Below, one piece after another: positions 1-64,000 of a DNA stretch of 64,000 nt (position 1 is the first letter of the stretch; every line of letters begins with the position of its first letter). Both the position numbers and the translations under genes were made by a program. The stretch is from Elusimicrobiota bacterium. GTDB taxonomy: Bacteria; Elusimicrobiota; Elusimicrobia; UBA1565; UBA9628. The notes beneath the pieces are model-generated. The model searched no databases. It saw nothing but the letters and a program-made list of their open reading frames with translations, and had not been told where the DNA came from. The stretch is from positions 10,840 to 74,839 of the forward strand of contig DAIDHS010000008.1 in NCBI GenBank assembly GCA_027451985.1. Reading direction: 5' to 3'.

Positions 1-36
1 GCCCTTGCCCGCCAAGACCCCGGCCCCGGCCGGAAG

Positions 37-354
37 CTAGGAGTCGACCTGGTCGAAGGCCGCGCCTTCGTGGTTGAGGACCAGGAAAGTCGCCTTGCGG
101 CCCGCGTCCTTGGCGACGCGCATCGCGCGGTAGGCCTTCTCCACGGCGTCGTCGTGGGTCGGGCAGTCTTCCAAAATTTCCGTGCGCCCGCCTTCTTTTT
201 TCACCAGCCTGAACTGTCCGCGCGGCAGGGGGGTTTTGGCGTAGAGGCCCTTGATGTCCGCGGGGACGTCGTTCTTCGAGTAGGCGCGCAGGAACTTGAT
301 GACCGCCCAGGCGATGATGAACGGCAGGATGAGGTAGCTGAAGACTACCTGCAC
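37..354 (-). CDS. Hypothetical small protein with an N-terminal transmembrane helix. It is the last gene of the fprA operon and overlaps the fprA stop by about 10 nt.
   Basis: 105-aa ORF. Hydrophobic N-terminus VVFSYLILPFIIAWAVIKFL followed by a charged soluble tail. Same strand as fprA and contiguous with it. No family recognised. Confidence 0.4.
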   Translation of the reverse strand: MQVVFSYLILPFIIAWAVIKFLRAYSKNDVPADIKGLYAKTPLPRGQFRLVKKEGGRTEILEDCPTHDDAVEKAYRAMRVAKDAGRKATFLVLNHEGAAFDQVDS

Positions 355-1742
355 GCCTTGGCCTCCAGCGCCGAGAGCATCTCCTGGGCGCTCGAGAACT
401 TCTCGCGGATTTTGCCGAGCGCCTTGCCGCGCTCCTTTTCGATGGCGTCGAGCGCTTTCCAGTCAGCGAAGCTGACCGGCCGCGCGCCTTTTTGGCGCAA
501 AAAGTCGCCGACGGCCTCCGCGTCCTGCTCGGGCTTCAAGGCCTGCCCGGCCTTGGCATCGGCCAGCATGAGATTGACGGTCGCGGCCGAGTCGGCTCGG
601 TTGGTGCCGATGAGGCCCGAGGGCCCGCGCTTGGTCCAGCCCACGGCGTAGTGCCCGACGATGGTTTTGCCTTGCGCGTCCAAGACCCGGCCCTCGGCGT
701 TGGGCGTCTTGCCGGCTTTCTCGTCGAAAGGCACGCCCGGGATGGGCACGCCGCGGTAGCCGATGGCGCGCAGAACGAGGCCCGCGGGCAAAGTTTCAAA
801 TTGGCCCGTATTTTCGAGCTTGGCGCCGCCGCGGCCGTCAGGCACGAGGCGGTTTTTCTCCACTTTGACGGCCTTCACGCGGCCGCCCTCGCCGACGACT
901 TCAACCGGCGAGACGCAAAAGCGCAGGCGGATCTTCTTGGGCTTGGCCCCGTCTCCCGCACGCGACTTTTCCAGCGCGTAGTCCGCGTTCTTGCGCGCCT
1001 CGGGGTCCGCCAAAAGGGGCCTGGAGGCCTCGGCCACGGCGGCCTCCTCGGGCTTGACCACCAAGTCGGCCGAAGCGAGCTCGCCCAGGTCGCGGATTTC
1101 CTGGGGCGAGTAGGCGGCTTCGGCCGGGCCGCGGCGGCCCAAAAGGTAAATCGTCTTGATGCGGCTCTTCATGAGCGCGTCCAAGGCGCAGCCGGCGATG
1201 TCGGTCGAGCGCAGGTTCTGCGGGTCCTGGGCCAGGATGCGCGCCACGTCCATGGCGACGTTGCCCAGGCCCACGATGACCGCGCTCTCGCAGGACAAAT
1301 CGAAATGCCGGTCCCGGAAATCGGGGTGCGCGTTGTACCAGCCCACGAACTCGGTGGCCGAGTGGCTGCCGGCCAGGTTCTCGCCGGGGATGCCCATCTT
1401 GCGGTCCGACTCGTTGCCGACCGCGTAGACCACCTGGTGGTAGCGCGCGGCCAGGTCCTGGGCCGAGAGGTCTTGGCCCAGCTTCACGTTGCCGAAGAAG
1501 CGAAAGCCCGGCAGGCCCGCGATTTTCTCGTAGACCAAAGCGACGTTTTTGATCTTCTGATGGTCGGGCGCCACGCCGCCGCGCACGAGACCGTAGGGCG
1601 TGGGCAGGCGCTCGAAGAGGTCGACGCGGACGGCCAGGTCTTTCTGCTTTAAAAGGGCCTCGGCGGCGTAAAATCCGGAAGGTCCGGCTCCGACGACGGC
1701 AACGCGCAGGGGATTCGATGGATCGCCAAGAGCAGGCATCAT
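345..1742 (-). CDS. fprA: NADPH:ferredoxin (adrenodoxin-type) reductase, FprA-like FAD/NAD(P)-binding oxidoreductase
   Basis: 465 aa. N-terminal Rossmann motif RVAVVGAGPSGFYAAEAL. A second dinucleotide-binding site at VIVGLGNVAMDVARIL. Size and layout match FprA/adrenodoxin-reductase-type enzymes. Confidence 0.75.
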   Translation of the reverse strand: MMPALGDPSNPLRVAVVGAGPSGFYAAEALLKQKDLAVRVDLFERLPTPYGLVRGGVAPDHQKIKNVALVYEKIAGLPGFRFFGNVKLGQDLSAQDLAARYHQVVYAVGNESDRKMGIPGENLAGSHSATEFVGWYNAHPDFRDRHFDLSCESAVIVGLGNVAMDVARILAQDPQNLRSTDIAGCALDALMKSRIKTIYLLGRRGPAEAAYSPQEIRDLGELASADLVVKPEEAAVAEASRPLLADPEARKNADYALEKSRAGDGAKPKKIRLRFCVSPVEVVGEGGRVKAVKVEKNRLVPDGRGGAKLENTGQFETLPAGLVLRAIGYRGVPIPGVPFDEKAGKTPNAEGRVLDAQGKTIVGHYAVGWTKRGPSGLIGTNRADSAATVNLMLADAKAGQALKPEQDAEAVGDFLRQKGARPVSFADWKALDAIEKERGKALGKIREKFSSAQEMLSALEAKACR

Positions 1743-1757
1743 CTTGAGCCTATTGTA

Positions 1758-2459
1758 TCAAACAATGCCCGCGTGGGCTAAAATCCGCCCCATGAGCCGT
1801 GCGTGCCGGGCCAGCTCGCGGCCGGCGCTCAATTTGGAGCGGCCGCAAGTCCTGACGGCGAGCGCCGCGGGCGCCTCGGCGACTAAAAGCCCCGCGCGCA
1901 CGAAGGCCGCGGCGATTTCCGCGTTGATTTCGAAGCCGCGGCTTTGCAGCTTCAATGTTTTGACCGCTTGGGCGCGGTAGAGCCTAAAGACGGGCGTGTA
2001 GGAGGTAAGGCGGGAGTCGAGCAGCGCGCCGTAAATCGCGTTGATGACGCGGCTGGGGACGCGCCGGCGCCAGGACCCGGGCGCCGCTGGGCACAAAAAG
2101 GGCGAGCCCGAGACCATGTCCGCGCCGGTCTCTTTCTGCCGGGCCAGGAGTTTGGCGATGTCTTTTGGCGCGAAGGTCAAATCGGCGTCCAAGACCGCGA
2201 TCCACTCGCCGCGGCAGGCCGCAAAGCCGGTGGAGAGCGCCGCGCCCAGACCGAGGTTTTTGGGATGGCGCTCGGCGCGCACGTCTGAGCGCGCGGCGGC
2301 CAGGCGCTCCATCTCCGGCCAAGTCCCGTCCGCGGAGCCGTCGTCGACGAGCACCACCTCAAAGCCGGCGCCCAGGCTTTTGAGCGCGGGAAAAAGCGCC
2401 TCCGGAAACCGGCGGATGTTTTCTTCCTCGTTGAGGCAGGGGATGAGGATGGAGAGCAC
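1758..2459 (-). CDS. Family-2 glycosyltransferase (DPM1/GtrB-like polyprenyl-phosphate sugar transferase type). Soluble catalytic domain only. GTG start.
   Basis: LSILIPCLNEEENI is the classic GT2 N-terminus. VLVDDGSADGT and AVLDADL are the DxD region. 233 aa. Start codon is GTG with GGCGGAG upstream. Confidence 0.75.
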   Translation of the reverse strand: MLSILIPCLNEEENIRRFPEALFPALKSLGAGFEVVLVDDGSADGTWPEMERLAAARSDVRAERHPKNLGLGAALSTGFAACRGEWIAVLDADLTFAPKDIAKLLARQKETGADMVSGSPFLCPAAPGSWRRRVPSRVINAIYGALLDSRLTSYTPVFRLYRAQAVKTLKLQSRGFEINAEIAAAFVRAGLLVAEAPAALAVRTCGRSKLSAGRELARHARLMGRILAHAGIV

Positions 2460-2471
2460 GCGCGCTCCGCC

Positions 2472-3391
<920 letters not shown>

Positions 3392-3395
<4 letters not shown>

Positions 3396-4711
3396 GGCCG
3401 CCCCACGCTGCAGTAGGTGAAGCCCGCGCGGCGGAACTTCCCGGGGTCAAGGGCGTTGCGGCCGTCCAAGACCAGCGGCACGCGCATGATTTTCTCCAGG
3501 CGCTTGGGATCCAAATCTTTGAACAGGGGCCACTCGGTGACCAGGGCCAAAGCGTCGGCGCCCTTGGCGCACTCGTAAGGGTCCTTGCAGAGCGTCACGC
3601 CCTTTAACTCCGGAAGAGCGCGCGCCCTCTCCTCGGCGACCGGGTCGCAGGCGCGCACTTTCATGCCCCGGGCCTTCAAGCCCGCGATGATGTCCACGCT
3701 CGGCGCAAAGCGCATGTCGTCGGTGTTGGGCTTGAAGGACAGGCCCAGCACCGCCACGGTCTTGCCCTCCAGGTTCCAGAGGTTTTCGGAAATCTTCCGC
3801 ACAATCCAGCCCTTCTGGTACTCGTTGATGTCCTTGACGGATTTCAAGAGCGTGAAGTCGTAGCCCTTCTGCTTGCTGATCCAGTAGAAGGCCTCCAGGT
3901 CCTTGGGAAAGCAAAAGCCGCCGAAGCCCACGCCCGGGCGCAGGAACATGGGGCCGATGCGGCGGTCCAGGCCCATGCCGCGCGCGACCTCGGTGACGTC
4001 GGCGCCCACCTTCTCGCAGAGAATGGAGACCGCGTTGATGTAGGAGATTTTGGTGGCCAAAAAGGAGTTGGAGGCGTGCTTGATGATTTCCGCGCTCTTG
4101 ACGTCGGTGGCCAGCACCGTGGCCTTCAAAGGGGCGTAGAGGTCGCGCATGAGCGTCTCGGCCCGCGGGGAGGAGGTTCCGATGACGACGCGGTCGGGCT
4201 TCAAGAAATCCTCCACGGCCGAGCCTTCGCTCAAAAACTCGGGGTTCGAGACCACGTCGTAGGGCGCGCCCTTCTTGTGGATGCGTGCGATGGTCTTGGA
4301 CACCCAGTCGCCGGTCTCGACCGGCACGGTCGACTTGTCGACCACGACCACGTAGTCCTTGATGTTGCGCGCGATTTCCGCGGCCACGGCTTCCACGGCC
4401 GAGAGGTCGGCCGAGCCGTCCGGCCGGGGGGGCGTGCCGACCGCGATGAAGGCGATTTGCGCGCGGCGTCCCTTGAAATCCATGCCTTCCTTAATAGAAG
4501 CGCAAAAACCGAGGCGTCCGGCCTTGATGTTTTTCTTGAAAAGCTCTTCCAAGCCCGGCTCGTAAATGGGCACGCGGCCTTTCTTAAGGGCGGCGAGTTT
4601 TTTAGGGTCCGAGTCCACGCAGACGACGTTGTGGCCGATTTCCGCCAGGCAGCAGCCGGTCACTAGTCCGACGTATCCCGACCCGACGACGCAGACGTTG
4701 ATTTTTTTCAT
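3392..4711 (-). CDS. ugd: UDP-glucose 6-dehydrogenase
   Basis: [28 protein letters not shown]-terminus, with GGFCFPKD-type catalytic Cys region. ATG at 4711 preceded by GGGAGA. The track ORF extends 17 codons further upstream but lacks a signal or RBS there. Confidence 0.85.
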
Positions 4712-4782
4712 GCCGGGACATTCTCCCAAAAAATCCCCGTGCTTGCAAGAACGCGGTTTCATTAAGATAAAATACCCACGCC

Positions 4783-6075
4783 ATGGAATTAGATCGGCGG
4801 CTAAAGAACAAATCCGCGCGCATCGGGGTGGTGGGCCTGGGCTACGTGGGCCTGCCGCTGGCCATGGAATTTTGCCGCAAGGGCTTCCGCGTCGACGGCT
4901 ACGAGATCAGCCGGCCGCGCCTGGCCGCCTTGAAGGCCGGGCGCTCCTACGTAGACGACGTGTCCTCCGCCGACGTCGCGCGCTTCTCCAAAAACGGGCT
5001 CTTTAGGGCCCACGGCGGGTTTGACACCCTGGCCGGCTGCGACGCGGTCTTCGTCTGCGTGCAGACGCCGCTGCGCAAGACCGGCGAGCCCAACTTGGCC
5101 CCCATCACCGAGGCGGCCAAGCTCCTGCGCCGCCACGCGCGCAAGGGGCGGCTGGTGGTCATCGAGAGCACGGTGTTCCCGGGTGTGACCCAGGACTGGA
5201 TTTTGCCCATTCTGGCCGAGGGCGGCCGCAAGCTGGGCCGCGATTTTTTCCTGGCCTTCTCGCCCGAGCGCGTCGATCCGGGCAATAGGAGCTACGGCAT
5301 CGCCAACACTCCCAAGGTGGTCGGCGGCGCGGACGCCGAGTCGACCCGCCTGGCCTCTTTGGCCTACGCGCAGATTTTAGGCGAGAAGGTCGTGCCGGTG
5401 TCGAGCTCGCGCGCGGCCGAGGTCGTGAAGCTCCTGGAGAACTCCTTTCGCTCGGTCAACATCGCCTTGGTCAACGAGATGGCGCTCATCTGCCACCGCC
5501 TGGGCCTGGACGTCTGGGAGGTCTTGTCCGCCGCGGCCACCAAGCCCTTCGGCTTCATGCCCTTTTACCCCGGCCCCGGCATCGGCGGCCACTGCATCCC
5601 CAAGGACCCCAAGCTTCTGGCCTGGAAGATGCGCACGCTCAACTTCGAGCCGCGCTTCATCGAGCTGGCCTCGGCCATCAACGGATCCATGCCCGCCCAC
5701 GTGGTCGAGCGCGTGGCCGCTCTCCTTAATAAGGACAAGAAGCCCCTCAACGGCAGCCTGATTCTGGTTTTGGGCGTGGCCTACAAGGCGGGCACCGCCG
5801 ACTACCGGGAATCGCCTTCTTTAGACGTCATGCACCTGCTTTTGGAGGCCAAGGCGCGGGTGATCTACCACGATCCGCACGTGCCGTCCCTGCGTTTAGA
5901 CGGCCGCCTGCTCAAATCCAAGCCGCTGACGGCGTCTTTGCTCCGCGGCGCGGACTGCGCCGCGGTCTTGACCGCCCATCGGGGCGTCGACTACGGCTTG
6001 GTCGCCCGCCTCTCCCGCCGCGTCTTCGACGCCCGCAACGCCGTGCCGTCCGGCCCGCGGGTGGAAAAACTTTAA
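4783..6075 (+). CDS. Nucleotide-sugar dehydrogenase of the UDP-N-acetyl-D-mannosamine / UDP-N-acetylglucosamine 6-dehydrogenase (WecC/WbpA/Cap5O) family
   Basis: RIGVVGLGYVGLPLAMEF N-terminus and GIGGHCIPKDP catalytic Cys motif. 430 aa. Divergent from ugd across a 71-bp promoter region. Confidence 0.8.
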   Translation: MELDRRLKNKSARIGVVGLGYVGLPLAMEFCRKGFRVDGYEISRPRLAALKAGRSYVDDVSSADVARFSKNGLFRAHGGFDTLAGCDAVFVCVQTPLRKTGEPNLAPITEAAKLLRRHARKGRLVVIESTVFPGVTQDWILPILAEGGRKLGRDFFLAFSPERVDPGNRSYGIANTPKVVGGADAESTRLASLAYAQILGEKVVPVSSSRAAEVVKLLENSFRSVNIALVNEMALICHRLGLDVWEVLSAAATKPFGFMPFYPGPGIGGHCIPKDPKLLAWKMRTLNFEPRFIELASAINGSMPAHVVERVAALLNKDKKPLNGSLILVLGVAYKAGTADYRESPSLDVMHLLLEAKARVIYHDPHVPSLRLDGRLLKSKPLTASLLRGADCAAVLTAHRGVDYGLVARLSRRVFDARNAVPSGPRVEKL

Positions 6076-7976
6076 TGGCCGAGGAGGCCCGCTGGCAGGA
6101 GCAGTGCCTGGAGGCCTTGAAGGCCATCGGCAAGGCCCTGGGCCAGATGAGCCTCTACCGCATCGGCCACCCCGCGGTCGGGGAAACCTTGAAAATCGCC
6201 TTTGGCGCCTTGGAGGCCGCGGAGCGCGAGAGCGGCGGCGCGGACATCTCCTTCTCCATCACCCAGGGCAAAATCATCGCCAACGGCCGCATGATCGGCC
6301 TCTCCGCCAAGGTTCCCAGCGCCGTGCCCGGATTTTTTGAGCGCCTGAGGGTGGGGACGCTCACTTTCAAGCCGGGCCTGCGCATGAACGAGTTGGAGGC
6401 TTTCTGCGAGCTCTCCGCCCTGCGCCGCGAAGCCCTGGGCGGGGTCTCGCCCAAGGACTATTTGTCCAAGAAGGGCGTCGAGCACATCGTCGTGGACGAG
6501 GCGGTCTACGCCAGGGTCAACGCGGGCTCGGGCCAAGGCGGCCGGCCGGGATTGGGAGGCGCCGGCGCGGGGGCTGGTCCGGGACTAGGCGCGGGCCCGG
6601 GGCCGGGCGGGGCCCAAGAGGGCGCGCAGGCCTTTGAGGCGGGCGCCGCCGAGGGCACGGACGCGGAGTTCGCGCCGCGCTTGGCCGGCGAAAAAACTTT
6701 GGACGGCGCGATGCGTTCCTTGATCGCGCGCGCGGTCGCGGACCCGGGCCAGCGGGAAAAAATCCGCGAGACCGTGGCCGGGCTTCTGGAGCAGGACATC
6801 CGCCGCCGAGTCGACGAGGCCACCAAGCCCCTGCGGGAAGCCAAGACCCGCGTCGAGAACGAGCAGGCGCGCACCGAGGGGGTTCTCCACCAGGCCGTTG
6901 ACGGCGTCATCGTGGTCGACGAGCAGGGGAAAATCCTCATGATGAACCCCGTGGCCGAGCAGGTTTGGGGCCAGCCGCTATCCCAGGCGGCGGGCCTGCC
7001 CATCATCGAGAAGGCGGGGGAAAACCAAGTCGTCACGTTGGCCGCGGAGCTTTTAATCCCCTCAGATCGGGCCGTCGACGTCCGGACGCGCACGGCCGCG
7101 CCCCCGGATTTGCGCCGCAGCGTGCAGGCCTCCGGCGCCGTGGTTCAGACCGAGGCCGGAAAAATCGTCGGAGTGGTCGCGGGCCCCACGGACGCGGCCA
7201 AGTTCCGGGAGATGGAGCGCATGCAGCGGGAGTTCGTCGCCCACGTCACCCACGAGCTGCGCTCGCCCTTATCCTCCATCCGGGCGGCGCTGGAAATCTT
7301 GGAGGGCGAGGCCGCGCCCAAGCTCCAAGCCGAGCACGGCCGCATGCTCTCAACTGCGGTCAAGAACACCGACCGCCTGGCCGACCTCATCACCAGCATC
7401 CTGGATTTTTCCAAAATCGAGGCCGGGCAGATGGAGGTTCGCTCCGGCAAGGCGGACGCCGCCGCGCTGGCCAAGGAGGCTGCGGAGAGCCTTGCCGCCT
7501 GGGCTCAAAAAAAGAGCCTGCGGCTTTCCTGCGAGATTGCGCCCGACCTGCCGCCCGTGCGCGCCGACGGCCCCCGGACCGTCCAGGTGCTCATCAACCT
7601 TCTCTCCAACGCCATCAAGTTCACGCCCAACGGCGGCTCCATCGTTTTGCGCTTGGGCTTGGACCCCGAGGACGGCCGCCGCGTGCGCTTCTCGGTTTCG
7701 GACACGGGCCCGGGCATCCCGAAAAACCAGCAGGACAAGGTCTTCGACAAGTTCGTGCAAATCGCCGCGGGGGAGCTCCACCCGGGCGGCACGGGCCTGG
7801 GCCTTTCCATCGCCAAGGCCCTGGTGCATCTCCAGCAGGGCAAACTGTGGCTTGAGAGCGACGCGGGCAAGGGCGCGACGTTTTTGTTCACGCTGCCGGT
7901 CTTTATCCAAGCCGCCGAAGGCGGCGAAGGCGTTTCCGCACCCAAACCATGGTGGAAAAAACTTTTAGGCCTCTAG
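6075..7976 (+). CDS. Cytoplasmic sensor histidine kinase: N-terminal sensor domain of unknown type, Gly/Ala/Pro-rich linker, PAS domain, HisKA and HATPase_c
   Basis: H-box HVTHELRSPLSSI. N/G1/G2 boxes at LINLLSNAIKFT, SDTGPGIP and GGTGLGLSIAK. No predicted transmembrane segment. Low-complexity GAGAGAGPGLGAGPGPGG stretch. Start ATG overlaps the upstream stop as TAATG. Confidence 0.8.
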   Translation: MAEEARWQEQCLEALKAIGKALGQMSLYRIGHPAVGETLKIAFGALEAAERESGGADISFSITQGKIIANGRMIGLSAKVPSAVPGFFERLRVGTLTFKPGLRMNELEAFCELSALRREALGGVSPKDYLSKKGVEHIVVDEAVYARVNAGSGQGGRPGLGGAGAGAGPGLGAGPGPGGAQEGAQAFEAGAAEGTDAEFAPRLAGEKTLDGAMRSLIARAVADPGQREKIRETVAGLLEQDIRRRVDEATKPLREAKTRVENEQARTEGVLHQAVDGVIVVDEQGKILMMNPVAEQVWGQPLSQAAGLPIIEKAGENQVVTLAAELLIPSDRAVDVRTRTAAPPDLRRSVQASGAVVQTEAGKIVGVVAGPTDAAKFREMERMQREFVAHVTHELRSPLSSIRAALEILEGEAAPKLQAEHGRMLSTAVKNTDRLADLITSILDFSKIEAGQMEVRSGKADAAALAKEAAESLAAWAQKKSLRLSCEIAPDLPPVRADGPRTVQVLINLLSNAIKFTPNGGSIVLRLGLDPEDGRRVRFSVSDTGPGIPKNQQDKVFDKFVQIAAGELHPGGTGLGLSIAKALVHLQQGKLWLESDAGKGATFLFTLPVFIQAAEGGEGVSAPKPWWKKLLGL

Positions 7977-10408
7977 CCCCGGCGGCGGCCCGCATGCCAT
8001 ACTCACCTACCTCCGACTACCTGAAGGCCTCCATCGAGGAGACGTTTCGTCTTGTGGAGTCCAGCTCCCTCGGCTTGAGCGGAGCGCAGGCTTCGGAGCG
8101 GCTCGGGCGCTACGGCCGCAACGCCATCGAAGAAAGAAAGGCGAATCCTTTCCTTGAGTTCATCTCTCGCTATTGGGGCCCGATGCCGTGGCTTTTGGAA
8201 CTGGCCATGACGCTCTCGATGTTTCTGGGGCACGAGCTAGAAGCCGCCATCATTTTTTTTCTGCTGACCATCAACGCCGTCATCGGATTCGTCCATTCGC
8301 GCGGCTCCCAAAAAGCCGTTGAATTGCTCAAAAAGCGCCTTGCGATCAAGGCTAGGACTCTCCGCGACGGCGCGTGGTCGCTGATCGAGGCCGGAGATCT
8401 TGTCCCGGGCGACGTGCTGATCCTGCGGTTGGGCGACATCGTGCCGGCCGACGCCAAGATTCTCTCCGGCGACGTGTCGCTCGATGAGTCCGCGCTGACA
8501 GGAGAGTCTTTGCCCGTGGAGCGGCAAGCTTCTGGAATCGCGTACTCCGGATCGGTCGTGCGGCGGGGGGAGGCGCGCTGCGTCGTGGTCAACACGGGCG
8601 CGCTCACCTACTTCGGCCGGACCGCGGAGTTGGTCAAGATCGCCAAGCCGAAGTCGCACCAGGAGGAAGTCATGCTGGCGGTAGTCCGCGACATGATGTT
8701 CGTGGGCGTGGCCGCCTCGATCGCGGTGGCCGCTTACGCCTGGACCATCCACGTCGGCCCAGTCGTCATCATGACCTTCGTGGTCATCTTCCTGATGGGG
8801 GCCGTACCCGTGGCTCTGCCCGCCGTCCTTACCATCGTGCAATCGGCCGCCGCGATGCGCCTGGGCGACGAGGGCATTCTGGTCGCCCGGCTCGACTCCA
8901 TCGAAGACGCCGCGTCCATCAGCGTGCTCTGCCTCGACAAGACCGGAACCATCACGCAAAACAGCCTTTCCGTGGCCGAATGCGCGCCGGCGCGCGGCCG
9001 CTCGGATGCCGAGGTTATTCGCGCCGCGGCGCTGGCGTCGCGCGCGGAAGGGATGGATCCGATTGATTTGGCGGTTCTTGATTGCGCGAAAAAGCGCGGC
9101 CTCGCTTCGGCTCCGGCGCTGCAGATCGGCTATACGCCGTTTAGTCCGGCGACGCGCCGTACGGAGGCTCTGATCGATGACGGCGGCGTCCGCCGCAGGG
9201 TCGTGAAAGGGGCGGCCGCGACAGTGCTGGAGCTTTGCGTCGACGCGCCTGCGGAAGAAATCGCGGAGGCCTACCGGCGCATCGATGAGCTCGCCGCCAA
9301 GGGATACCGCACTCTCGCCGTCGCCCAGAGCGCGGGAGAAAGCTCGGAGCGGCTGGATTTCCTGGGGCTTTTGTCCCTATCCGATCCGGCCCGCCCCGAT
9401 TCGAGGATGATGATCGAAGAGATGCGCGGCCTGGGGATCAAACCGATGATGCTCACGGGCGACAGCCTGCCCATCGCGCGCGAGATCGCGCGCCAAGTCG
9501 GGCTGGGAGAGAACATCATCCGCCTCGCGGACCTTGAGGGCTTGAGCGCCGTCGAGCAAGCGCGGAAGGCGGCGGCCAGCGACGGATTCGCCGGGATATA
9601 TCCCGAGGATAAGTTTAAAATCGTCAAGCTGCTCCAGTCTCAAGGCCTCATGGTCGGAATGACGGGCGACGGCGTCAACGACGCGCCGGCCTTGAAGCAG
9701 GCGGAGATGGGCATCGCGGTCAGCAACGCCGCGGACGTGGCGAAGGCGTCCGCGGCCGTCGTTTTGACCGAGCCGGGCGTAAGCGTCATCGTTGAAGCCA
9801 TCAAGCGCAGCCGCGAGACGCACCAGCGGATGCTGACTTGGGTGATCAACAAGGTGACGAAGGTCATTCAGGTGGTCGGCGTTTTGACCGTGGGCTTTTT
9901 CATGCTGCGCTCGATGGTCCTCTCGCTGCTCGACATGGCGCTTTTGGTTTTCGCCAACGACTTCGTCACGATGTCCTTGGCTACGGATAACGTCAAGAGC
10001 ACGGCCGCGCCCAACCATTGGAGAGTCAAGAACATCACCCTCGCCTCGCTGATTATCGGCGGCTTTCTGGTCATCGAGGGCGTCGCCGCCTTGCTGGCCG
10101 GACGCCGGTATTTTCGCCTCGATCCGCCTCATCTTCAGACTTTGATGATGCTGACGCTGGTCATCACCAGCCAATTCAGGGTGCTGAGCGTCCGGGAAAG
10201 GAGATTCTTCTGGTCGTCCGTTCCCGGGAAGGCCTTGCTGGCATCGAGCGCCGCCGCGATCGCGGCTTTTAGCCTGCTGGGCGCGTGCGGCATTTTCGTT
10301 CCCGCCTTGCCGTGGCGCCAAGTGGCCGCCTGCGCGGCGTTCTCCATGGTTTTCATTTTGGCCCTGGACCCGCTCAAAGTCGCCGCGTTCCGGTTGTTTG
10401 GGATTTGA
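7949..10408 (+). CDS. P-type cation-transporting ATPase (type III, H+/Mg2+-ATPase-like). An alternative start at ATG 7994 would remove the 28-nt overlap with the kinase gene.
   Basis: Phosphorylation motif CLDKTGTITQN, TGES loop ALTGESLPV and hinge MTGDGVNDAPALKQAEMGIAV. About 10 predicted transmembrane segments. Confidence 0.8.
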   Translation: MVEKTFRPLAPAAARMPYSPTSDYLKASIEETFRLVESSSLGLSGAQASERLGRYGRNAIEERKANPFLEFISRYWGPMPWLLELAMTLSMFLGHELEAAIIFFLLTINAVIGFVHSRGSQKAVELLKKRLAIKARTLRDGAWSLIEAGDLVPGDVLILRLGDIVPADAKILSGDVSLDESALTGESLPVERQASGIAYSGSVVRRGEARCVVVNTGALTYFGRTAELVKIAKPKSHQEEVMLAVVRDMMFVGVAASIAVAAYAWTIHVGPVVIMTFVVIFLMGAVPVALPAVLTIVQSAAAMRLGDEGILVARLDSIEDAASISVLCLDKTGTITQNSLSVAECAPARGRSDAEVIRAAALASRAEGMDPIDLAVLDCAKKRGLASAPALQIGYTPFSPATRRTEALIDDGGVRRRVVKGAAATVLELCVDAPAEEIAEAYRRIDELAAKGYRTLAVAQSAGESSERLDFLGLLSLSDPARPDSRMMIEEMRGLGIKPMMLTGDSLPIAREIARQVGLGENIIRLADLEGLSAVEQARKAAASDGFAGIYPEDKFKIVKLLQSQGLMVGMTGDGVNDAPALKQAEMGIAVSNAADVAKASAAVVLTEPGVSVIVEAIKRSRETHQRMLTWVINKVTKVIQVVGVLTVGFFMLRSMVLSLLDMALLVFANDFVTMSLATDNVKSTAAPNHWRVKNITLASLIIGGFLVIEGVAALLAGRRYFRLDPPHLQTLMMLTLVITSQFRVLSVRERRFFWSSVPGKALLASSAAAIAAFSLLGACGIFVPALPWRQVAACAAFSMVFILALDPLKVAAFRLFGI

Positions 10409-10424
10409 TCCCGGCTTCTCGATC

Positions 10425-11144
10425 TTAAAGTTCCCGCGCGAAGGCGTAGGCCGAGACGTCTCGCGCGCCCGCGCGGCGCAGGGACCGGGCGCACTCCTCC
10501 AACGAGGCCCCGGTCGTGCAGACGTCGTCTATAAGGAGCACGCGCAGGCCCCTAAAGAGCGCGGCGTCGGCCGCGAAGGCTCCCGCTAAGTTTTCCAGGC
10601 GCTTTTTGCGGCCCAGCGCCCACTGCGGCTTGGTGTTCTTGAGGCGCGCAAGCCCGCGCTCCATCACCGGAAGGCCCGCGCTTTGCCCCAGAGCCTGGGC
10701 GAGGAGTTCGGCCTGGTTGTAGCCCCGCTCGGCCAGCCTGCGGCGGTGCAGAGGCACGGGAATCAGGACGTCCGGCCGGCCCAGCTCGGGACAGCGCGCC
10801 CAGGCGCGGGCCATGTAGCCGCCAGCCCAGAGCGCGGCAGACTTTCGCCCGCGGTACTTGAAGGCGTGGATGAGGGAGACCGACGCCTCGCGGTAAAGGC
10901 TCGCGGCGCGGATCATCCGGCAGGCGGACGCGTCCGCGCGGCAGGAGGCGCAGAGCCGGCCGCCGGAATCGGGAACGCCGCAGCGCGCGCACCAGGGCCG
11001 GTCCACGGGCCGCAGGCGGAGCAGGCACGCGGCGCAGAGCGGATCGTCCCAGCCGCGCGGCAGATCGCGGCGGCAATGCGCGCAAGTCTGCGGCCAAAGG
11101 AGATCGAGCAGCAGGCCTTTCAAGCGCGCGGCATCCATGCCCAT
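10425..11144 (-). CDS. comF: ComF/GntX-family protein (zinc-finger plus phosphoribosyltransferase domain). Competence/DNA-uptake-associated family.
   Basis: N-terminal Cys4 cluster CAHC...CAAC...CARC...CASC. C-terminal PRTase motif VLLIDDVCTTGASL. The internal ATG at 11144 was chosen as start. The track ORF extends to 11264. Confidence 0.7.
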   Translation of the reverse strand: MGMDAARLKGLLLDLLWPQTCAHCRRDLPRGWDDPLCAACLLRLRPVDRPWCARCGVPDSGGRLCASCRADASACRMIRAASLYREASVSLIHAFKYRGRKSAALWAGGYMARAWARCPELGRPDVLIPVPLHRRRLAERGYNQAELLAQALGQSAGLPVMERGLARLKNTKPQWALGRKKRLENLAGAFAADAALFRGLRVLLIDDVCTTGASLEECARSLRRAGARDVSAYAFAREL

Positions 11145-11282
11145 GATACGAGCCGGGGCGCCCAAAGGTTCCCGCGATTTTGGATAAAGCGGGAGCGTCG
11201 GCGGCGGGGGCTCATCCCCCGCGCTCGGGCCTTCCGAAGCGCCGACCATGAATTTATTGGGCAAGCCGCCTCCCGCAACCGC

Positions 11283-14200
11283 CTAGAACTGGAAGGTCAG
11301 GTTCGTGCCGAACTGGATGGAGATGTAGTCGTTGGTCTTGATGTAGCGGTCGAGCTGCGCGGCCATGGCGCCGTTCAGGGTCAGGCGCAGGTTCTGCGCG
11401 ATCTGGTAGTCCGCGCTGGTGTTGTAGCTGAAGAGCTCGAAGTCGTTGGCCGCGGTCACGGGGGAGTACTTGTAGTCCATGGAGAGCGTGTTGGTCCAGA
11501 TGACGCGGTTGATGAACAAAAGCGGCGACTTCATCAGGAGCGGGATGTAGAGCCCCTTGGGCATGCTGATGTCCGCGCGGCTGATGAGGCTTGGCGTGAC
11601 GTCCGTGTCGTTCTGGGAGTAGACCCCCAGCCCGTTCTCGTTGGTGTCGTGGTTATAGACGACCTTGGGCGTGAGCGAGAACTTGCCCGCGTTGAAGGTG
11701 GTCTGTACCGTGGCGTCCTGGTGGCCGGTGATCTGCGTGTTGACGTCCGCGACGAGGCTCGAGCTGTTGGAGTTGCGGATGTTGGCGCTGATAAGGCTGT
11801 CGTACTTCCTGAAGAGCATGCTGCGCAGGTCCATGCTGTAGGACTGATCCGTGGCCAGGCTCTGCCCCTCGGTCAAGGTGCGGTGCGCCGTGAAGCGAAA
11901 GTCCATCTGGGTGTTCTGCATCCAGGACTTGGTGTTCAGCATCTGTTCCAATTGGCTCATGTTCATGAGCAGGTCCGGCAGGGTCGTCGAGATGACGCGG
12001 GACGGCGTGTTGGTGGTCTGCCCCCGCTGCATGCTGTAGACGTAGTTGTTGGCGATGGAGAGGGTTTTTAGGGGCGCCCAGCGGCCTTTCAAGCCGTAGT
12101 TCTGCAGAGGCAGCCAGCGCTGGGTGGAGTTGACGGTGTCCTGCAGGGTCTGGGTCTGCAGGATGGCCGCGGGGTTGTTGGGGCGCAGGCCCGAGCGGAT
12201 CCAGAGATCTCCCATGGGGTTCAAGCCGCGCTCGACGTTGTTCCACACGTCGCCGTCTTGGAGCTGGTAGCCGTTGACGATGTCCAGGGTCTTCAAGAGC
12301 TTCGAGTTGGGCGCGATCTGGCTGAAGTCGATGGGAAGCGTGACGGCGCCGTTGGAGTTGCGCGTGATGGTCTGCAGGTCGCCGTAGCTGAAGGTGTAGG
12401 TCGAGAGGCCGACGACGATGCTGGTGGTGCTGACGTTCGCCTGCGAGATGGTATTGATGTTGTAGTTGACCTGCGGGTTAAGCCAGCGGTTGATGCGGAA
12501 ATTGGAGGTGAATCCCGCGGTCTGGTTCAAGGAGAGCGGGTAGCTGAAGTCCTGGCCTTGGCCGGAGCTGAAGTTCTGGCGCTTCTCGGTGACGGTGGTC
12601 AGCGCGTAGTTCGGATCGAAGGAGGATCCTGTCCAGGGCACGAAATCGAGCTTCGCGCCGTAGGTGTTGGTGATGTCCGTGGTGTTGTCGTTGCCGGGCT
12701 GTTCCAGGACTGCGAGCGAGTTGTAGTTGACGCTGTATTTGGAATAGGAGTAGGTCAGGTTCACGGTGCGCGGCAAAAAGTGGCTCTGCGTGGGCACGCC
12801 GTACTGCAGGGCCGAGGTGTAGGTCTGCCGGTCGTCGGTCCGCCCCAGGAGATCGTAGTTGATGACGTTGCGCGTGTAGCCCAAGGTCACCTGCGGCAGG
12901 GCGCCCAGGTTGAAGGTGCCCTGCGCGCTGCCGTTCCAGGTGGTGACCTTGCCTTCCTGCAGGAGGTTCACGAAATTGGACAGGCTGCCGGTCTGCGCGA
13001 CGTCGGGGGTGTTGACGACCGCGCGGGAGACGTTGAAGCTCATGGGAAAGTAGCGCAGGCGCGTGACGTTCATGTAGGCGTTGTCGAGCTCGTTGTCCTG
13101 GTTTGAGACCACCGAGGTCGGAGTCTGGAAGTTGCGGTCCACGTAGCGCGACTTGGCGCCGAAGGTGCCCCAATTGGGCACGGAGAAGTCGCCTTGGAAG
13201 TCGTAGGCGTTGCCCACGCGCGTGACGGGCTTGGCCAGGAAGATTTCGTCAAGGTAGAGGGATTCCGAGCCCTCGGCTCCTACGGCGCCGCCGGGCGGGG
13301 CGGTCAAGTGCCAGTACTGCGACGGCCCGGTGGGCTGGGCGTTGGCGTCGAAGGTGTAGCTGGAAAGCTTGACGCCGGCCACCAACTCCGAGACCTGCTG
13401 GAGGTTGGGCACGCCGCTGCTGACGATGACGGTTCCCGGCGGATCCGATCCGTCCGCGCTCCAGCTCTGCGCGACGCGGAAGGCGTTCAAGAGCTGATCG
13501 ACTTTGATGAGCTTCCAGCCCGTGAAGGTGATGGGCACGTCGACTTCGTAGAAGTTTTGGTCCGTGCCGGCGCGCAGGAAGAAGATGTTGTTGTGGCAGT
13601 CCGCGTTGCCGCTGGCGCAGGTGGCGCTGTTGCCGGCCTGCGCGTTTCCGTAGACGAGGAAATCCAACTCCTGGTGCTGGCTCATGTCGATGGCGGGCGT
13701 GAAGACCCGCTTGGTGACCACCACGGCGCTGACCGTGCTGCCGGTCGTGTTGTATTGGGGCTCCTCCACTGAAAGTCCGTTGTACTGCAATTCAAGCGCC
13801 TGCTCCTGGACGTTCTGGGTGTTGGACTGCTGCTGGAGGTTGGCCAAACTGCCGTAGAGTTCGTTGAAGACCGCCTCCGCGTCGCCGCCGGCGTTGTAGA
13901 TGGGGATGTAGTTGGGGTTGGTGGCGTTGTTGATTGGCTCGATAAGCATGTTTTCGCCCGCGATGGGAGGATTGTTGGTTGCGGGGTCGATGGGCGATCC
14001 GTTGAGCCAGGTCTGGCCCAACACCGCGATTTTGGCAAACTTCAAGATGCCGCTGGAGGCGTCGTTGTCGTTGTGCAGGACCGAGATGGTGATGTTCTTG
14101 ATGTTGGTCCAGGCGCTGGCGTTGGCGGTCGAGATGTTCAAGGGAATGTCCAGCACCATCCAGCCCGGGCCCGTGGTCGCGCCGTTGAAGTCGATGTTGT

Positions 14201-17183
14201 CGTGGATGGTGCCGCTGGAGTCCTCAAGGCAGTTGGCGCCGCTGATTGAGCAGTTGGCGTTCTGGGAGAACGACGGATTGAGCGACCTCACGTAGCCGAA
14301 GTTGTCGCCCAGGCCGTCGTCGGGCTTCAAAACGCCCGTGCCGTAGAGGTCCTCCGAGTCGATGCGGCCGTTGTTGGCGCCGATGCGCAGGGAAAGGCTG
14401 CCCGGCGGATAGGTCGTGCCGCCGAAGGTGATGGCCGTTTGCGGGTAGTAGTAGAGCCAGCCGATGTCCTCGCCGGGATCCAAAACCCCGTTGCAGTTCA
14501 AGTCCTCGGTCTTGGCCGCGCCGGTGATGATGGTGCCGTTGGCGCAATAGAGTGTGGTGCCGCCCGTGCCGTCCATGTCGTCGCTGATGCCGCCCAGGCG
14601 GATGTTGAGGTAGTTGTTCGAGTTGTCTCCCAGCATGACGATTTGCAGGATGGTCTTCTGTGAGAAGTCTAGGCCCGTGGTGGAGAAGGGGAAGGTGATG
14701 GACTGCTCCTGGGAATAGGGATCGGAAAAGTCATACTTCAAGTCGAGCACGTTTTGGGTCTGCCCGGAGTTGGCCTGGGCGTTGGGGGTGATGTTTAGGA
14801 TGGGGACGCTTTCGTTATACCAGCTGAGTCTGTTCGGGTCGGTCGGCCCCGTGTCTGACGGATTGCCGGTGCATGCTGTGGTCAAATTGCCGCTCGCCGT
14901 GGGCGAGAGGCTGTTGCAGGTGGGGTTCGTGGCGATGTCCCACGAGCCGTAGAAGAGATCGGCGTCGTTCTCCTGCGAGATGCCCTCCATGTTGTCGATG
15001 ATGGCGTAGCTGTTCAAATTGAACTGCTGGCGGCTCTGCGCCACCTCGGCGCTCAAATTAGTGGCATGCAGGGCGCCGGGAATGACGTCTATGTCCTTGA
15101 GCGCCGTGTTGAAGTCGTAGACCATGAGGCTTTGCGACAAGTCGGTGATGTCGGGCGTGGTCGGGGACTTGGATCCGGCCTGGTAGAGGAGAGTCGTTCC
15201 GATGCTGAAGTGCCGGTTGAAGTCGTAGGACAGGCGTCCGCCCAGGAGCGAGGTGTTGGAGATGCCGCCGAAAGCGGCGACTTCGTAGCTGATGTCGATG
15301 GTCGAGTTGGGCTGGATGCGGTCGGGGTTGAAGAAGGTGATGAAGCCGCCGTTGTAGTCGATGTAGTAGTCCACGTTGCGGTTGAGCTTCTGGTTGTCCA
15401 GGAGCACGATTTCCGACTGCGGCACGATGTTGGGCTCCAAAGTGAAGGTCTTGAAGCGGTAGCTGAACTCCGCGTGGATGATGCGCTCGGAGATGGGCGT
15501 CTGGGCGTAAATCTGCGGGTCCACGGTGGCCGAGTCCCCGACCGCGGCGAAGGGCTGCTGCAGCTGGACGATGCCGTCGGCGAAATCCATGTTGATGGTC
15601 TGGGGGTAGATCTGCTGGGGGTTGAGGCTTGAGCCCACTTCGTTGCGCGTCGTCGGATCGAGCACTTTCAGGATGAAGTTGCCGTGGCCGTTGTCGTTGA
15701 CGATGTCGGTCTGGCCCAGGTTGTAGAAGGTCTTCATCTCCCGGTCCCAGCCGGATTCCGTAGGCGTGGAGATGTAGATGTCCCCGGAGGTCTTGATGAG
15801 CACGGGGCAGGGCAGGGTGTATCCGGCCGGAGCCGCGCCGATGACGCTGGTGGTCTGTCCCGTGCTGGGGTTGTCGTAGCACTGCGGCTGGCCTAGGGAG
15901 GCGTTGGTGGCCACGCTGCTGCTGGACGCCTCGACCGAGACGGTGTTCCCCGAGGCGTCCGTGAAGTCGACGGCCACCACGTCGCCCGGCTGGCGCGGCA
16001 CCCGGAACTGGATGGTGCCGTGGACGTAGTCCATGATGTAGTCCGAGCCCGGGGAGAGCTGGATGAAGCTGCCGGTGTAGGTGGAGCTGTGCACGGCCAG
16101 GTCCTCGGCCGTCAGGGTGACGTTGTTGGCGTTGACCTGGGTGATGTTCTGGTTGGAAAGGTAGACCCGCTCGCTGCCCTGCTTGATGGGCAGGCGCACC
16201 GAGTTTCCGAAGGTCAGGTCGTAGTAGGTGTAGCGGATGTAGGAGGTGTCCGGGAGGTCCTCGGTGACGAACTGGGTGTTGCCGACGAACTGCTTGGTGT
16301 GCGTGACGCCCTGCGTGCGGCTGGCAATCGCCGTAAAGCGCGCGCCCTTGTACTGGAAGTCGCCCCGGATGCCGAAGAGCTGCTTGTCGTAGGAGACGAA
16401 TTCTGTCGAGGGCAGGGACAAATCGATGTCGCCGAAGGAGACGTTCTGAACGACCTCGTTGGGGTCTCCGGTGTAGACCACCGAGATGTCCTGGTGGTTC
16501 TGCTGGGTGTCGTCGTAATCCACGTTGACGGTGATCTTGGGGCCGATTTTGCCCTGCATGCGCAGCTGCAGCTGCTGGTTGATCTGCAGCGCGTTGGTGA
16601 CCGCGGGCTGCCCGGTCGCGTTCTGGGAATGCAGGAAGCGCTTCTCGGTGTAGGATACCCCGACCACTTTGCGGCCCGTGACCGAGAGGCTGGTGCCGTA
16701 GGTGGGGAGTTCCAGCTCCGGCGGCGGAGGGTTGGGCACGCCGGTCGAGATGGCCAAGCCCTGCTGGGCGAAGAACTCGGCCTCCTGCTCGCGCAGCTCC
16801 TGCTGGTGCTCGCGCTGCTCCTCGTTCTGCCGCGCCGCGTTGTACTCCCTCTGCGTGTAGGCGATGGGCGGCAGGGTCTCGATGAACTTGGAGAAGCTCA
16901 CCGGCGCCGGGGCGCTGGCGCTTGAGGCGGGCTGCTCGAACAGGCTCGCGATGACCTCGGTTGACATCAGCACCATCGGCCCCGCATTCTTGATGGCCGC
17001 GGGCGAAACCTGGAGCACGGTCGGCGCGGACTGGGAGGAGCTCTGAACCGAGGAGCTTTGGGTCTGGCTTTGCTGTGGAGAGGAGAAGTCCGGGTCGTAG
17101 GGCGTCGAGAACTGCGCCCAAAGGACTGTTTGCGCGGGAAGATAAGATAAAGCCAGCAGCGCGGCGAAGGCCAGCCGGTGGCG
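11283..17183 (-). CDS. Giant (~1967 aa) outer-membrane protein with a signal peptide and a C-terminal beta-barrel signature (terminal aromatic F). Candidate SprA-like translocon or assembly protein, family unconfirmed.
   Basis: Likely GTG start at 17183 gives the signal peptide VLTRHRLAFAALLALSYLPAQTVLWA|QF. Composition is N/T/S/Q/Y/G-rich with alternating hydrophobic beta-strand patterning over ~1900 aa. The protein ends ...IQFGTNLTFQF, the BAM-type C-terminal motif. The track ORF extends to 17459 with no RBS or signal sequence there. Confidence 0.6.
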   Translation of the reverse strand, partial: RHRLAFAALLALSYLPAQTVLWAQFSTPYDPDFSSPQQSQTQSSSVQSSSQSAPTVLQVSPAAIKNAGPMVLMSTEVIASLFEQPASSASAPAPVSFSKFIETLPPIAYTQREYNAARQNEEQREHQQELREQEAEFFAQQGLAISTGVPNPPPPELELPTYGTSLSVTGRKVVGVSYTEKRFLHSQNATGQPAVTNALQINQQLQLRMQGKIGPKITVNVDYDDTQQNHQDISVVYTGDPNEVVQNVSFGDIDLSLPSTEFVSYDKQLFGIRGDFQYKGARFTAIASRTQGVTHTKQFVGNTQFVTEDLPDTSYIRYTYYDLTFGNSVRLPIKQGSERVYLSNQNITQVNANNVTLTAEDLAVHSSTYTGSFIQLSPGSDYIMDYVHGTIQFRVPRQPGDVVAVDFTDASGNTVSVEASSSSVATNASLGQPQCYDNPSTGQTTSVIGAAPAGYTLPCPVLIKTSGDIYISTPTESGWDREMKTFYNLGQTDIVNDNGHGNFILKVLDPTTRNEVGSSLNPQQIYPQTINMDFADGIVQLQQPFAAVGDSATVDPQIYAQTPISERIIHAEFSYRFKTFTLEPNIVPQSEIVLLDNQKLNRNVDYYIDYNGGFITFFNPDRIQPNSTIDISYEVAAFGGISNTSLLGGRLSYDFNRHFSIGTTLLYQAGSKSPTTPDITDLSQSLMVYDFNTALKDIDVIPGALHATNLSAEVAQSRQQFNLNSYAIIDNMEGISQENDADLFYGSWDIATNPTCNSLSPTASGNLTTACTGNPSDTGPTDPNRLSWYNESVPILNITPNAQANSGQTQNVLDLKYDFSDPYSQEQSITFPFSTTGLDFSQKTILQIVMLGDNSNNYLNIRLGGISDDMDGTGGTTLYCANGTIITGAAKTEDLNCNGVLDPGEDIGWLYYYPQTAITFGGTTYPPGSLSLRIGANNGRIDSEDLYGTGVLKPDDGLGDNFGYVRSLNPSFSQNANCSISGANCLEDSSGTIHDNIDFNGATTGPGWMVLDIPLNISTANASAWTNIKNITISVLHNDNDASSGILKFAKIAVLGQTWLNGSPIDPATNNPPIAGENMLIEPINNATNPNYIPIYNAGGDAEAVFNELYGSLANLQQQSNTQNVQEQALELQYNGLSVEEPQYNTTGSTVSAVVVTKRVFTPAIDMSQHQELDFLVYGNAQAGNSATCASGNADCHNNIFFLRAGTDQNFYEVDVPITFTGWKLIKVDQLLNAFRVAQSWSADGSDPPGTVIVSSGVPNLQQVSELVAGVKLSSYTFDANAQPTGPSQYWHLTAPPGGAVGAEGSESLYLDEIFLAKPVTRVGNAYDFQGDFSVPNWGTFGAKSRYVDRNFQTPTSVVSNQDNELDNAYMNVTRLRYFPMSFNVSRAVVNTPDVAQTGSLSNFVNLLQEGKVTTWNGSAQGTFNLGALPQVTLGYTRNVINYDLLGRTDDRQTYTSALQYGVPTQSHFLPRTVNLTYSYSKYSVNYNSLAVLEQPGNDNTTDITNTYGAKLDFVPWTGSSFDPNYALTTVTEKRQNFSSGQGQDFSYPLSLNQTAGFTSNFRINRWLNPQVNYNINTISQANVSTTSIVVGLSTYTFSYGDLQTITRNSNGAVTLPIDFSQIAPNSKLLKTLDIVNGYQLQDGDVWNNVERGLNPMGDLWIRSGLRPNNPAAILQTQTLQDTVNSTQRWLPLQNYGLKGRWAPLKTLSIANNYVYSMQRGQTTNTPSRVISTTLPDLLMNMSQLEQMLNTKSWMQNTQMDFRFTAHRTLTEGQSLATDQSYSMDLRSMLFRKYDSLISANIRNSNSSSLVADVNTQITGHQDATVQTTFNAGKFSLTPKVVYNHDTNENGLGVYSQNDTDVTPSLISRADISMPKGLYIPLLMKSPLLFINRVIWTNTLSMDYKYSPVTAANDFELFSYNTSADYQIAQNLRLTLNGAMAAQLDRYIKTNDYISIQFGTNLTFQF

Positions 17184-17415
17184 GGTCAGCACCGGATGGG
17201 GCCTTTTCGCTCTCGCCGCGCTGCGTCGCAAAGGCGCCGGCGCGCGGGGGCGGAAAAATCTTCCGCCCGCGAGGGGGAGGGTGGCGCGGCGTCGTTCAAT
17301 ATTTAGCTCACTCTGCTGCGCCGCGGAAAAGTCGCGAATCTTCGTCCGAACGGGAAAGAACCGGTTCCTCTCGCGCGCAAAAATATAAAATAAGTATAGC
17401 TGGGGTCCCGATCTT

Positions 17416-17430
17416 GTCAAGATCGAGGTT
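17416..17430. promoter_or_regulatory. 15-bp palindrome GATCTTGtCAAGATC about 28 nt upstream of the tal ATG, in the divergent tal / giant-OMP promoter region
   Basis: Read directly from the sequence. Adjacent AT-rich stretch AAAATATAAAATAAGTATAG lies between it and the giant-gene start. Confidence 0.3.
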
Positions 17431-17457
17431 GTTAAGACCGCCCCGCAGGAGGAATTC

Positions 17458-18603
17458 ATGGCTCAAACGAAATCCGCTCCGGCCGCCAAGGCCGCTAACC
17501 CGCTCAAGGCCCTTTCGGCCCTGGGCCAGTCGGTCTGGCTCGACTACATTCGGCGCGATCTGATGGCGACCGGCAAGCTCGAGCGTCTGGTGGACGAGGA
17601 CGGCCTGGCCGGGCTCACCTCCAACCCTTCGATTTTCGAAAAGGCCATCGCGGACAGCCCGGACTACGCGCCTACGCTGCGGGAGTTGAAAGCCAAGCCG
17701 GGCCTCTCCGCCATGGACATCTACGAGGCCGTGGCCATCCAAGACATCCGCGCCGCCGCCGACGCCCTGCGCCCGGTCTACGACAAGACCAAGCGCCGGG
17801 ACGGCTACGTCAGCATGGAGGTTTCCCCCTATCTCGCCCGCGACACCAAAGGCACGCTGGCCGAGGCGCGCCGGCTCTGGAAGGCCGTCGGCAAGGAAAA
17901 CCTCATGATCAAGGTGCCCGGGACGCCCGAAGGCATCCCCGCCATCGAGACCTTAATCTCCGAGGGCATCAACGTCAACGTGACGCTCCTGTTTTCCCGC
18001 GATCTCTACGCCAAGGCGGCCTGGGCCTACGTCTCGGGCCTGGAGAAGCGCGCGGCCAAGGGCCAGGAGGTCTCGGGCATCGCCGGCGTGGCCAGCTTCT
18101 TCGTCAGCCGCATCGACACCGCGGCCGACGCCAAGCTCTCCGAACTCGCCAAGGCGGGCGGCAAACGCGCGAAGACCGCCGAGGGCCTAATGGGCAAGGC
18201 TGCCATCGCCAACGCGAAGCTCGCCTACGCGCTTTACAAGGACATCATCGCGGACAAGCGCTGGACCGCGCTGGCCGCCAAGGGCGCCATGACCCAGCGC
18301 CTGCTCTGGGCCAGCACCAGCACCAAGAACCCCAAGTACCGGGACGTCATCTACGTCGAGGAGCTCATCGGCCGAGACACCGTCAACACGGTTCCGCCCG
18401 CGACCTTGGACGCCTTCCGCGACCACGGCCGCGCCTTCGCGACCTTGGACGCGGGCTTGGACGAGGCCAAAGCTCAGCTCTCGGCTTTGGAGGGACTGGG
18501 GATTTCCCTCAAGGCCATCACCGACGATGTCCTGTCCCAGGGCGTCAAGCTCTTCGCCGACGCCTTCGACAAGCTGCTCGCCGCCGTCGGCCGGCCGTCC
18601 TGA
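17458..18603 (+). CDS. tal: Transaldolase (long-type Tal)
   Basis: GQSVWLDYIRRDL, LTSNPSIFEKAI and MIKVPGTPEGIPAIETLISEGINVNVTLLFS contain the Schiff-base Lys region. AGGAGG RBS 7 nt upstream of the ATG. Confidence 0.85.
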   Translation: MAQTKSAPAAKAANPLKALSALGQSVWLDYIRRDLMATGKLERLVDEDGLAGLTSNPSIFEKAIADSPDYAPTLRELKAKPGLSAMDIYEAVAIQDIRAAADALRPVYDKTKRRDGYVSMEVSPYLARDTKGTLAEARRLWKAVGKENLMIKVPGTPEGIPAIETLISEGINVNVTLLFSRDLYAKAAWAYVSGLEKRAAKGQEVSGIAGVASFFVSRIDTAADAKLSELAKAGGKRAKTAEGLMGKAAIANAKLAYALYKDIIADKRWTALAAKGAMTQRLLWASTSTKNPKYRDVIYVEELIGRDTVNTVPPATLDAFRDHGRAFATLDAGLDEAKAQLSALEGLGISLKAITDDVLSQGVKLFADAFDKLLAAVGRPS

Positions 18604-18604
18604 C

Positions 18605-20326
18605 GTGGCGGCCGCGCTGGACGTCAACGCCGTGGAAGCCCGCCTGCCAGAGCCTCTGGCCGGAGAGTCAGCCCGGGCCTTAAGGGAGTGGCAGGACGAC
18701 AAAAAGATGGCGCGCTTGTGGGCCCGCGACGCGAGCCTTTGGACCGGGACGGACGAGGCGAAATGGACGGGCTGGCTCGACGTCATCGAGCGCCAACGGG
18801 CCCGCGTTCCGGAGTTCTCCGCGTTCCAGGGCGAGATCAAAAAGGCCGGATTCTCCCACGCCCTTCTTTTGGGCATGGGAGGCTCGAGCCTGTGCCCCGA
18901 GGTGCTGCGCCTGAGCTTCGCGAAGGCTCCGGGCTTTCCCCAGCTTCTGGTGCTTGACTCCACCGATCCGGAACAGATTCTTTCCTTCGAGCGCCGCATC
19001 GACGCGGGGAAAACCTTGTTCATCGTTTCCAGCAAGTCCGGCGGCACGCTCGAGCCCAACATCCTCATGGACTACTTCTGGGCCGCGGCGCAAAAGGCCC
19101 TGGGCGAGGGCAAAGCCGGAGCGCATTTTATCGCTGTGACCGATCCGGGCTCCGCGCTCGATAGAATCGCGAAGGAGCGCGGATTCAGGCGCGTGTTCCA
19201 CGGCGAGCCTGCCATCGGCGGCCGCTACTCCGCGCTCTCCGATTTTGGGATGGTTCCGGCTGCGGTCATGGGCCTAGACGTCGCCAAATTCCTTGAGACG
19301 GCGCGCGCCATGCAGGAGGCATGCAAGGCGCTCCATCTGGCTGAAAATCCAGGGGCGGTTCTCGGGACGATTCTAGGGACGGCGGCGCGGCGCGGACGCG
19401 ACAAGGCGACGTTCATCGCCTCGCCTGGCATCCGCGGCTTAGGCGCCTGGCTCGAGCAGCTTTTGGCCGAGTCGACGGGCAAGGAGGGCAAGGGCGTCAT
19501 TCCCGTCGATGGGGAGCCCCCGGTCTCGCCTAAAGTTTACGGGTCCGACCGGCTCTTCGTCTACCTGCGCCTGGATGGCGCGCCCGACGCCGCGCAGGAC
19601 GCCGAGGCCGAGGCCTTGGGGAAAGCGGGCCATCCGGTGGTGCGCGTGCGCGTGGCCGACGCCTATCATCTCGGGCAGGAGTTTTTCCGTTGGGAAATCG
19701 CCACGGCCGCGGCCGGCAGCCTCATCGGCATCGATCCGTTCAACCAACCGGACGTGGAGGCGAGCAAGATCGAAACCAAGGCGCTCATGGATCAGTACGA
19801 GAAGACGGGCGCCTTTCCGAACGAGAATCCGATTTTTGAGGAAGGCGGCGTCAAGCTTTTCACGGACGCGGCCGGGGCCAAGGCCCTGGCCGGCGCCGAG
19901 CGCACGCTCTCCGGATATTTGCGCGCGCACGTCGCGCGCTGGACCAGGGGCGACTATTTCGCGCTTCTGGCCTATCTGGAAATGAATCCCGAGCACGAGA
20001 AAATTCTCAACGCGGCGCGGCGGGCCTTGCTGGAGAAGACCGGCGCGGCCGTCTGTTTGGGCTTCGGTCCGCGCTTCCAGCATTCGACCGGCCAGGCCTA
20101 CAAGGGCGGGCCGGCCACGGGCGTGTTCGTGCAGATCACCGCCGACCCGGCCCGGGACGTTTCCGTTCCCGGCAGAAAGTACGCCTTCGGCGCGGTCAAG
20201 GCCGCGCAGGCGCGGGGGGATTTCGCGGTTCTCTCTCAGCGCGGGCGCCGCATTTTGCGCGTGCATCTTCCCGGCGCCAAAAGCCTAGGCGTCTTCGCCG
20301 AGGCCCTGCGCCGCGCGCTGGGCTGA
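18605..20326 (+). CDS. pgi: Glucose-6-phosphate isomerase, of the kind found fused to transaldolase in bifunctional Tal-PGI enzymes. Candidate GTG start 2 nt after the tal stop. A first ATG lies at 18707.
   Basis: ARLWARDASLW N-terminal PGI motif. HALLLGMGGSSLCPEV and FIVSSKSGGTLEPN are the SIS domain. The reading frame is +1 relative to tal. See the finding on possible fusion. Confidence 0.75.
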   Translation: MAAALDVNAVEARLPEPLAGESARALREWQDDKKMARLWARDASLWTGTDEAKWTGWLDVIERQRARVPEFSAFQGEIKKAGFSHALLLGMGGSSLCPEVLRLSFAKAPGFPQLLVLDSTDPEQILSFERRIDAGKTLFIVSSKSGGTLEPNILMDYFWAAAQKALGEGKAGAHFIAVTDPGSALDRIAKERGFRRVFHGEPAIGGRYSALSDFGMVPAAVMGLDVAKFLETARAMQEACKALHLAENPGAVLGTILGTAARRGRDKATFIASPGIRGLGAWLEQLLAESTGKEGKGVIPVDGEPPVSPKVYGSDRLFVYLRLDGAPDAAQDAEAEALGKAGHPVVRVRVADAYHLGQEFFRWEIATAAAGSLIGIDPFNQPDVEASKIETKALMDQYEKTGAFPNENPIFEEGGVKLFTDAAGAKALAGAERTLSGYLRAHVARWTRGDYFALLAYLEMNPEHEKILNAARRALLEKTGAAVCLGFGPRFQHSTGQAYKGGPATGVFVQITADPARDVSVPGRKYAFGAVKAAQARGDFAVLSQRGRRILRVHLPGAKSLGVFAEALRRALG

Positions 20327-20340
20327 GGCGGGAGCCGGAC

Positions 20341-21336
20341 ATGTCCGCGGCCATGATTCTCGCCGGAGACGTCGGAGGGACCAACACGCGCTTGGCGCTC
20401 TTTGCGGCCGGCGCGGCGCTTAAGCCCGCGGTGCTGGACATCTACCCCAGCCGCGACTATGACTCTTTGGGCGCGGCGCTCAAGGCTTTTGCCGCCAAGC
20501 ACGGCGCGGACGTCTCGTCCGCGTGCCTGGGCGTGGCGGGCCCGGTCAAGGACGGCCGCGTCGAGGCCACCAACCTGCCCTGGGACATCGACGCCCGCGC
20601 CCTCGCGCCCTTTCTGGGCGGCGCGCCGGTCCGGCTCTTGAACGATTTGGAGGCCAACGCCTGGGGCTTGGCCGAGCTTTCGGACAAGGACTTCGCGACG
20701 CTCAACCCCGGCGCGCCCGGCGCCGCAGGCCACCAGGCGCTCATCGCCGCGGGCACGGGCCTGGGCCAGGCCCTGCTCATCGACGCGGGCGGCCGCAAGA
20801 CGCCGGTCGCCACCGAGGGCGGCCACGCGGACTTCGCGCCGCGCACGGACGAGGAGGCCGCGCTGCTCGCCTTTTTGCGCGGAAAATTCGGGCGGGTGAG
20901 CTACGAACGGGTGGTCTCGGGCCCGGGCCTCGTCAACATCTATGATTTTTTGCGTCAAGTCCGGAAGATGCACGAGCCCGCCTGGCTCACGGCGGAGATG
21001 AAATCGGAAGATCCCTCGGCCGCGATTTCCAAGGCCGCCTTAGGTGGCCGCGCGGAGATTTGCGCGCGCGCGCTGGAGCTCTTCGTCGCCGTCTACGGCG
21101 CGCAGGCCGGAAACCTGGCGCTCTCGGTGCTCGCGCGCGGCGGGGTGTTCCTGGGCGGCGGCATCGCGCCGAAAATCTTGGGCGAGCTAAGAAAGCCCGC
21201 CTTCATGAGGGCCTTTCTGGACAAGGGCCGGATGAGCCCCGTGCTTGAAACGATTCCGGTGCGCGTGGTGCTAAACGACCACGCCGCGCTCTTGGGCGCG
21301 GCCCGCTGCGCGCTCCAAATGTCCGCCGCCCGCTGA
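20341..21336 (+). CDS. glk: Glucokinase (Glk family, EC 2.7.1.2-type)
   Basis: ILAGDVGGTNTRLALF is the N-terminal ATP-binding motif of bacterial glucokinase. LLNDLEANAWG and GTGLGQALL motifs. 331 aa. Confidence 0.8.
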   Translation: MSAAMILAGDVGGTNTRLALFAAGAALKPAVLDIYPSRDYDSLGAALKAFAAKHGADVSSACLGVAGPVKDGRVEATNLPWDIDARALAPFLGGAPVRLLNDLEANAWGLAELSDKDFATLNPGAPGAAGHQALIAAGTGLGQALLIDAGGRKTPVATEGGHADFAPRTDEEAALLAFLRGKFGRVSYERVVSGPGLVNIYDFLRQVRKMHEPAWLTAEMKSEDPSAAISKAALGGRAEICARALELFVAVYGAQAGNLALSVLARGGVFLGGGIAPKILGELRKPAFMRAFLDKGRMSPVLETIPVRVVLNDHAALLGAARCALQMSAAR

Positions 21337-22563
21337 TTCGGCCGTTTTTTTAGCGCTGTCCTGGGCGGCCACGCGCGCGGCCAAGACGAACTGTCCGAGC
21401 GCCAAAACTCCCACGCCGGCGCCCACGATGCCGAACGAGAGGTAGACGCCGGCGCCCAAAGCGAAGGCGGCGCCCATCAGGGCCTTGAGCAGGACCGAGG
21501 CCGCGTTGGCGCCCAGGCGCGAGGCGGCCGTGACGCCTCCGGCCGCGTCTAAGGGCGTCGCCGCCTGAAGCCGGCGCGCGAGAGAGAGCCTGGCCCCCGT
21601 GTTGGCCAGGGAGAAGAAAAACGCCGCGGCCATCATCACGGCCAGGCCGCCCGGAATCCAGCCCGCGGCCAAGCTGACGGAGCCGACGGCGCCAAGAGCG
21701 ATCCATTTCGCGGCGGAACCCAGGTCGGGAAACCGGCCGTAGAGAAGCGCCCCGCCGACGCCACCCAACGCGAAGGCGGCGCCCAGCCATCCCGCGGCGG
21801 CCGGCGCGTGGAGCAGCCCCTTCGCGAAAAACGCCGAGAAGAGCTTGCGCAAGGGGTAGAGATTGAGCAGCGCCAAGCCGACGCAGGCGAGCAGAAGCGT
21901 CTTGTCCGCAAGCGCCAGCCGCAGGCCCGAAAGGCTTCCGCCGGCGCGGGCTTGGCCCGGGCGCTCGGCCGGACGCGGACGCTGGGGAATGGCGGCGAAG
22001 ATGAGGGCGGCCGCGGCGAAGCCGACCGGGACGGCGGCCTGCGCGGCGATTCCTTTGAGCCAGAGCAGGAAGGCGCCCAGCATCAGGGGGCCGGCCACGC
22101 CGCCTAGTTCGTAGGCCAGTTCGTAGCGGGAGTTGATGAGGTCGAGCGTCTCGGGGTCGTTTTCGCCCAGCTCCAAGGGCACGGTGTGCACCGCGGTGTC
22201 CGTAAATCCCCGCACCAAGGCGTCGAGCGTGTAGGCGGCCATGGCGCGGCCCAGCGTGAGGACCCCGGCCGCCCAGGCGAGCGGAATGAGCGCCAGGGCC
22301 GCGGCGCGCAGGATCGTCGAGAGAATCAGGAGCCGGCGCGCGCCGATGCGGTCGGCGGGCCAGCCGCCCGCGAAGGTCCCCGCCATGTGCACCGCGGTGT
22401 CGAAGGCGGCGAAGAGCGCCGCGTCGCCGAAGGAACGCGAGAGCTTTAAGATGAGCAGCGGCTGGGCCAGATGGAGCGCGCTGTTGGCGAGCTCGGAGAC
22501 GAAGACGCCGCCCAGCAGGCCGCCCAGAGAAACGCGTTTTTGCGCGGCGGCTTCAGGAGCCAT
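21271..22563 (-). CDS. MFS transporter, paralogous to the MFS domain of the upstream fusion protein. Its 3' end overlaps the convergent glk 3' end by 66 nt.
   Basis: About 12 predicted transmembrane segments. Shared motifs with the neighbouring fusion: LLILKLS, LALIPL, NSRYELAYELGG, YPLRKLFSAFFAK, LLYGRF. Confidence 0.7.
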   Translation of the reverse strand: MAPEAAAQKRVSLGGLLGGVFVSELANSALHLAQPLLILKLSRSFGDAALFAAFDTAVHMAGTFAGGWPADRIGARRLLILSTILRAAALALIPLAWAAGVLTLGRAMAAYTLDALVRGFTDTAVHTVPLELGENDPETLDLINSRYELAYELGGVAGPLMLGAFLLWLKGIAAQAAVPVGFAAAALIFAAIPQRPRPAERPGQARAGGSLSGLRLALADKTLLLACVGLALLNLYPLRKLFSAFFAKGLLHAPAAAGWLGAAFALGGVGGALLYGRFPDLGSAAKWIALGAVGSVSLAAGWIPGGLAVMMAAAFFFSLANTGARLSLARRLQAATPLDAAGGVTAASRLGANAASVLLKALMGAAFALGAGVYLSFGIVGAGVGVLALGQFVLAARVAAQDSAKKTAESAGGGHLERAAGRAQERGVVV

Positions 22564-25500
22564 GGCCGCCGGCTTTCTCCATGGCCGCGAGCTTTTTGAG
22601 GTAGCGCGCGTGCGCGGCGGCGATTTCGTCCCTAATGATGAGCGCGGCGTCGGTCAAGGCGTCCCAGGAGGACTCCAGGTGCGCCTCGATGCCCTCGGGC
22701 GATCCTTTGACCGAAAGCGCGTGGGCGCGGCCCAACTGCGTGCCCACGGCGTAGACGAAATCCTCCTGCTGCTCCTTGTCGAGCATCTTCTTCATCTTGG
22801 CGTTCTGCGGCTGAATCTGCCGCACGTAGTACTCGACGCCGTCCAAGGCCGCGAAGCCGGGGCGCTCCTCCCAGCCGGGAGCGAGGAGATTGCCCGCCTC
22901 GATCATGCGGCGGCCCTGCGAGGGGTACGGGTTCGTGAACCAGCGCGTGTCGGGATCGGCCCGGACTTGCTTGAAGTTGAGGAAAATCCGGTCCAGCCCC
23001 GACTTCGGATTCTTGGGCGCCAAGACGGCGAGGTAGATGCTCCGAAAGCCCATCGAGCCTTGCCCGCGGCCGGCCTCCTCGACGACGTAGTCGTCCAGCA
23101 AGGACTCTTCGCCGCGGTTTTCCAAGTAGCCGCGCAGGAGCGTTTGGATTTTGGGATCGGAGGGCGGCAGCGGATCGGCCCGCATCTCCTGGGTCCAGCC
23201 TTTCTCCGCGGCGAGGTAGGCGTCGGTCGAGGATTCGTCCTTCTTGGGCTCCTTGTCCTTCAAGGCGCGCGCCTCGGAGAACGGACGGTCGGGGTGGCGC
23301 AGGCCATGAAGATAGCCCTTCTTCATTTGGCGCAGAACGTGGCCGGACAAGAGCCCTTTGGCGGGCTTTTTCTGGCGCAGGGAGACCGAAACCATCAGCC
23401 GGGCCAGGTCCCAGGCGTAGGGCCCCAGGCGCGAGCGGTCGAAGTCGACCATGGCCGCGCCGCGCGCGGACTTGGCGTAGTTGTCAACGTGGGGCGAGCC
23501 GTGTAGGAAAGCCTGCGGCATGGCCGAGAGGTCCATGAGTTGGGCGAAGCGCTCCTGCATGGGCAGAAGCATGTTGCGGAAGTAGAAGTGGACGCCGCGC
23601 TTGGCGTGCTTGTAGTTCTCCTGAATGTTCGGCGCGTCGCCGGCGGGGTCTTTGTCGAAAAGATTGGCGCCTTGGGCGGGCGCGTCCTTGCGCTTGTAGG
23701 CCTCGAGCGGGCCCAGGACCTTGCCCGCGCGCTCGGAAACCTGGCGGCGCAGGCTCTCCCGGTCCTGCCGCGCGTCTAAGATCTCGAAGCCGAACTCCTC
23801 GGCCTGCCGGTCGTAGGAGTCCGCCACGCGGGACTGGAAAATCCGGAAATTCTCCGCGTCGTCCTGGGCGAAACTCATGTCGCGGCCGACCGCGTAGTAG
23901 TTCTGCCCCAGAACCGTCGCCCGCGGGCCGTCCTCGGCGAAGTCCTCGGAAAGTTTGAGCCGGTCCTCGGTCCGCGCCAGCACGCGCCCGATGGCCGTCT
24001 CGACCGGCAGGCGGAAATAGAAGGTCAGGTCCGGGCGGAGGACCGAGTCGTAGAGACGGCGCAGCCAGAGCGGGTCGTTGCCGCGCACCGAATCGCGGGC
24101 CAAGGCGGTGTAGAAGTAGCGGTCGGAGAGGACGATGGAGCCTTCCCGCAGCGCCGGAAGGATGACGTTCTCCAGCCGATCGGAAAGGTCCGCGGCGTTG
24201 AGCGCGGCGAAGGAGGCGGGGGTGAGCGTGCGCTCGCGCTTGGCCTTCTTGACGACCTCCGAGACGAGCTCCGAGGAGTTCCACCGCGTGGTGACGACCT
24301 TGGCGCCCTGAGCCTCGAGCGACTCCCGGAGCATCTCCAGCTGCGTGGACTTGCCCGAGCCGTCCAAGCCTTCGACCACGATGAGCCGGCCGGGGAGCCC
24401 GTGCGCGGAGAAATTTTTAGGCGCCGCAGCCGGGCGCGCCGCGGCCACGACGCCTGCCAAGGCGACGGCCGCCAGCCGGCGCGAGAGCCAAAGCTGGGAG
24501 GCGGCGACCAGGCCCAAGCCCAGACCGACGGCCATGAAGGCGTGGACCGGAGACGCGAAGGCGAAGGCCAGGCCCACGCCGAACTTGAGCGCCGCGGACA
24601 TCAGGTTGCCGGAAAATCGCGTCAGGCCCATCACCGAGCCTTCGGCGCCGTAAGGAATGTTCGACTGCAGCGTCGAGGCGACGGAAATCCGGGACATGAC
24701 GTTGGTCATGGCGAAGACCAGGCACCCTAAGGCCATGGGCAAAAACGCGTGCGGCGCCATGGCCGCGGCGAAGGCCAGCACGCCGCCGGCGCCCCACTTG
24801 AGCCAGGCGGGCGCCGGGATTTTTTTGTAGAGGCGGCCGTAGAGAAGGGAGCCCAGCACCCCGCCCAGTCCGAAGGCGCCCACGAGCCAGGCCGTGTCGT
24901 TGGGCGCACCCAGGATGTTTTTTGCGAAAAGTGCGGGCAGGACGCTCTTAAGCGGGTAGACCGTCACCAGCAGGGTCGCCAGCATGGCCAGCCGCAGTCC
25001 CGGGTTTTTGCCGATAAGGCGCAAGGAATTGAGGAAAGTTCCGTGCTCGATTTCCTGGCCGGGCTCCAGAATCCGATCCGCGCGGCCGCGCGGCATCAGG
25101 AAGAAAAGACCCGAAGCCGCGGCGAATGCGGCGGGGATCATCCAATTGGCCGCGGCAAGCCCCGTGAGAGAGAGAAGCGCGCCCATCAAGAACGGCCCCG
25201 AGAGCCCGCCCAACTCGAAGGCGGTCTGATAGCGGGCGTTGAGCTTGTCCAGGGCCGGTTTGTTTTTGCCCACCAGGGCCATGGGCGCCGTGTTGCGGGC
25301 GGTGTCGGCGACGCCGCGGATGAGGGAGTCGGCGAGATAGACGCCCAGAATGGGAGCCAGCCCCAGGCCGCCGGTCCAGAAAAGAGGAATGAGGGCCAAC
25401 GTCGCGGCGCGCCCGGCCGCGGCGGCGGCCAAAAGGGTCTTGGGATGGATGTGCCTGGCCAGCCGCCCTCCGACGAGAGTGCCGAGCGCGTCCATCCCCC

Positions 25501-26311
25501 CGGCCAAGGCGGTGGCGAAGCCCACCGCGCTCAAGGCGCTGGTGAGCTTGAGCAGGACCAGGGGCAGGGCGACCTGCAGGGCGTTGGCGGCCATTTGGCT
25601 CATGAAGATGCCGGTCAGGTAGTGCCAGGCTTTTGGCGCGGCGCCTTCGGGTGCGGAGGGGGACTCCGCGGGGACGGCCTTTGCCGCGCCGCCGCCGCTT
25701 GATGCATCTGCGGGCAAAAGACCGGACGCCGGGGCGCCGGAAAGCGCGTCTTGCGCGGCCGGCGCGCCGACGGCGATGGCTTGCGTCGGCTCCGGGGACA
25801 CCGTGAAATCCGCGCGGTTCCGATCCGACTCCGGCGACGCGGGCTTGGAAACGAGTCTTCGGGCGATTTTGCCCAGCGCGGCCAAGCGCTGGATGGCGCC
25901 GGCTTGGCGGCCGTTCTTAGAAGCCTTGGCCGATGAAGGGCGGCTTAAAAGGGCTCTTCGGACTGACTCTTTTGCCGCCGCGCGCGGCAAGGTCTCGGCG
26001 GCGGACGCCGAGCCTGCAGACGCGGCCTTTGAGGCGGCCTGCGCCTGAGCGCGCTTGGGCGCGGCGATTTGAGGAAGGACTTCGGATGTTTGGGCGGGAA
26101 GATTGGGAATTTGGCCGTATTCGAGTCCCGCCGGATCGAGTTCAACGGCGTCCAGCGGGGACGCCATGGTGTTGAGGGAGACGACGTTGACTTCGACGGG
26201 TTGCGCGGCGGATCCGCCGCCGTTTTCTTCGACTTGGGCGCACAGGGGCTGGGCGAATATCCCGAAAAAGTAGAGCGCGGCGGCGGCCAGGCGCAGCGGC
26301 TTTAGAGCCAT
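22553..26311 (-). CDS. Multidomain fusion: signal peptide, ~230-aa Ala/Pro/Ser-rich extracytoplasmic region, 12-TM MFS transporter, thymidylate-kinase-like P-loop domain, and a C-terminal protein-kinase-like (APH/DUF2252-type) phosphotransferase domain
   Basis: ATG at 26311 gives MALKPLRLAAAALYFFGIFAQPLCAQ. The MFS region is paralogous to the downstream MFS. LIVVEGLDGSGKSTQ and LSDRYFYTALARD are the TMK P-loop and DRY motifs. The C-terminus has LHGSPHVDNYA (Brenner-like HGxxHxxN) and VDFDRSRLGPYAWDLARL (DFD plus the APH-type motif). The start overlaps the upstream phosphoesterase stop. Confidence 0.7.
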   Translation of the reverse strand: MALKPLRLAAAALYFFGIFAQPLCAQVEENGGGSAAQPVEVNVVSLNTMASPLDAVELDPAGLEYGQIPNLPAQTSEVLPQIAAPKRAQAQAASKAASAGSASAAETLPRAAAKESVRRALLSRPSSAKASKNGRQAGAIQRLAALGKIARRLVSKPASPESDRNRADFTVSPEPTQAIAVGAPAAQDALSGAPASGLLPADASSGGGAAKAVPAESPSAPEGAAPKAWHYLTGIFMSQMAANALQVALPLVLLKLTSALSAVGFATALAGGMDALGTLVGGRLARHIHPKTLLAAAAAGRAATLALIPLFWTGGLGLAPILGVYLADSLIRGVADTARNTAPMALVGKNKPALDKLNARYQTAFELGGLSGPFLMGALLSLTGLAAANWMIPAAFAAASGLFFLMPRGRADRILEPGQEIEHGTFLNSLRLIGKNPGLRLAMLATLLVTVYPLKSVLPALFAKNILGAPNDTAWLVGAFGLGGVLGSLLYGRLYKKIPAPAWLKWGAGGVLAFAAAMAPHAFLPMALGCLVFAMTNVMSRISVASTLQSNIPYGAEGSVMGLTRFSGNLMSAALKFGVGLAFAFASPVHAFMAVGLGLGLVAASQLWLSRRLAAVALAGVVAAARPAAAPKNFSAHGLPGRLIVVEGLDGSGKSTQLEMLRESLEAQGAKVVTTRWNSSELVSEVVKKAKRERTLTPASFAALNAADLSDRLENVILPALREGSIVLSDRYFYTALARDSVRGNDPLWLRRLYDSVLRPDLTFYFRLPVETAIGRVLARTEDRLKLSEDFAEDGPRATVLGQNYYAVGRDMSFAQDDAENFRIFQSRVADSYDRQAEEFGFEILDARQDRESLRRQVSERAGKVLGPLEAYKRKDAPAQGANLFDKDPAGDAPNIQENYKHAKRGVHFYFRNMLLPMQERFAQLMDLSAMPQAFLHGSPHVDNYAKSARGAAMVDFDRSRLGPYAWDLARLMVSVSLRQKKPAKGLLSGHVLRQMKKGYLHGLRHPDRPFSEARALKDKEPKKDESSTDAYLAAEKGWTQEMRADPLPPSDPKIQTLLRGYLENRGEESLLDDYVVEEAGRGQGSMGFRSIYLAVLAPKNPKSGLDRIFLNFKQVRADPDTRWFTNPYPSQGRRMIEAGNLLAPGWEERPGFAALDGVEYYVRQIQPQNAKMKKMLDKEQQEDFVYAVGTQLGRAHALSVKGSPEGIEAHLESSWDALTDAALIIRDEIAAAHARYLKKLAAMEKAGGHGS

Positions 26312-26958
26312 GAATCTTTCCGCCGGTAGATTTTCCGTGCGGGGACGCTCACGAGGCGTCGCTCGGGAAGGACGAGCGCGGTCAAGCGCCCGCCGTAGAC
26401 GCAGCCGGTGTCCAAGCCCACGGCGTTCTGGCGCAGGACGGGTTCGCGCCGCGACCAATGTCCGAAAACCGCCAGGCGCCCGCCGCGGTAGCGGGCATAC
26501 CAGGGCTCACCGCTTGGGGCGAGGCGGCGCAGGGTGATCAAATCCCAATCGGACTGCCGAACCAAAGGCCTGCCGGGATCGAAGCCAGCGTGCAGTACGA
26601 GGTAGTCATTTTCCCGAATCCAAAGCGGCCAGGAGGCGATGAAATTCCGGTAGCGAGCGCGCCGGCCGCTGAGTTGAATCCATGTCGCCGCGTCGAGAGT
26701 TTTGCCGTCGGGCAGTTCGGCGCCCCGCTTGCGGGATAAAAACCTCCGCTCGTGGTTTCCCAGCACGCAGCGGAGGTTCGGGGTTCCCATGGCCCAGTCC
26801 AGCACGCCCCGGCTGTCGGGGCCCTTGCCGATAAGGTCGCCTACGCTGATGAGCTTGTCCTGGGACGTGGCGCGGACCGCGCGTAGGAGGTCCTGCAATT
26901 CGTCCAAGCAACCGTGCACGTCCCCGAAAATTATGGTGCGGGCGTCCGCGCTGGCCAT
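26302..26958 (-). CDS. Metallophosphoesterase (calcineurin-like; ApaH/PrpE-type Ser/Thr phosphatase or diadenosine-polyphosphatase-like)
   Basis: IIFGDVHGCLDEL, SVGDLIGKGPDS and VLGNHE motifs. ATG 26958 sits 13 nt downstream of a TATAAT, giving a short or leaderless transcript. The track ORF begins at 27000. Confidence 0.7.
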   Translation of the reverse strand: MASADARTIIFGDVHGCLDELQDLLRAVRATSQDKLISVGDLIGKGPDSRGVLDWAMGTPNLRCVLGNHERRFLSRKRGAELPDGKTLDAATWIQLSGRRARYRNFIASWPLWIRENDYLVLHAGFDPGRPLVRQSDWDLITLRRLAPSGEPWYARYRGGRLAVFGHWSRREPVLRQNAVGLDTGCVYGGRLTALVLPERRLVSVPARKIYRRKDSWL

Positions 26959-27086
26959 GGCTCTGGAGTTATTATAAGCCGTCAGCGGGATTAACGCCAT
27001 AACGGGCGTATAAAATTCGGGTAAAGCCCGCGTGACCGCGTGTAACGGCCATGTGACGTCCGGCCGCTTTATGGCATACTTGAGCC

Positions 27087-27842
27087 ATGGGCGGCGGTTT
27101 TCAGGACGAGTTTTCCAAGCAGGCTGCGGAGTACGCCAAGCACCGGCCGCATTACCCCGAGGCGCTCATCGACTGCGTTTCCTCCTTAGCGCCGGGACGG
27201 GCCCTGGCCTGGGACTGCGCCACGGGCAGCGGGCAGGTGGCCGTGGCGCTGGCGGAGCGCTTCGAGTCGGTCTACGCCTCCGATCCAAGCTCGGCCCAGT
27301 TGGAGCACGCCGCTAGGCACCCGCGCGTGCGCTACGCGCTTGAGGCGGGGGAAACCTGCGGTCTGCCCTCGGCCGCCGCGGACTTAATCACCTGCGCGCA
27401 GGCCCTGCATTGGATGAAGCCGAAGGAATTTTTTTCCGAGGTGCGCCGGGTCTTGAGGCCCGGCGGCGTCTTCGCGGCCTGGACCTATTGGGAGTGCCGC
27501 ACGCCGTCGGAGGAGATTAACCGCGTTCTCGAGCGCTTTACGCTCGACGATCTCGGCTCCTATTGGGCGCCGCAGGTGGCCTTGCGCTTCAAGGGCAACC
27601 GCGGCATCGAAATTCCGCTCGAGCCCGTTTCCTGCCCCGAGTTCGTCATGGAGGCGCAGTGGGACTTGGCGGCCCTGATGGGCTACCTGCGCAGCTGGTC
27701 CGCGGTCCAACATTACATCGACCGCCACGGTACAAGCCCCTTGGGCGGCCTGCAAAAGACCTTGGAGCCGCTCTGGGGCGATGCGGCGTCGCGCAAGACG
27801 GTGTCCTGGAACTTGAACCTGCGCGCCGGACGCGCGGTCTGA
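27087..27842 (+). CDS. Class I SAM-dependent methyltransferase (Methyltransf_11-like)
   Basis: ALAWDCATGSGQVAVALAE is motif I (GxGxG-like). DLITCAQALHWM and LRPGGVFAAWTY are the post-I and motif II/III regions. 251 aa. Confidence 0.75.
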   Translation: MGGGFQDEFSKQAAEYAKHRPHYPEALIDCVSSLAPGRALAWDCATGSGQVAVALAERFESVYASDPSSAQLEHAARHPRVRYALEAGETCGLPSAAADLITCAQALHWMKPKEFFSEVRRVLRPGGVFAAWTYWECRTPSEEINRVLERFTLDDLGSYWAPQVALRFKGNRGIEIPLEPVSCPEFVMEAQWDLAALMGYLRSWSAVQHYIDRHGTSPLGGLQKTLEPLWGDAASRKTVSWNLNLRAGRAV

Positions 27843-27884
27843 CGCGCCCGGCGCGCAACGCCTGAAGCTCCGACTTGGCGCCGC

Positions 27885-28817
27885 TTAAGCCAGGCAAATC
27901 TCCGTCAGCTGATCGAGCGTCATGGTCCAGCCCTGCCGCGCGCCCTGGGTTGCCTGCTCGTTGATGAGCGTCAGCACGGCGAAGGTCTGAACCACATTGA
28001 TTTTGGTGCGTCCGCCGACGTCCTCGAAGGATATCTCGGTCCGGATGTTGTCTTTCGGGTCGCCCGGAAATTCGCCCGTCCAGACGATGCGCGATTGCGG
28101 CGCGACTTCCCGGTAAATTCCGGAGAAGTCATGCCTCTTCCCGTCGGGAAAAACCATCGCCATGGCGAAGCCGCCGCCCGAGCGAAAGTCCATTTTGTCC
28201 ACGCTGAGCGTCAGCGGCCGCGGCGCGAACCATTTCTTCAACTGTTCCGGATCGGCCCAAGCCCGCCACACGCGCTTAAGCGGCGCGTCAATGACGCGCT
28301 CAAGCCGCAGCTCGAAGCCGGGCGTGCTCGGCTTTCCCCCGGAGATTTTCGATTCGGCGACGTGCGCGTCGAGCCGCGCGAGCGTCTGCTCGCCGCCTTT
28401 GATGGCCCCATGAACCTTGACGACGAAATCGCGGTCTTCGGGTTTTTCGAATACGTGATGGATGCTCACCTCCGTCTTGCCGCCGAGGTTCTTCAAAGTC
28501 CAGGTCATCTGGAAACTGATGCCCCGTTCTCCTTTTTTCCCGCCGGCGACGGCGTATACGATGCGGTTCGGCGGCGCGATGTCCAGGAATTGAGTCGTGT
28601 TCGGATATTCGGCGCCGTCTGGCCCGATCATGACGTGCTTCCAGAGGCCGCCCGGCTTAAAAGAGAACTCGCTCGTTTTGTTCCTGAAGCCATCCGGGCC
28701 CCACCAGGCGTCTAGCTGCTTGGGATCCGAAAGCGCCTTCCAGACCCGCTCCTGCGGCGCGTCCACGACGCGCGAAATGAAGATTTCCCGATTGGATGCT
28801 TCCTTTGTCTTGGTCAT
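27885..28817 (-). CDS. Tandem SRPBCC (Aha1/AHSA1-like, polyketide-cyclase-fold) domain protein. Start ATG overlaps the arsR stop as ATGA.
   Basis: Two repeats, each with a VWKALSDPKQLDAWWGP / VWRAWADPEQLKKWF type motif characteristic of the Aha1-like SRPBCC family. ATG at 28817 gives MTKTKEAS. Confidence 0.65.
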   Translation of the reverse strand: MTKTKEASNREIFISRVVDAPQERVWKALSDPKQLDAWWGPDGFRNKTSEFSFKPGGLWKHVMIGPDGAEYPNTTQFLDIAPPNRIVYAVAGGKKGERGISFQMTWTLKNLGGKTEVSIHHVFEKPEDRDFVVKVHGAIKGGEQTLARLDAHVAESKISGGKPSTPGFELRLERVIDAPLKRVWRAWADPEQLKKWFAPRPLTLSVDKMDFRSGGGFAMAMVFPDGKRHDFSGIYREVAPQSRIVWTGEFPGDPKDNIRTEISFEDVGGRTKINVVQTFAVLTLINEQATQGARQGWTMTLDQLTEICLA

Positions 28818-29143
28818 GGATTCTCCTTGAGATATTTTTCCAGGGCGTCTAGGCGCCGGTTCCACAGGGCGCGCTGGCCCTCGATCCAGCCCTGGGCTTC
28901 TTTCATCCGCTCGGCCTCGATCCGGCAGACGCGTTCGCGGCCCCGCTTGCGGCGGGACATGAGCCCGGCTTGCTCCAAAATGCGCAGGTGCTTGCTGATG
29001 GCCGGCGCCGAGACCTTGTGCGGCCGGGCCAGCTCCGCGACCGTGGTTTCGCCCGAGGCCAGGCGCGCCAGGATGCCGCGGCGGATGGGGTGCGCCAGCG
29101 CGCCGAAGGCAAGGTCTAGCCGGTAGCGACTATATTTAACCAT
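28814..29143 (-). CDS. ArsR/SmtB-family winged-helix transcriptional repressor
   Basis: HPIRRGILARLASGETTVAELARPHKVSAPAISKHLRILEQAGL is the canonical ArsR HTH. 109 aa. The start codon lies inside a perfect 30-bp palindrome. Confidence 0.75.
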   Translation of the reverse strand: MVKYSRYRLDLAFGALAHPIRRGILARLASGETTVAELARPHKVSAPAISKHLRILEQAGLMSRRKRGRERVCRIEAERMKEAQGWIEGQRALWNRRLDALEKYLKENP

Positions 29144-29158
29144 ATGGTTAAATATAGT
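29129..29158. promoter_or_regulatory. Perfect 30-bp palindrome ACTATATTTAACCAT|ATGGTTAAATATAGT centred on the start codon of the minus-strand arsR. Candidate ArsR operator.
   Basis: Read directly from the sequence. The minus-strand half encodes MVKYS of ArsR. Located in the 86-bp divergent region between the two arsR genes. Confidence 0.5.
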
Positions 29159-29199
29159 AGGTGCGTTTTATTTTGTCAAGCGGGTGAGCGGGCCGGGCC

Positions 29200-29229
29200 T
29201 TGACAGGCAACTAAATAGTTGCCTATACT
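29200..29229 (+). promoter_or_regulatory. Near-consensus sigma70-type promoter TTGACA-N18-TATACT. The spacer is an 8-2-8 inverted repeat GGCAACTAaaTAGTTGCC (candidate operator). The -10 ends 0-6 nt before the start codon, so the transcript is likely leaderless.
   Basis: Read directly from the sequence, immediately upstream of the plus-strand arsR start (GTG 29230 / ATG 29236). Confidence 0.5.
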
Positions 29230-29580
29230 GTGGCCATGGGACGCCGCTCCACTGCGGCCTCGGGGTCCGCGACCGCCGACGCCGTGTTCAAGGCCTTGGC
29301 CGACGCGGGGCGCCGCCGGCTCTTGGACCGCCTGCGCGTCAAGAGCGGCCGCACGCTTAACGAGCTCTGCGAGGGCATGAGGATGAGCCGCCAAGCGGTC
29401 ACCAAGCATCTCGTTCAGCTTGAAGAAGCCGATTTGGTCGTCAGCCGGCGGATGGGGCGGAAAAAACTGCACTATCTTAATCCCGTGCCCATTCACGACA
29501 TCGCCCGGCGCTGGATCCGCCCGTTCGAGAGCGGACGGCTTGCGGCGCTGCGGGAACTTAAGGATCAACTGGAGGGATAG
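29230..29580 (+). CDS. ArsR/SmtB-family transcriptional regulator. GTG at 29230 or ATG at 29236. Probably leaderless.
   Basis: ADAGRRRLLDRLRVKSGRTLNELCEGMRMSRQAVTKHLVQLEEADL HTH. A TTGACA-N18-TATACT promoter ends 1 nt before the GTG. Confidence 0.7.
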   Translation: MAMGRRSTAASGSATADAVFKALADAGRRRLLDRLRVKSGRTLNELCEGMRMSRQAVTKHLVQLEEADLVVSRRMGRKKLHYLNPVPIHDIARRWIRPFESGRLAALRELKDQLEG

Positions 29581-29582
29581 CC

Positions 29583-30071
29583 ATGGCCGAAACCTTCGTC
29601 TACGCGACGTACATCCGCACAACGCCGGAGAAGCTTTGGGAAGCCTTGACCAATGGCGACTTTAGCGAGAAGTATTGGATGGGCTTTCGCATCGAGGTCG
29701 AGCAGAAAGCTGGAGGACGCCTGCGTATCCTGCCGCCCAAGGGCATGGAGTGGCAAGGCGACCACGCGGGCGAAGTCTTGGCCTGCGAGCCCTGCCGCAA
29801 GCTGGTCTACACGTGGAATACGAAGCCTAAGGATGCCCCTGAAATCACCAAAAAGCGCAAGAGCCTTTCGCGCGTGACCTATGAGCTTACGCCCAACGGG
29901 GCCTTTGTGCGGCTGCGCCTCATTCATGAGAACCTGCTGCCGGAGGACATCGAGAAAAATCCCGATACCTTCCGCGGCGTCAACAACGGCTGGCCCGCGG
30001 TTTTGAGCAGCTTGAAGAGCCTCTTGGAGACCGGCGAAGCGCTGGTTCTGCGCTCCGACTGCGGCAAATAA
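29583..30071 (+). CDS. SRPBCC (Aha1-like) single-domain protein, co-operonic with the ArsR above (3-nt gap)
   Basis: YIRTTPEKLWEALTNGDFSEKYW matches the SRPBCC motif of the divergent tandem-SRPBCC gene. 162 aa. Confidence 0.65.
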   Translation: MAETFVYATYIRTTPEKLWEALTNGDFSEKYWMGFRIEVEQKAGGRLRILPPKGMEWQGDHAGEVLACEPCRKLVYTWNTKPKDAPEITKKRKSLSRVTYELTPNGAFVRLRLIHENLLPEDIEKNPDTFRGVNNGWPAVLSSLKSLLETGEALVLRSDCGK

Positions 30072-30175
30072 AAGGCGTCATCCCCCCGGCTTCATAATAT
30101 AAAGGAAGCGGATCGGGGGGGCTTGACGGCTTATGTTGTTTCTTATATACTTCAATTATCAAACTATTTGTAAAT

Positions 30176-30634
30176 ATGAATAAATCAGACGCCAACGATA
30201 AAGCGCGCCGCCTGGCCGAGGAGTTGCAAATCCTCCTGGACAACGCCGAAAACGCGGAGCGCGAAGCGCCGGATCTGGCGGAAAACCTCAGCCGGCAGGA
30301 ACTGCGCACGCTGCGGGCCGTGGGCCGGTGCGAATGTCCCATCATGAGCGGCATCGCCGCGGCGGTCCGCTTGTCGCTGAGCAGCGTTACCGGACTCATC
30401 GATAGGCTCTCTCAAAAAAATCTGGTTCGCCGCGACCGCTCGAACGACGACCGGCGCGTGGTCCAAGTGGTGCTGACCGAGGAGGGCCGCGCCGTTCACG
30501 AAGCGACCAGCGCCGCGCGCGCTGCCTTCGCGCAAAACGCCCTCAAGGCGCTTTCGCCCGCCGAGCAGGAGACGCTCACGGCCTTGCTCGGCAAAGTGTC
30601 CCGACGTCTTCAGGAGGAGGCGGGCCAAGGCTGA
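30176..30634 (+). CDS. MarR-family transcriptional regulator
   Basis: LSRQELRTLRAV...SVTGLIDRLSQKNLVRRDRSNDDRRVVQVVLTEEGRA is the MarR wHTH with the DDRR wing motif. 152 aa. Confidence 0.75.
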   Translation: MNKSDANDKARRLAEELQILLDNAENAEREAPDLAENLSRQELRTLRAVGRCECPIMSGIAAAVRLSLSSVTGLIDRLSQKNLVRRDRSNDDRRVVQVVLTEEGRAVHEATSAARAAFAQNALKALSPAEQETLTALLGKVSRRLQEEAGQG

Positions 30635-30658
30635 TTTTTTTTGCGGTTAATATTTTGA

Positions 30659-30675
30659 TTTCCGAAGTATTCGGA
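30659..30675. promoter_or_regulatory. 17-bp palindrome TTCCGAAgtaTTCGGAA between marR and the small Cys-rich gene. Candidate MarR operator.
   Basis: 7-bp perfect arms with a 3-nt spacer, about 25 nt upstream of the AGGAGA RBS of the 60-aa gene. Confidence 0.35.
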
Positions 30676-30700
30676 ATCAGAATTATCAAGGAGACATCAC

Positions 30701-30883
30701 ATGGAAGAAGAGGCAAAGAAGGACGGAAAGTGCTGTTCGAAGGGCGCGTGCTGCGGGTGCAAGGCGCTGGTCGCTTTGGCGCTCTTGGCCATCGGCGCGG
30801 TGGGCGGATATTTCTGCGGCCGCCACTGCGCGGCGTCGGCTCCGGCGCCAGCCGTCAGCGCACCCGCCAATCCCGCGAAATAG
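30701..30883 (+). CDS. Small (60 aa) Cys-rich membrane protein: N-terminal CCxxxxCCxC cluster, one transmembrane helix, and a short CxxxC-containing tail. Possible metal-binding peptide.
   Basis: MEEEAKKDGKCCSKGACCGCK followed by ALVALALLAIGAVGGYF and CGRHC. AGGAGA RBS 7 nt upstream. A strong rho-independent terminator follows immediately. Confidence 0.45.
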   Translation: MEEEAKKDGKCCSKGACCGCKALVALALLAIGAVGGYFCGRHCAASAPAPAVSAPANPAK

Positions 30884-30901
30884 CCGGTCCGCGGACATCG
30901 G

Positions 30902-30946
30902 GCGTCCCCGCGTCCTTCGGGCGCGGGGACGCTCCTTTTTGGGGGA
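30902..30946 (+). terminator. Rho-independent terminator after the small Cys-rich gene
   Basis: 11-bp GC stem GCGTCCCCGCG / CGCGGGGACGC with loop tccttcggg, followed by CTCCTTTTT. Confidence 0.6.
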
Positions 30947-31207
30947 ATATGATATGCGGCCGGCGTGAAAATTTGGGATATCGCTCCGGAGCGGCTTTTG
31001 CCTGCGGGAAGAAAGGTTATTCCCGCCATTCCAAGACGCGCGCTGGGAGGAGGTGGCGCGCGCTCTATTCTCGCCACGAGCGCCTCATCGTCGAGACGTA
31101 TCGGCGCGGTCGTCCAGCCGGCTTGCGTCGACTCCGTCGCCCGGCAGAAGCAAATTCTCCGGAAAAAATGCTGCTCCTGCGGGGCGGACTGAGGGTCCGG
31201 GCTTAAG

Positions 31208-31426
31208 CTATCGGAACTGGCAGCGCATTCCCGCCGGGTTCTCGGGCAGGAAGACGTGCGGCCGCGGCCTGGTCAGGCAGACGCGGCAATCTTCGCGTTT
31301 GGCCGGATCGAAGAGCCGATGGTTGCAGCCGTAAACGCGGTAAATGGATCGGCCAGGGCCTGCGCACCCGGCGGCCAAGGCGGTCAGGGCGATAAAAAGT
31401 CCAGCCGCGGCGATTCTAAGCTTCAT
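31208..31426 (-). CDS. Small Cys-containing lipoprotein (72 aa)
   Basis: MKLRIAAAGLFIALTALAAGC is a lipobox signal peptide (LAAGC). 4 Cys in the mature part. AGGAGA RBS 6 nt upstream of the ATG at 31426. Confidence 0.45.
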   Translation of the reverse strand: MKLRIAAAGLFIALTALAAGCAGPGRSIYRVYGCNHRLFDPAKREDCRVCLTRPRPHVFLPENPAGMRCQFR

Positions 31427-31526
31427 GGTTTCTCCTGGCTGGGTCAAATGTCGAACTCCTGTTGCTAAGATTTGTTAATTTTGCCATAAATGGGAGTGTC
31501 GTTTATCGTTATTTTTGGAGGGCTTC

Positions 31527-31793
31527 ATGAACTCGAGAAAAATGACTCAAATCGCCGCGGCGGCGGCCGTCGGCATTCTGGTCGGAGCTACGGCCGTCTG
31601 CGCGGCCCGCTGGCCCCGCCATCCGAAGCTGACCCGAGCCTTCAACCAGCTGCAGCAGGCGCGGGCCGCTCTTGATCACGCGACGCACGACTGCGGCGGC
31701 CACCGCGTGGCTGCGATTAAGCTCATCGACCAGGCTTTGGGAGAAGTTCGTTCGTCCGTCGCGTACGCCAACGCCCATCCCGGCCGAAGATAG
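31527..31793 (+). CDS. Small secreted protein (88 aa) with a signal peptide and an HDCGGH motif. Unknown function.
   Basis: MNSRKMTQIAAAAAVGILVGATAVCAA signal peptide. GGAGGG RBS 6 nt before ATG 31527. Followed by a terminator hairpin. Confidence 0.4.
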   Translation: MNSRKMTQIAAAAAVGILVGATAVCAARWPRHPKLTRAFNQLQQARAALDHATHDCGGHRVAAIKLIDQALGEVRSSVAYANAHPGRR

Positions 31794-31825
31794 GCTAGAG
31801 AAGCGTCATCCGTTCCGGTCTGAAA

Positions 31826-31862
31826 GCGGGGGAACGCGAAAGCGTTCTCCCGCTCTTTATTA
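31826..31862 (+). terminator. Rho-independent terminator
   Basis: GCGGGGGAACGC-gaaa-GCGTTCTCCCGC stem with one G-U pair, followed by TCTTTATTAT. Confidence 0.5.
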
Positions 31863-31927
31863 TGCGTAGGAGCGGCCAAGCAGAAGCGTTGCGTTAACTA
31901 ATGGCAAAGACCTAAGGGGGGATTGCC

Positions 31928-32833
31928 ATGGCAAAGAACCACGTCCCACGCGTGCCGCCAAAAAAAATTTTAGTGCCGCTGGACGTCAGCGATGCGTCCG
32001 TGGCGGCGTGGAAGCAGGCCGTGATGTTGGGCCAGCGCTTCGCGGCCACGGTCGAGGGCCTCTACGTCCAGGAATGGCTCAACGCCGCCGTGGGCGTCGG
32101 CATGGGCCTGGGCCCCGAGCCGTTCCTGCCGCAAAAAGCCAAGAAGGAGGCCTTAAGTTTTCTCAAGGGGCGCCTGGGCCAAAACGCCGACATCCGCCTG
32201 GTCGAAGGTTCCGTCGAGGGGACCATCGTGTCCTGGGGGCGGCGCCAAGGTTTCGATCTCATCGTCATGGGCACGCACGGCTACACGGGCATCGAGCGGG
32301 CCATCAAAGGTTCGGTGGCCGAGGCGGTGACGCGCCGTTCGGACGTTCCCGTGCTGGTGGTCAAGAAGCCCGCCGCGAGCTTTAAGACCGTGCTCGCGCC
32401 GGTGAACCTGGCGCCCTACTCGCTCAAAGGATTGCGCTACGCGGCGGACATGGCGGCCGCCTTCGGCGCGCAGCTTAAAATCCTCCATGTCTTTGGCACG
32501 CCATTTCCGCCCAAGGCCGCCGCGGTCAAGGAGGCCAAGCACTTCCTGGAGAAGGCGGTTGAGAAATTGCCCGAGCCGCTGCGCCGCGCGACCGGCGCAA
32601 AGGCCCAGTTGGCCTTCGGCAGCGCGGCGGGGGAAATCGCCGCCGCGGGTCAGAAAGCGGACCTGGTCGTCCTGGCGGCGCACCGCAAGGGCTTTTTGAG
32701 CGAGGCCATTCTGGGGACGACGGTCGAGCGCGTTCTGCGCCACTGCGCCGCTCCCGTCTTGGCGGTTCCGACCGGCGGGGCGGAGGCTTCAGGAGCCGCG
32801 AAGCCCCGTCAGGGTCACTCGGCGAGGGCGTAG
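31928..32833 (+). CDS. Universal stress protein with tandem UspA domains
   Basis: Two repeats each ending in a GxxG...G(S/T) ATP-binding-like motif (IVMGTHGYTGIERAIKGSVAEAV and VVLAAHRKGFLSEAILGTTVERV). 301 aa. AAGGGGGG RBS. Confidence 0.8.
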   Translation: MAKNHVPRVPPKKILVPLDVSDASVAAWKQAVMLGQRFAATVEGLYVQEWLNAAVGVGMGLGPEPFLPQKAKKEALSFLKGRLGQNADIRLVEGSVEGTIVSWGRRQGFDLIVMGTHGYTGIERAIKGSVAEAVTRRSDVPVLVVKKPAASFKTVLAPVNLAPYSLKGLRYAADMAAAFGAQLKILHVFGTPFPPKAAAVKEAKHFLEKAVEKLPEPLRRATGAKAQLAFGSAAGEIAAAGQKADLVVLAAHRKGFLSEAILGTTVERVLRHCAAPVLAVPTGGAEASGAAKPRQGHSARA

Positions 32834-33354
32834 AGGCGGTTGTCCTCGACCTTGTACATCAGCGGCGCGACCGCGATTTTGGGGTAGCGCGCGCGCAGGC
32901 GCTTGGCCTCGGAGAGGACGAAGTCCGCCTCGTCGCCGATTTCGAACATCGGCGCGAAGTGCATGAAGTGGTGCTCCGCCGCCTCGCGGTCCCAGCCGGC
33001 GTCGCCGACCAAGCCCTCGATGAAGGCTTGGCGCTTGGACATGAGGTTGACCATGCCGCAGCGGGTGTGCCCCATGAGCGCGATGGCGCGCACGCCGCCC
33101 ACGGCCACGGCGTAGGACACCTTGAACTCGCTGTAGCGCAGGTTGGCCCCTCCGGCGCGGATGATGTAGGCGAAATTGTCTGGAATGCGCAGATGCTTGC
33201 GGTTGTCCATGCACATGCCGATGAGGAGTTCGGCCGTCTTGCATTCGCGCAGCGGGAAGCCCAGGTTGTGGAAGCGCAGCAGATCGCCGATGGGCCCCGC
33301 GGCGTAGGCGGCGGGGATGTCCGACTCGGCGTTGACGGGCTGCAGGGTCCGCAT
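32815..33354 (-). CDS. Beta-class carbonic-anhydrase-like protein
   Basis: CMDNR (CxDxR) and HTRCG (HxxCG) zinc-ligand motifs at the correct spacing. 179 aa. Overlaps the convergent usp 3' end by 19 nt. Confidence 0.55.
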   Translation of the reverse strand: MRTLQPVNAESDIPAAYAAGPIGDLLRFHNLGFPLRECKTAELLIGMCMDNRKHLRIPDNFAYIIRAGGANLRYSEFKVSYAVAVGGVRAIALMGHTRCGMVNLMSKRQAFIEGLVGDAGWDREAAEHHFMHFAPMFEIGDEADFVLSEAKRLRARYPKIAVAPLMYKVEDNRLYALAE

Positions 33355-33510
33355 GGGAAGAGTCTAGGATTTTTTTGGGCCGCGCGGCCCGCTCGCGGCT
33401 CCAAGAACCGGCCGCCCGCCAAGGCAGGCCCTTTTTTGCCTGCTGGATTCGCGGCCTTAAATAAAAGGCAGGACGCAGGCGCGCGCCTGCGATATAATAA
33501 TTGCAGGAAC

Positions 33511-34638
33511 ATGAAAAACCGTTTGCTGATCATCCTTTGCGTCGCGGCCCTGCTAGGCCTCTACGCCGGAATGAACGCCGCCGAGGCGGTTCCCGCGCAC
33601 CCGTGGGCGGCGCTGGCCTGCTCCGTGCTCATCCTGGCGCTCTTCATCGGCTGGCAGATTGCCTACCGCTATGAAATTCTTGGCGAGAACTCTTCGGGCG
33701 CGCGCGCTTTGGCTTGGGCCACGAGCGTCGGCATGGGCGCCTGGGCGACGTTTCTCATCCTCTCGGCCCTGGCCGGGGCCGCTGGATTTTTTCTCTCGGA
33801 GTTTGTCCGGGGCTCTCTGCTCGCGCGCGGCCTGCCCGAGGCCGCGCTGGCGGCGGCGCTGGTGTTGGCGCTCCTGGGCTTGGGGCAAGCCGTGGCCGGC
33901 CCGCGCATCGTTGAAGTCCAGATTCCGGTTCAAGGCTTGGCCGCCGGGCTTTCCGGCCTGCGCGTCGCGCAGATCAGCGATTTGCACGCTGGGCACACCA
34001 TAGAGCGGAGCTACGTGGAGGGCATCGTCCGGCGCGTCATGGGCTTAAAGCCAGATTTGATCGCCGTGACCGGGGACATCGCCGACGGCACCGTGGCGCA
34101 GCTCTCCCGCCGCGTCGGGCCCTTGGCGGATTTGCGCGCGCCTTTGGGCGTCTATTACGTGACCGGCAACCATGAGTATTACTGGAACGCTCTGGAGTGG
34201 GTTCAGAAAGCCCGGGAGCTGGGCTTTGCGCCGCTCTTAAACCAAGGGCGCGTACTGGAGCGAGGCGGAGCCAAGCTTTTCGTCGCCGGCGTGACCGACG
34301 ATTTCGGCGGCGCCTTCGTGCCCGGCCACGCGCCCGACATGGCCAAGGCATCCCGGGGCGGCGAGGCGTGCGACTTCAGGATTTTGCTGGCCCACCGCCC
34401 CGGAGCGGCCGCGCCCGCCGAGCGCGCGGGCTTCGATCTGCAACTCTCCGGCCACACGCACGGCGGGCAGTTCTTTCCCGCCAGCCTCTTCATCCGGTTA
34501 TTCCACCGCTACGCGCGCGGCCTCTCACGCCGCGGCCGGCTCTGGATCTATGTCAATCCCGGCACGGGCTACTGGGGCCCGGCGCACCGCTTCGCGGTGC
34601 CCGCCGAGATTACGCTTCTAACCTTGACGCAAGCCTGA
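33511..34638 (+). CDS. Membrane-anchored metallophosphoesterase (YkuE/YaeI-like). N-terminal transmembrane region plus calcineurin-like phosphoesterase domain.
   Basis: About 4 N-terminal transmembrane helices, then IAVTGDIADG, VTGNHEY and GHTHGGQ metallophosphoesterase motifs. ATG 33511 lies about 14 nt after a TATAAT. Confidence 0.7.
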   Translation: MKNRLLIILCVAALLGLYAGMNAAEAVPAHPWAALACSVLILALFIGWQIAYRYEILGENSSGARALAWATSVGMGAWATFLILSALAGAAGFFLSEFVRGSLLARGLPEAALAAALVLALLGLGQAVAGPRIVEVQIPVQGLAAGLSGLRVAQISDLHAGHTIERSYVEGIVRRVMGLKPDLIAVTGDIADGTVAQLSRRVGPLADLRAPLGVYYVTGNHEYYWNALEWVQKARELGFAPLLNQGRVLERGGAKLFVAGVTDDFGGAFVPGHAPDMAKASRGGEACDFRILLAHRPGAAAPAERAGFDLQLSGHTHGGQFFPASLFIRLFHRYARGLSRRGRLWIYVNPGTGYWGPAHRFAVPAEITLLTLTQA

Positions 34639-34658
34639 AAGGCCGGCGTTCCCGCCGG

Positions 34659-37301
34659 CTACCAGACCCGGCAGGCCTTGGCGCCGGCCACCATGGGCGA
34701 ATTGGCCGGGCAGCTGAAGGCTTGCTGGAACTGGGGCATGTTGCGCAGCACGCCGTTGACGCGCGCGGCGTTGGGCGAATGCGGGTCGGTGTTGGCCAGC
34801 ATCTTGGCCAGCTGCGGCGTATCGCTGCCGCACCAGAGCCTGGCGAAGCTCAGGAAGAAAACCTGGTCGTCGGTCCAATGCCCGGCTTGGCAAGGCGCGG
34901 CCTGGTGCTGATTTAAGGCATTCTGCAGGGTCATGTAGGCGATGCGCACGCCGCCGTTGTCGGCGGTGTTTTCTCCCAAGGTGAGCCGGCCGTTGACCAT
35001 GACGGGCTTCTTGGGGTTGCCGGGGTCCTGGGTGGCGACGAATTGGGAGTACTCGTTGACCAGGCACTGGGTGCGCTGATCGAAGGCGGCCTTGTCCTTG
35101 GGCGTCCACCAGTTGCGGCGGTTGCCGTGGCCGTCATATTGGCTGCCCTGGTCATCGAAGCCGTGGGTCATCTCATGGCCGATGACTGCACCGATGCCGC
35201 CTAAATTCTCGGCCAGGCAGGACTTGGCGTTGAAGAAGGGAGGCTGCAGGATGCCGGCCGGGAAATTGATGTTGTTCTGGGAGGGGTTGTAATAGGCGTT
35301 GACCGTGGGCGGCGTCATGCCCCACTTGCTGGTGTCGGTTTTCTGGCCGATTTCATCCACGCTTTGCGCCATGGCGAAAGCCGAGGCGTTTTCGACGTCG
35401 CCGACCAGGTCGCCGCGGCTGATGGAGAGCTTGGCGTAGCTCTGCCACTTGGAAGGATAGCCGATTTTGTTCTGCATCTCGGAGAGCTTCTTCAAGGCCG
35501 CGGCCTTGGTCTTGGCGCTCATCCAGGTGACGCCGCGGATGTTGCGGGCCATGGAAGCTTCCTCGGCGTGGACCATGCCCCCGGCGACCGCCATGCTTGA
35601 AGGCGGAAAGAACTTGTCCACGTAGGCGCGGCCCAGGGCGTCGCCCATCATGGAGTCGGCCATGGAGACGCAGCGCTTCCAGCGCGGGCCCATCTTCTGG
35701 GCGCCCGCGAGCACGCGGCCGTTGAAGTTGAAATTCTCGTTTACGAAATCCTTGGACAGGAGTCCCGCGAAGGAATTGACCACCTGCCAGCGCAGGTAGG
35801 ACTTCCAGGCGGAGAGCGGTTCGTAGCCGATGAGCGTGTTCAACCCCTGGAAAAATCCGGTGTCGGCGACGTTGACCTTGGAGAACGACGGTGCTTTGAC
35901 GCCGGAGAGGTAAGCCTTCCAGTCGAAGGCCGAAGCGCCCTTTTCGAAGGCGGAGAGCTTTTCCATGTGGTAGACGTTGGCCGGGTTGCGGCGGCTGACG
36001 TCGTCCATGGAGGCCTGGGCCAGCGCGGTCTCGATGGCCATCACCGAGGCCTCCTCGGCCGCGGCCTGCTTGGGCGTGTCGCCCAAAAGGACGAACATCT
36101 TGCGCACGTGAGCCTCGTAGGCCTTGCGCGTCTGGGCGAAGTCTCCGCTCAAATAGTAGCCGCGCTCGGGCAGCGTGTAGCCGCCCTGGTCAAGCACCGC
36201 GATCTGCCGGGAGGAATTCTTGTCGTCGGGGTTGGCGCCGAAGGAGAAAAGGGCCCCCACGCCGATGCCCTGCAGATGCGCGGCCTCCTCGGCCAGCTGG
36301 GACTTGCCGGTCAAAGCCGCGATGCGGTCGATCTCGGGCTTAAGCGGCGCGGCGCCCGCGGCGTTGGCGGCTTTTTGGTCCATGCAGGCGGCGTAGAAAT
36401 TGCCCAGTTTGGCCTGGTCCGGATCCTTGGGGTTCGGGTGGCTGGCGGCGGCCTCCAAAACTTGGCGCATGTCCGACTCGTTGCGCAGCATGAGGGCGTT
36501 GAAGGTGCCCCAACTGGACTGGTCCGCCGGAATGGGGTGCGCGGCATTCCAATTGCTGCAGGCGTACTGGTAGAAATTCACGCAGGGGTTGATGGCGGGG
36601 TTCACGATGGCGTCCCAATTGGGGTTGGCGGACGTGATGGGCGAAGGTTTGGGCTGCGGCGCGGGCGGCGTCTTGGCCGCTCCGGACTGGGACTGGGCGC
36701 CGTTTTGGGCCGGGGTCAAAGACGCCGCGGACGCGCCGAGCCGGGCGCTTGCGGCGACCGCAACGCTAACGGCTCCCGAGCGCGCGGCGGAGCCGTCGAA
36801 GGCCGCGGCGGCGGCGGACGGATCGGCCAGGGCTCCCGAGAGAAGGGCCAACTGCGCCTGGAAGCGCTTCAAAAGAGTTTTCTTGTCCAGATGAGAGGCG
36901 GCCAGTTGGGCCGCGACGCCGTTGAGATAGGCGGAAACGTTTTTAGAGTCGCGGGCGGCGTCGGTCGATCCGAGCCAAGCCCCGAAAGTACGGGGATTGA
37001 GCGGGGGATTGAGCTTGACCGCCGGATCGGAGAGCACGGCGTTGACCCCGGAAAAACCGCGGACGGAGGACAGGCGCTTGGCCAGGGCCAAAACGCCTTG
37101 CTTGCGCTCCGGAGCCTGCGCGCGGGCTTGCGCGGCCACGGCGGGATTCTTGAGCGCTTGGGCGCAGTCGGCTTTTGATACGGCCCGCACGTCCAAAAGG
37201 TAGCTGCAGAGGTCCTTCTTGCTAAGAGCGTTGGGCGCGCTTTGAGCCTGCGCCGCCAGGGGGATGAACGCCGCGAGAGCCGCCGCCAAGCTGAGTTTCA
37301 T
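34659..37301 (-). CDS. M13-family zinc metallopeptidase (neprilysin/PepO-like) with a ~300-aa Ala-rich N-terminal extension after the signal peptide
   Basis: VIGHEMTHGFD is the HExxH motif. GENTADNGG matches the ENIADNGG motif. NAYYNPSQNNINFPAGILQ region. Signal peptide MKLSLAAALAAFIPLAAQA. GAGGAAG RBS. Confidence 0.8.
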   Translation of the reverse strand: MKLSLAAALAAFIPLAAQAQSAPNALSKKDLCSYLLDVRAVSKADCAQALKNPAVAAQARAQAPERKQGVLALAKRLSSVRGFSGVNAVLSDPAVKLNPPLNPRTFGAWLGSTDAARDSKNVSAYLNGVAAQLAASHLDKKTLLKRFQAQLALLSGALADPSAAAAAFDGSAARSGAVSVAVAASARLGASAASLTPAQNGAQSQSGAAKTPPAPQPKPSPITSANPNWDAIVNPAINPCVNFYQYACSNWNAAHPIPADQSSWGTFNALMLRNESDMRQVLEAAASHPNPKDPDQAKLGNFYAACMDQKAANAAGAAPLKPEIDRIAALTGKSQLAEEAAHLQGIGVGALFSFGANPDDKNSSRQIAVLDQGGYTLPERGYYLSGDFAQTRKAYEAHVRKMFVLLGDTPKQAAAEEASVMAIETALAQASMDDVSRRNPANVYHMEKLSAFEKGASAFDWKAYLSGVKAPSFSKVNVADTGFFQGLNTLIGYEPLSAWKSYLRWQVVNSFAGLLSKDFVNENFNFNGRVLAGAQKMGPRWKRCVSMADSMMGDALGRAYVDKFFPPSSMAVAGGMVHAEEASMARNIRGVTWMSAKTKAAALKKLSEMQNKIGYPSKWQSYAKLSISRGDLVGDVENASAFAMAQSVDEIGQKTDTSKWGMTPPTVNAYYNPSQNNINFPAGILQPPFFNAKSCLAENLGGIGAVIGHEMTHGFDDQGSQYDGHGNRRNWWTPKDKAAFDQRTQCLVNEYSQFVATQDPGNPKKPVMVNGRLTLGENTADNGGVRIAYMTLQNALNQHQAAPCQAGHWTDDQVFFLSFARLWCGSDTPQLAKMLANTDPHSPNAARVNGVLRNMPQFQQAFSCPANSPMVAGAKACRVW

Positions 37302-37404
37302 TCGCTTCCTCGTTCCGACGAATTGGGATTTTGAGCTCCTATTATAAAGGAAGCGCCGGATTGAGTCTTGAGGCGAAAGTCCCAAAAAGCCCCGGTCTTT
37401 GGGC

Positions 37405-38220
37405 CTAAAATAGGCCTAGGGCGTTGCGCGCGGCGTCGATGAGCGCGTGGCTGAAGGAGGTGACCGCGAGGTTTCCGCTTTTGCGCCAGTAGAACGACAA
37501 AGGGACGCCGATGGCGCAGTGGACCAGGACGAGCAGCAGCGCGGTCTTGAGCGGATCGGCGTGGGGGACGATGGGCAGATGCCAAAGCCCCCACAGGGAG
37601 GAGACCAGAAGAGCCGAGAGCCACGGGTGGGGCTCGCCCGGATGATGAAGATGCGCGTCCAAGGCGCCGCGGAAGGCGACTTCCTCAAGAATGAAGAGGG
37701 CCGGAAAGTATTGGGCCAGGGAAAGGTCGAAGGTGCGCGGCAAAAAATGCAGGGGAGCACCCGTCACCGCATGCTTTAAAGCGGCCGATCCGGCCATGAG
37801 GGCGACGCCGATGGTTCCGGCGGTCGCGGCGCAGGCGGCGACCGCTTTAACGGTTTCCCGGCGCGCGTTTTGCAGGGCGTAGGCCGCGGCCGCCGCGCCC
37901 AAGACGGCGGCCAGGCACCAAAGGGCGATGGCCGTCTCGCCTCTCCGGGCGGCGGAAACGAGGGACCAAAGGGGAACGGTGCCCAAGGCCAGCGCCCAAA
38001 GCAGGCCGCGAACCTCGACGCGAAGCCGTGGGGCCTCGCGCACCCAGAGCGCGCGCACGGGCTCCTGCCGCACGAATTTTTGGAAGGCCCAGGTCAGGGG
38101 AACGCCGAGCAGGAGGTAGGCGTTGGCTTGGAGCCGCAGCGCCGCGCCCAAGGCCGCCCAGGCGCCGACGAAGAGAGCGCCCTCGGCGCAGCGCCGCGCG
38201 CGGGGCCGGAGCGAGTCCAC
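37405..38220 (-). CDS. CPBP-family intramembrane metalloprotease (CAAX protease / Abi family)
   Basis: Motif 1 EEVAFRG (EExxxR), motif 2 FSHALID, plus LWGLWHLP. Multi-pass membrane protein. 271 aa. Confidence 0.7.
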   Translation of the reverse strand: MDSLRPRARRCAEGALFVGAWAALGAALRLQANAYLLLGVPLTWAFQKFVRQEPVRALWVREAPRLRVEVRGLLWALALGTVPLWSLVSAARRGETAIALWCLAAVLGAAAAAYALQNARRETVKAVAACAATAGTIGVALMAGSAALKHAVTGAPLHFLPRTFDLSLAQYFPALFILEEVAFRGALDAHLHHPGEPHPWLSALLVSSLWGLWHLPIVPHADPLKTALLLVLVHCAIGVPLSFYWRKSGNLAVTSFSHALIDAARNALGLF

Positions 38221-38232
38221 GGATTTTCCGTC

Positions 38233-39225
<993 letters not shown>

Positions 39226-39273
39226 GACGTTAGGATAGCACGCCGCGGGCGGCCCCATCCAGTGCGCTCGCGG

Positions 39274-39711
39274 CTAGGCTTTGCGGAGAAGGCCGCGCCG
39301 CGCGGCGTCTTTGCGGCGCAAGAGGCGCTCCCGGCTTTTGACCGCGTCCCAGCGGCGCAGGACCTCCCGGGCCGTCTTGAGCTTGGGCGCTCCGCCGAAG
39401 ACGTGGGGATGGCGCCGGCGCAGCTTGAGGCTCAGGCTCGCCGCGACGTCGTCGATGTCGAAAAGCCCCGCCTCCTCGGCGATGCGGGCGTGCAGCAGGA
39501 CCTGGAACAAGACGTCGCCCAGTTCGTCCTCTATTTCGTGCGGAGCCCCGGCCTTGAGCGCCTCAGCGAGCTCCCGCGATTCCTCGCGCAGGTAGGGGAT
39601 GAGCGAGCGGTGCGTCTGGCGCCGGTCCCACGGGCAGCCCTTGGGCGAGCGCAGGCGCGCCACGGTGCGCACGACGGCGGCAAGTCCGCCGCGCTTTTTG
39701 CGCTTGATCAC
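39274..39711 (-). CDS. mazG: MazG-type nucleoside triphosphate pyrophosphohydrolase (small single-domain form). GTG start overlaps the upstream stop as GTGA.
   Basis: RLRSPKGCPWDRRQTHRSL and ELGDVLFQVLLHARIAEE are the MazG EExxE/D-type motifs. 146 aa from the GTG. Confidence 0.6.
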   Translation of the reverse strand: MIKRKKRGGLAAVVRTVARLRSPKGCPWDRRQTHRSLIPYLREESRELAEALKAGAPHEIEDELGDVLFQVLLHARIAEEAGLFDIDDVAASLSLKLRRRHPHVFGGAPKLKTAREVLRRWDAVKSRERLLRRKDAARRGLLRKA

Positions 39712-40475
39712 GGGGCCGGCTCGTAGCGGGTCGGCACGCGGGAGGGCATAATCGCGGGCAGTCGGAAATAGTCCGTGCGGCCGTTCCCGTCGCGGTCGTG
39801 GAAGCGCAGCGCGTCGCCGTTTAAGGGGAAGACCACGCCCGGGAACCACCCGCTGTCGATGACGTAGGAGAACACCTGCCCGGTGTTGGCGGTGATGAGG
39901 ATTTCGTTGGCCACGTGCCCCTCGTCCGGAGCGCTGCCGCTGGCGTCGATGTGCATGGCCCAGGTGTTGGGCAGGTTCAGATCGTCAAAGGCGGAGTCGA
40001 AGGTCTCGGCGATGGTGCGGCAGGGGCTGCGGGTGCCGGTGAAGGCCGCGCCCAGGAAGTGCCGGTTGATTTCGTTGGAGACGCAGGCGATGCGGTCCCA
40101 GGGCCGGGAAAATTCGGCCTTGCAGTCGTCCGCGATTTTGCGGGTCAAGGAATGGTCGACCGGGTCCAGTATGGCGTTGATCAGCGGGACCAGGGGGATG
40201 GGCAGGTCATAGAGATCGCTGGGAGGAGGCGGCAGGCTTTTGAAGCCGTACTCCTTCATCCGGTTTTTGAGCGTCCACGGATCGCCCACGCGCATGCGCA
40301 CGGAGGCGGGCGCCAATTTCACGTCCGCGAAACCGAGGCGCTTGGACGCCTGGGCGCGGACGCCGGCTTGGATGGAGTCGAGGCTCCGCGCAAACGAATC
40401 CGCGCGCGCGGGCTGCCCCGGCCAGAACAGCGCGGCGGCGGCCAGAACCTGAAGAATCGGCGCGGGCCTTTTCAT
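39708..40475 (-). CDS. Secreted hypothetical protein (255 aa) with a candidate Cys/His/Asp arrangement. Possibly a transglutaminase-like cysteine proteinase (BTLCP-like). Unconfirmed.
   Basis: Signal peptide MKRPAPILQVLAAAALFWPGQPARA. Candidate triad SPCRT...GHVANEILIT...VIDSGW. Start ATG overlaps the ICMT stop as ATGA. Confidence 0.5.
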   Translation of the reverse strand: MKRPAPILQVLAAAALFWPGQPARADSFARSLDSIQAGVRAQASKRLGFADVKLAPASVRMRVGDPWTLKNRMKEYGFKSLPPPPSDLYDLPIPLVPLINAILDPVDHSLTRKIADDCKAEFSRPWDRIACVSNEINRHFLGAAFTGTRSPCRTIAETFDSAFDDLNLPNTWAMHIDASGSAPDEGHVANEILITANTGQVFSYVIDSGWFPGVVFPLNGDALRFHDRDGNGRTDYFRLPAIMPSRVPTRYEPAP

Positions 40476-41140
40476 GCGGTTTTCTTTTTCGCCAGGCCCC
40501 ACGCTCCTCGGATGATCAGGCCCGCAGCGATGGGAATCCACAGGTCGTGGGGGCGCTCCGTGACGCAGAACGCGAGCATTCCGGCGAAGAAGCTCCAGGA
40601 AAAAATCTCGCCGGCGAAAGCCTGGCCCCAGCGCGGCTTGAGTCCTCCGGGGGGAACCTTCGGGCGAAGCGAGGGGACGATGCGCGGCACCCTGCGGCAG
40701 AACTCCCGGTAGCCTTGGCCCTGTGCCGCGGCGATGTGCGCCTCCTCGCGGCCCATGAGCCGGACGGTGATGACGATCATGCCGGCCGTGAGGATCCAGA
40801 AGCCGGAGCGGGACGCCGCCATCCCGAGCCCGGCGGCGATGAAGATGGTGCCCAGATAGAGCGGGTTGCGCAGGTGCCGGTAGGGTCCGTCCGCCACCAA
40901 AGCGTCTGAGTGCAGGGCCCGGTCGTGCACCACCTCCGAGTCGAGGTACGCGGCGGCCCAGGTGCGAAGAACTGCGGCCGCAAAAGTCAGAGCCGCGCCC
41001 AAAGGCAGGACCCAGCCTCCCACGGCTTCGGCCATGGGCACGGGATCGATGGCGTAAAGCGAAAAGGCCAGCCAGAACAGCGCGCCGATAATCCAGAAGC
41101 GGTTCTTGAACTCGAATTCGGTCGCGGCGGAGGCGCTCAC
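40472..41140 (-). CDS. Isoprenylcysteine carboxyl methyltransferase (ICMT/Ste14) / phospholipid methyltransferase-family membrane methyltransferase
   Basis: GPYRHLRNPLYLG and GREEAHIAAAQGQGYREF are the ICMT C-terminal catalytic motifs. About 5 transmembrane segments. 222 aa. Confidence 0.7.
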   Translation of the reverse strand: MSASAATEFEFKNRFWIIGALFWLAFSLYAIDPVPMAEAVGGWVLPLGAALTFAAAVLRTWAAAYLDSEVVHDRALHSDALVADGPYRHLRNPLYLGTIFIAAGLGMAASRSGFWILTAGMIVITVRLMGREEAHIAAAQGQGYREFCRRVPRIVPSLRPKVPPGGLKPRWGQAFAGEIFSWSFFAGMLAFCVTERPHDLWIPIAAGLIIRGAWGLAKKKTA

Positions 41141-41223
41141 GCAAGATAGAATAACAAGGCTGTTTTCGACGGGGAAGGGCCTTTGGGGGGCGGATTTAAG
41201 GGCTAAGGGGCCCAGCCGCGAGG

Positions 41224-42324
41224 TTAGAATGCGGCCAGTTCCAGATACTGCCCCGCGGCCATGCTGAGGCCCCTCTCGCAGGACAAGAACGGGCTCTTGT
41301 ATGGTGCGCCCTCGTCATTGACCGCTTCGACGATTTGGCCGAGGCGCCGGAACAAATTTTCAACGGCCGCGCGCCGGGCCGAAACGTCGCGCCCATGCCG
41401 TTTGAGGCCGTTGAGGGCCATGAGCCCCAGGTGCGGCCAGCGGCTCAAGTGGTAGCCGCCCGTCAGGCGCGTCAAAAAGGGAATGTGCGCCGCTTCTCGC
41501 GCGACGGCGCAGCGCATGGGGATGGGGTCGAGCAGCCCCGAGCCTTCAAGCCAGTCGGCCAGGCGCTTGCGCGCGTCTGCAGGGCCAAGGCCCAGGTAGA
41601 GCGCCAAGACCGCGCCATCGGCGCTCGCCGCCTCGCTTTGATGCGCGTCAGCGAGGTGGCTGCCCCGCCATCGGCGCTCGAACAAGGCGGCCTCCATCCG
41701 ATGGGCGTCGTGGCGAGGGCGCAGGCCTAAATCGGGAGCCAGGCGCAGCATCATGAGCGCGCAGAGATTGTTGTAGGTGGAGGACGGCCGGCGCACGGTG
41801 TCGACCCAGTCGCCTTTCACGCGGGGGGCGATGAGACCGTCCTCGAAGTGGCTTTCTTCGTACGAGTCCAGCAGCGACTGCAGGGCGCGCCGTCGCGGGG
41901 CATCCGGCTCTCGGCCGGTTTTCTCCCGCCGTAAGGCGTGCGCGAAGACGAGCCACGGCAGGCCGTCGGCGCGCGGCCAGGGCATGTCGAAGCCGCGGCC
42001 GCCGCGAAAGCAGGAGGGGACATGGCCCAGACGGGCCGATTCGTCCGTCATGAAGCCGATGAGGCCTGAGAGATAATCCTCAGGCAGGGCGGTCCATGCG
42101 CCGCGCAGGGACTTGCCGAAGTCCGCCGTCCACATGAAATGGAAATGCCCGCTGCCGGCCCAAAGCTCTTCGCGCGCGTTTGCGCGCAGGGCCGCGCGGG
42201 CCAAGTCCGCGGGCTCGCCCTCCTGTTTGGGCCAGCCTAAAAGCGCCAGGCGCCACGAATCGACGGCGTTTAAGGCCAGCGACTCGAACATGCGCGCCGT
42301 GATCGCGTATGGGCCGATGTTCAT
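41224..42324 (-). CDS. Hypothetical protein, possibly a six-hairpin (alpha/alpha)6 glycosidase-like enzyme (GH63/GDE_C-like)
   Basis: 366 aa, soluble. GDWVDT and YLSGLIGFMTDE are reminiscent of (alpha/alpha)6-barrel glycosidases. Recognition is weak. Confidence 0.4.
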   Translation of the reverse strand: MNIGPYAITARMFESLALNAVDSWRLALLGWPKQEGEPADLARAALRANAREELWAGSGHFHFMWTADFGKSLRGAWTALPEDYLSGLIGFMTDESARLGHVPSCFRGGRGFDMPWPRADGLPWLVFAHALRREKTGREPDAPRRRALQSLLDSYEESHFEDGLIAPRVKGDWVDTVRRPSSTYNNLCALMMLRLAPDLGLRPRHDAHRMEAALFERRWRGSHLADAHQSEAASADGAVLALYLGLGPADARKRLADWLEGSGLLDPIPMRCAVAREAAHIPFLTRLTGGYHLSRWPHLGLMALNGLKRHGRDVSARRAAVENLFRRLGQIVEAVNDEGAPYKSPFLSCERGLSMAAGQYLELAAF

Positions 42325-42339
42325 GCGGGAGGCGGCGGA

Positions 42340-43440
42340 TCAGCTCAAGGCTTTGTAAAGGAAAGGCAGGCTCTTGTCCATTCGGTAGTCGACGTCGGAG
42401 TGGTTGTCGTCGAACTCCTCGTAGACGTGGCGGGCGCCGGCCTCGGAGAGCCTCTGCGAGAGGATGCGCATGCCGTAATGGATGTGGTACTGGTCTCTCC
42501 AGCCGCAGTCGAGGTAGATCCCGCGCATGGACTTGAGGCTCTGGCGGTAGCGGGAAACAAGGCGAATCGGATCGTGCGCCTGCCAATGCCGCCAGCGCTC
42601 GGGCAGCGCCTCTCCCGACTCCATGTTGAAGGGCACGCGAAATCCAAGCGGCGCCTTGGGATCCGGGTCGTAGGTGGCCGCCATGCAGAGGTTCATGATG
42701 GCGTGGCCCTCGGCGCCCGAGACTTTCTCCCGGCTCCAGACGCTGCGCAAAAAACGCTTGATGCGCCCGTCATCGAGTCCTTGCGCGAGGCCGCCGCGCC
42801 AGGCTTCTTTGCGCGCGTCGTAGGCGCCCGGCCGGCGTTTGGGGGCGCGGTGCTTGGCCAGTTCGTTCAAGGTGTTGGCCCAGTCGTTCCAGTAGACGAA
42901 GTCGAAGTAGGCGTCGCCCGAGTGATCCGCGATTGCGCCCCAGTATTTGGCGTACTGCATGGCGTGGATGATGGCGCCGTAGCCACCCGAGGACTTGCCG
43001 AAGCAGCCGCGGTGGCGGCGGTCCGCCAGCGTGCGGAACTTGCCGTCTATGAAGGGGATGATTTCGCGCGTCAAATAGTCCGCGTAGCGGCCCACGGCCG
43101 AGGAATTGACGTACTGGTTGCCGCCTAGGGCCGTGAAGCAGTCCGGAAAAACCAGGATGACCGGCCCCATCTTTTTTTCATGGATGAGCCTGGCCGCGCG
43201 CTCGGGCACGTTGTCGCCGAATGCCTTCCAGCCCACGTGGAAAAGCCCGGAGCCGGTGAATCCCACCAAATCGTAGAGAACGGGATAGCGCCGGCCGGGG
43301 TTTTTCTCGTAATCCGGCGGCAGCCACACCGCGAGCTTGCGCTCGTGCGGATCGCCCCAAGGGTTGCCCTTTAAGACCTGAGAGCGGTGATCGAGGACGA
43401 CGAGTATTCCGGCGGGGCCTTTGGGACGCTTCAAAGCCAT
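42340..43440 (-). CDS. Putative esterase (esterase D / enterochelin-esterase-like alpha/beta hydrolase)
   Basis: GKSSGGYGA contains GxSxG. Size and layout match the PF00756-type esterase. ATG at 43440 gives MALKRPKG. 16 nt downstream of the previous gene. Confidence 0.6.
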   Translation of the reverse strand: MALKRPKGPAGILVVLDHRSQVLKGNPWGDPHERKLAVWLPPDYEKNPGRRYPVLYDLVGFTGSGLFHVGWKAFGDNVPERAARLIHEKKMGPVILVFPDCFTALGGNQYVNSSAVGRYADYLTREIIPFIDGKFRTLADRRHRGCFGKSSGGYGAIIHAMQYAKYWGAIADHSGDAYFDFVYWNDWANTLNELAKHRAPKRRPGAYDARKEAWRGGLAQGLDDGRIKRFLRSVWSREKVSGAEGHAIMNLCMAATYDPDPKAPLGFRVPFNMESGEALPERWRHWQAHDPIRLVSRYRQSLKSMRGIYLDCGWRDQYHIHYGMRILSQRLSEAGARHVYEEFDDNHSDVDYRMDKSLPFLYKALS

Positions 43441-43576
43441 GACGCCTAATTTAACATTAAACAGGCCTAAAGTCCCAAAAAGCTGCGGGCCAAAAGGCGG
43501 CCAAAGACGGCCTGCTATGCCCATTCGAAGCTGGACTTAAATATCGATACTTCCTAATTAAGGATTTAATGGCGTC

Positions 43577-44704
43577 ATGAATATCCGTGCGAAAGGGAGG
43601 CGCGCGATTGTCGCGGCGTCGCTCTGTTTGGTTCTAGCCCCCGCCGCGCGGGCGGCCCCATCCATTTTCGGCTTCAATTTTCCCTGCTGGGGCAAGGATT
43701 GTTACGAGGCCCCGGCGGCGAGCCAAAGCCTCCAGGCTCTGGCAAAAACCGGAGCGCGCTGGATCGCCGTGACGCCGACGTGGTACATGGACGGCTCCCG
43801 CGCGTCCTCCCTCGCGCCGTCCGCGTCTACGCCGTCCGATGAGTCCGTGCGCTTCGCGATACGCCAAGCCAAAGCCCTCGGACTTTCGGTGGCGCTCAAG
43901 CCGCACGTGGATTTGGACAACGGGGATCCGCGTTCGGACATCGATCCGAGGAACGCGGCGGCGTGGTTCAAGGAATATCGCGCGATGATTCTGCATTACG
44001 CGGCCATCGCCACCCAGGAGCACGCGGATCTTTTCATCGTGGGAACCGAACTGCTGCACGTCGACGGCCCGGCGCATCTCCGCGATTGGCGCGGCCTCAT
44101 CGCCGCGGTGCGCGCCGTTTATCATGGGCCGCTGACCTACGCGGCCAATTGCTACAACTTTATCCGGATTCCTTTCTGGGGCGATCTCGACTACATCGGC
44201 ATCGACGGGTACTTCCCCGTGCTTGGCGGCGATAATGAAAAAGTGATGGAGGCCTCGTGGCAGCCCTACAAGCTTCTCATCGAAGCCGAAAGCGGCGTCT
44301 TCGGCAAGCCCGTTTTGTTCACGGAAATCGGAATCGCCAGCCAGAAAGGAGCCAATCTCAAGCCTTGGGCTTACAATAATTTCGGGAAGGCCGACGACAA
44401 GGTCCAAGCGGCGTATTTGGACTCTTTCCTGCGCGCGCTCAGCGGGGAGAAATGGTTCGCCGGATTTTTAGAGTGGGATTGGGAGGCGGATTCCAGCGGA
44501 CAAGCCCAGGGAGACAAGAGCATGAGCGTCCGCGGTAAGCCGGCGCTCCAGGTGCTGACGCGCTATTTCGATTTGTGGCGGGGAATCGTTCCGTCGGCCT
44601 CGATCTCCAGCCTAAGCTCCTCCTTCAAGACGCATGCCGCCGCGGGGCTCAAGCTTGTCCGCCCGAACGCTTTCGACGGCGGCGCGGCCGCAATCCGTCC
44701 TTAA
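43577..44704 (+). CDS. Secreted glycoside hydrolase, clan GH-A TIM-barrel type (GH113/GH26-like, subfamily uncertain)
   Basis: Signal peptide MNIRAKGRRAIVAASLCLVLAPAARA. LFIVGTEL and VLFTEIGIAS are candidate acid/base and nucleophile glutamates of a clan-A hydrolase. 375 aa. Confidence 0.5.
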   Translation: MNIRAKGRRAIVAASLCLVLAPAARAAPSIFGFNFPCWGKDCYEAPAASQSLQALAKTGARWIAVTPTWYMDGSRASSLAPSASTPSDESVRFAIRQAKALGLSVALKPHVDLDNGDPRSDIDPRNAAAWFKEYRAMILHYAAIATQEHADLFIVGTELLHVDGPAHLRDWRGLIAAVRAVYHGPLTYAANCYNFIRIPFWGDLDYIGIDGYFPVLGGDNEKVMEASWQPYKLLIEAESGVFGKPVLFTEIGIASQKGANLKPWAYNNFGKADDKVQAAYLDSFLRALSGEKWFAGFLEWDWEADSSGQAQGDKSMSVRGKPALQVLTRYFDLWRGIVPSASISSLSSSFKTHAAAGLKLVRPNAFDGGAAAIRP

Positions 44705-44732
44705 GAAAGGGCGCCGGCAAAGGCCGCCCGGC

Positions 44733-46925
44733 CTATTTCAGGGAAGAAAAGACGCGGATGAGCGGTCCGCTGAGAAGATAAAGTCCGACCACGGCGGGCA
44801 GAACAAGCGGCGGATAGCCCAGGAAAGTCACGGCCGCGCTGACGATGCAGGCCGCGAGAAGAGGGACGAAGAGCGCTTTGGCGCCGCCTTTCTTGAAGGC
44901 CGGATAAGGAAGCCTGGATACCATGGCCGAGGCAGCGACTAAGGTCATGGCCGCCAGCGCGAGCGGGGCGTGGGCCAGGAAAAGAGCCGCGACCGAGACG
45001 ACGCCGGCGCCCGCGGGGATGGGCATGCCGGTGAAATAGTCGCCTTTCTTCGCGCCGGCAGCTTCGTCGTGGGCCGCGTCTTTCCCGGCTTTGGCCGAGA
45101 CGTTGAAACGAGCCAGGCGCCAAGCGCCTGCCGCGGCGAACGCCGCCGCGACGGGAAAGCCCGCCCAGCCGAGAGCCGGGAGGAGCGCCGCCTTGAAGGC
45201 CAAAAAGGCCGGGGCCGCGCCGAAGGAGACCATGTCCGCCAACGAGTCCAAATCAACGCCCAGGGGATTGCGGGCCTTGAGCATGCGGGCGACGCGGCCG
45301 TCGAACATGTCGAAGACCGCCGCCGCGCCGATGGCCAGGGCGGCGGGAGCGAAGAGTCCCTGCGAGGCCAGGACGAACGCGAGCAGGCCGGAGCTAAGAT
45401 TCATGAGCGTCAAGGCATTGGGCGCGGCCGCGCGCCAATTCAAGGAGCGCTTGGCCGCGGCCGGAGCGGCCGGGGTTTGCGCCGGCGCCTCTTGCGGCGC
45501 CGCAGGCGCGGCGGTTTGCCCGCGCCCAGGCACGTTGTAGAGGCCGGGTCGGTGGCTCTGCACGAAATCATAGGCGGCGTAGGGCATCAGGGCGTGGTTG
45601 CCGGTGCGCACCAGAGTTGAGGAGGCTTCGAAGGGAATCGGCGGCAGGAAGTGAACCTGCATCCTGGTCGGCACGTGCTCCTCGCCGCCGTCGCGCGCGA
45701 TGAAGATGGCCTCGACCGAGTGATGGGAGGCGTCGAAGCCCAGGGCCGGGTCGCCGGCGTTCTTTTCCAGCTTGGGCAGTGTGTCGGGGTTGCCCTTCTT
45801 GTCCGTCAGGCGGTAGTGGTCGCCGCCGACCAGGTAGAAGGCCTTGACGCGGCGCCCGGCGTTCAGCGCGAGGATGCGGAACAAGTTGGTCTCGCCGTCA
45901 TAGTTGGTGCCCACGGCGATGGGAGAATACTCGAAGAACGGGGCGAAGGCGTCCAGGACCGCGCGGCCCATGGGGTGGCGGAAATCGGAGGGAGTCATGC
46001 TGGGCTTGCGCGGATCGTCGCCGGCCAGGACGTAAACGACCTTGTCGAGGCCGAAAGCGGCGATGGCGCGCAGACCGATGAGGAGATGCCCCCACTGGAA
46101 CGGGTCGGCGGCGACGGGATAGATGCCGACGCGCATTTCGCGGTCTTGCGGAGCGGCTTGAGGGGCCTTCGCCGAAGCGCGCAGCGTCCCGCGCGGATCG
46201 ATTTTACCCGCGGCCATGTCGCGGGCAATGTGGCCCAGCAAATCGTCGCCCTCGGCGCGGACCTGGCTTAAAATGGGGCGGTCGGCGGGCTCCAGGTGAC
46301 GCATGGCGTCCAATTGGGCGTGGAGCGCGCGGCGCACGCGGCCGATAATCTGCGCGCGCTCGGCCGACGGAATGGCCGAGGGCGCCTGCGCGCTTTCGCT
46401 TTCGAAGGCCTGCTCGAGTTCCGCAAAATTCCGCTTGAGGACTTTTTCCTCGCGCGGGCCGGGGTTGAGCGCGGTAGTGCCTTCGGCGGAGGGGTCGGCG
46501 GGAAAGTTCTTGGCCGCCTCTTTTGCGGCCGGAAGCGGCGTTTTGTTCTGAGAAATTTCGACGGACCCGCTTGGCACGGCGGCTTGCCGCGGCAGGCTCT
46601 GCGCGGCCGCAGGCGCTGCGGCCCTTTCTGCCGGTGCGGCCGCCGCGTTCTCCGGAAGCCGGGGCGCCTCGGCCGCCGCCTGCAAATCGGAAAAGGGAAG
46701 GGAAAGCTGGGAGAAATCTCCGGACAGCGTCTGAATGCTTCCGATTTGAGGCAGCGCGCCCGGCAGAGCGGAAGCGCCGCCGAACTCCGCCGCGGGAACG
46801 CCGCCGTCTTCGGCTGCGGCCCCGGCCCAAGACGGGGGAGGAACAAGGGAGAAGACGATGGCCAGCGCGATCGCGCAAGCCAGGGTTTTCTTAAGTTTCT
46901 CGATCCGCGATTCCAGATGCTTCAT
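44733..46925 (-). CDS. Fusion protein: N-terminal membrane anchor, ~250-aa Ala/Pro-rich region, NadD-like (NaMN adenylyltransferase family) nucleotidyltransferase domain, and a C-terminal CDP-alcohol phosphatidyltransferase domain
   Basis: GIYPVAADPFQWGHL is the (H/T)xGH nucleotidyltransferase motif. EASSTLVR matches the ISSTxxR motif. The C-terminal DMFDGRVARMLKARNPLGVDLDSLADMVS is the CDP-OH phosphotransferase signature D-G-x2-A-R-x8-G-x3-D-x3-D, within multiple transmembrane segments. Confidence 0.65.
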   Translation of the reverse strand: MKHLESRIEKLKKTLACAIALAIVFSLVPPPSWAGAAAEDGGVPAAEFGGASALPGALPQIGSIQTLSGDFSQLSLPFSDLQAAAEAPRLPENAAAAPAERAAAPAAAQSLPRQAAVPSGSVEISQNKTPLPAAKEAAKNFPADPSAEGTTALNPGPREEKVLKRNFAELEQAFESESAQAPSAIPSAERAQIIGRVRRALHAQLDAMRHLEPADRPILSQVRAEGDDLLGHIARDMAAGKIDPRGTLRASAKAPQAAPQDREMRVGIYPVAADPFQWGHLLIGLRAIAAFGLDKVVYVLAGDDPRKPSMTPSDFRHPMGRAVLDAFAPFFEYSPIAVGTNYDGETNLFRILALNAGRRVKAFYLVGGDHYRLTDKKGNPDTLPKLEKNAGDPALGFDASHHSVEAIFIARDGGEEHVPTRMQVHFLPPIPFEASSTLVRTGNHALMPYAAYDFVQSHRPGLYNVPGRGQTAAPAAPQEAPAQTPAAPAAAKRSLNWRAAAPNALTLMNLSSGLLAFVLASQGLFAPAALAIGAAAVFDMFDGRVARMLKARNPLGVDLDSLADMVSFGAAPAFLAFKAALLPALGWAGFPVAAAFAAAGAWRLARFNVSAKAGKDAAHDEAAGAKKGDYFTGMPIPAGAGVVSVAALFLAHAPLALAAMTLVAASAMVSRLPYPAFKKGGAKALFVPLLAACIVSAAVTFLGYPPLVLPAVVGLYLLSGPLIRVFSSLK

Positions 46926-47073
46926 CCTAAATACACTATGCCACAGAACGGGCGTTCAAACCAGGGCCCTTGGGGCCTTCGGAGACTGGGTCTCCCGGGG
47001 CAGCGGCCGTTCTCCTTTCAAATGCCAAGTTAAAGCACTTGGCAGTTCTTAACTGTATAATAACGGCGTCAAT

Positions 47074-47478
47074 ATGGATGAAGCGAAGGCCCTGACGGTG
47101 CTCATCGCGGACGACGATCCGGTCATCTGCAGAATGCTGGAACACGCCCTCCAAAAGCGGCGGATCAACGCGCTGAGCGCCGATTCTATTTCCGCGGTTG
47201 AGGCGGCGCTCAAGACAGGAAAGCCCGACGCGGCGCTCATCGATCTGGTGCTGGGACAAGACAGCGGCTGGGAGGCCTTGAGCGTTCTTCGTCGGCATAG
47301 CCGGATTCCTGTGATATTGATGACGGGCGGCGCCGTCAATGAGGAAACCGAGAAGGATGCCAAGCTGCTGGGCGCCCAGGCCGTGGTCTCGAAGCCGTTT
47401 GAAGTTGCCGAGATCGTCCGCCTCCTGTCTGATTTGTTTGGGAAATTCCCTCCGCCGCTCCTCCCGCCGCAGGCTTAA
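47074..47478 (+). CDS. Single-domain response regulator (CheY-like receiver)
   Basis: LIADDD, the phospho-acceptor region ALIDLVLGQDSGW and VVSKPF. 134 aa. Confidence 0.8.
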   Translation: MDEAKALTVLIADDDPVICRMLEHALQKRRINALSADSISAVEAALKTGKPDAALIDLVLGQDSGWEALSVLRRHSRIPVILMTGGAVNEETEKDAKLLGAQAVVSKPFEVAEIVRLLSDLFGKFPPPLLPPQA

Positions 47479-47581
47479 GCCGGATTTAAGCGGCCGGTAA
47501 CTTCGCCAACAGCTGCCGGGGCCACACTTCCAGATGAAGGCGCAAAGCAGGGGCGCCTCGAAGAATCCTGGAGGTGGAAAA

Positions 47582-48028
47582 ATGAAAGCGAAACTGGCGA
47601 TGCTGGCGGGGTTGGGGCTCATGGCGGGGTTGGCGGCGTGCAGCGGGGTCAACAGCCGGGTCAAGAACGGGGAAGTGGAGAGCGTCATCAACCAGAAACC
47701 CGATCATGGCGGTTATTTCGAGGCCATCGGCATCGGCGCCTCCGATCCGTCCTTGCCGACCCAGACCCAAAGAATGGCCTTGGCGCGCGACGCGGCCATT
47801 GTGAAGGCCCAGTACGAACTGCTGTCCATGATCAAGGGTGTGGAGTTGGAGGGCGGCGTGACGGTCAAGCAGGCGATGGAATCGGACTCCACCCTGCAGG
47901 CCAAACTCGACGAGGTCATCCGCGGCGCGGAAATCGTCAAAAGCGAGTTTACGTCTGATAATGGCTGCGTGGTGACCATGCGTCTGCCCAAGAGCAGCTT
48001 GAAGAAGATCATGGGGGCGAACTTCTAA
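47582..48028 (+). CDS. LPP20/FlgP-like outer-membrane lipoprotein
   Basis: Lipobox MKAKLAMLAGLGLMAGLAACSG. The mature domain is Ala/Val-rich with the LPP20 patterning (ARDAAIVKAQYELLSMIKGVELEGGVTV). GGAGGTGG RBS. Confidence 0.55.
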   Translation: MKAKLAMLAGLGLMAGLAACSGVNSRVKNGEVESVINQKPDHGGYFEAIGIGASDPSLPTQTQRMALARDAAIVKAQYELLSMIKGVELEGGVTVKQAMESDSTLQAKLDEVIRGAEIVKSEFTSDNGCVVTMRLPKSSLKKIMGANF

Positions 48029-48915
48029 TGAGCTTTCGGGCACGCTCTCTTGTCTTGCCGATCCTGGGATTTTTCGCGGGCTGCGCCTCCCTGCCTCGGG
48101 AAGGCGCGGCGCCGGGGCCCAAGATGGCGGAAGTCGAAGCCTCGGGCTGGGCGCCAGCCGGTCGCGGCGCGGCGCCGGGAGCGTGCCGTCGCGCCGTGGC
48201 CGATGCTCAATCTCGGGCGATCGGAAAAGCCGCGGGCGTCCTTGTCTTGGCCCGGACCAGGGTCGAGGACGGCGTGGCCCTGGGGCAGGAAATCACGGCA
48301 GACGCCCGGGGTGTCATCCGCCGCTACGGCGTGCTTGATGAGAACTTTGTGGGCGGAGCCTGCCGCGTCCGCATCCGCGCCCTGGTGGAGATTCCCGGCC
48401 CGGGCCAAGAACCCGGGCGGGACGCGTCTTGGCCTGTTCCGCCGCACACGCGCGTCGTGGTGGAGATGCGGGCGCAGGAGCCGCAGGCCGAAGCCTGGAT
48501 TCGAGAGGCCGATGCGGCCGCGGCGGCACAGCTCGCGGCGCACGGCTTCGAAGTCGTGGCGGATTCCTCGCCGGACGCCGGGTTTTTTGCTTGGACCGTT
48601 CAAGGCCGGGTGGCGGCCTACCACATCAAAGACGCTCAACTCGGCGCGTTCGTCTCTTATCGCGGCGTGGTCAGCGCGGAAATCCTGTCGCCGGCGGGAG
48701 TATCTCCCATTTGGAAAAAATCGTTGGAAGCGCCCGCGCTGGGGCTCGACGCCGCTCAAACCGCGGCGCAGGCCGCGCAAAACGCCGCGGCGCAGGCCGG
48801 CAAGGCCGCGGCGCAGGCGTTGGTCGCTCATTTGGCAAATTCGTTGCTAAACTCATCGTTCATAACCTACAATCTGGGACGGAATGCCTTCCAAAATCCT
48901 GGTCATCGACGATGA
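48028..48915 (+). CDS. Lipoprotein with an LPP20-like N-domain plus a second TolB-N/CsgG-clan-like domain
   Basis: Lipobox LVLPILGFFAGCAS. AVADAQSRAIGKAAGVLVLARTRVEDG region. Start overlaps the upstream stop as TAATG. Confidence 0.5.
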   Translation: MSFRARSLVLPILGFFAGCASLPREGAAPGPKMAEVEASGWAPAGRGAAPGACRRAVADAQSRAIGKAAGVLVLARTRVEDGVALGQEITADARGVIRRYGVLDENFVGGACRVRIRALVEIPGPGQEPGRDASWPVPPHTRVVVEMRAQEPQAEAWIREADAAAAAQLAAHGFEVVADSSPDAGFFAWTVQGRVAAYHIKDAQLGAFVSYRGVVSAEILSPAGVSPIWKKSLEAPALGLDAAQTAAQAAQNAAAQAGKAAAQALVAHLANSLLNSSFITYNLGRNAFQNPGHRR

Positions 48916-49576
48916 GCGCAAGATCCTCGACATCGTCAAGAAATACCTGACCGAGCACGGCTATTCGGTCGTGGTGACCGATAATGGTTCCGAGGGCCTT
49001 ATGCTGACCCGGGAATCCGAGCTAGATCTCATTCTGAGCGATGTGGAGATGCCTGACCTCGACGGCCGCGCCGTCTGCCGCGTCATTAAAAAAGAAGCCT
49101 CCAGCCGGCAGATTCCCGTCATCCTGATGTCCGGCGCGCGCACCGACGACAAGGATATCCTCTCGGGGTTCGAGGGCGGCGCCGACGACTACGTCACCAA
49201 GCCCTTTTCCTTGCCGGTGCTCTTGGCGCGCATCCAGGCGGTTCTGCGGCGCTACAGCGCGTCCGCGGCCATGGAGAAAAAGCTCAAGAAGCGCGGCATC
49301 GAGCTCGATCCGGCCGGCAGGACCGTTTCGGTCGACGGGAAATCGGTGTCCCTGACTCGCAAGGAATTCGATTTGCTTTCTCTCCTTATTGAAAAGGCCG
49401 GCCGTGTCCTCAGCGTCACCTACCTGCTCGAGACCGTCTGGGGCTACGATCCGGCCGACTACAACGACCCGGGGACCGTCGAGGTCCACGTCTCCCACCT
49501 GCGCAAGAAGCTGGGCTCCAAGGCCGCCAAGCACATCGTCAACGTGCTGGGCCACGGCTACAAGTTCGAAGAATAG
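48884..49576 (+). CDS. OmpR-family response regulator (receiver plus winged-helix DNA-binding domain)
   Basis: ILVIDDE, DLILSDVEMPDLDG and ADDYVTKPF in the receiver domain. C-terminal LTRKEFDLLSLL...VWGYD is the trans_reg_C domain. Confidence 0.85.
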   Translation: MPSKILVIDDERKILDIVKKYLTEHGYSVVVTDNGSEGLMLTRESELDLILSDVEMPDLDGRAVCRVIKKEASSRQIPVILMSGARTDDKDILSGFEGGADDYVTKPFSLPVLLARIQAVLRRYSASAAMEKKLKKRGIELDPAGRTVSVDGKSVSLTRKEFDLLSLLIEKAGRVLSVTYLLETVWGYDPADYNDPGTVEVHVSHLRKKLGSKAAKHIVNVLGHGYKFEE

Positions 49577-49669
49577 CCCTCTGAATTAAGCCGGAGTTAA
49601 GACGCCCTTATCCCGCGCGACAGCGCCGCCCGCTATCCTGAGGGCATGAACGTAGACGGCGGAGGGCTT

Positions 49670-50674
49670 ATGAAAAGAGCGAAAGAGAGCAGCGTCATCG
49701 CGGCCGCAGTCTTGGCATGCGCGCCGCTTTCCCGCGCGGGCGGCTTCGAGGCCATGGCCAAGACTCTGTCCTACGCGGCGCGGGGCGCGGGAATTTCCCA
49801 AGTGGCGGTCGTCCCCTTCTCCTCCGTGGATGGGCAGCCCGGCGACGACGGCCGGGTCATCTCCGAGAACCTTATCACCCGAATGGTGCACCTGGGCAAG
49901 GTTTCCGTGGTGGAGCGCTCCATGATTAAGAAGCTCATGGCCGAAGACCTTCTGGATCAAACCGGAGCCGTGGCGCCTTCCTCCGTGCAGGAGCCGGGCA
50001 AAATGCTCGCGGCTAAAGGCATCGTGACCGGCACCTTCCACGACACCGGCGACGGCGTGATAGTCAACGCGCGGCTCATCGATGTGGAGACCGGCGTCAT
50101 CTTAGCGGCCGCGGAGCGCGAGGTCGACGAAAATCAGTTTGGGGATTCCTCCAGCGCGGGTTTCGGCGGGGAGGGAGGGACCATCTGGGTGGCCGCGCCT
50201 CGATTAACCGTGCCCGCGCCGGCTTTTCCACCGGATCGGCAGGACGACATCAGGGGCGCCTTGGCCGAGGCGTCCGCTCCGCAGACCGCACCCCCGCCTG
50301 CCGATCCGGCGTCGCTTCCCGGAATGGCCGACGCTTCGGCGGCCGGCCAGGAGGACGCCGCCCTGCAGGACGGCTGCGCGGACGCCGCCGCACGGGTGGA
50401 CAAGATGGAGGCGCGCATCCTGGAAATCAAGGCCCGCTATTGGGCTGGGCGGCTGCGCGACGGATTGTCGCCTGAGAGCCTCAGAATCAATCCCGGCTCG
50501 ATGATTTCGGATCCGGCGCTCAAGAAGGAGTTCTTCTCCCGCCTGGAGTACTGGTACCACCAAGATCGCATTCCCAGGCTGAGCTCCGGCGAGGCGCGGC
50601 GCCTGGTCGCCATGGATGGGGAGGCTTACTCTATCTACAACGACTGCGGGAGCCGGCTGGCCTTGGCGCAATAA
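49670..50674 (+). CDS. Exported, possibly lipidated, protein with a FlgO/CsgG/TolB-N-clan periplasmic domain and a C-terminal domain of unknown function
   Basis: Signal peptide MKRAKESSVIAAAVLAC. VAVVPFSSVDG...RSMIKKLMAEDLL...GIVTGTFHDTGDGVIVNARLIDVETGVI has the characteristic patterning of this clan. GGAGGG RBS before ATG 49670. Confidence 0.45.
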   Translation: MKRAKESSVIAAAVLACAPLSRAGGFEAMAKTLSYAARGAGISQVAVVPFSSVDGQPGDDGRVISENLITRMVHLGKVSVVERSMIKKLMAEDLLDQTGAVAPSSVQEPGKMLAAKGIVTGTFHDTGDGVIVNARLIDVETGVILAAAEREVDENQFGDSSSAGFGGEGGTIWVAAPRLTVPAPAFPPDRQDDIRGALAEASAPQTAPPPADPASLPGMADASAAGQEDAALQDGCADAAARVDKMEARILEIKARYWAGRLRDGLSPESLRINPGSMISDPALKKEFFSRLEYWYHQDRIPRLSSGEARRLVAMDGEAYSIYNDCGSRLALAQ

Positions 50675-50697
50675 AACGATTCAATCGGGGGGAAAAC

Positions 50698-51638
50698 ATG
50701 AAAAACAGGATTCTGGTGGCGGATGACGAGCCTCTGGTGCAGAATATCGTGGCCAAGACATTCGCGGGTGAGTCGTATGAAATTATCCGGGCCGATAACG
50801 GTGTGGACGCGCTGGCTTTGGCGGTGCGGGAGAATCCCGACTTGATGATCACGGACGTGTGCATGCCGGGGAAAACCGGTTGGGAAGTCCTCGAGGAGAT
50901 GCACCGTAATCCGCGCACGCGCCTCATTCCCATCATCATGCTGACCGGCATGGGGGTCACCTCGGAGGATGAGGTGCGCGGCCTTGAGGCCGGAGCCGAC
51001 GAGTATATCGCCAAGCCGTTTACGCCTTCGGAACTTCGGGCCAGGGCCCAGTGCCTTCTTCGCCGCTGCCGGCTCGATCTTTCCGTCAATCCGCTGACAC
51101 GACTGCCCGGCAGCCCCAGTATTGAGGATGAGGTCGAGCGGCGCATTCGCGAGGGCCGCTCCTTTTCCTTCCTATACGCCGACATCGACAACTTCAAGCC
51201 CTACAACGACGTCTACGGATTCGCGGCCGGCGACGCCGTCATTCGAGAGACGGCTTCCATCTTTATGGCGAGCACCGCGGCCGAGGTTCCGAGAGGAAGC
51301 TTCGTGGGCCATATCGGCGGTGATGATTTCGTGGTTGTGGCAGACGCGGAACACGCCTCCCAAGCGGCGCGCACGGCCGCCGCTCGTTTCGATGGAGCCG
51401 TTCCGGTTTTTACAGGAGCGAGGATGTGCGCCGCGGCTTCATCGAGACCGCAGATCGGCAAGGCCGCCTGCGACGTTTTCCGCTTCTGTCCCTTTCCATT
51501 GGGGGAGTCAACTGCCCGCAGCGCCGGTTTAAGCGCTACGCGCAGGTCGTGGAAGTCGCCGCGGAGATGAAGGCCTACTGCAAGACGCTCAATTTCCGGG
51601 GTTTGAGCCGCTTCGCCTTCGACCGGCGGGCCGCCTAA
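50698..51638 (+). CDS. Response regulator with a C-terminal GGDEF-type domain (GGDDF variant), interrupted by a frameshift near a T5 run around 51407-51411. Either a pseudogene or a homopolymer sequencing error.
   Basis: REC motifs ILVADDE, DLMITDVCMPGKTGW and ADEYIAKPF. Then LYADIDNFKPYNDVYGFAAGD and GHIGGDDFVVVAD in frame A up to about 51410. The conserved downstream motifs FPLLSLSIGGV and VAAEMKAYCK continue only in another frame (ORF 51426..51638). Confidence 0.6.
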
Positions 51639-51669
51639 GCCCCGGCCAGCCGCGTTCGGAACAAATCGT

Positions 51670-53856
51670 CTAGGCGTTCTTGCCGTCGAGGGTTTCCCGG
51701 ATTTTGCTCAACACGGCGTCCGCGGTCAGTGGTTTTTGCAGGAAGGGAACGTTCTTGGGCAGCGTCGGGTCTACGGCCAGCTGCTCCGTGTAGCCCGACA
51801 TGAAGACGACCTTCATTCCGGGCCGTAGCGGCGCCATGCGCTCGGCGAGCGCGTAGCCGTGCATCTGAGGCATGATGACATCGGTGAGCATCAGGTCGAT
51901 GGGATCCTTGATCCGCGCGCAGATTTCGAGCGCCTCGGCCGGCCCGCGCGCCGCCAGGATCGTGTAGCCGCTTTCGCGCAGAACGCGCGCGGCGAATTTG
52001 TGCACTAGCTCGTCGTCCTCGACCAGCAGAATCGTCTCTTTCCCCTTCGCGGCACGGCATTTCGGATTTTGGAATTCGCCGGTGACCGGATCTTCGACGC
52101 GCGGCAGGTAAATCTTGAACGAAGTGCCTTTCCCAGGTTCGCTGTAGACATAAATGCTCCCCTGGCTCTGCTTGACGATGCCGTAGACCGTGGCCAGACC
52201 CAAGCCCGTGCCCTTGCCCTGTTCCTTGGTCGTGAAGAACGGCTCGAAGATGCGAGCTTTGACCTCCTCGCTCATGCCGCAGCCCGTGTCGCTGACCGCC
52301 AGCATGACGTAGGAGCCGGGGGCGCATCCCGGGTGGGCGGCGGCGTAGCTTCCATCAAGCTCGATGTTGGCCGTCTCGATGATCAGCCGTCCGCCCTGGG
52401 GCATGGCATCCTTGGCGTTGACGGCCAGGTTGACTACGGCCTGCTCAATTTGGCTCGGATCCGCCTTAACCCTCCCCAGCTTTGCGCCGGGCGCGAAGGA
52501 GAAATCAATGTCCTCGCCGATGATGCGCCGGAGCATTTTCTCCAGGTCCGCGAGCACGGCGTTGAGGTCCAGCACGCGGGGCTGCAGCACTTGACGGCGG
52601 CTGAATGTCAAAAGCTGGCGCGTCAAGGCGCCGGCCCGCTCGCTGGCCTTCATAATTTCCAGCACGTCGTCGCGCCGCGCGTCGTTCTCGGGCAGGCTGT
52701 CGAGCAGGAACCGGCTGTAGCCGCCGATGGCGGTCAGGAGATTGTTGAAGTCGTGGGCGACGCCGCCGGCCAGGCGCCCGATGCCTTCCATCTTTTGGGC
52801 TTGACGCAGCTGCTCCTCGGTTCGGACCAAGCGTTCCCGCGCCGTCTTTTCCTCGGTAATGTCCCGGATCACGCCCACGGTCCGAACCGGCTGTTCCTGC
52901 TCGTCCTTGTAGGCCTTGCCTCTGAAGGAGAGCCAATGGATGCTGCCGTCCGGCCAGACGATGCGGTGCGTGTTCGCGAATTGGCGTTTTTCCTCGAGGC
53001 CGCGCCGGACATCGCGCTCGACGGTGTCGCGGTCCTCGGGATGTACGGCGGCAAGATAGGTCTCGTAGCTCGCTTCGACTTCCGGACCGACACCCAAGAT
53101 CGCCCGGAACAGGGGCGACCATCCCGTCTTTCCCGTTTTCTTATCCGAAGACCACAGGCCGAGATGTCCCGCTTCCACGGCGAGGCGCTGGCGTTCCTCG
53201 GTCTGGCGAAGATTTTGCTCCATGTTCACGCGCTCGGTGATGTCGTGGCGGATGACGATGTACTGGCGGGGCTTGCCGTCTTCGCCCAGAATCGGCGTGA
53301 CGACCGTGGACTCCCAAAAAAGCGCGCCGTTCTTGGCGCGGTTGCACACTTCTCCGCGCCAGACTTGGCCCGCGGAGATGGTCGACCAGAGGGCTTGAAA
53401 AAATTCCTTGGGATGGACGCCGGAGTTGATGAGGCGGTGGTTTTTGCCCAGCAGTTCCTCGCGCGAGTAGCCGGAGAGCTCGCAGAACCGGTCGTTGACG
53501 TAGATGATGCGTCCTTCGGTGTCTGTGGCGGCCACGTCGGCGGAGTTGTCCAAGGCGGTCCAAATGTCCCCGATGACCTTTTGGCATTGGCGTTCGCCAA
53601 GCGCTCTCGATTCGGCGGTGCGCTGCTGGCTGGAAGCCACGGCGCGGGCGGTCAAGTAGATCAGCGCCATGGTTCCGATAACGCCGAGCCACACTCCGAG
53701 CTTGGCGTCGGTTGAGTGCGCACTCGCGCCCAGGGTCAGCAGCAACGCCCTGTCGATCGTGAGCCACCCTGCTTTCCAGAGGAGGTAGGCGGCAGCGGTC
53801 AGGGCGGCGATGCGGTCCGGCGAGGCGAGGGCGAGGCGTTGGATACGGAGGCGCAT
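51670..53856 (-). CDS. Hybrid sensor histidine kinase: 2 transmembrane segments, two PAS domains, HisKA, HATPase_c and a C-terminal receiver
   Basis: PAS motifs [28 protein letters not shown]-box [22 protein letters not shown] and DTGCGM...[11 protein letters not shown] ATPase boxes. C-terminal REC with ILLVEDDE and LMLTDVIMP. Confidence 0.85.
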
Positions 53857-53897
53857 ACCAAAATCTTTAGCAACATTTAGGCCAAAACAGGGAGATT

Positions 53898-56699
53898 ATG
53901 CGGGCCGGAGGGCCCAGGTCGGCGGGGGCCCGAAGCCCCTGCCCAGGCGGCGGCGCGCGCCTTACAATGTTTAATATGGCGCTTCTGGTTTTTCTGCTGA
54001 GCCTTTGCTTGGCGCTTCCCGTGACGAGGGCCCGCGCCGCTTCTGAAGACGCCGCCGCCGCGCCCGAGATTTCGCAGCCGGCTTCCCTCGATGTCCCCGC
54101 CGCGCCCGCCTTCCTCGACTCCGCGCTGCTTTCCCCGGGCGTCGGCGCCTCCTTGGTTGAGTTCGCTCCGCTCTCTCAATCCGACGCATTGCCCCATGCC
54201 GCTGTTGTTGCGCCGAAAGGAGCGGCCGCGCGTGCCGGCGCTCCGGCCTCCGCCTCCGCCGTTTTACCGGCATCCGCGGCGGCTCTTGAACGCGCGCCCG
54301 CGCATGAGGCTGCGGCCGCCGTCCCCGCTGAGAATCTTTCCGCTTCCGCGTCCCCCCGCGCGCCTCCCCGCGTCGCGGTGGCCCAGGCTTCCGACTTGGC
54401 TCCGAGCGCCGCGCCGGAGCGCAAGGGAGCCGCCGCCTCTGCCGGCGAAAAGGCTTCCGAGGTTTTCGACGGCGGTCGGCGCTTAAACGTCTTGACCGCC
54501 GGCGCCGAGGCGGTGCCCTTCATCAAGACCGGCGGCTTGGCCGACGTGGTGGACGCGGTCTCGCGGGGCTTGGCCGCGCGCGGCCACCGGGTCATGCTGG
54601 TCCTGCCCAAGTACCGCGGCCTGAAGCTGGGCGACGCCGAGTTCAAGCCGGCGGGCGAGATTTCGGTGCCCATGGGAGAGGGCGTCCAAATCGCGAGCCT
54701 CCTGGCCGCGAAGGTCAACGGCGTGGACGTCGTCCTCATCGACCACGCCGGGTATTACGACCGGCCCGGCGGCCCTTACCAGGGCCAGGCCTCGTCCTAC
54801 AGCGAGGACGACAACGACGAGCGCTTCGCCTTCTACGCGCGCGCGGCGCTCGAAGCCGCCAGAGCCCTCGATTTTAAGCCGGACGTGGTCCACGCGCACG
54901 ACTGGCACGCCGCGCTCATCCCCGTGTTCCTGAAGTCGGCCTACGCCGCCGACCCGTTCTTCGCCGGGACCAAGACCGCGATCACCATCCACAACCTCGC
55001 CTTCCAAGGCCTTTTCGCACCGGACATCGCGCGGAGGCTGGGTCTGCCGCCTCATTATTTGGAGCCCATGGCGCCGCTGGAGTACTGGGGCAAGGCGAGC
55101 TACCTGAAGGCCGGACTGGTCCTCGCGGACGCGGTCACCACCGTGAGCCCCACTTACGCCCGCGAGATTTTGGGCGAAGAGTTCGGCATGGGCATGCACG
55201 GGGTGCTCCAGGCCCGCCAAGACGGCGTCCGCGGCATCTTAAACGGCCTCGATTTGAAGATGTGGGATCCGGCGACGGACCCGGTCGCGCCGCGAAACTA
55301 CGCGGCCGAGGACGCCGCGGAGGGCAAGGCCGCCAACAAGGCCTGGCTGCAGAACCGGCTGGGCCTGGACGCCGAGCCGGAGGCGCCGCTTTTCGCCGTG
55401 GCCTCGCGCCTGGCGCACCAAAAGGGCATCGACGTCGCCGTCGCGGCCATCGACGAGATGGTCGCGCGCGGCGCGCAGGTGGTCATCACGGGCTCGGGCG
55501 ACAAGGAGCTGGAGAACGCGGTCGCGGCCGCGGTCCTGCGCCATCCGGGCCGCGTCGCCGCGCATCCCTTCGACGAGTCCTTCGTGCGCGTGGTCTACGC
55601 CGCCGCGGATTTTCTCCTGATGCCGTCGCGCTTCGAGCCCTGCGGGCTCTCCCAGCTCATCGCCCAGCGCTACGGCGCGCTGCCGCTGGTGACCCGCACC
55701 GGCGGTTTGGCCGACACCGTGACGGACCTGCGCGAAAACGCGCAGGGGGGCGACGGCTTGGTGATGCGCGAGCCCAGCGCCGCGGGTTTGATTGCGGCCG
55801 TGGACGCCGCCGTCGAACTTTACCGCGCCCCCGAATCCTTCGCTGCCGCGCGCGCCACGGCCATGGCCAAGGATTCGTCCTGGGGCCGGGCGCTCGACGC
55901 CTACGAGGCGCTTTATCGAGAACTGTTGGGAGAAACCGGAAGTCCGCGGCCGGATTCGGCGGACGAGATTCTCTCCGCGGGAGACACCGGCGTAGTGCGC
56001 ACCCCGGACGTCGCCGCGGGCCTGGAATTTCTGCGCGAGAGCTCCTATCCGCTCGACCCCCAGGTCGCGCGCTTCATCGAAGCCATCCGGAAGGAGCATC
56101 CGGAACTGCCCGTTTCACCCGAGCGCGTCTTTTTGATCCGCGATCCCGCCGTGCTCGCGCGTTTGGGCCTGCCCGAGGCCGCGGGCGGGGCGGCGCGCAT
56201 TCTCACCGACGGACGCGCCGAGATTCCGGTGGTGCTCATCGCGGCCGCGCACGGCGTTCCCGCCGACCAATTCGTCGAGTTTACGGTTCACGAGGCGGTG
56301 CACTTGATGGACGGGGGCATCCTGCGCGTGCCCAACGGCCGGGTTTTGTCCCATTTCTTCGCCGAGGGCTGGACGCAAAAGCGCGCCGTGGAAAAGGCCA
56401 ACGACGTCCTGCCCCGGCTGGGCTTGCCCAGGACGCCAAGCCGCGCCTACCGCAAGGAGGTCGCGCTGGCCGACGCTTTCCTGGCCCGGCACGGCGCTTC
56501 GGCTCTTGATGAGCTCGTGCGCGCGGGCTCGGACGAGGGCCTGCGCCGCGCGCTGGGCTCGCGCTGGGATTTCGCGGTTGCGATTTCGCGCTGCCCGGCG
56601 CCGCGGGAGAAAAAGCTCAACGCGCTCATCGCCCTTGTCAACGCGCCGTCCTTCGGTCCCGCTGAAGAAAACGCCTTGCGCGACTATTTGAACCTCTAG
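53898..56699 (+). CDS. glgA-like: Glycogen-synthase-like GT5 glycosyltransferase (GlgA-type core) with a predicted N-terminal Sec signal peptide, a ~165-aa Ala/Pro/Ser-rich linker and a ~330-aa C-terminal extension of unknown function
   Basis: VPFIKTGGLADVVDAVSRGLAARGHRVMLVLPKY is the GlgA KTGGL N-terminal motif. RFEPCGLSQLIAQRYGALPLV is the GT-B EPCGL motif. N-terminus MRAGGPRSAGARSPCPGGGARLTMFNMALLVFLLSLCLALPVTRARA|AS. The C-terminal extension contains an isolated HEAVH. Confidence 0.75.
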   Translation: MRAGGPRSAGARSPCPGGGARLTMFNMALLVFLLSLCLALPVTRARAASEDAAAAPEISQPASLDVPAAPAFLDSALLSPGVGASLVEFAPLSQSDALPHAAVVAPKGAAARAGAPASASAVLPASAAALERAPAHEAAAAVPAENLSASASPRAPPRVAVAQASDLAPSAAPERKGAAASAGEKASEVFDGGRRLNVLTAGAEAVPFIKTGGLADVVDAVSRGLAARGHRVMLVLPKYRGLKLGDAEFKPAGEISVPMGEGVQIASLLAAKVNGVDVVLIDHAGYYDRPGGPYQGQASSYSEDDNDERFAFYARAALEAARALDFKPDVVHAHDWHAALIPVFLKSAYAADPFFAGTKTAITIHNLAFQGLFAPDIARRLGLPPHYLEPMAPLEYWGKASYLKAGLVLADAVTTVSPTYAREILGEEFGMGMHGVLQARQDGVRGILNGLDLKMWDPATDPVAPRNYAAEDAAEGKAANKAWLQNRLGLDAEPEAPLFAVASRLAHQKGIDVAVAAIDEMVARGAQVVITGSGDKELENAVAAAVLRHPGRVAAHPFDESFVRVVYAAADFLLMPSRFEPCGLSQLIAQRYGALPLVTRTGGLADTVTDLRENAQGGDGLVMREPSAAGLIAAVDAAVELYRAPESFAAARATAMAKDSSWGRALDAYEALYRELLGETGSPRPDSADEILSAGDTGVVRTPDVAAGLEFLRESSYPLDPQVARFIEAIRKEHPELPVSPERVFLIRDPAVLARLGLPEAAGGAARILTDGRAEIPVVLIAAAHGVPADQFVEFTVHEAVHLMDGGILRVPNGRVLSHFFAEGWTQKRAVEKANDVLPRLGLPRTPSRAYRKEVALADAFLARHGASALDELVRAGSDEGLRRALGSRWDFAVAISRCPAPREKKLNALIALVNAPSFGPAEENALRDYLNL

Positions 56700-56725
56700 C
56701 GCGGCCGTTTTTGTAGAATGTCGCG

Positions 56726-59665
56726 GTGACCTTCCGGCAAAAGCTCGTCGCCGCGCTCGTCGCTTTGGCCGTGGCCTTGGCGGTCGTCCGGGTTGCGGGC
56801 CGCCCGCGCGTAAAATCAAGGGCGATTGTCCCGCCTCCTCCTCCGGTTTTTGCCAGGCAGGCGCTGCCCACGGGCATGACCATCACGCCCTTGGCCGCGC
56901 CGGGATCGTACTTTATTCCTTTGAACCCGCGCCTGCCCGGCCTGCCGGACTACATCGCGGGCCAGCCGGTCACGCTGGCGAAAAGCCCGGACGGCAAGAC
57001 GCTTCTGGTGCTGACCAGCGGCTACAACCGGGTCAACGCGCCCTCGGGCCGGACCATCCCGGGCTATTCCGAGGAATACGTCTTCGTCTTCGATCTCTCC
57101 GGCGGTGCCGCGCGCTTTAAGCAGGCGCTTAAGGTTCCCAACACCTTCGACGGCCTCGCCTGGAGCCCGGACGGGCGGGAATTCTACGCTTCGGGCGGCG
57201 ACGATGACGACGTCCACGTCTTCGCCGAAAAAGACGGCCGCTGGGCCGAGGACGGCGCGCCCATCGCTTTGGGCCACAAGAAGGGGCTGGGCATCGACGT
57301 CGAGCCGGAGGCCGCGGGCCTGGCCGTCACGCCCGACGGCCGGCGTTTGGTCGTGGCCAATTTCGAGAACGATTCCGTCAGCGTGGTCGATGTGCGGTCG
57401 CGCCGCAAGGTCGCGGAACTGGACTTGCGGCCTGGGAAAACCAATCCGCGCTTGAAGGGCGTTCCGGGCGGCGAGTTTCCTTTCTGGGTGGCGCTGCGCG
57501 GAAACGACGCGGCCTACGTATCTTGCCCGCGGGACCGGCAAATCGTGGCGGTCAATCTTGCCGGGGCGCCCAAGGTGATGCGGCGCATCGCCGTGCCCGG
57601 CGAGCCCAATAAGATGATCTTCAACCGCGCGCGAACGCTGCTCTTCGCGGCCCTGGGCACGGACGACGCCGTGGCGGTCATTGACGCCCGCACGAACCGT
57701 TTGGCGGGCGTGCTCGGCACCACCGCGCCGCCCGCGATTTTCTCCAACCGGCGGGATTTAAAGGGCAGCAACCCCAACGGTCTGGCGCTCTCCCAAGTCG
57801 AGAAGACGCTCTACGTCTCCAACGGCGGCGCGAACTCCGTGGCGGTCATCAAACTCGCGCGGAGCCGCGGCCGGGTGACGGGCCGAGTCTCGGGCCTCAT
57901 CCCCACGGCGTGGTACCCCAGCGCGGTGAGCCTGTCCCCGGACGGCCAAACCCTCTATGTCGCCAACACGCACAGCGTGCCGGGCCCCAACGTCGGCGGC
58001 TGCCGGGACACGCTCTCGACCCTGCGCGGCTCCTTGGACGCCTGCCGCGGGCAAAATCAGTTCATCCTCCAGCTCTCCAAGGGGGGCTTCGAGGCCGTGC
58101 CCGTGCCGTCCGCGGGCGAGTTGGCCGTCTTGACCCGGCAGGTCGCGGACAACGACCACTACGGGCCCGACCCCAAGCGCGCGGCGGACGCGGCGATGAT
58201 GGCGTTCCTGCACCGGCGCATCACGCACGTCATCTACATTATTAAGGAGAACCGCACCTACGATCAGATTCTGGGCGACTTGCCGGAAGGCAACGGCGAC
58301 CCGCGCTTGGCGGTGTTCCCGCAGCCGCTCACGCCCAACCAGCACCTGCTTGCCTCGAAGTTCGTGGACCTGGATAATTTTGACGACAGCGGCGAGGTGA
58401 GCGGCAACGGCTGGAACTGGTCGACCGCGGCGCGCGCCACGCAGATGGTGGAGGCCACCATCCCGGTCTACTACGCCGGGCGGGGCTTGAGCTACGATTA
58501 CGAGGGGGACAACCGCAACGTCAACGTGGGTTTCGCCACGCTCGCCCTGCGCCGCGCGGCCAATCCCGACACCCCCGACGACCCGGATTTGCTGCCCGGC
58601 ACCGCGGACGTGGACGCCCCCGACGGACCGGACGACGACGCGGGCATGGGCTACCTGTGGGACGCGGCCATGCGCGCGAAGCTGAGCGTGCGCAACTACG
58701 GATTTTTCCTGGATCTCTCGCGCTACTACGACAAGCCCGGCACGCCCGGCTACCTGCCGCCCTTGACCAATCCCTACGCCGCGCACGTGCGCGTGGCCTA
58801 CCCGACGCGGCCCGAGCTCATGGCCGTGACCGATCCGTATTTCCGGGGCTTCGATCTCAAGTTCCCGGACTACTGGCGCTTCAAGGAATGGGACCGGGAG
58901 TTCCGCCATTATGAAGCCGAAGGCCGGCTGCCGAATTTGGAGATGGTGCGCTTCATGCGCGATCACACGGGCGCTTTCGGCCAGGCCATCGACCACGCGG
59001 GGACGCTCGAGGACGAAGTCTCCGATAACGACTACGCCGTCGGACTTCTGGTGCAGGCGGTGGCGAACAGCCCCTTTCGGAACAATACGCTCATCTGCAT
59101 CGTTGAGGACGACGCGCAAAACGGCCCGGATCACGTCGACGCCCACCGCAGCACGGCCTTCTTCGCGGGCGCTTACGTCAGGCAGGGCGCCGTGGTCTCC
59201 ACGCACTACACCACGGTCAATCTGCTGCGCACCATCGAGGGCGTGCTGGGCTTAAAGCCCCTGGGCATCAACGACGACGTGGAAGCGCCGATGGCGGACG
59301 TCTTCTCCAAAACACTCAAGCCCTGGAGCTTTGCGGCGCTGGTGCCTCAAGTCCTGCGCACGACGGATTTGCCCCTGCCGCCCGCGACGCCGGCGGAAAA
59401 AGCCGCGGCCGCGACGCCCGAAGGCCGTCTTTACGCTAAGTCCCGGCGTTCCGCGGCGTACTGGGCGGCCAAGACCAAGGGCTTTGATTTCAACGTCGAG
59501 GACCACATCGATTCGGCGCTCTTTAACCGCATCGTCTGGCGCGGGATGATGGGCCGGAGCGATCCCTACCCTGCGGCGCGCGGCGGCCGCGACCTGCGCG
59601 CCAACCGGCGGGAACTCTTAAAGCGCTATTGGGCGCGGGTGCTGAGCGAGAGCCCCAAAAGCTGA
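56726..59665 (+). CDS. Exported bifunctional-architecture protein: YncE/YVTN-type beta-propeller N-domain plus a phosphoesterase-family domain (phospholipase C / acid phosphatase AcpA type, PF04185-like)
   Basis: N-terminal signal/anchor MTFRQKLVAALVALAVALAVV. Propeller repeats with LAVTPDGRRLVVAN and VSLSPDGQTLYVAN. ITHVIYIIKENRTYDQILGDL and CIVEDDAQNGPDHVDAHRSTAFFAGAYV are the phosphoesterase-family motifs. Confidence 0.7.
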   Translation: MTFRQKLVAALVALAVALAVVRVAGRPRVKSRAIVPPPPPVFARQALPTGMTITPLAAPGSYFIPLNPRLPGLPDYIAGQPVTLAKSPDGKTLLVLTSGYNRVNAPSGRTIPGYSEEYVFVFDLSGGAARFKQALKVPNTFDGLAWSPDGREFYASGGDDDDVHVFAEKDGRWAEDGAPIALGHKKGLGIDVEPEAAGLAVTPDGRRLVVANFENDSVSVVDVRSRRKVAELDLRPGKTNPRLKGVPGGEFPFWVALRGNDAAYVSCPRDRQIVAVNLAGAPKVMRRIAVPGEPNKMIFNRARTLLFAALGTDDAVAVIDARTNRLAGVLGTTAPPAIFSNRRDLKGSNPNGLALSQVEKTLYVSNGGANSVAVIKLARSRGRVTGRVSGLIPTAWYPSAVSLSPDGQTLYVANTHSVPGPNVGGCRDTLSTLRGSLDACRGQNQFILQLSKGGFEAVPVPSAGELAVLTRQVADNDHYGPDPKRAADAAMMAFLHRRITHVIYIIKENRTYDQILGDLPEGNGDPRLAVFPQPLTPNQHLLASKFVDLDNFDDSGEVSGNGWNWSTAARATQMVEATIPVYYAGRGLSYDYEGDNRNVNVGFATLALRRAANPDTPDDPDLLPGTADVDAPDGPDDDAGMGYLWDAAMRAKLSVRNYGFFLDLSRYYDKPGTPGYLPPLTNPYAAHVRVAYPTRPELMAVTDPYFRGFDLKFPDYWRFKEWDREFRHYEAEGRLPNLEMVRFMRDHTGAFGQAIDHAGTLEDEVSDNDYAVGLLVQAVANSPFRNNTLICIVEDDAQNGPDHVDAHRSTAFFAGAYVRQGAVVSTHYTTVNLLRTIEGVLGLKPLGINDDVEAPMADVFSKTLKPWSFAALVPQVLRTTDLPLPPATPAEKAAAATPEGRLYAKSRRSAAYWAAKTKGFDFNVEDHIDSALFNRIVWRGMMGRSDPYPAARGGRDLRANRRELLKRYWARVLSESPKS

Positions 59666-59674
59666 GGAGGCCGC

Positions 59675-60283
59675 ATGATTCGTCTAGCCGAAGGCGTTTA
59701 TTCCTGGGGCGCGTTCAACGATGAGAAGGGCATGAATTTCAACGGGCACCTGGTCGTCCGCGGCCAAGAGACGCTGGTCGTCGACCCGCCGCCTCACACG
59801 CAGAATGAGGAGAAGTTTTTGGAGCGCGCGCTCAAGGCGCGGCCGACGCTGGTCGTCGCCACCAACAAGCACCACCTGCGCGACGCGCGCTGGTGGATGG
59901 AGCGCTACGGCGCTCCGCTGGCGATGCATGAGTCCGAGGAGAACGATTTCGGCTTTTCTCCAGCGCGGCGCATCAAGGACGGCGACGAGATCGCGGCCGG
60001 CTGCCGCGTGGTGCACCTGCCGGGCAAGACGCCGGGCGAGTTCGGGCTTTATATAAAGGCAAGCGGGGGGACGCTGATTGTGGGCGACGCGCTCATCGGC
60101 CATCCAGCCGGCGCGCTCAAGATTCCGCCCGACGACAAGCTGCAAAGCCGCGCGGAACTCGTGGGCTCCCTGCAAAAGCTGCGCGAGCTTTCCTTTGAGC
60201 GTCTGCTCGTGGGCGACGGCGAGCCCCTTTTGTCCGGCGCGAAAGCGGCCGTGCTCGCCTTTTTAGACGGGCTCAAGGCCTAG
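59675..60283 (+). CDS. MBL-fold metallo-hydrolase
   Basis: 202 aa. His/Asp-rich metal-binding arrangement TNKHHLRDARWW...HLPGKTPGEF consistent with the metallo-beta-lactamase fold. Motif recognition is moderate. Confidence 0.6.
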   Translation: MIRLAEGVYSWGAFNDEKGMNFNGHLVVRGQETLVVDPPPHTQNEEKFLERALKARPTLVVATNKHHLRDARWWMERYGAPLAMHESEENDFGFSPARRIKDGDEIAAGCRVVHLPGKTPGEFGLYIKASGGTLIVGDALIGHPAGALKIPPDDKLQSRAELVGSLQKLRELSFERLLVGDGEPLLSGAKAAVLAFLDGLKA

Positions 60284-60296
60284 GCGTCCCCTCCGT

Positions 60297-61166
60297 TCAG
60301 GCGGCTTTGGCGCCCGCCACGGCCGCGACGGTCTCGGCGAGTTCTGTCTTGCCGCGCACCATCCGGTCGCCCTTGGGCTTGATGATTCCTTTTTGGAAGC
60401 CTGCGTACATCTCGTCGAAGACCTTGGCGAGGTGCTCGGGCAGCCCGCCCTGCATCATGGCCTGCACGCGGCCGGCCGCGGGGACCTCGACGATCTTGAG
60501 CTCCTTGCCGAGCGCTTTGCCCAGGAGCTCAGCGGCTTGGCGGTTTGAGTAGCTCGGGCCTTCCAAGTCCACAATCTCGCTCTTGGCGGGCTTACTCATG
60601 AGGGAGGCGGCGGCCAGAGCCCCGATGTCCTTGGTCGCGATCATGGGAAAGGCGTAGTCGGCCGAGCCCGTCATGTTGGGGAAGATGCCGGCTTGGCGCG
60701 CCGGGGCCAGGGAATTGGCCACGTTTTCCTGGAAGTAGCAGGCGCGGATGGCGGTCAGGGTCGCTCCGGTTTGGCGCAGGACGTTTTCAAGATAGTGCAG
60801 GCCCTTGATGGGACCGGTGCCCGCGGGCAAGTCCGCGCCCACGGAGGAGAGCATCACCACGTGCGGCACGCCCGAGGTTTTGACCGCTGTCGCGATTGAG
60901 TCCGCGGTCTTTCTCTGCGCGGCGTAGAGATCGAGCGCGGTGTAATGCGGAGGAATCATGGCGAAAAAGCCCGCGGCGCCTTTCAGGGCGCCGGTCAAAA
61001 ACGCGGCATCGTCCAAGCTGCCCACGGCCGTCTGCGCGCCGTGCTTGGCCCACGCCTCGGCCTTGGCCGCGTCCCGCACGATGACCTTGACCGCCTGCTT
61101 TTTGGCTAAAAGTTCCTTGGCCGCGGCCGACCCGACGTGTCCCGTCGCTCCCGAGATGACAAACAT
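60297..61166 (-). CDS. NmrA-family NAD(P)-binding protein (atypical SDR)
   Basis: MFVISGATGHVGSAAAKELL Rossmann GxxGxxG with an NmrA-like layout. AGGAGG RBS 7 nt upstream of ATG 61166. Confidence 0.7.
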   Translation of the reverse strand: MFVISGATGHVGSAAAKELLAKKQAVKVIVRDAAKAEAWAKHGAQTAVGSLDDAAFLTGALKGAAGFFAMIPPHYTALDLYAAQRKTADSIATAVKTSGVPHVVMLSSVGADLPAGTGPIKGLHYLENVLRQTGATLTAIRACYFQENVANSLAPARQAGIFPNMTGSADYAFPMIATKDIGALAAASLMSKPAKSEIVDLEGPSYSNRQAAELLGKALGKELKIVEVPAAGRVQAMMQGGLPEHLAKVFDEMYAGFQKGIIKPKGDRMVRGKTELAETVAAVAGAKAA

Positions 61167-61206
61167 GGCGTGATCCTCCTGGAAAATAAAATACCCTGCG
61201 GATTTA

Positions 61207-61680
61207 TTATGCAAAACCTTCGCCCGCGGGATGAAGCCCGGTCCGCCGCAAGCCTTCGTAGAGCGCCACGGCCGCGGCGGTGGAGAGGTTCAAGGAGCGC
61301 ACGCCTGGGCCGATGGGAATTCGGTAGAGCCTGTCCGCGAAGCGCCGCAAGACTTCCTTGGGCAGGCCCGTGGACTCGCGGCCGAAGACGAGGTAGCTCT
61401 CGGGTTCATAGGGCGCGTCCCAAAACGGCGCCGTGGCCCTGGCCGAGAAAAACAGCAGCGAGGCGTGGCGCGGCAGGGAGTCCAGAAACGCCTCGAAACT
61501 TTCGTGCCGAACCAGCTTCAGCTTCGGCCAATAGTCCAGGCCCGCGCGGCGCACTTCCGCGGCGTCCAAGCTAAAGCCCAGCTTCCCGACCAAGTGCAGC
61601 GTCGTCTCGGTCGCGACGCAGGTGCGCCCGATGTTGCCGGTGTTCCAGTGGATTTCGGGCTCGACCAGGACGATGTGCAC
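61207..61680 (-). CDS. trmL: tRNA (cytidine(34)/5-carboxymethylaminomethyluridine(34)-2'-O)-methyltransferase TrmL (SpoU-class SPOUT methyltransferase)
   Basis: MHIVLVEPEIHWNTGNIGRTCVATETTLHLV and LVFGRESTGLP...RIPIGPGVRSLNLSTAAAVALYE are TrmL/SpoU motifs. 157 aa. Confidence 0.8.
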   Translation of the reverse strand: MHIVLVEPEIHWNTGNIGRTCVATETTLHLVGKLGFSLDAAEVRRAGLDYWPKLKLVRHESFEAFLDSLPRHASLLFFSARATAPFWDAPYEPESYLVFGRESTGLPKEVLRRFADRLYRIPIGPGVRSLNLSTAAAVALYEGLRRTGLHPAGEGFA

Positions 61681-61738
61681 GGCTCATTCTACAAGAACGC
61701 GGACCCGTCGCGCGGCCGCACTTTGATACAATCGGGTC

Positions 61739-62119
61739 ATGTCCGAGGATTATTACCGCAGCGTGCTGGACAGCCTGAGCGGCGGGTTCATGGGCATCGA
61801 CGCCCAGGGCCGCGTCGCCTACGGCAACGCCACCGCCGGGCGCATCCTGCACATCCCCATCGGCGCCATCCTGGGCAAGCCCTACCTCCGGGCGCTCGAG
61901 CCCTATCCCGAGCTCTGCGACATCGTGAAGGAAGCCCTTGAAACCGGCCGCATCGTGCGGCGCGGCGAGGTCTCGGTCATGCACGGCGACGCGCGCATGA
62001 CCATCGGCTACAGCACCCTGCAGGTGCGCGGTCCCGGCGGCGAGAACCTGGGCGTGGGCATCATCTTCCAGGATTTGTCCATGGTTTTGGCGCGCAAGGC
62101 CGCTAAAGCCGCGGAATGA
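61739..62119 (+). CDS. Stand-alone PAS-domain protein
   Basis: SGGFMGIDAQGRVAYGNATAGRIL has PAS-fold patterning. 126 aa. Its stop overlaps the next gene's start as ATGA. Confidence 0.55.
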   Translation: MSEDYYRSVLDSLSGGFMGIDAQGRVAYGNATAGRILHIPIGAILGKPYLRALEPYPELCDIVKEALETGRIVRRGEVSVMHGDARMTIGYSTLQVRGPGGENLGVGIIFQDLSMVLARKAAKAAE

Positions 62120-62589
62120 CGGTCCTCTCCGTCTTCCCCGCGTTGAGCGGCCCCTTTCCCAACGGCTGGGCCCATTATCTGGCCGGCGGCGTTTTGATCG
62201 GCGCGGGCGTTTCCTTGATTTACGTCGCCACCGGGACGGCCGCGGGGACCAGCTCCTTTTTCAGCGCGCAGTGGTCCTGGTTTTCCCGGCTCTCCTTTTT
62301 CGGCCATGCGCGCTGGCGCCAGGAGCGCTTCTGGCGGCTGGCCTACGCGCTGGGACTTATCGCCGGGGCCTTTTTCTGGCGGATGGGGACGGGCGTGAGG
62401 TTGACGACCGCCGTCGCTCCCTGGCGGCTGTTGGTCGGGGGGCTTTTGGCGGGCTTTGGCACCAGGCTTTCGGGCGGCTGCACCGCCGGGCACGGCATCT
62501 GCGGCATCGCGTCTTTGAAGCGCGAGTCCTTCGTCGCGGTGCCGGTTTTCTTGCTGACCGCCATCGTCATCGCCCACCTGCTGCCATGA
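62116..62589 (+). CDS. YeeE/YedE-family membrane protein (half-transporter, sulfur-compound transport family)
   Basis: GTRLSGGCTAGHGICGIA is the conserved Cys motif of the YeeE/YedE (DUF395) family. About 4 transmembrane segments. Confidence 0.7.
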   Translation: MTVLSVFPALSGPFPNGWAHYLAGGVLIGAGVSLIYVATGTAAGTSSFFSAQWSWFSRLSFFGHARWRQERFWRLAYALGLIAGAFFWRMGTGVRLTTAVAPWRLLVGGLLAGFGTRLSGGCTAGHGICGIASLKRESFVAVPVFLLTAIVIAHLLP

Positions 62590-63047
62590 GCTTGACGCCA
62601 AAAAACCGAGACGTGGAGACCTCCTTTTGGCCGCGCGCTCTCTGCGCCTTGGCCGGAGGGATTCTCTTCGGCCTAGGCCTGGCCGTTTCGCGCATGGTGC
62701 GCCCAGAAATCGTGCTGGAGTTCCTGAGGCTGCGCGACATGGGCCTCTTGCTGGTTCTGGGCGGAGCGACCGGCACCTGCCTGCTGGTTTTTCAATTAGC
62801 GCCGCGCGCGCTCAAAAAGCCTCTTCTGGGCGGGATTTTCGAGCGCCATCCCGGCCATCTGGACAAGCGCACGATCGTGGGCGCCGCGATTTTCGGCGCG
62901 GGCTGGGGGCTTTGCGGCGTGTGCCCCGGGCCGGCCATCGCGGGTTTGGGCGCGGGGCTATGGCCCCTGGCGTGGGCCGTGTTGGGCCTTTTAGCGGGCG
63001 CATGGCTTCACGGCTTCTACGCTTCGCGTTCGGACCGGTTTTCTTAA
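62586..63047 (+). CDS. YeeE/YedE-family membrane protein (second half). Start overlaps the upstream stop as ATGA.
   Basis: GAGWGLCGVCPGPAIAGLG is the second conserved Cys motif. About 4 transmembrane segments. ATG 62586 inside the track ORF 62271..63047. Confidence 0.7.
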   Translation: MSLTPKNRDVETSFWPRALCALAGGILFGLGLAVSRMVRPEIVLEFLRLRDMGLLLVLGGATGTCLLVFQLAPRALKKPLLGGIFERHPGHLDKRTIVGAAIFGAGWGLCGVCPGPAIAGLGAGLWPLAWAVLGLLAGAWLHGFYASRSDRFS

Positions 63048-63054
63048 GCGCCGC

Positions 63055-63897
63055 CTAGTCCCAAAGCGCGCGGCGGGCGGCGGGGGCCAAGGCGAAGAGC
63101 GGACGGCGGCGCGCGGGAACTTTGGCCAGGTCCTTGCGCGCGATGACCAGGCCGGGATGGACGTCCGCGAGGTTGGGGTCGCGAAACCACGCGCGGGTGA
63201 AGACCAGCATCAGGATGGGCCGCGGCTCGCGCGAGAAATTGGGCAGGCCGCAGTGAAAGAGGCGGTAGTCGAACAAGAAGCAGTCGCCCAGCGGGCCGGT
63301 CACGGCCTGGGCCTTGAACTGCCGCTTCAAGCGCGCTTCGTTGGGGACCTTGGCGCGCAGGGCCGCGCGGTGCGAGCCGGGGTAGAGCGCCGTCGGACCG
63401 TTCTCTTCGCTAATGTCGCAGAGCGGCACGCACAGGGTGACGGCGTAAGGCGGCAGGCGGGATAAATCGCCCGCGAAGCCCCGCGCGCGGCGGCCGAGGA
63501 CGCGGTCAAAACGCAGCGGGCCGTCGGCGTGCAGGTGCTGCTCGTAGGCGCCCGGCAGCGCGATGACGGCCTCCAAGCTGCCGATGCGAAAATCCGCGCC
63601 CAAGAGCGCCCCCAGGACGGCCAGGAGCCTCGGCTGGGCGTAGAGCCGCTCGTCCAAAAAAGGCCCGGAAAAGGGCAGCACGGCGGTGTAGCGTCCGGCG
63701 ATGTCCCGCACCAGGCCGCGGCGGCGCAGCTCGCCCGAACGGTGGCGGCGCAGGACCTCGGCGCGCAAGGCGCTTAGCAGCGCGGGGGGGAACAGGCGCG
63801 CCAAGGCCACGGCGCCGTCTTTGTCCATGGCCGACTGGACGCGGCTTAGCAGGCGCGGCGACGGGCGGCGCGGCAAATCGACGGCGGCGATGCTCAT
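63055..63897 (-). CDS. Phytanoyl-CoA dioxygenase (PhyH)-family Fe(II)/2-oxoglutarate-dependent oxygenase
   Basis: HADGP (HxD) and a distal H in LFHCGLPN, with a PhyH-like layout. 280 aa. Recognition is moderate. Confidence 0.55.
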   Translation of the reverse strand: MSIAAVDLPRRPSPRLLSRVQSAMDKDGAVALARLFPPALLSALRAEVLRRHRSGELRRRGLVRDIAGRYTAVLPFSGPFLDERLYAQPRLLAVLGALLGADFRIGSLEAVIALPGAYEQHLHADGPLRFDRVLGRRARGFAGDLSRLPPYAVTLCVPLCDISEENGPTALYPGSHRAALRAKVPNEARLKRQFKAQAVTGPLGDCFLFDYRLFHCGLPNFSREPRPILMLVFTRAWFRDPNLADVHPGLVIARKDLAKVPARRRPLFALAPAARRALWD

Positions 63898-64000
63898 GCG
63901 GCCATCATATCAGATTCGCTCGGTTCGGCGTTTAATTTGGCATAATGTGCGCATGAATACCCCCAAAAGAACCAAGATCATGTCTCGCTACAAAAACGTG

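What the first reader, a model, noticed from the sequence alone, without database searches (positions are those of the whole stretch)
53898..60283. Predicted exported glycogen-synthase-like GT5 with an unknown C-terminal domain, next to a beta-propeller/PLC-type phosphoesterase and an MBL hydrolase
The GlgA core (KTGGLADV, EPCGLSQL) normally uses cytoplasmic ADP-glucose. Here it follows a canonical Sec signal peptide (positively charged n-region, h-region ALLVFLLSLCLALPV, ARA|AS cleavage site) and an Ala/Pro/Ser-rich linker. It also carries a 330-aa C-terminal extension containing an HEAVH (HExxH) element. The next gene encodes an exported YncE-type propeller fused to a PLC/AcpA-family phosphoesterase. 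An extracytoplasmic GT5 would imply synthesis or remodelling of an alpha-glucan outside the cytoplasm, or use of a non-canonical donor. Alternatively the hydrophobic segment is a membrane anchor that keeps the catalytic domain cytoplasmic.
Basis: partly seen in the sequence, partly recalled or inferred. Interest (0 to 1): 0.55.

Follow-up and report, generated by a model that had tools for sequence, protein, structure and literature searches.

The report
Signal-peptide-bearing glycogen synthase fused to zincin-like domain
An Elusimicrobiota gene encodes an intact glycogen synthase carrying a secretion-signal-like start and a long flexible linker, a feature shared by all its full-length relatives retrieved from this phylum, and here it is also newly fused to an unknown metalloprotease-like domain; if the enzyme really works outside the cytoplasm, that would be unprecedented for this enzyme class.

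Summary
The ORF is real. It holds a complete, catalytically intact ADP-glucose-type GlgA core (aa 196-677). Three corrections apply.

1. The arginine-rich n-region comes from an unsupported upstream start. The conserved start is ATG 53976 (MALLVF...), which leaves no K/R before the hydrophobic segment.
2. The C-terminal extension is 256 aa, not 330. It is a confidently folded HExxH...E (gluzincin-like) domain with no known relative. In other Elusimicrobiota it is a free-standing protein. The closest relative lacks the fusion, so the fusion is recent and has no independent confirmation.
3. The propeller-phosphoesterase and MBL neighbours are syntenic only in close relatives.

The main result is new. 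All 78 full-length Elusimicrobiota GlgA orthologues carry a Sec-type signal peptide (usually AxA|Q), then a ~100-aa Ala/Pro/Ser linker. In most, the linker ends in an FDG motif.

Similar N-terminal architecture heads other proteins: a GH13 amylase, several HExxH proteins and an ABC exporter. Most, though not the GH13 amylase or the free-standing C-terminal-domain family, also end the linker in [FW]DG. Several of their genes lie next to glgA.

Export is the simplest reading (about 0.45). It conflicts with the need for ADP-glucose and with the ABC exporter's topology. A cytoplasmic-face tether remains a serious rival (about 0.35).

The parts
53898..53975 (+). In-frame upstream extension of the longest ORF. 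Most likely a non-coding leader or promoter region, with TACAAT at 53963-53968.
   Evidence: DNA is conserved in window, L025, L005 and L002, with spacing to the shared ATG of 7, 6, 6 and 9 nt, so the frame is not kept. The upstream peptide of orthologue REEB145 is unrelated. NCBI's call starts at M24.
53976..54038 (+). Signal-peptide-like / signal-anchor-like segment, MALLVFLLSLCLALPVTRARA.
   Evidence: The start codon is invariant in 4 relatives. The segment is more hydrophobic than in other family members (my approximate dG scan gives -1.9 against +0.6 to +0.8). The family-wide counterpart is a textbook SPase-I signal.
54039..54464 (+). Low-complexity Ala/Pro/Ser-rich linker of about 142 aa. 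It is more acidic here than in most orthologues.
   Evidence: 58% A/P/S and 16% charged residues. Family medians are 106 aa, 55% A/P/S and 8.5% charged. The family's longest charge-free run has a median of 46 aa, against 20 in the GlgA core.
54465..54476 (+). FDGG junction motif that ends the N-terminal module, directly before strand 1 of GlgA.
   Evidence: FDG is present in 75 of 97 GlgA homologues. [FW]DG occurs at the same place in six other cargo families. Coordinates.
54483..55928 (+). GT5 glycogen/starch synthase catalytic core (GT-B), ADP-glucose type.
   Evidence: TIGR02095 518 bits, NF001899 494 bits above cutoff. PF08323 at 197-438. Full-length alignment to 1RZU (E=2.8e-104) and 2QZS with catalytic motifs kept.
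55929..56699 (+). C-terminal 256-aa domain of an uncharacterised Elusimicrobiota family ('DUF-A'), gluzincin-like. HEAVH at 56289-56303, candidate third-ligand Glu at 56364-56366.
   Evidence: 38 homologues, 46-73% identical. Nearly all are free-standing, about 330 aa, with their own signal peptide and linker. H121, E122, H125 and E146 are invariant. AF2 pLDDT is 95.2, with sheet, then HExxH helix, then Glu helix. No Pfam, NCBIfam or PDB sequence hit. Only sub-threshold fold hits, enriched in zincins.
55945..56705 (+). Block absent from the closest relative (REEB145, L008): the recent in-frame fusion of DUF-A onto glgA.
   Evidence: blastn: window 55151-55921 matches L008 1-771 (91%), and 56700-57500 matches L008 889-1688 (93%). 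L008's glgA ends ...YREILGAPGRSPH*. No second fused copy turned up in genome or metagenome scans.
56726..59665 (+). Neighbour gene: N-terminal hydrophobic anchor, YVTN/YncE-type beta-propeller, then a phosphoesterase (PLC/AcpA-like) domain.
   Evidence: TIGR02276, PF10282, PF04185 (weak) and TIGR03397 (weak). PDB propeller hits 1L0Q and 5C2V. ENRTYD and DDAQNGPDHVDAH motifs at aa 501-513 and 793-809. Syntenic with glgA only in L002 and L008.
59675..60283 (+). Neighbour gene: small metallo-beta-lactamase-fold protein.
   Evidence: PF14597 94.6 bits. Absent between the propeller gene and the NmrA gene in L002.

Best explanation
Genes 53976-56699 encode an Elusimicrobiota-type glycogen synthase.

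Shown:
- The protein has a complete ADP-glucose-type GT5 core.
- In front of the core sits a portable N-terminal module: a Sec-type signal peptide, a charge-poor Ala/Pro/Ser linker and an FDG junction. This module is on all 78 full-length GlgA orthologues retrieved from this phylum.
- Similar N-terminal architecture heads several other proteins: a GH13 alpha-amylase, three unrelated HExxH families, a protein I call alpha/beta-hydrolase-like from its sequence motif only, and an ABC exporter. Some of their genes lie next to glgA or next to the gene for the C-terminal domain.
- In this genome a 256-aa gluzincin-like domain, normally a separate module-bearing protein, has recently been fused to the C-terminus.

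Inferred, most likely reading:
- The signal peptide is functional. It takes the N-terminus, and with it the linker and the catalytic domain, across the inner membrane.
- The enzyme would then act in the envelope, together with the co-targeted GH13 amylase, to build or remodel an alpha-glucan.
- In the window's own protein the segment is more hydrophobic and has lost its n-region charge. It may stay as an uncleaved anchor or be cut at ARA|AS.

The sugar donor outside the cytoplasm is unknown. This is the weakest step.
For: - 78 of 78 full-length orthologues (45-80% identical) have an N-terminal hydrophobic segment. 68 have K/R before it. The uncharged run has a median of 14 aa, too short for a transmembrane helix. 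54 have small-x-small and 58 have Gln next.
- Ala at -1 is conserved in at least 90% of sequences across GlgA and DUF-A modules.
- Similar AxA|Q ends occur on other predicted exported proteins of the same genomes: one I read as beta-barrel-like (L024 7190-8392) and one as thioredoxin-like (L017).
- Divergent orthologues (P0079-P0097) have hydrophilic linkers that cannot re-cross a membrane.
- The operon SP-linker-GH13a / GlgA is found in L020 and L006. One ORF in L023 reads SP-linker-GH13a-GlgA, which puts both enzymes behind a single signal.
- GH13a is closest to the Geobacillus and Anoxybacillus alpha-amylases 4E2O and 5A2A.
- In the older GlgA-DUF-B fusions (P0044, P0047, P0081, P0085), two strong TM segments flank a loop with about 10 positive charges. 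This fits both soluble domains lying outside.
- A 2023 preprint reports GT5 glycogen-synthase-like domains as frequent parts of giant Omnitrophota proteins, and lists glycosylation of extracellular proteins among their possible roles.
Against: - The core keeps every motif of ADP-glucose-dependent GlgA. No nucleotide-sugar pool is known in a bacterial periplasm (general knowledge).
- A 2024 review of prokaryotic alpha-glucan enzymes describes a secreted GlgA only in Chlamydia, by type III secretion.
- The same module heads a complete ABC half-transporter with 6 TM segments and a nucleotide-binding domain. Its N-terminus must be cytoplasmic.
- None of the roughly 10 cargo families is an unmistakably periplasmic protein.
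- If the weak third hydrophobic segment of DUF-B is a real TM helix, GlgA would lie in the cytoplasm. AF2 does draw it as a helix, at low pLDDT.
- The window's own segment lacks n-region charge and is followed by RxR.
- No signal-peptide predictor was available.
Confidence: 0.45

Rival explanations
1. Cytoplasmic-face tether. The signal-peptide-like segment and linker do not export the cargo. They hold GlgA, and the other module-bearing proteins, at the inner membrane or on a common scaffold, with the catalytic domain in the cytoplasm where ADP-glucose is made. The glucan may then be handed to membrane partners for export. In the window's subclade the segment would work as a reverse (N-out, C-in) signal anchor.
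For: - The ADP-glucose-type active site is intact.
- The module-ABC exporter requires a cytoplasmic junction. It is conserved in L017, L034, P0162 and P0163.
- All cargo whose side can be assigned (GlgA by chemistry, ABC by topology) are cytoplasmic.
- memB is a module-less paralogue of memA over its C-terminal hydrophobic part.
- The window, REEB145 and P0121 have no charge before the segment and RxR after it, and a TM-grade hydrophobic segment.
- The linkers exclude charged residues: the median longest charge-free run is 46 aa.
- In most relatives glgA sits beside UDP-glucose dehydrogenase, epimerase and GT2 genes, not beside glgB/C/P.
Against: - The h-regions, about 10-14 aa, are too short to span a membrane.
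- A tether would not need a conserved -3/-1 cleavage motif with Gln at +1.
- The n-regions are positively charged in 68 of 78 orthologues, which orients the C-terminal side outward.
- The Pro-rich linkers are not predicted to span a membrane, and they are hydrophilic in divergent members.
- An integral ABC protein has no need of a membrane tether.
- Early-mature-region charge does not distinguish module proteins from ordinary signal-peptide-like proteins in these genomes.
- The neighbouring propeller-phosphoesterase, which I would expect to be exported, shows the same excess of Arg after its h-region.
Confidence: 0.35
2. The GlgA-DUF-A fusion is not a functional architecture. It is either an assembly chimera of the MAG or a very recent neutral rearrangement. 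The ordinary state is two separate genes.
For: - The closest relative (about 91-93% nt identity) has a stop after GlgA and no DUF-A.
- The 80%-identical relative L002 also lacks it.
- REEB337 and GcC5-9 carry glgA and DUF-A on different contigs.
- The protein cluster has a single member on a single contig.
- No other fused copy was found in the genome or metagenome scans.
Against: - The junction is in frame.
- The inserted block ends exactly at a stop codon, where homology to the relative resumes.
- GC3 is high and uniform across the ORF, 0.85.
- GlgA has acquired other C-terminal domains in this phylum: the TM + HELTH domain in P0044, P0047, P0081 and P0085, another extension in P0053, and an N-terminal GH13 in P0069. 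Such fusions are therefore a habit of the family.
Confidence: 0.2
3. The N-terminal extension is an annotation artefact. The real protein would be an ordinary cytoplasmic GlgA that starts near the catalytic core.
For: - The longest-ORF start is indeed wrong.
- One subfamily has a conserved Met directly before FDG, and one gene call (P0040) starts there.
Against: - The signal segment, the post-signal motif and the FDG junction are conserved as protein across 78 orthologues and across unrelated cargo families.
- The window gene has no ATG between M27 and the core, and I saw no plausible GTG start with a nearby ribosome-binding site (sequence).
Confidence: 0.03

Closest known systems
Canonical bacterial glycogen synthase GlgA (GT5; E. 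coli 2QZS, A. tumefaciens 1RZU)
   Same: aa 196-677 align end to end (E=1e-98 to 1e-104) with all catalytic and ADP-glucose-binding motifs. The match passes the NCBIfam GlgA equivalog cutoff.
   Different: The canonical enzymes are about 477 aa, cytoplasmic, and start at strand 1. This one has a ~170-aa signal-like segment plus linker in front and a 256-aa HExxH domain behind.
Secreted GlgA of Chlamydia trachomatis
   Same: It is the only GlgA the 2024 review describes as secreted. It makes glycogen in the inclusion lumen (PMC11046441, PMC4829429).
   Different: Chlamydial secretion is by type III secretion, with no Sec signal. The donor, UDP-glucose, is supplied by a host transporter. Elusimicrobiota MAGs from groundwater and soil have no such host compartment.
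GT5 domains in giant 'Archaeovorin' proteins of Omnitrophota (preprint 10.1101/2023.11.21.568195)
   Same: Glycogen-synthase-like GT5 domains sit in giant proteins implicated in cell-wall degradation by predatory bacteria. The authors list glycosylation of extracellular proteins among possible roles.
   Different: Those are domains inside proteins of more than 10,000 aa. I made no sequence comparison with them, and their localisation is also only predicted.
Fungal alpha-1,3-glucan synthase Ags1/Mok1 (GH13 + GT5 + multi-TM; from general knowledge)
   Same: The GH13 and GT5 parts list matches the L020/L006 operon and the GH13a-GlgA single ORF.
   Different: In Ags1 the GT5 domain is cytoplasmic and the GH13 domain is outside, separated by TM helices. 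Here both sit behind one signal with no TM between them. Homology of the membrane parts was not tested.
Minimal gluzincins (HExxH + downstream Glu; thermolysin-like motif spacing, SprT/IrrE-like cores)
   Same: The C-terminal domain has invariant HExxH and a Glu 21 residues after the second His, on the next helix, preceded by a small sheet. The best sub-threshold fold hits are peptidases: AM0627, SprT, M34 and IrrE-like.
   Different: No significant sequence or fold match to any family. The best Foldseek E-values are 0.37 (PDB) and 0.13 (BFVD), and hmmsearch against PDB returns nothing. It is unrelated to the HELTH domain fused to GlgA in other lineages.

Membership tests
GlgA (GT5, ADP-glucose-type glycogen synthase) | Full-length match to curated GlgA models above their cutoffs | tested here: met
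   TIGR02095 518.4 bits (cutoff 328.45) and NF001899 494.3 bits (cutoff 459), covering model positions 2-477.
GlgA (GT5, ADP-glucose-type glycogen synthase) | Catalytic and nucleotide-sugar motifs: KTGGL, HAHDW, HN, R/K of SRLxxQKG, Glu of EPCGL, RTGGLADTV | tested here: met
   All are present and aligned to 1RZU and 2QZS.
GlgA (GT5, ADP-glucose-type glycogen synthase) | Cytoplasmic protein without targeting sequence | tested here: not met
   A ~170-aa signal-like segment plus linker precedes the core, in the window and in 78 of 78 full-length orthologues.
GlgA (GT5, ADP-glucose-type glycogen synthase) | Uses ADP-glucose to elongate alpha-1,4-glucan | not testable with these tools
   Needs an enzyme assay.
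Sec/SPase-I signal peptide | Positively charged n-region | tested here: not met
   Not met for the window protein from its supported start, MALLVF.... Met in 68 of 78 orthologues.
Sec/SPase-I signal peptide | Short hydrophobic h-region (7-15 aa) with a helix breaker | tested here: met
   ALLVFLLSLCLALPV in the window. The family's median uncharged run is 14 aa, with Pro or Gly near its end.
Sec/SPase-I signal peptide | Small residues at -3 and -1 | tested here: met
   ARA|AS in the window. 54 of 78 orthologues have small-x-small, 58 of 78 are followed by Gln, and Ala at -1 is at least 90% conserved.
Sec/SPase-I signal peptide | Called by a trained predictor; cleavage and export shown | not testable with these tools
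   No SignalP or DeepTMHMM was available. I used my own heuristics and an approximate dG scan only.
Gluzincin metallopeptidase (C-terminal domain) | HExxH plus a third-ligand Glu on the following helix | tested here: met
   H121, E122, H125 and E146 are invariant in 34 sequences. Helices 112-128 and 139-164 follow strands 67-70, 87-93 and 98-105.
Gluzincin metallopeptidase (C-terminal domain) | Significant fold or sequence similarity to a known zincin family | tested here: inconclusive
   There are only sub-threshold Foldseek hits, though they are enriched in peptidases. There are no profile hits.
Gluzincin metallopeptidase (C-terminal domain) | Zinc binding and peptidase activity | not testable with these tools
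   Needs biochemistry.
PLC/AcpA phosphoesterase (neighbour gene 56726-59665) | Match to PF04185 / acid phosphatase models | tested here: inconclusive
   PF04185 scores 25.8 bits (cutoff 23) but aligns only aa 499-524. TIGR03397 has E=0.003, far below its cutoff. The motifs ENRTYD and DDAQNGPDHVDAH are present.
Metallo-beta-lactamase fold (59675-60283) | Match to MBL models above cutoff | tested here: met
   PF14597 94.6 bits (cutoff 28.4) and PF00753 29.2 bits.

The most novel reading that the evidence does not exclude
Elusimicrobiota run a Leloir-type (nucleotide-sugar-dependent) GT5 alpha-glucan synthase outside the cytoplasm. It would be one of a set of proteins routed by a previously undescribed portable N-terminal module: a Sec signal, a charge-poor Ala/Pro/Ser linker and an FDG junction. 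The set would also include a GH13 amylase, HExxH proteins and an ABC exporter. This would imply either delivery of ADP- or UDP-glucose to the periplasm (candidate carriers: the module-bearing ABC exporter or the memA/memB proteins) or a new targeting and topology mechanism that places a signal-bearing chain on both sides of the inner membrane.
Probability: 0.3. Interest if true: 0.9.

Novelty: new variant of a known kind. Interest (0 to 1): 0.62.

Why it matters
Glycogen synthases of the GlgA type are textbook cytoplasmic enzymes, because their donor, ADP-glucose, is made in the cytoplasm.

A phylum-wide GlgA lineage with a conserved cleavable-type signal peptide and catalytic residues still under selection forces one of two conclusions. 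Either nucleotide-sugar-dependent glucan synthesis occurs in a bacterial envelope, or a sequence that looks in every respect like a Sec signal does something else.

The second option is made concrete by the same module on an ABC exporter whose topology forbids export of that end. Both outcomes can be tested with simple reporter fusions.

The work also defines three things:
- a new portable N-terminal module;
- two new HExxH protein families linked to GlgA by independent gene fusions;
- a GH13-GT5 operon and fusion in bacteria.

Tried and rejected
- Upstream start at 53898. Rejected: the upstream frame is not conserved and the ATG at 53976 is invariant.
- C-terminal domain as a known GlgA-associated or other known domain. 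Rejected: no Pfam, NCBIfam or PDB sequence hit and no significant fold hit in PDB or BFVD.
- DUF-A homologous to the HELTH domain (DUF-B) fused to GlgA elsewhere. Rejected: hhalign probability 0.25%. The DUF-B model also has no PDB neighbour.
- Linker as a hidden transmembrane pass. Kyte-Doolittle peaks reach about 1.5, but the segments are Pro-rich, score +5 to +10 kcal/mol on a biological scale, and are absent in divergent members.
- Conserved Arg at +3 as an export block. Dropped: ordinary signal-peptide-like proteins in these genomes also have early K/R.
- Profile search for more module cargo in 1.84 billion representatives. It gave only 3 hits, because the profile is too short.
- P0121 as an orthologue of the fusion with the core deleted. 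Rejected: it has a different genomic context. It is a free-standing DUF-A gene with a glgA-like 5' region.
- Functional link to the propeller-phosphoesterase and MBL genes. Not supported: synteny holds only in L002 and L008, and the ancestral glgA neighbourhood lies elsewhere (window 37-7976).
- Riboswitch or other RNA in the conserved leader. Rfam found nothing in the window, and the sigma-70 consensus scan found no full promoter.
- Other glycogen genes (glgB, glgC, glgP) in the window or in Elusimicrobiota loci. Motif scans found none apart from the GH13a genes.
- memA/memB as topology evidence. The TM predictions are too marginal to use.

Full report
**What is there**

The longest ORF, 53898..56699(+), is 933 aa. 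GC3 is 0.85 along the ORF.

Residues 196-677 are a complete glycogen/starch synthase:
- PF08323 covers 197-438, followed by GT1-type C-terminal half matches.
- TIGR02095 scores 518 bits, and the GlgA equivalog NF001899 scores 494 bits, above its cutoff of 459.
- The core aligns end to end with the solved A. tumefaciens and E. coli enzymes (1RZU E=2.8e-104; 2QZS E=1.6e-98).
- KTGGLADV, HAHDWH, HN, SRLxxQKG, EPCGLSQL and RTGGLADTV are all retained.

Named database relatives are all Elusimicrobia/Elusimicrobiota MAG proteins. The window is therefore from that phylum.

**The start codon**

- NCBI's call for the identical protein (P0001, 910 aa) starts at M24.
- I aligned the 5' regions of the window, the closest relative REEB145 (L005), L002 and L025. 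The DNA is conserved, and a shared TACAAT lies 7, 6, 9 and 6 nt before an invariant ATG (window 53976). These spacings do not keep the reading frame.
- The upstream peptide of REEB145 is unrelated to the window's.

The supported N-terminus is MALLVFLLSLCLALPVTRARAASEDAAAAPE. The hydrophobic segment and an AxA site remain. There is no K/R before the segment and there are two Arg after it. A simple consensus scan found no full sigma-70 promoter, so the TACAAT reading is an inference.

**The N-terminal module is a property of the phylum**

Among the best 97 homologues (45-80% identical in the core), 78 are full-length with at least 110 aa before KTGGL.
- All 78 begin with a signal-peptide-like segment.
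- 68 have K/R in the n-region.
- The uncharged run has a median of 14 aa.
- 54 end in small-x-small, and 58 are followed by Gln.

Typical examples are MIRVLIALLLIPAPSFA|QVRGN and MRRRASFLLSLVLAGSAAA|QTRVA.

Ala at -1 and Arg at +3 are at least 90% conserved in an alignment that also includes the unrelated DUF-A family. Similar AxA|Q ends are seen on other predicted exported proteins of the same genomes. One I read as beta-barrel-like (MRLFLVFLALAAAALPVAA|QVDPD), and one as thioredoxin-like.

After the signal comes a linker with a median of 106 aa, 55% Ala/Pro/Ser and few charges. The longest charge-free run has a median of 46 aa, against 20 in the catalytic core. In 75 of 97 homologues the linker ends in FDG, a few residues before strand 1 of GlgA.

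The window's linker is longer (about 143 aa) and more acidic.

**The same module on other proteins**

In about 0.5 Mb of related DNA I found similar architecture on the following proteins:
- A GH13 alpha-amylase (GH13a). This one has no [FW]DG junction.
- A partly hydrophobic protein (memA).
- A TM + HELTH domain protein (DUF-B).
- A protein with two HExxH domains.
- A protein I call alpha/beta-hydrolase-like on the basis of a sequence motif only.
- P0161, of unknown function and with no clear junction motif.
- An ABC half-transporter.

Gene order links several of them:
- L020 and L006 carry memA / GH13a / GlgA / GH13b-Glucodextran_C / memB as an apparent operon.
- In L023 one ORF reads SP-linker-GH13a-GlgA once the upstream frame is included.
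- In L021 the DUF-B gene follows glgA. In P0044, P0047, P0081 and P0085 it is fused to GlgA's C-terminus.
- The hydrolase-like gene and the DUF-A gene form a divergent pair in four loci, and the module-ABC gene lies within 10 kb in two of them.

GH13a is closest to the Geobacillus and Anoxybacillus alpha-amylases 4E2O and 5A2A.

**The C-terminal domain**

Residues 678-933 (256 aa, not 330) have no Pfam, NCBIfam or PDB sequence relative.

They have 38 homologues at 46-73% identity. Where these are named, they are Elusimicrobia hypothetical proteins. Nearly all are free-standing, about 330 aa, and carry their own signal peptide and Ala/Pro/Ser linker.

H121, E122, H125 and E146 (domain numbering; HEAVH ... 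AEGWTQ) are invariant.

AlphaFold2 run on this alignment gives pLDDT 95.2. The order is a small sheet, then the HExxH helix (112-128), then a helix carrying E146 (139-164). This is the gluzincin arrangement.

Foldseek finds nothing significant in PDB or BFVD. The best sub-threshold hits are peptidases: AM0627, SprT, M34 and IrrE-like.

The domain is not related to DUF-B. The DUF-B model also has no structural neighbour.

**The fusion is recent**

REEB145 is 91-93% identical at the nucleotide level on both sides. Its glgA ends ...YREILGAPGRSPH*, and the propeller gene follows after about 120 nt.

Window ~55,945-56,705 replaces about 117 nt of that sequence. Homology resumes right after the window's stop codon.

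L002 (80% identical) also lacks the domain. Two MAGs carry glgA and DUF-A on separate contigs. Neither the genome scan nor the metagenome scan found another fused copy.

P0121 has a glgA-like 5' region, signal, linker and FDGG joined directly to DUF-A. It sits in a different genomic context, so it is a free-standing DUF-A gene with a shuffled module. It is not a confirmation of the fusion.

**Neighbours**

The propeller-phosphoesterase and MBL calls are correct at the domain level. The phosphoesterase evidence is weak.

The order glgA then propeller gene is shared only with L002 and L008, and L002 has no MBL gene there.

In most other Elusimicrobiota, glgA lies between an FprA-like reductase gene and a 107-aa membrane protein gene. 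Beside these are two UDP-glucose dehydrogenase genes, an epimerase gene and a GT2 gene. That gene set is present in the window at 37-7976 without glgA. glgA was therefore relocated in this subclade.

I see no evidence that the three genes of the finding work together.

**Which side of the membrane?**

For export:
- The cleavage-type signal is conserved, and its h-regions are too short for a membrane span.
- Hydrophilic linkers in divergent orthologues cannot re-cross the membrane.
- In one ORF a single signal precedes both GH13a and GlgA.
- The DUF-B fusions have two strong TM segments around a loop with about 10 positive charges. This arrangement would leave both soluble domains outside (the dG scale there is my own approximate implementation).

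Against export:
- The ADP-glucose-type active site is intact.
- No nucleotide-sugar supply to a bacterial periplasm is known. The 2024 review of prokaryotic alpha-glucan enzymes describes a secreted GlgA only in Chlamydia, via type III secretion with host UDP-glucose.
- The strongest sequence argument is the module-bearing ABC half-transporter. It is complete in L034 (932 aa) and conserved in L017, P0162 and P0163. It has a canonical 6-TM domain and a nucleotide-binding domain, so the chain just after the module must be cytoplasmic.
- AF2 draws the third, weak hydrophobic segment of DUF-B as a helix, at low confidence. If that is a real TM helix, the DUF-B argument reverses.

Arguments I examined and dropped:
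- Charge near the cleavage site does not separate module proteins from ordinary signal-peptide-like proteins here.
- The neighbouring propeller protein shows the same Arg-rich flank as the window's GlgA.

A possible precedent exists. A 2023 preprint finds GT5 glycogen-synthase-like domains to be common in giant Omnitrophota proteins implicated in cell-wall degradation.

**Verdict**

It concerns a phylum-wide, module-bearing GlgA lineage, not one odd gene.

My estimates:
- Export of the catalytic domain: about 0.45.
- A cytoplasmic-face tether: about 0.35.
- Separately, that the C-terminal fusion is an artefact or a neutral accident: about 0.2.

No paper in the searchable library describes a Sec-signal GlgA or periplasmic glycogen.

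Noticed in passing
L034 8377-11175 (also L017 12672-13925; P0162, P0163): A complete ABC half-transporter (6 TM segments plus a nucleotide-binding domain) is preceded by the same signal-like segment, ~150-aa Ala/Pro linker and RFDG motif as GlgA. Its topology is incompatible with export of that N-terminus.
   Followed up: partly
window 37-7976: This is the gene set that flanks glgA in most other Elusimicrobiota: a 107-aa membrane protein, an FprA-like reductase, a GT2, an epimerase, two UDP-glucose dehydrogenases and a 633-aa protein. It is present here without glgA, so glgA moved to 53.9 kb in this subclade.
   Followed up: partly
L020 6150-15374; L006 5679-14872; L023 ~9650-13405: An operon reads memA / SP-linker-GH13 amylase / GlgA / GH13+Glucodextran_C / memB. 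In L023 a single ORF reads SP-linker-GH13a-GlgA. This GH13 and GT5 domain pairing resembles that of fungal Ags1.
   Followed up: partly
P0101, P0106, P0110, P0111, P0115, P0119: These are 1,550-1,630-aa proteins, one of them named as Deltaproteobacteria. In the two scanned in detail, GH13 sits at about 310-680 and GT5 at about 1,140-1,600. Their architecture was not examined further.
   Followed up: no
L017 1322-3928; L018 1941-4466; L032 8127-10741; L034 1-1321: There is a conserved divergent gene pair. One gene encodes a module-bearing protein I call alpha/beta-hydrolase-like (motif ..LHSFG..), the other the free-standing DUF-A (HEAVH) protein.
   Followed up: partly
window 53898-53975; L025 190-263; L005; L002: A GC-rich 5' leader with inverted GGGCCC repeats and a TACAAT box is conserved upstream of genes with different cargo (glgA in three of them, the DUF-A gene in L025). 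This suggests the promoter, signal and linker move together as a cassette. There is no Rfam match.
   Followed up: partly
P0029, P0035, P0037, P0038, P0040: One GlgA subfamily has a conserved Met immediately before FDG (AMFDGALKIL), and one gene call starts there. An internal start could give a signal-less cytoplasmic isoform.
   Followed up: no
P0053 aa 640-931: A third, unrelated ~290-aa C-terminal extension with no HExxH sits on a signal-bearing Elusimicrobiota GlgA.
   Followed up: no
window 11283-17459(-) and 22553-26458(-): Two very long ORFs, 2,058 aa and 1,301 aa. The second has a signal peptide ending CA|QVEENG. Neither was analysed.
   Followed up: no
window 47074-53856: A cluster of signalling genes lies upstream of glgA: response regulators, a diguanylate-cyclase-like protein, and a PAS-PAS-HisKA-HATPase-REC hybrid kinase transcribed divergently from glgA. 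The kinase and the cyclase-like gene are also present, about 5 kb further upstream of glgA, in L002.
   Followed up: no
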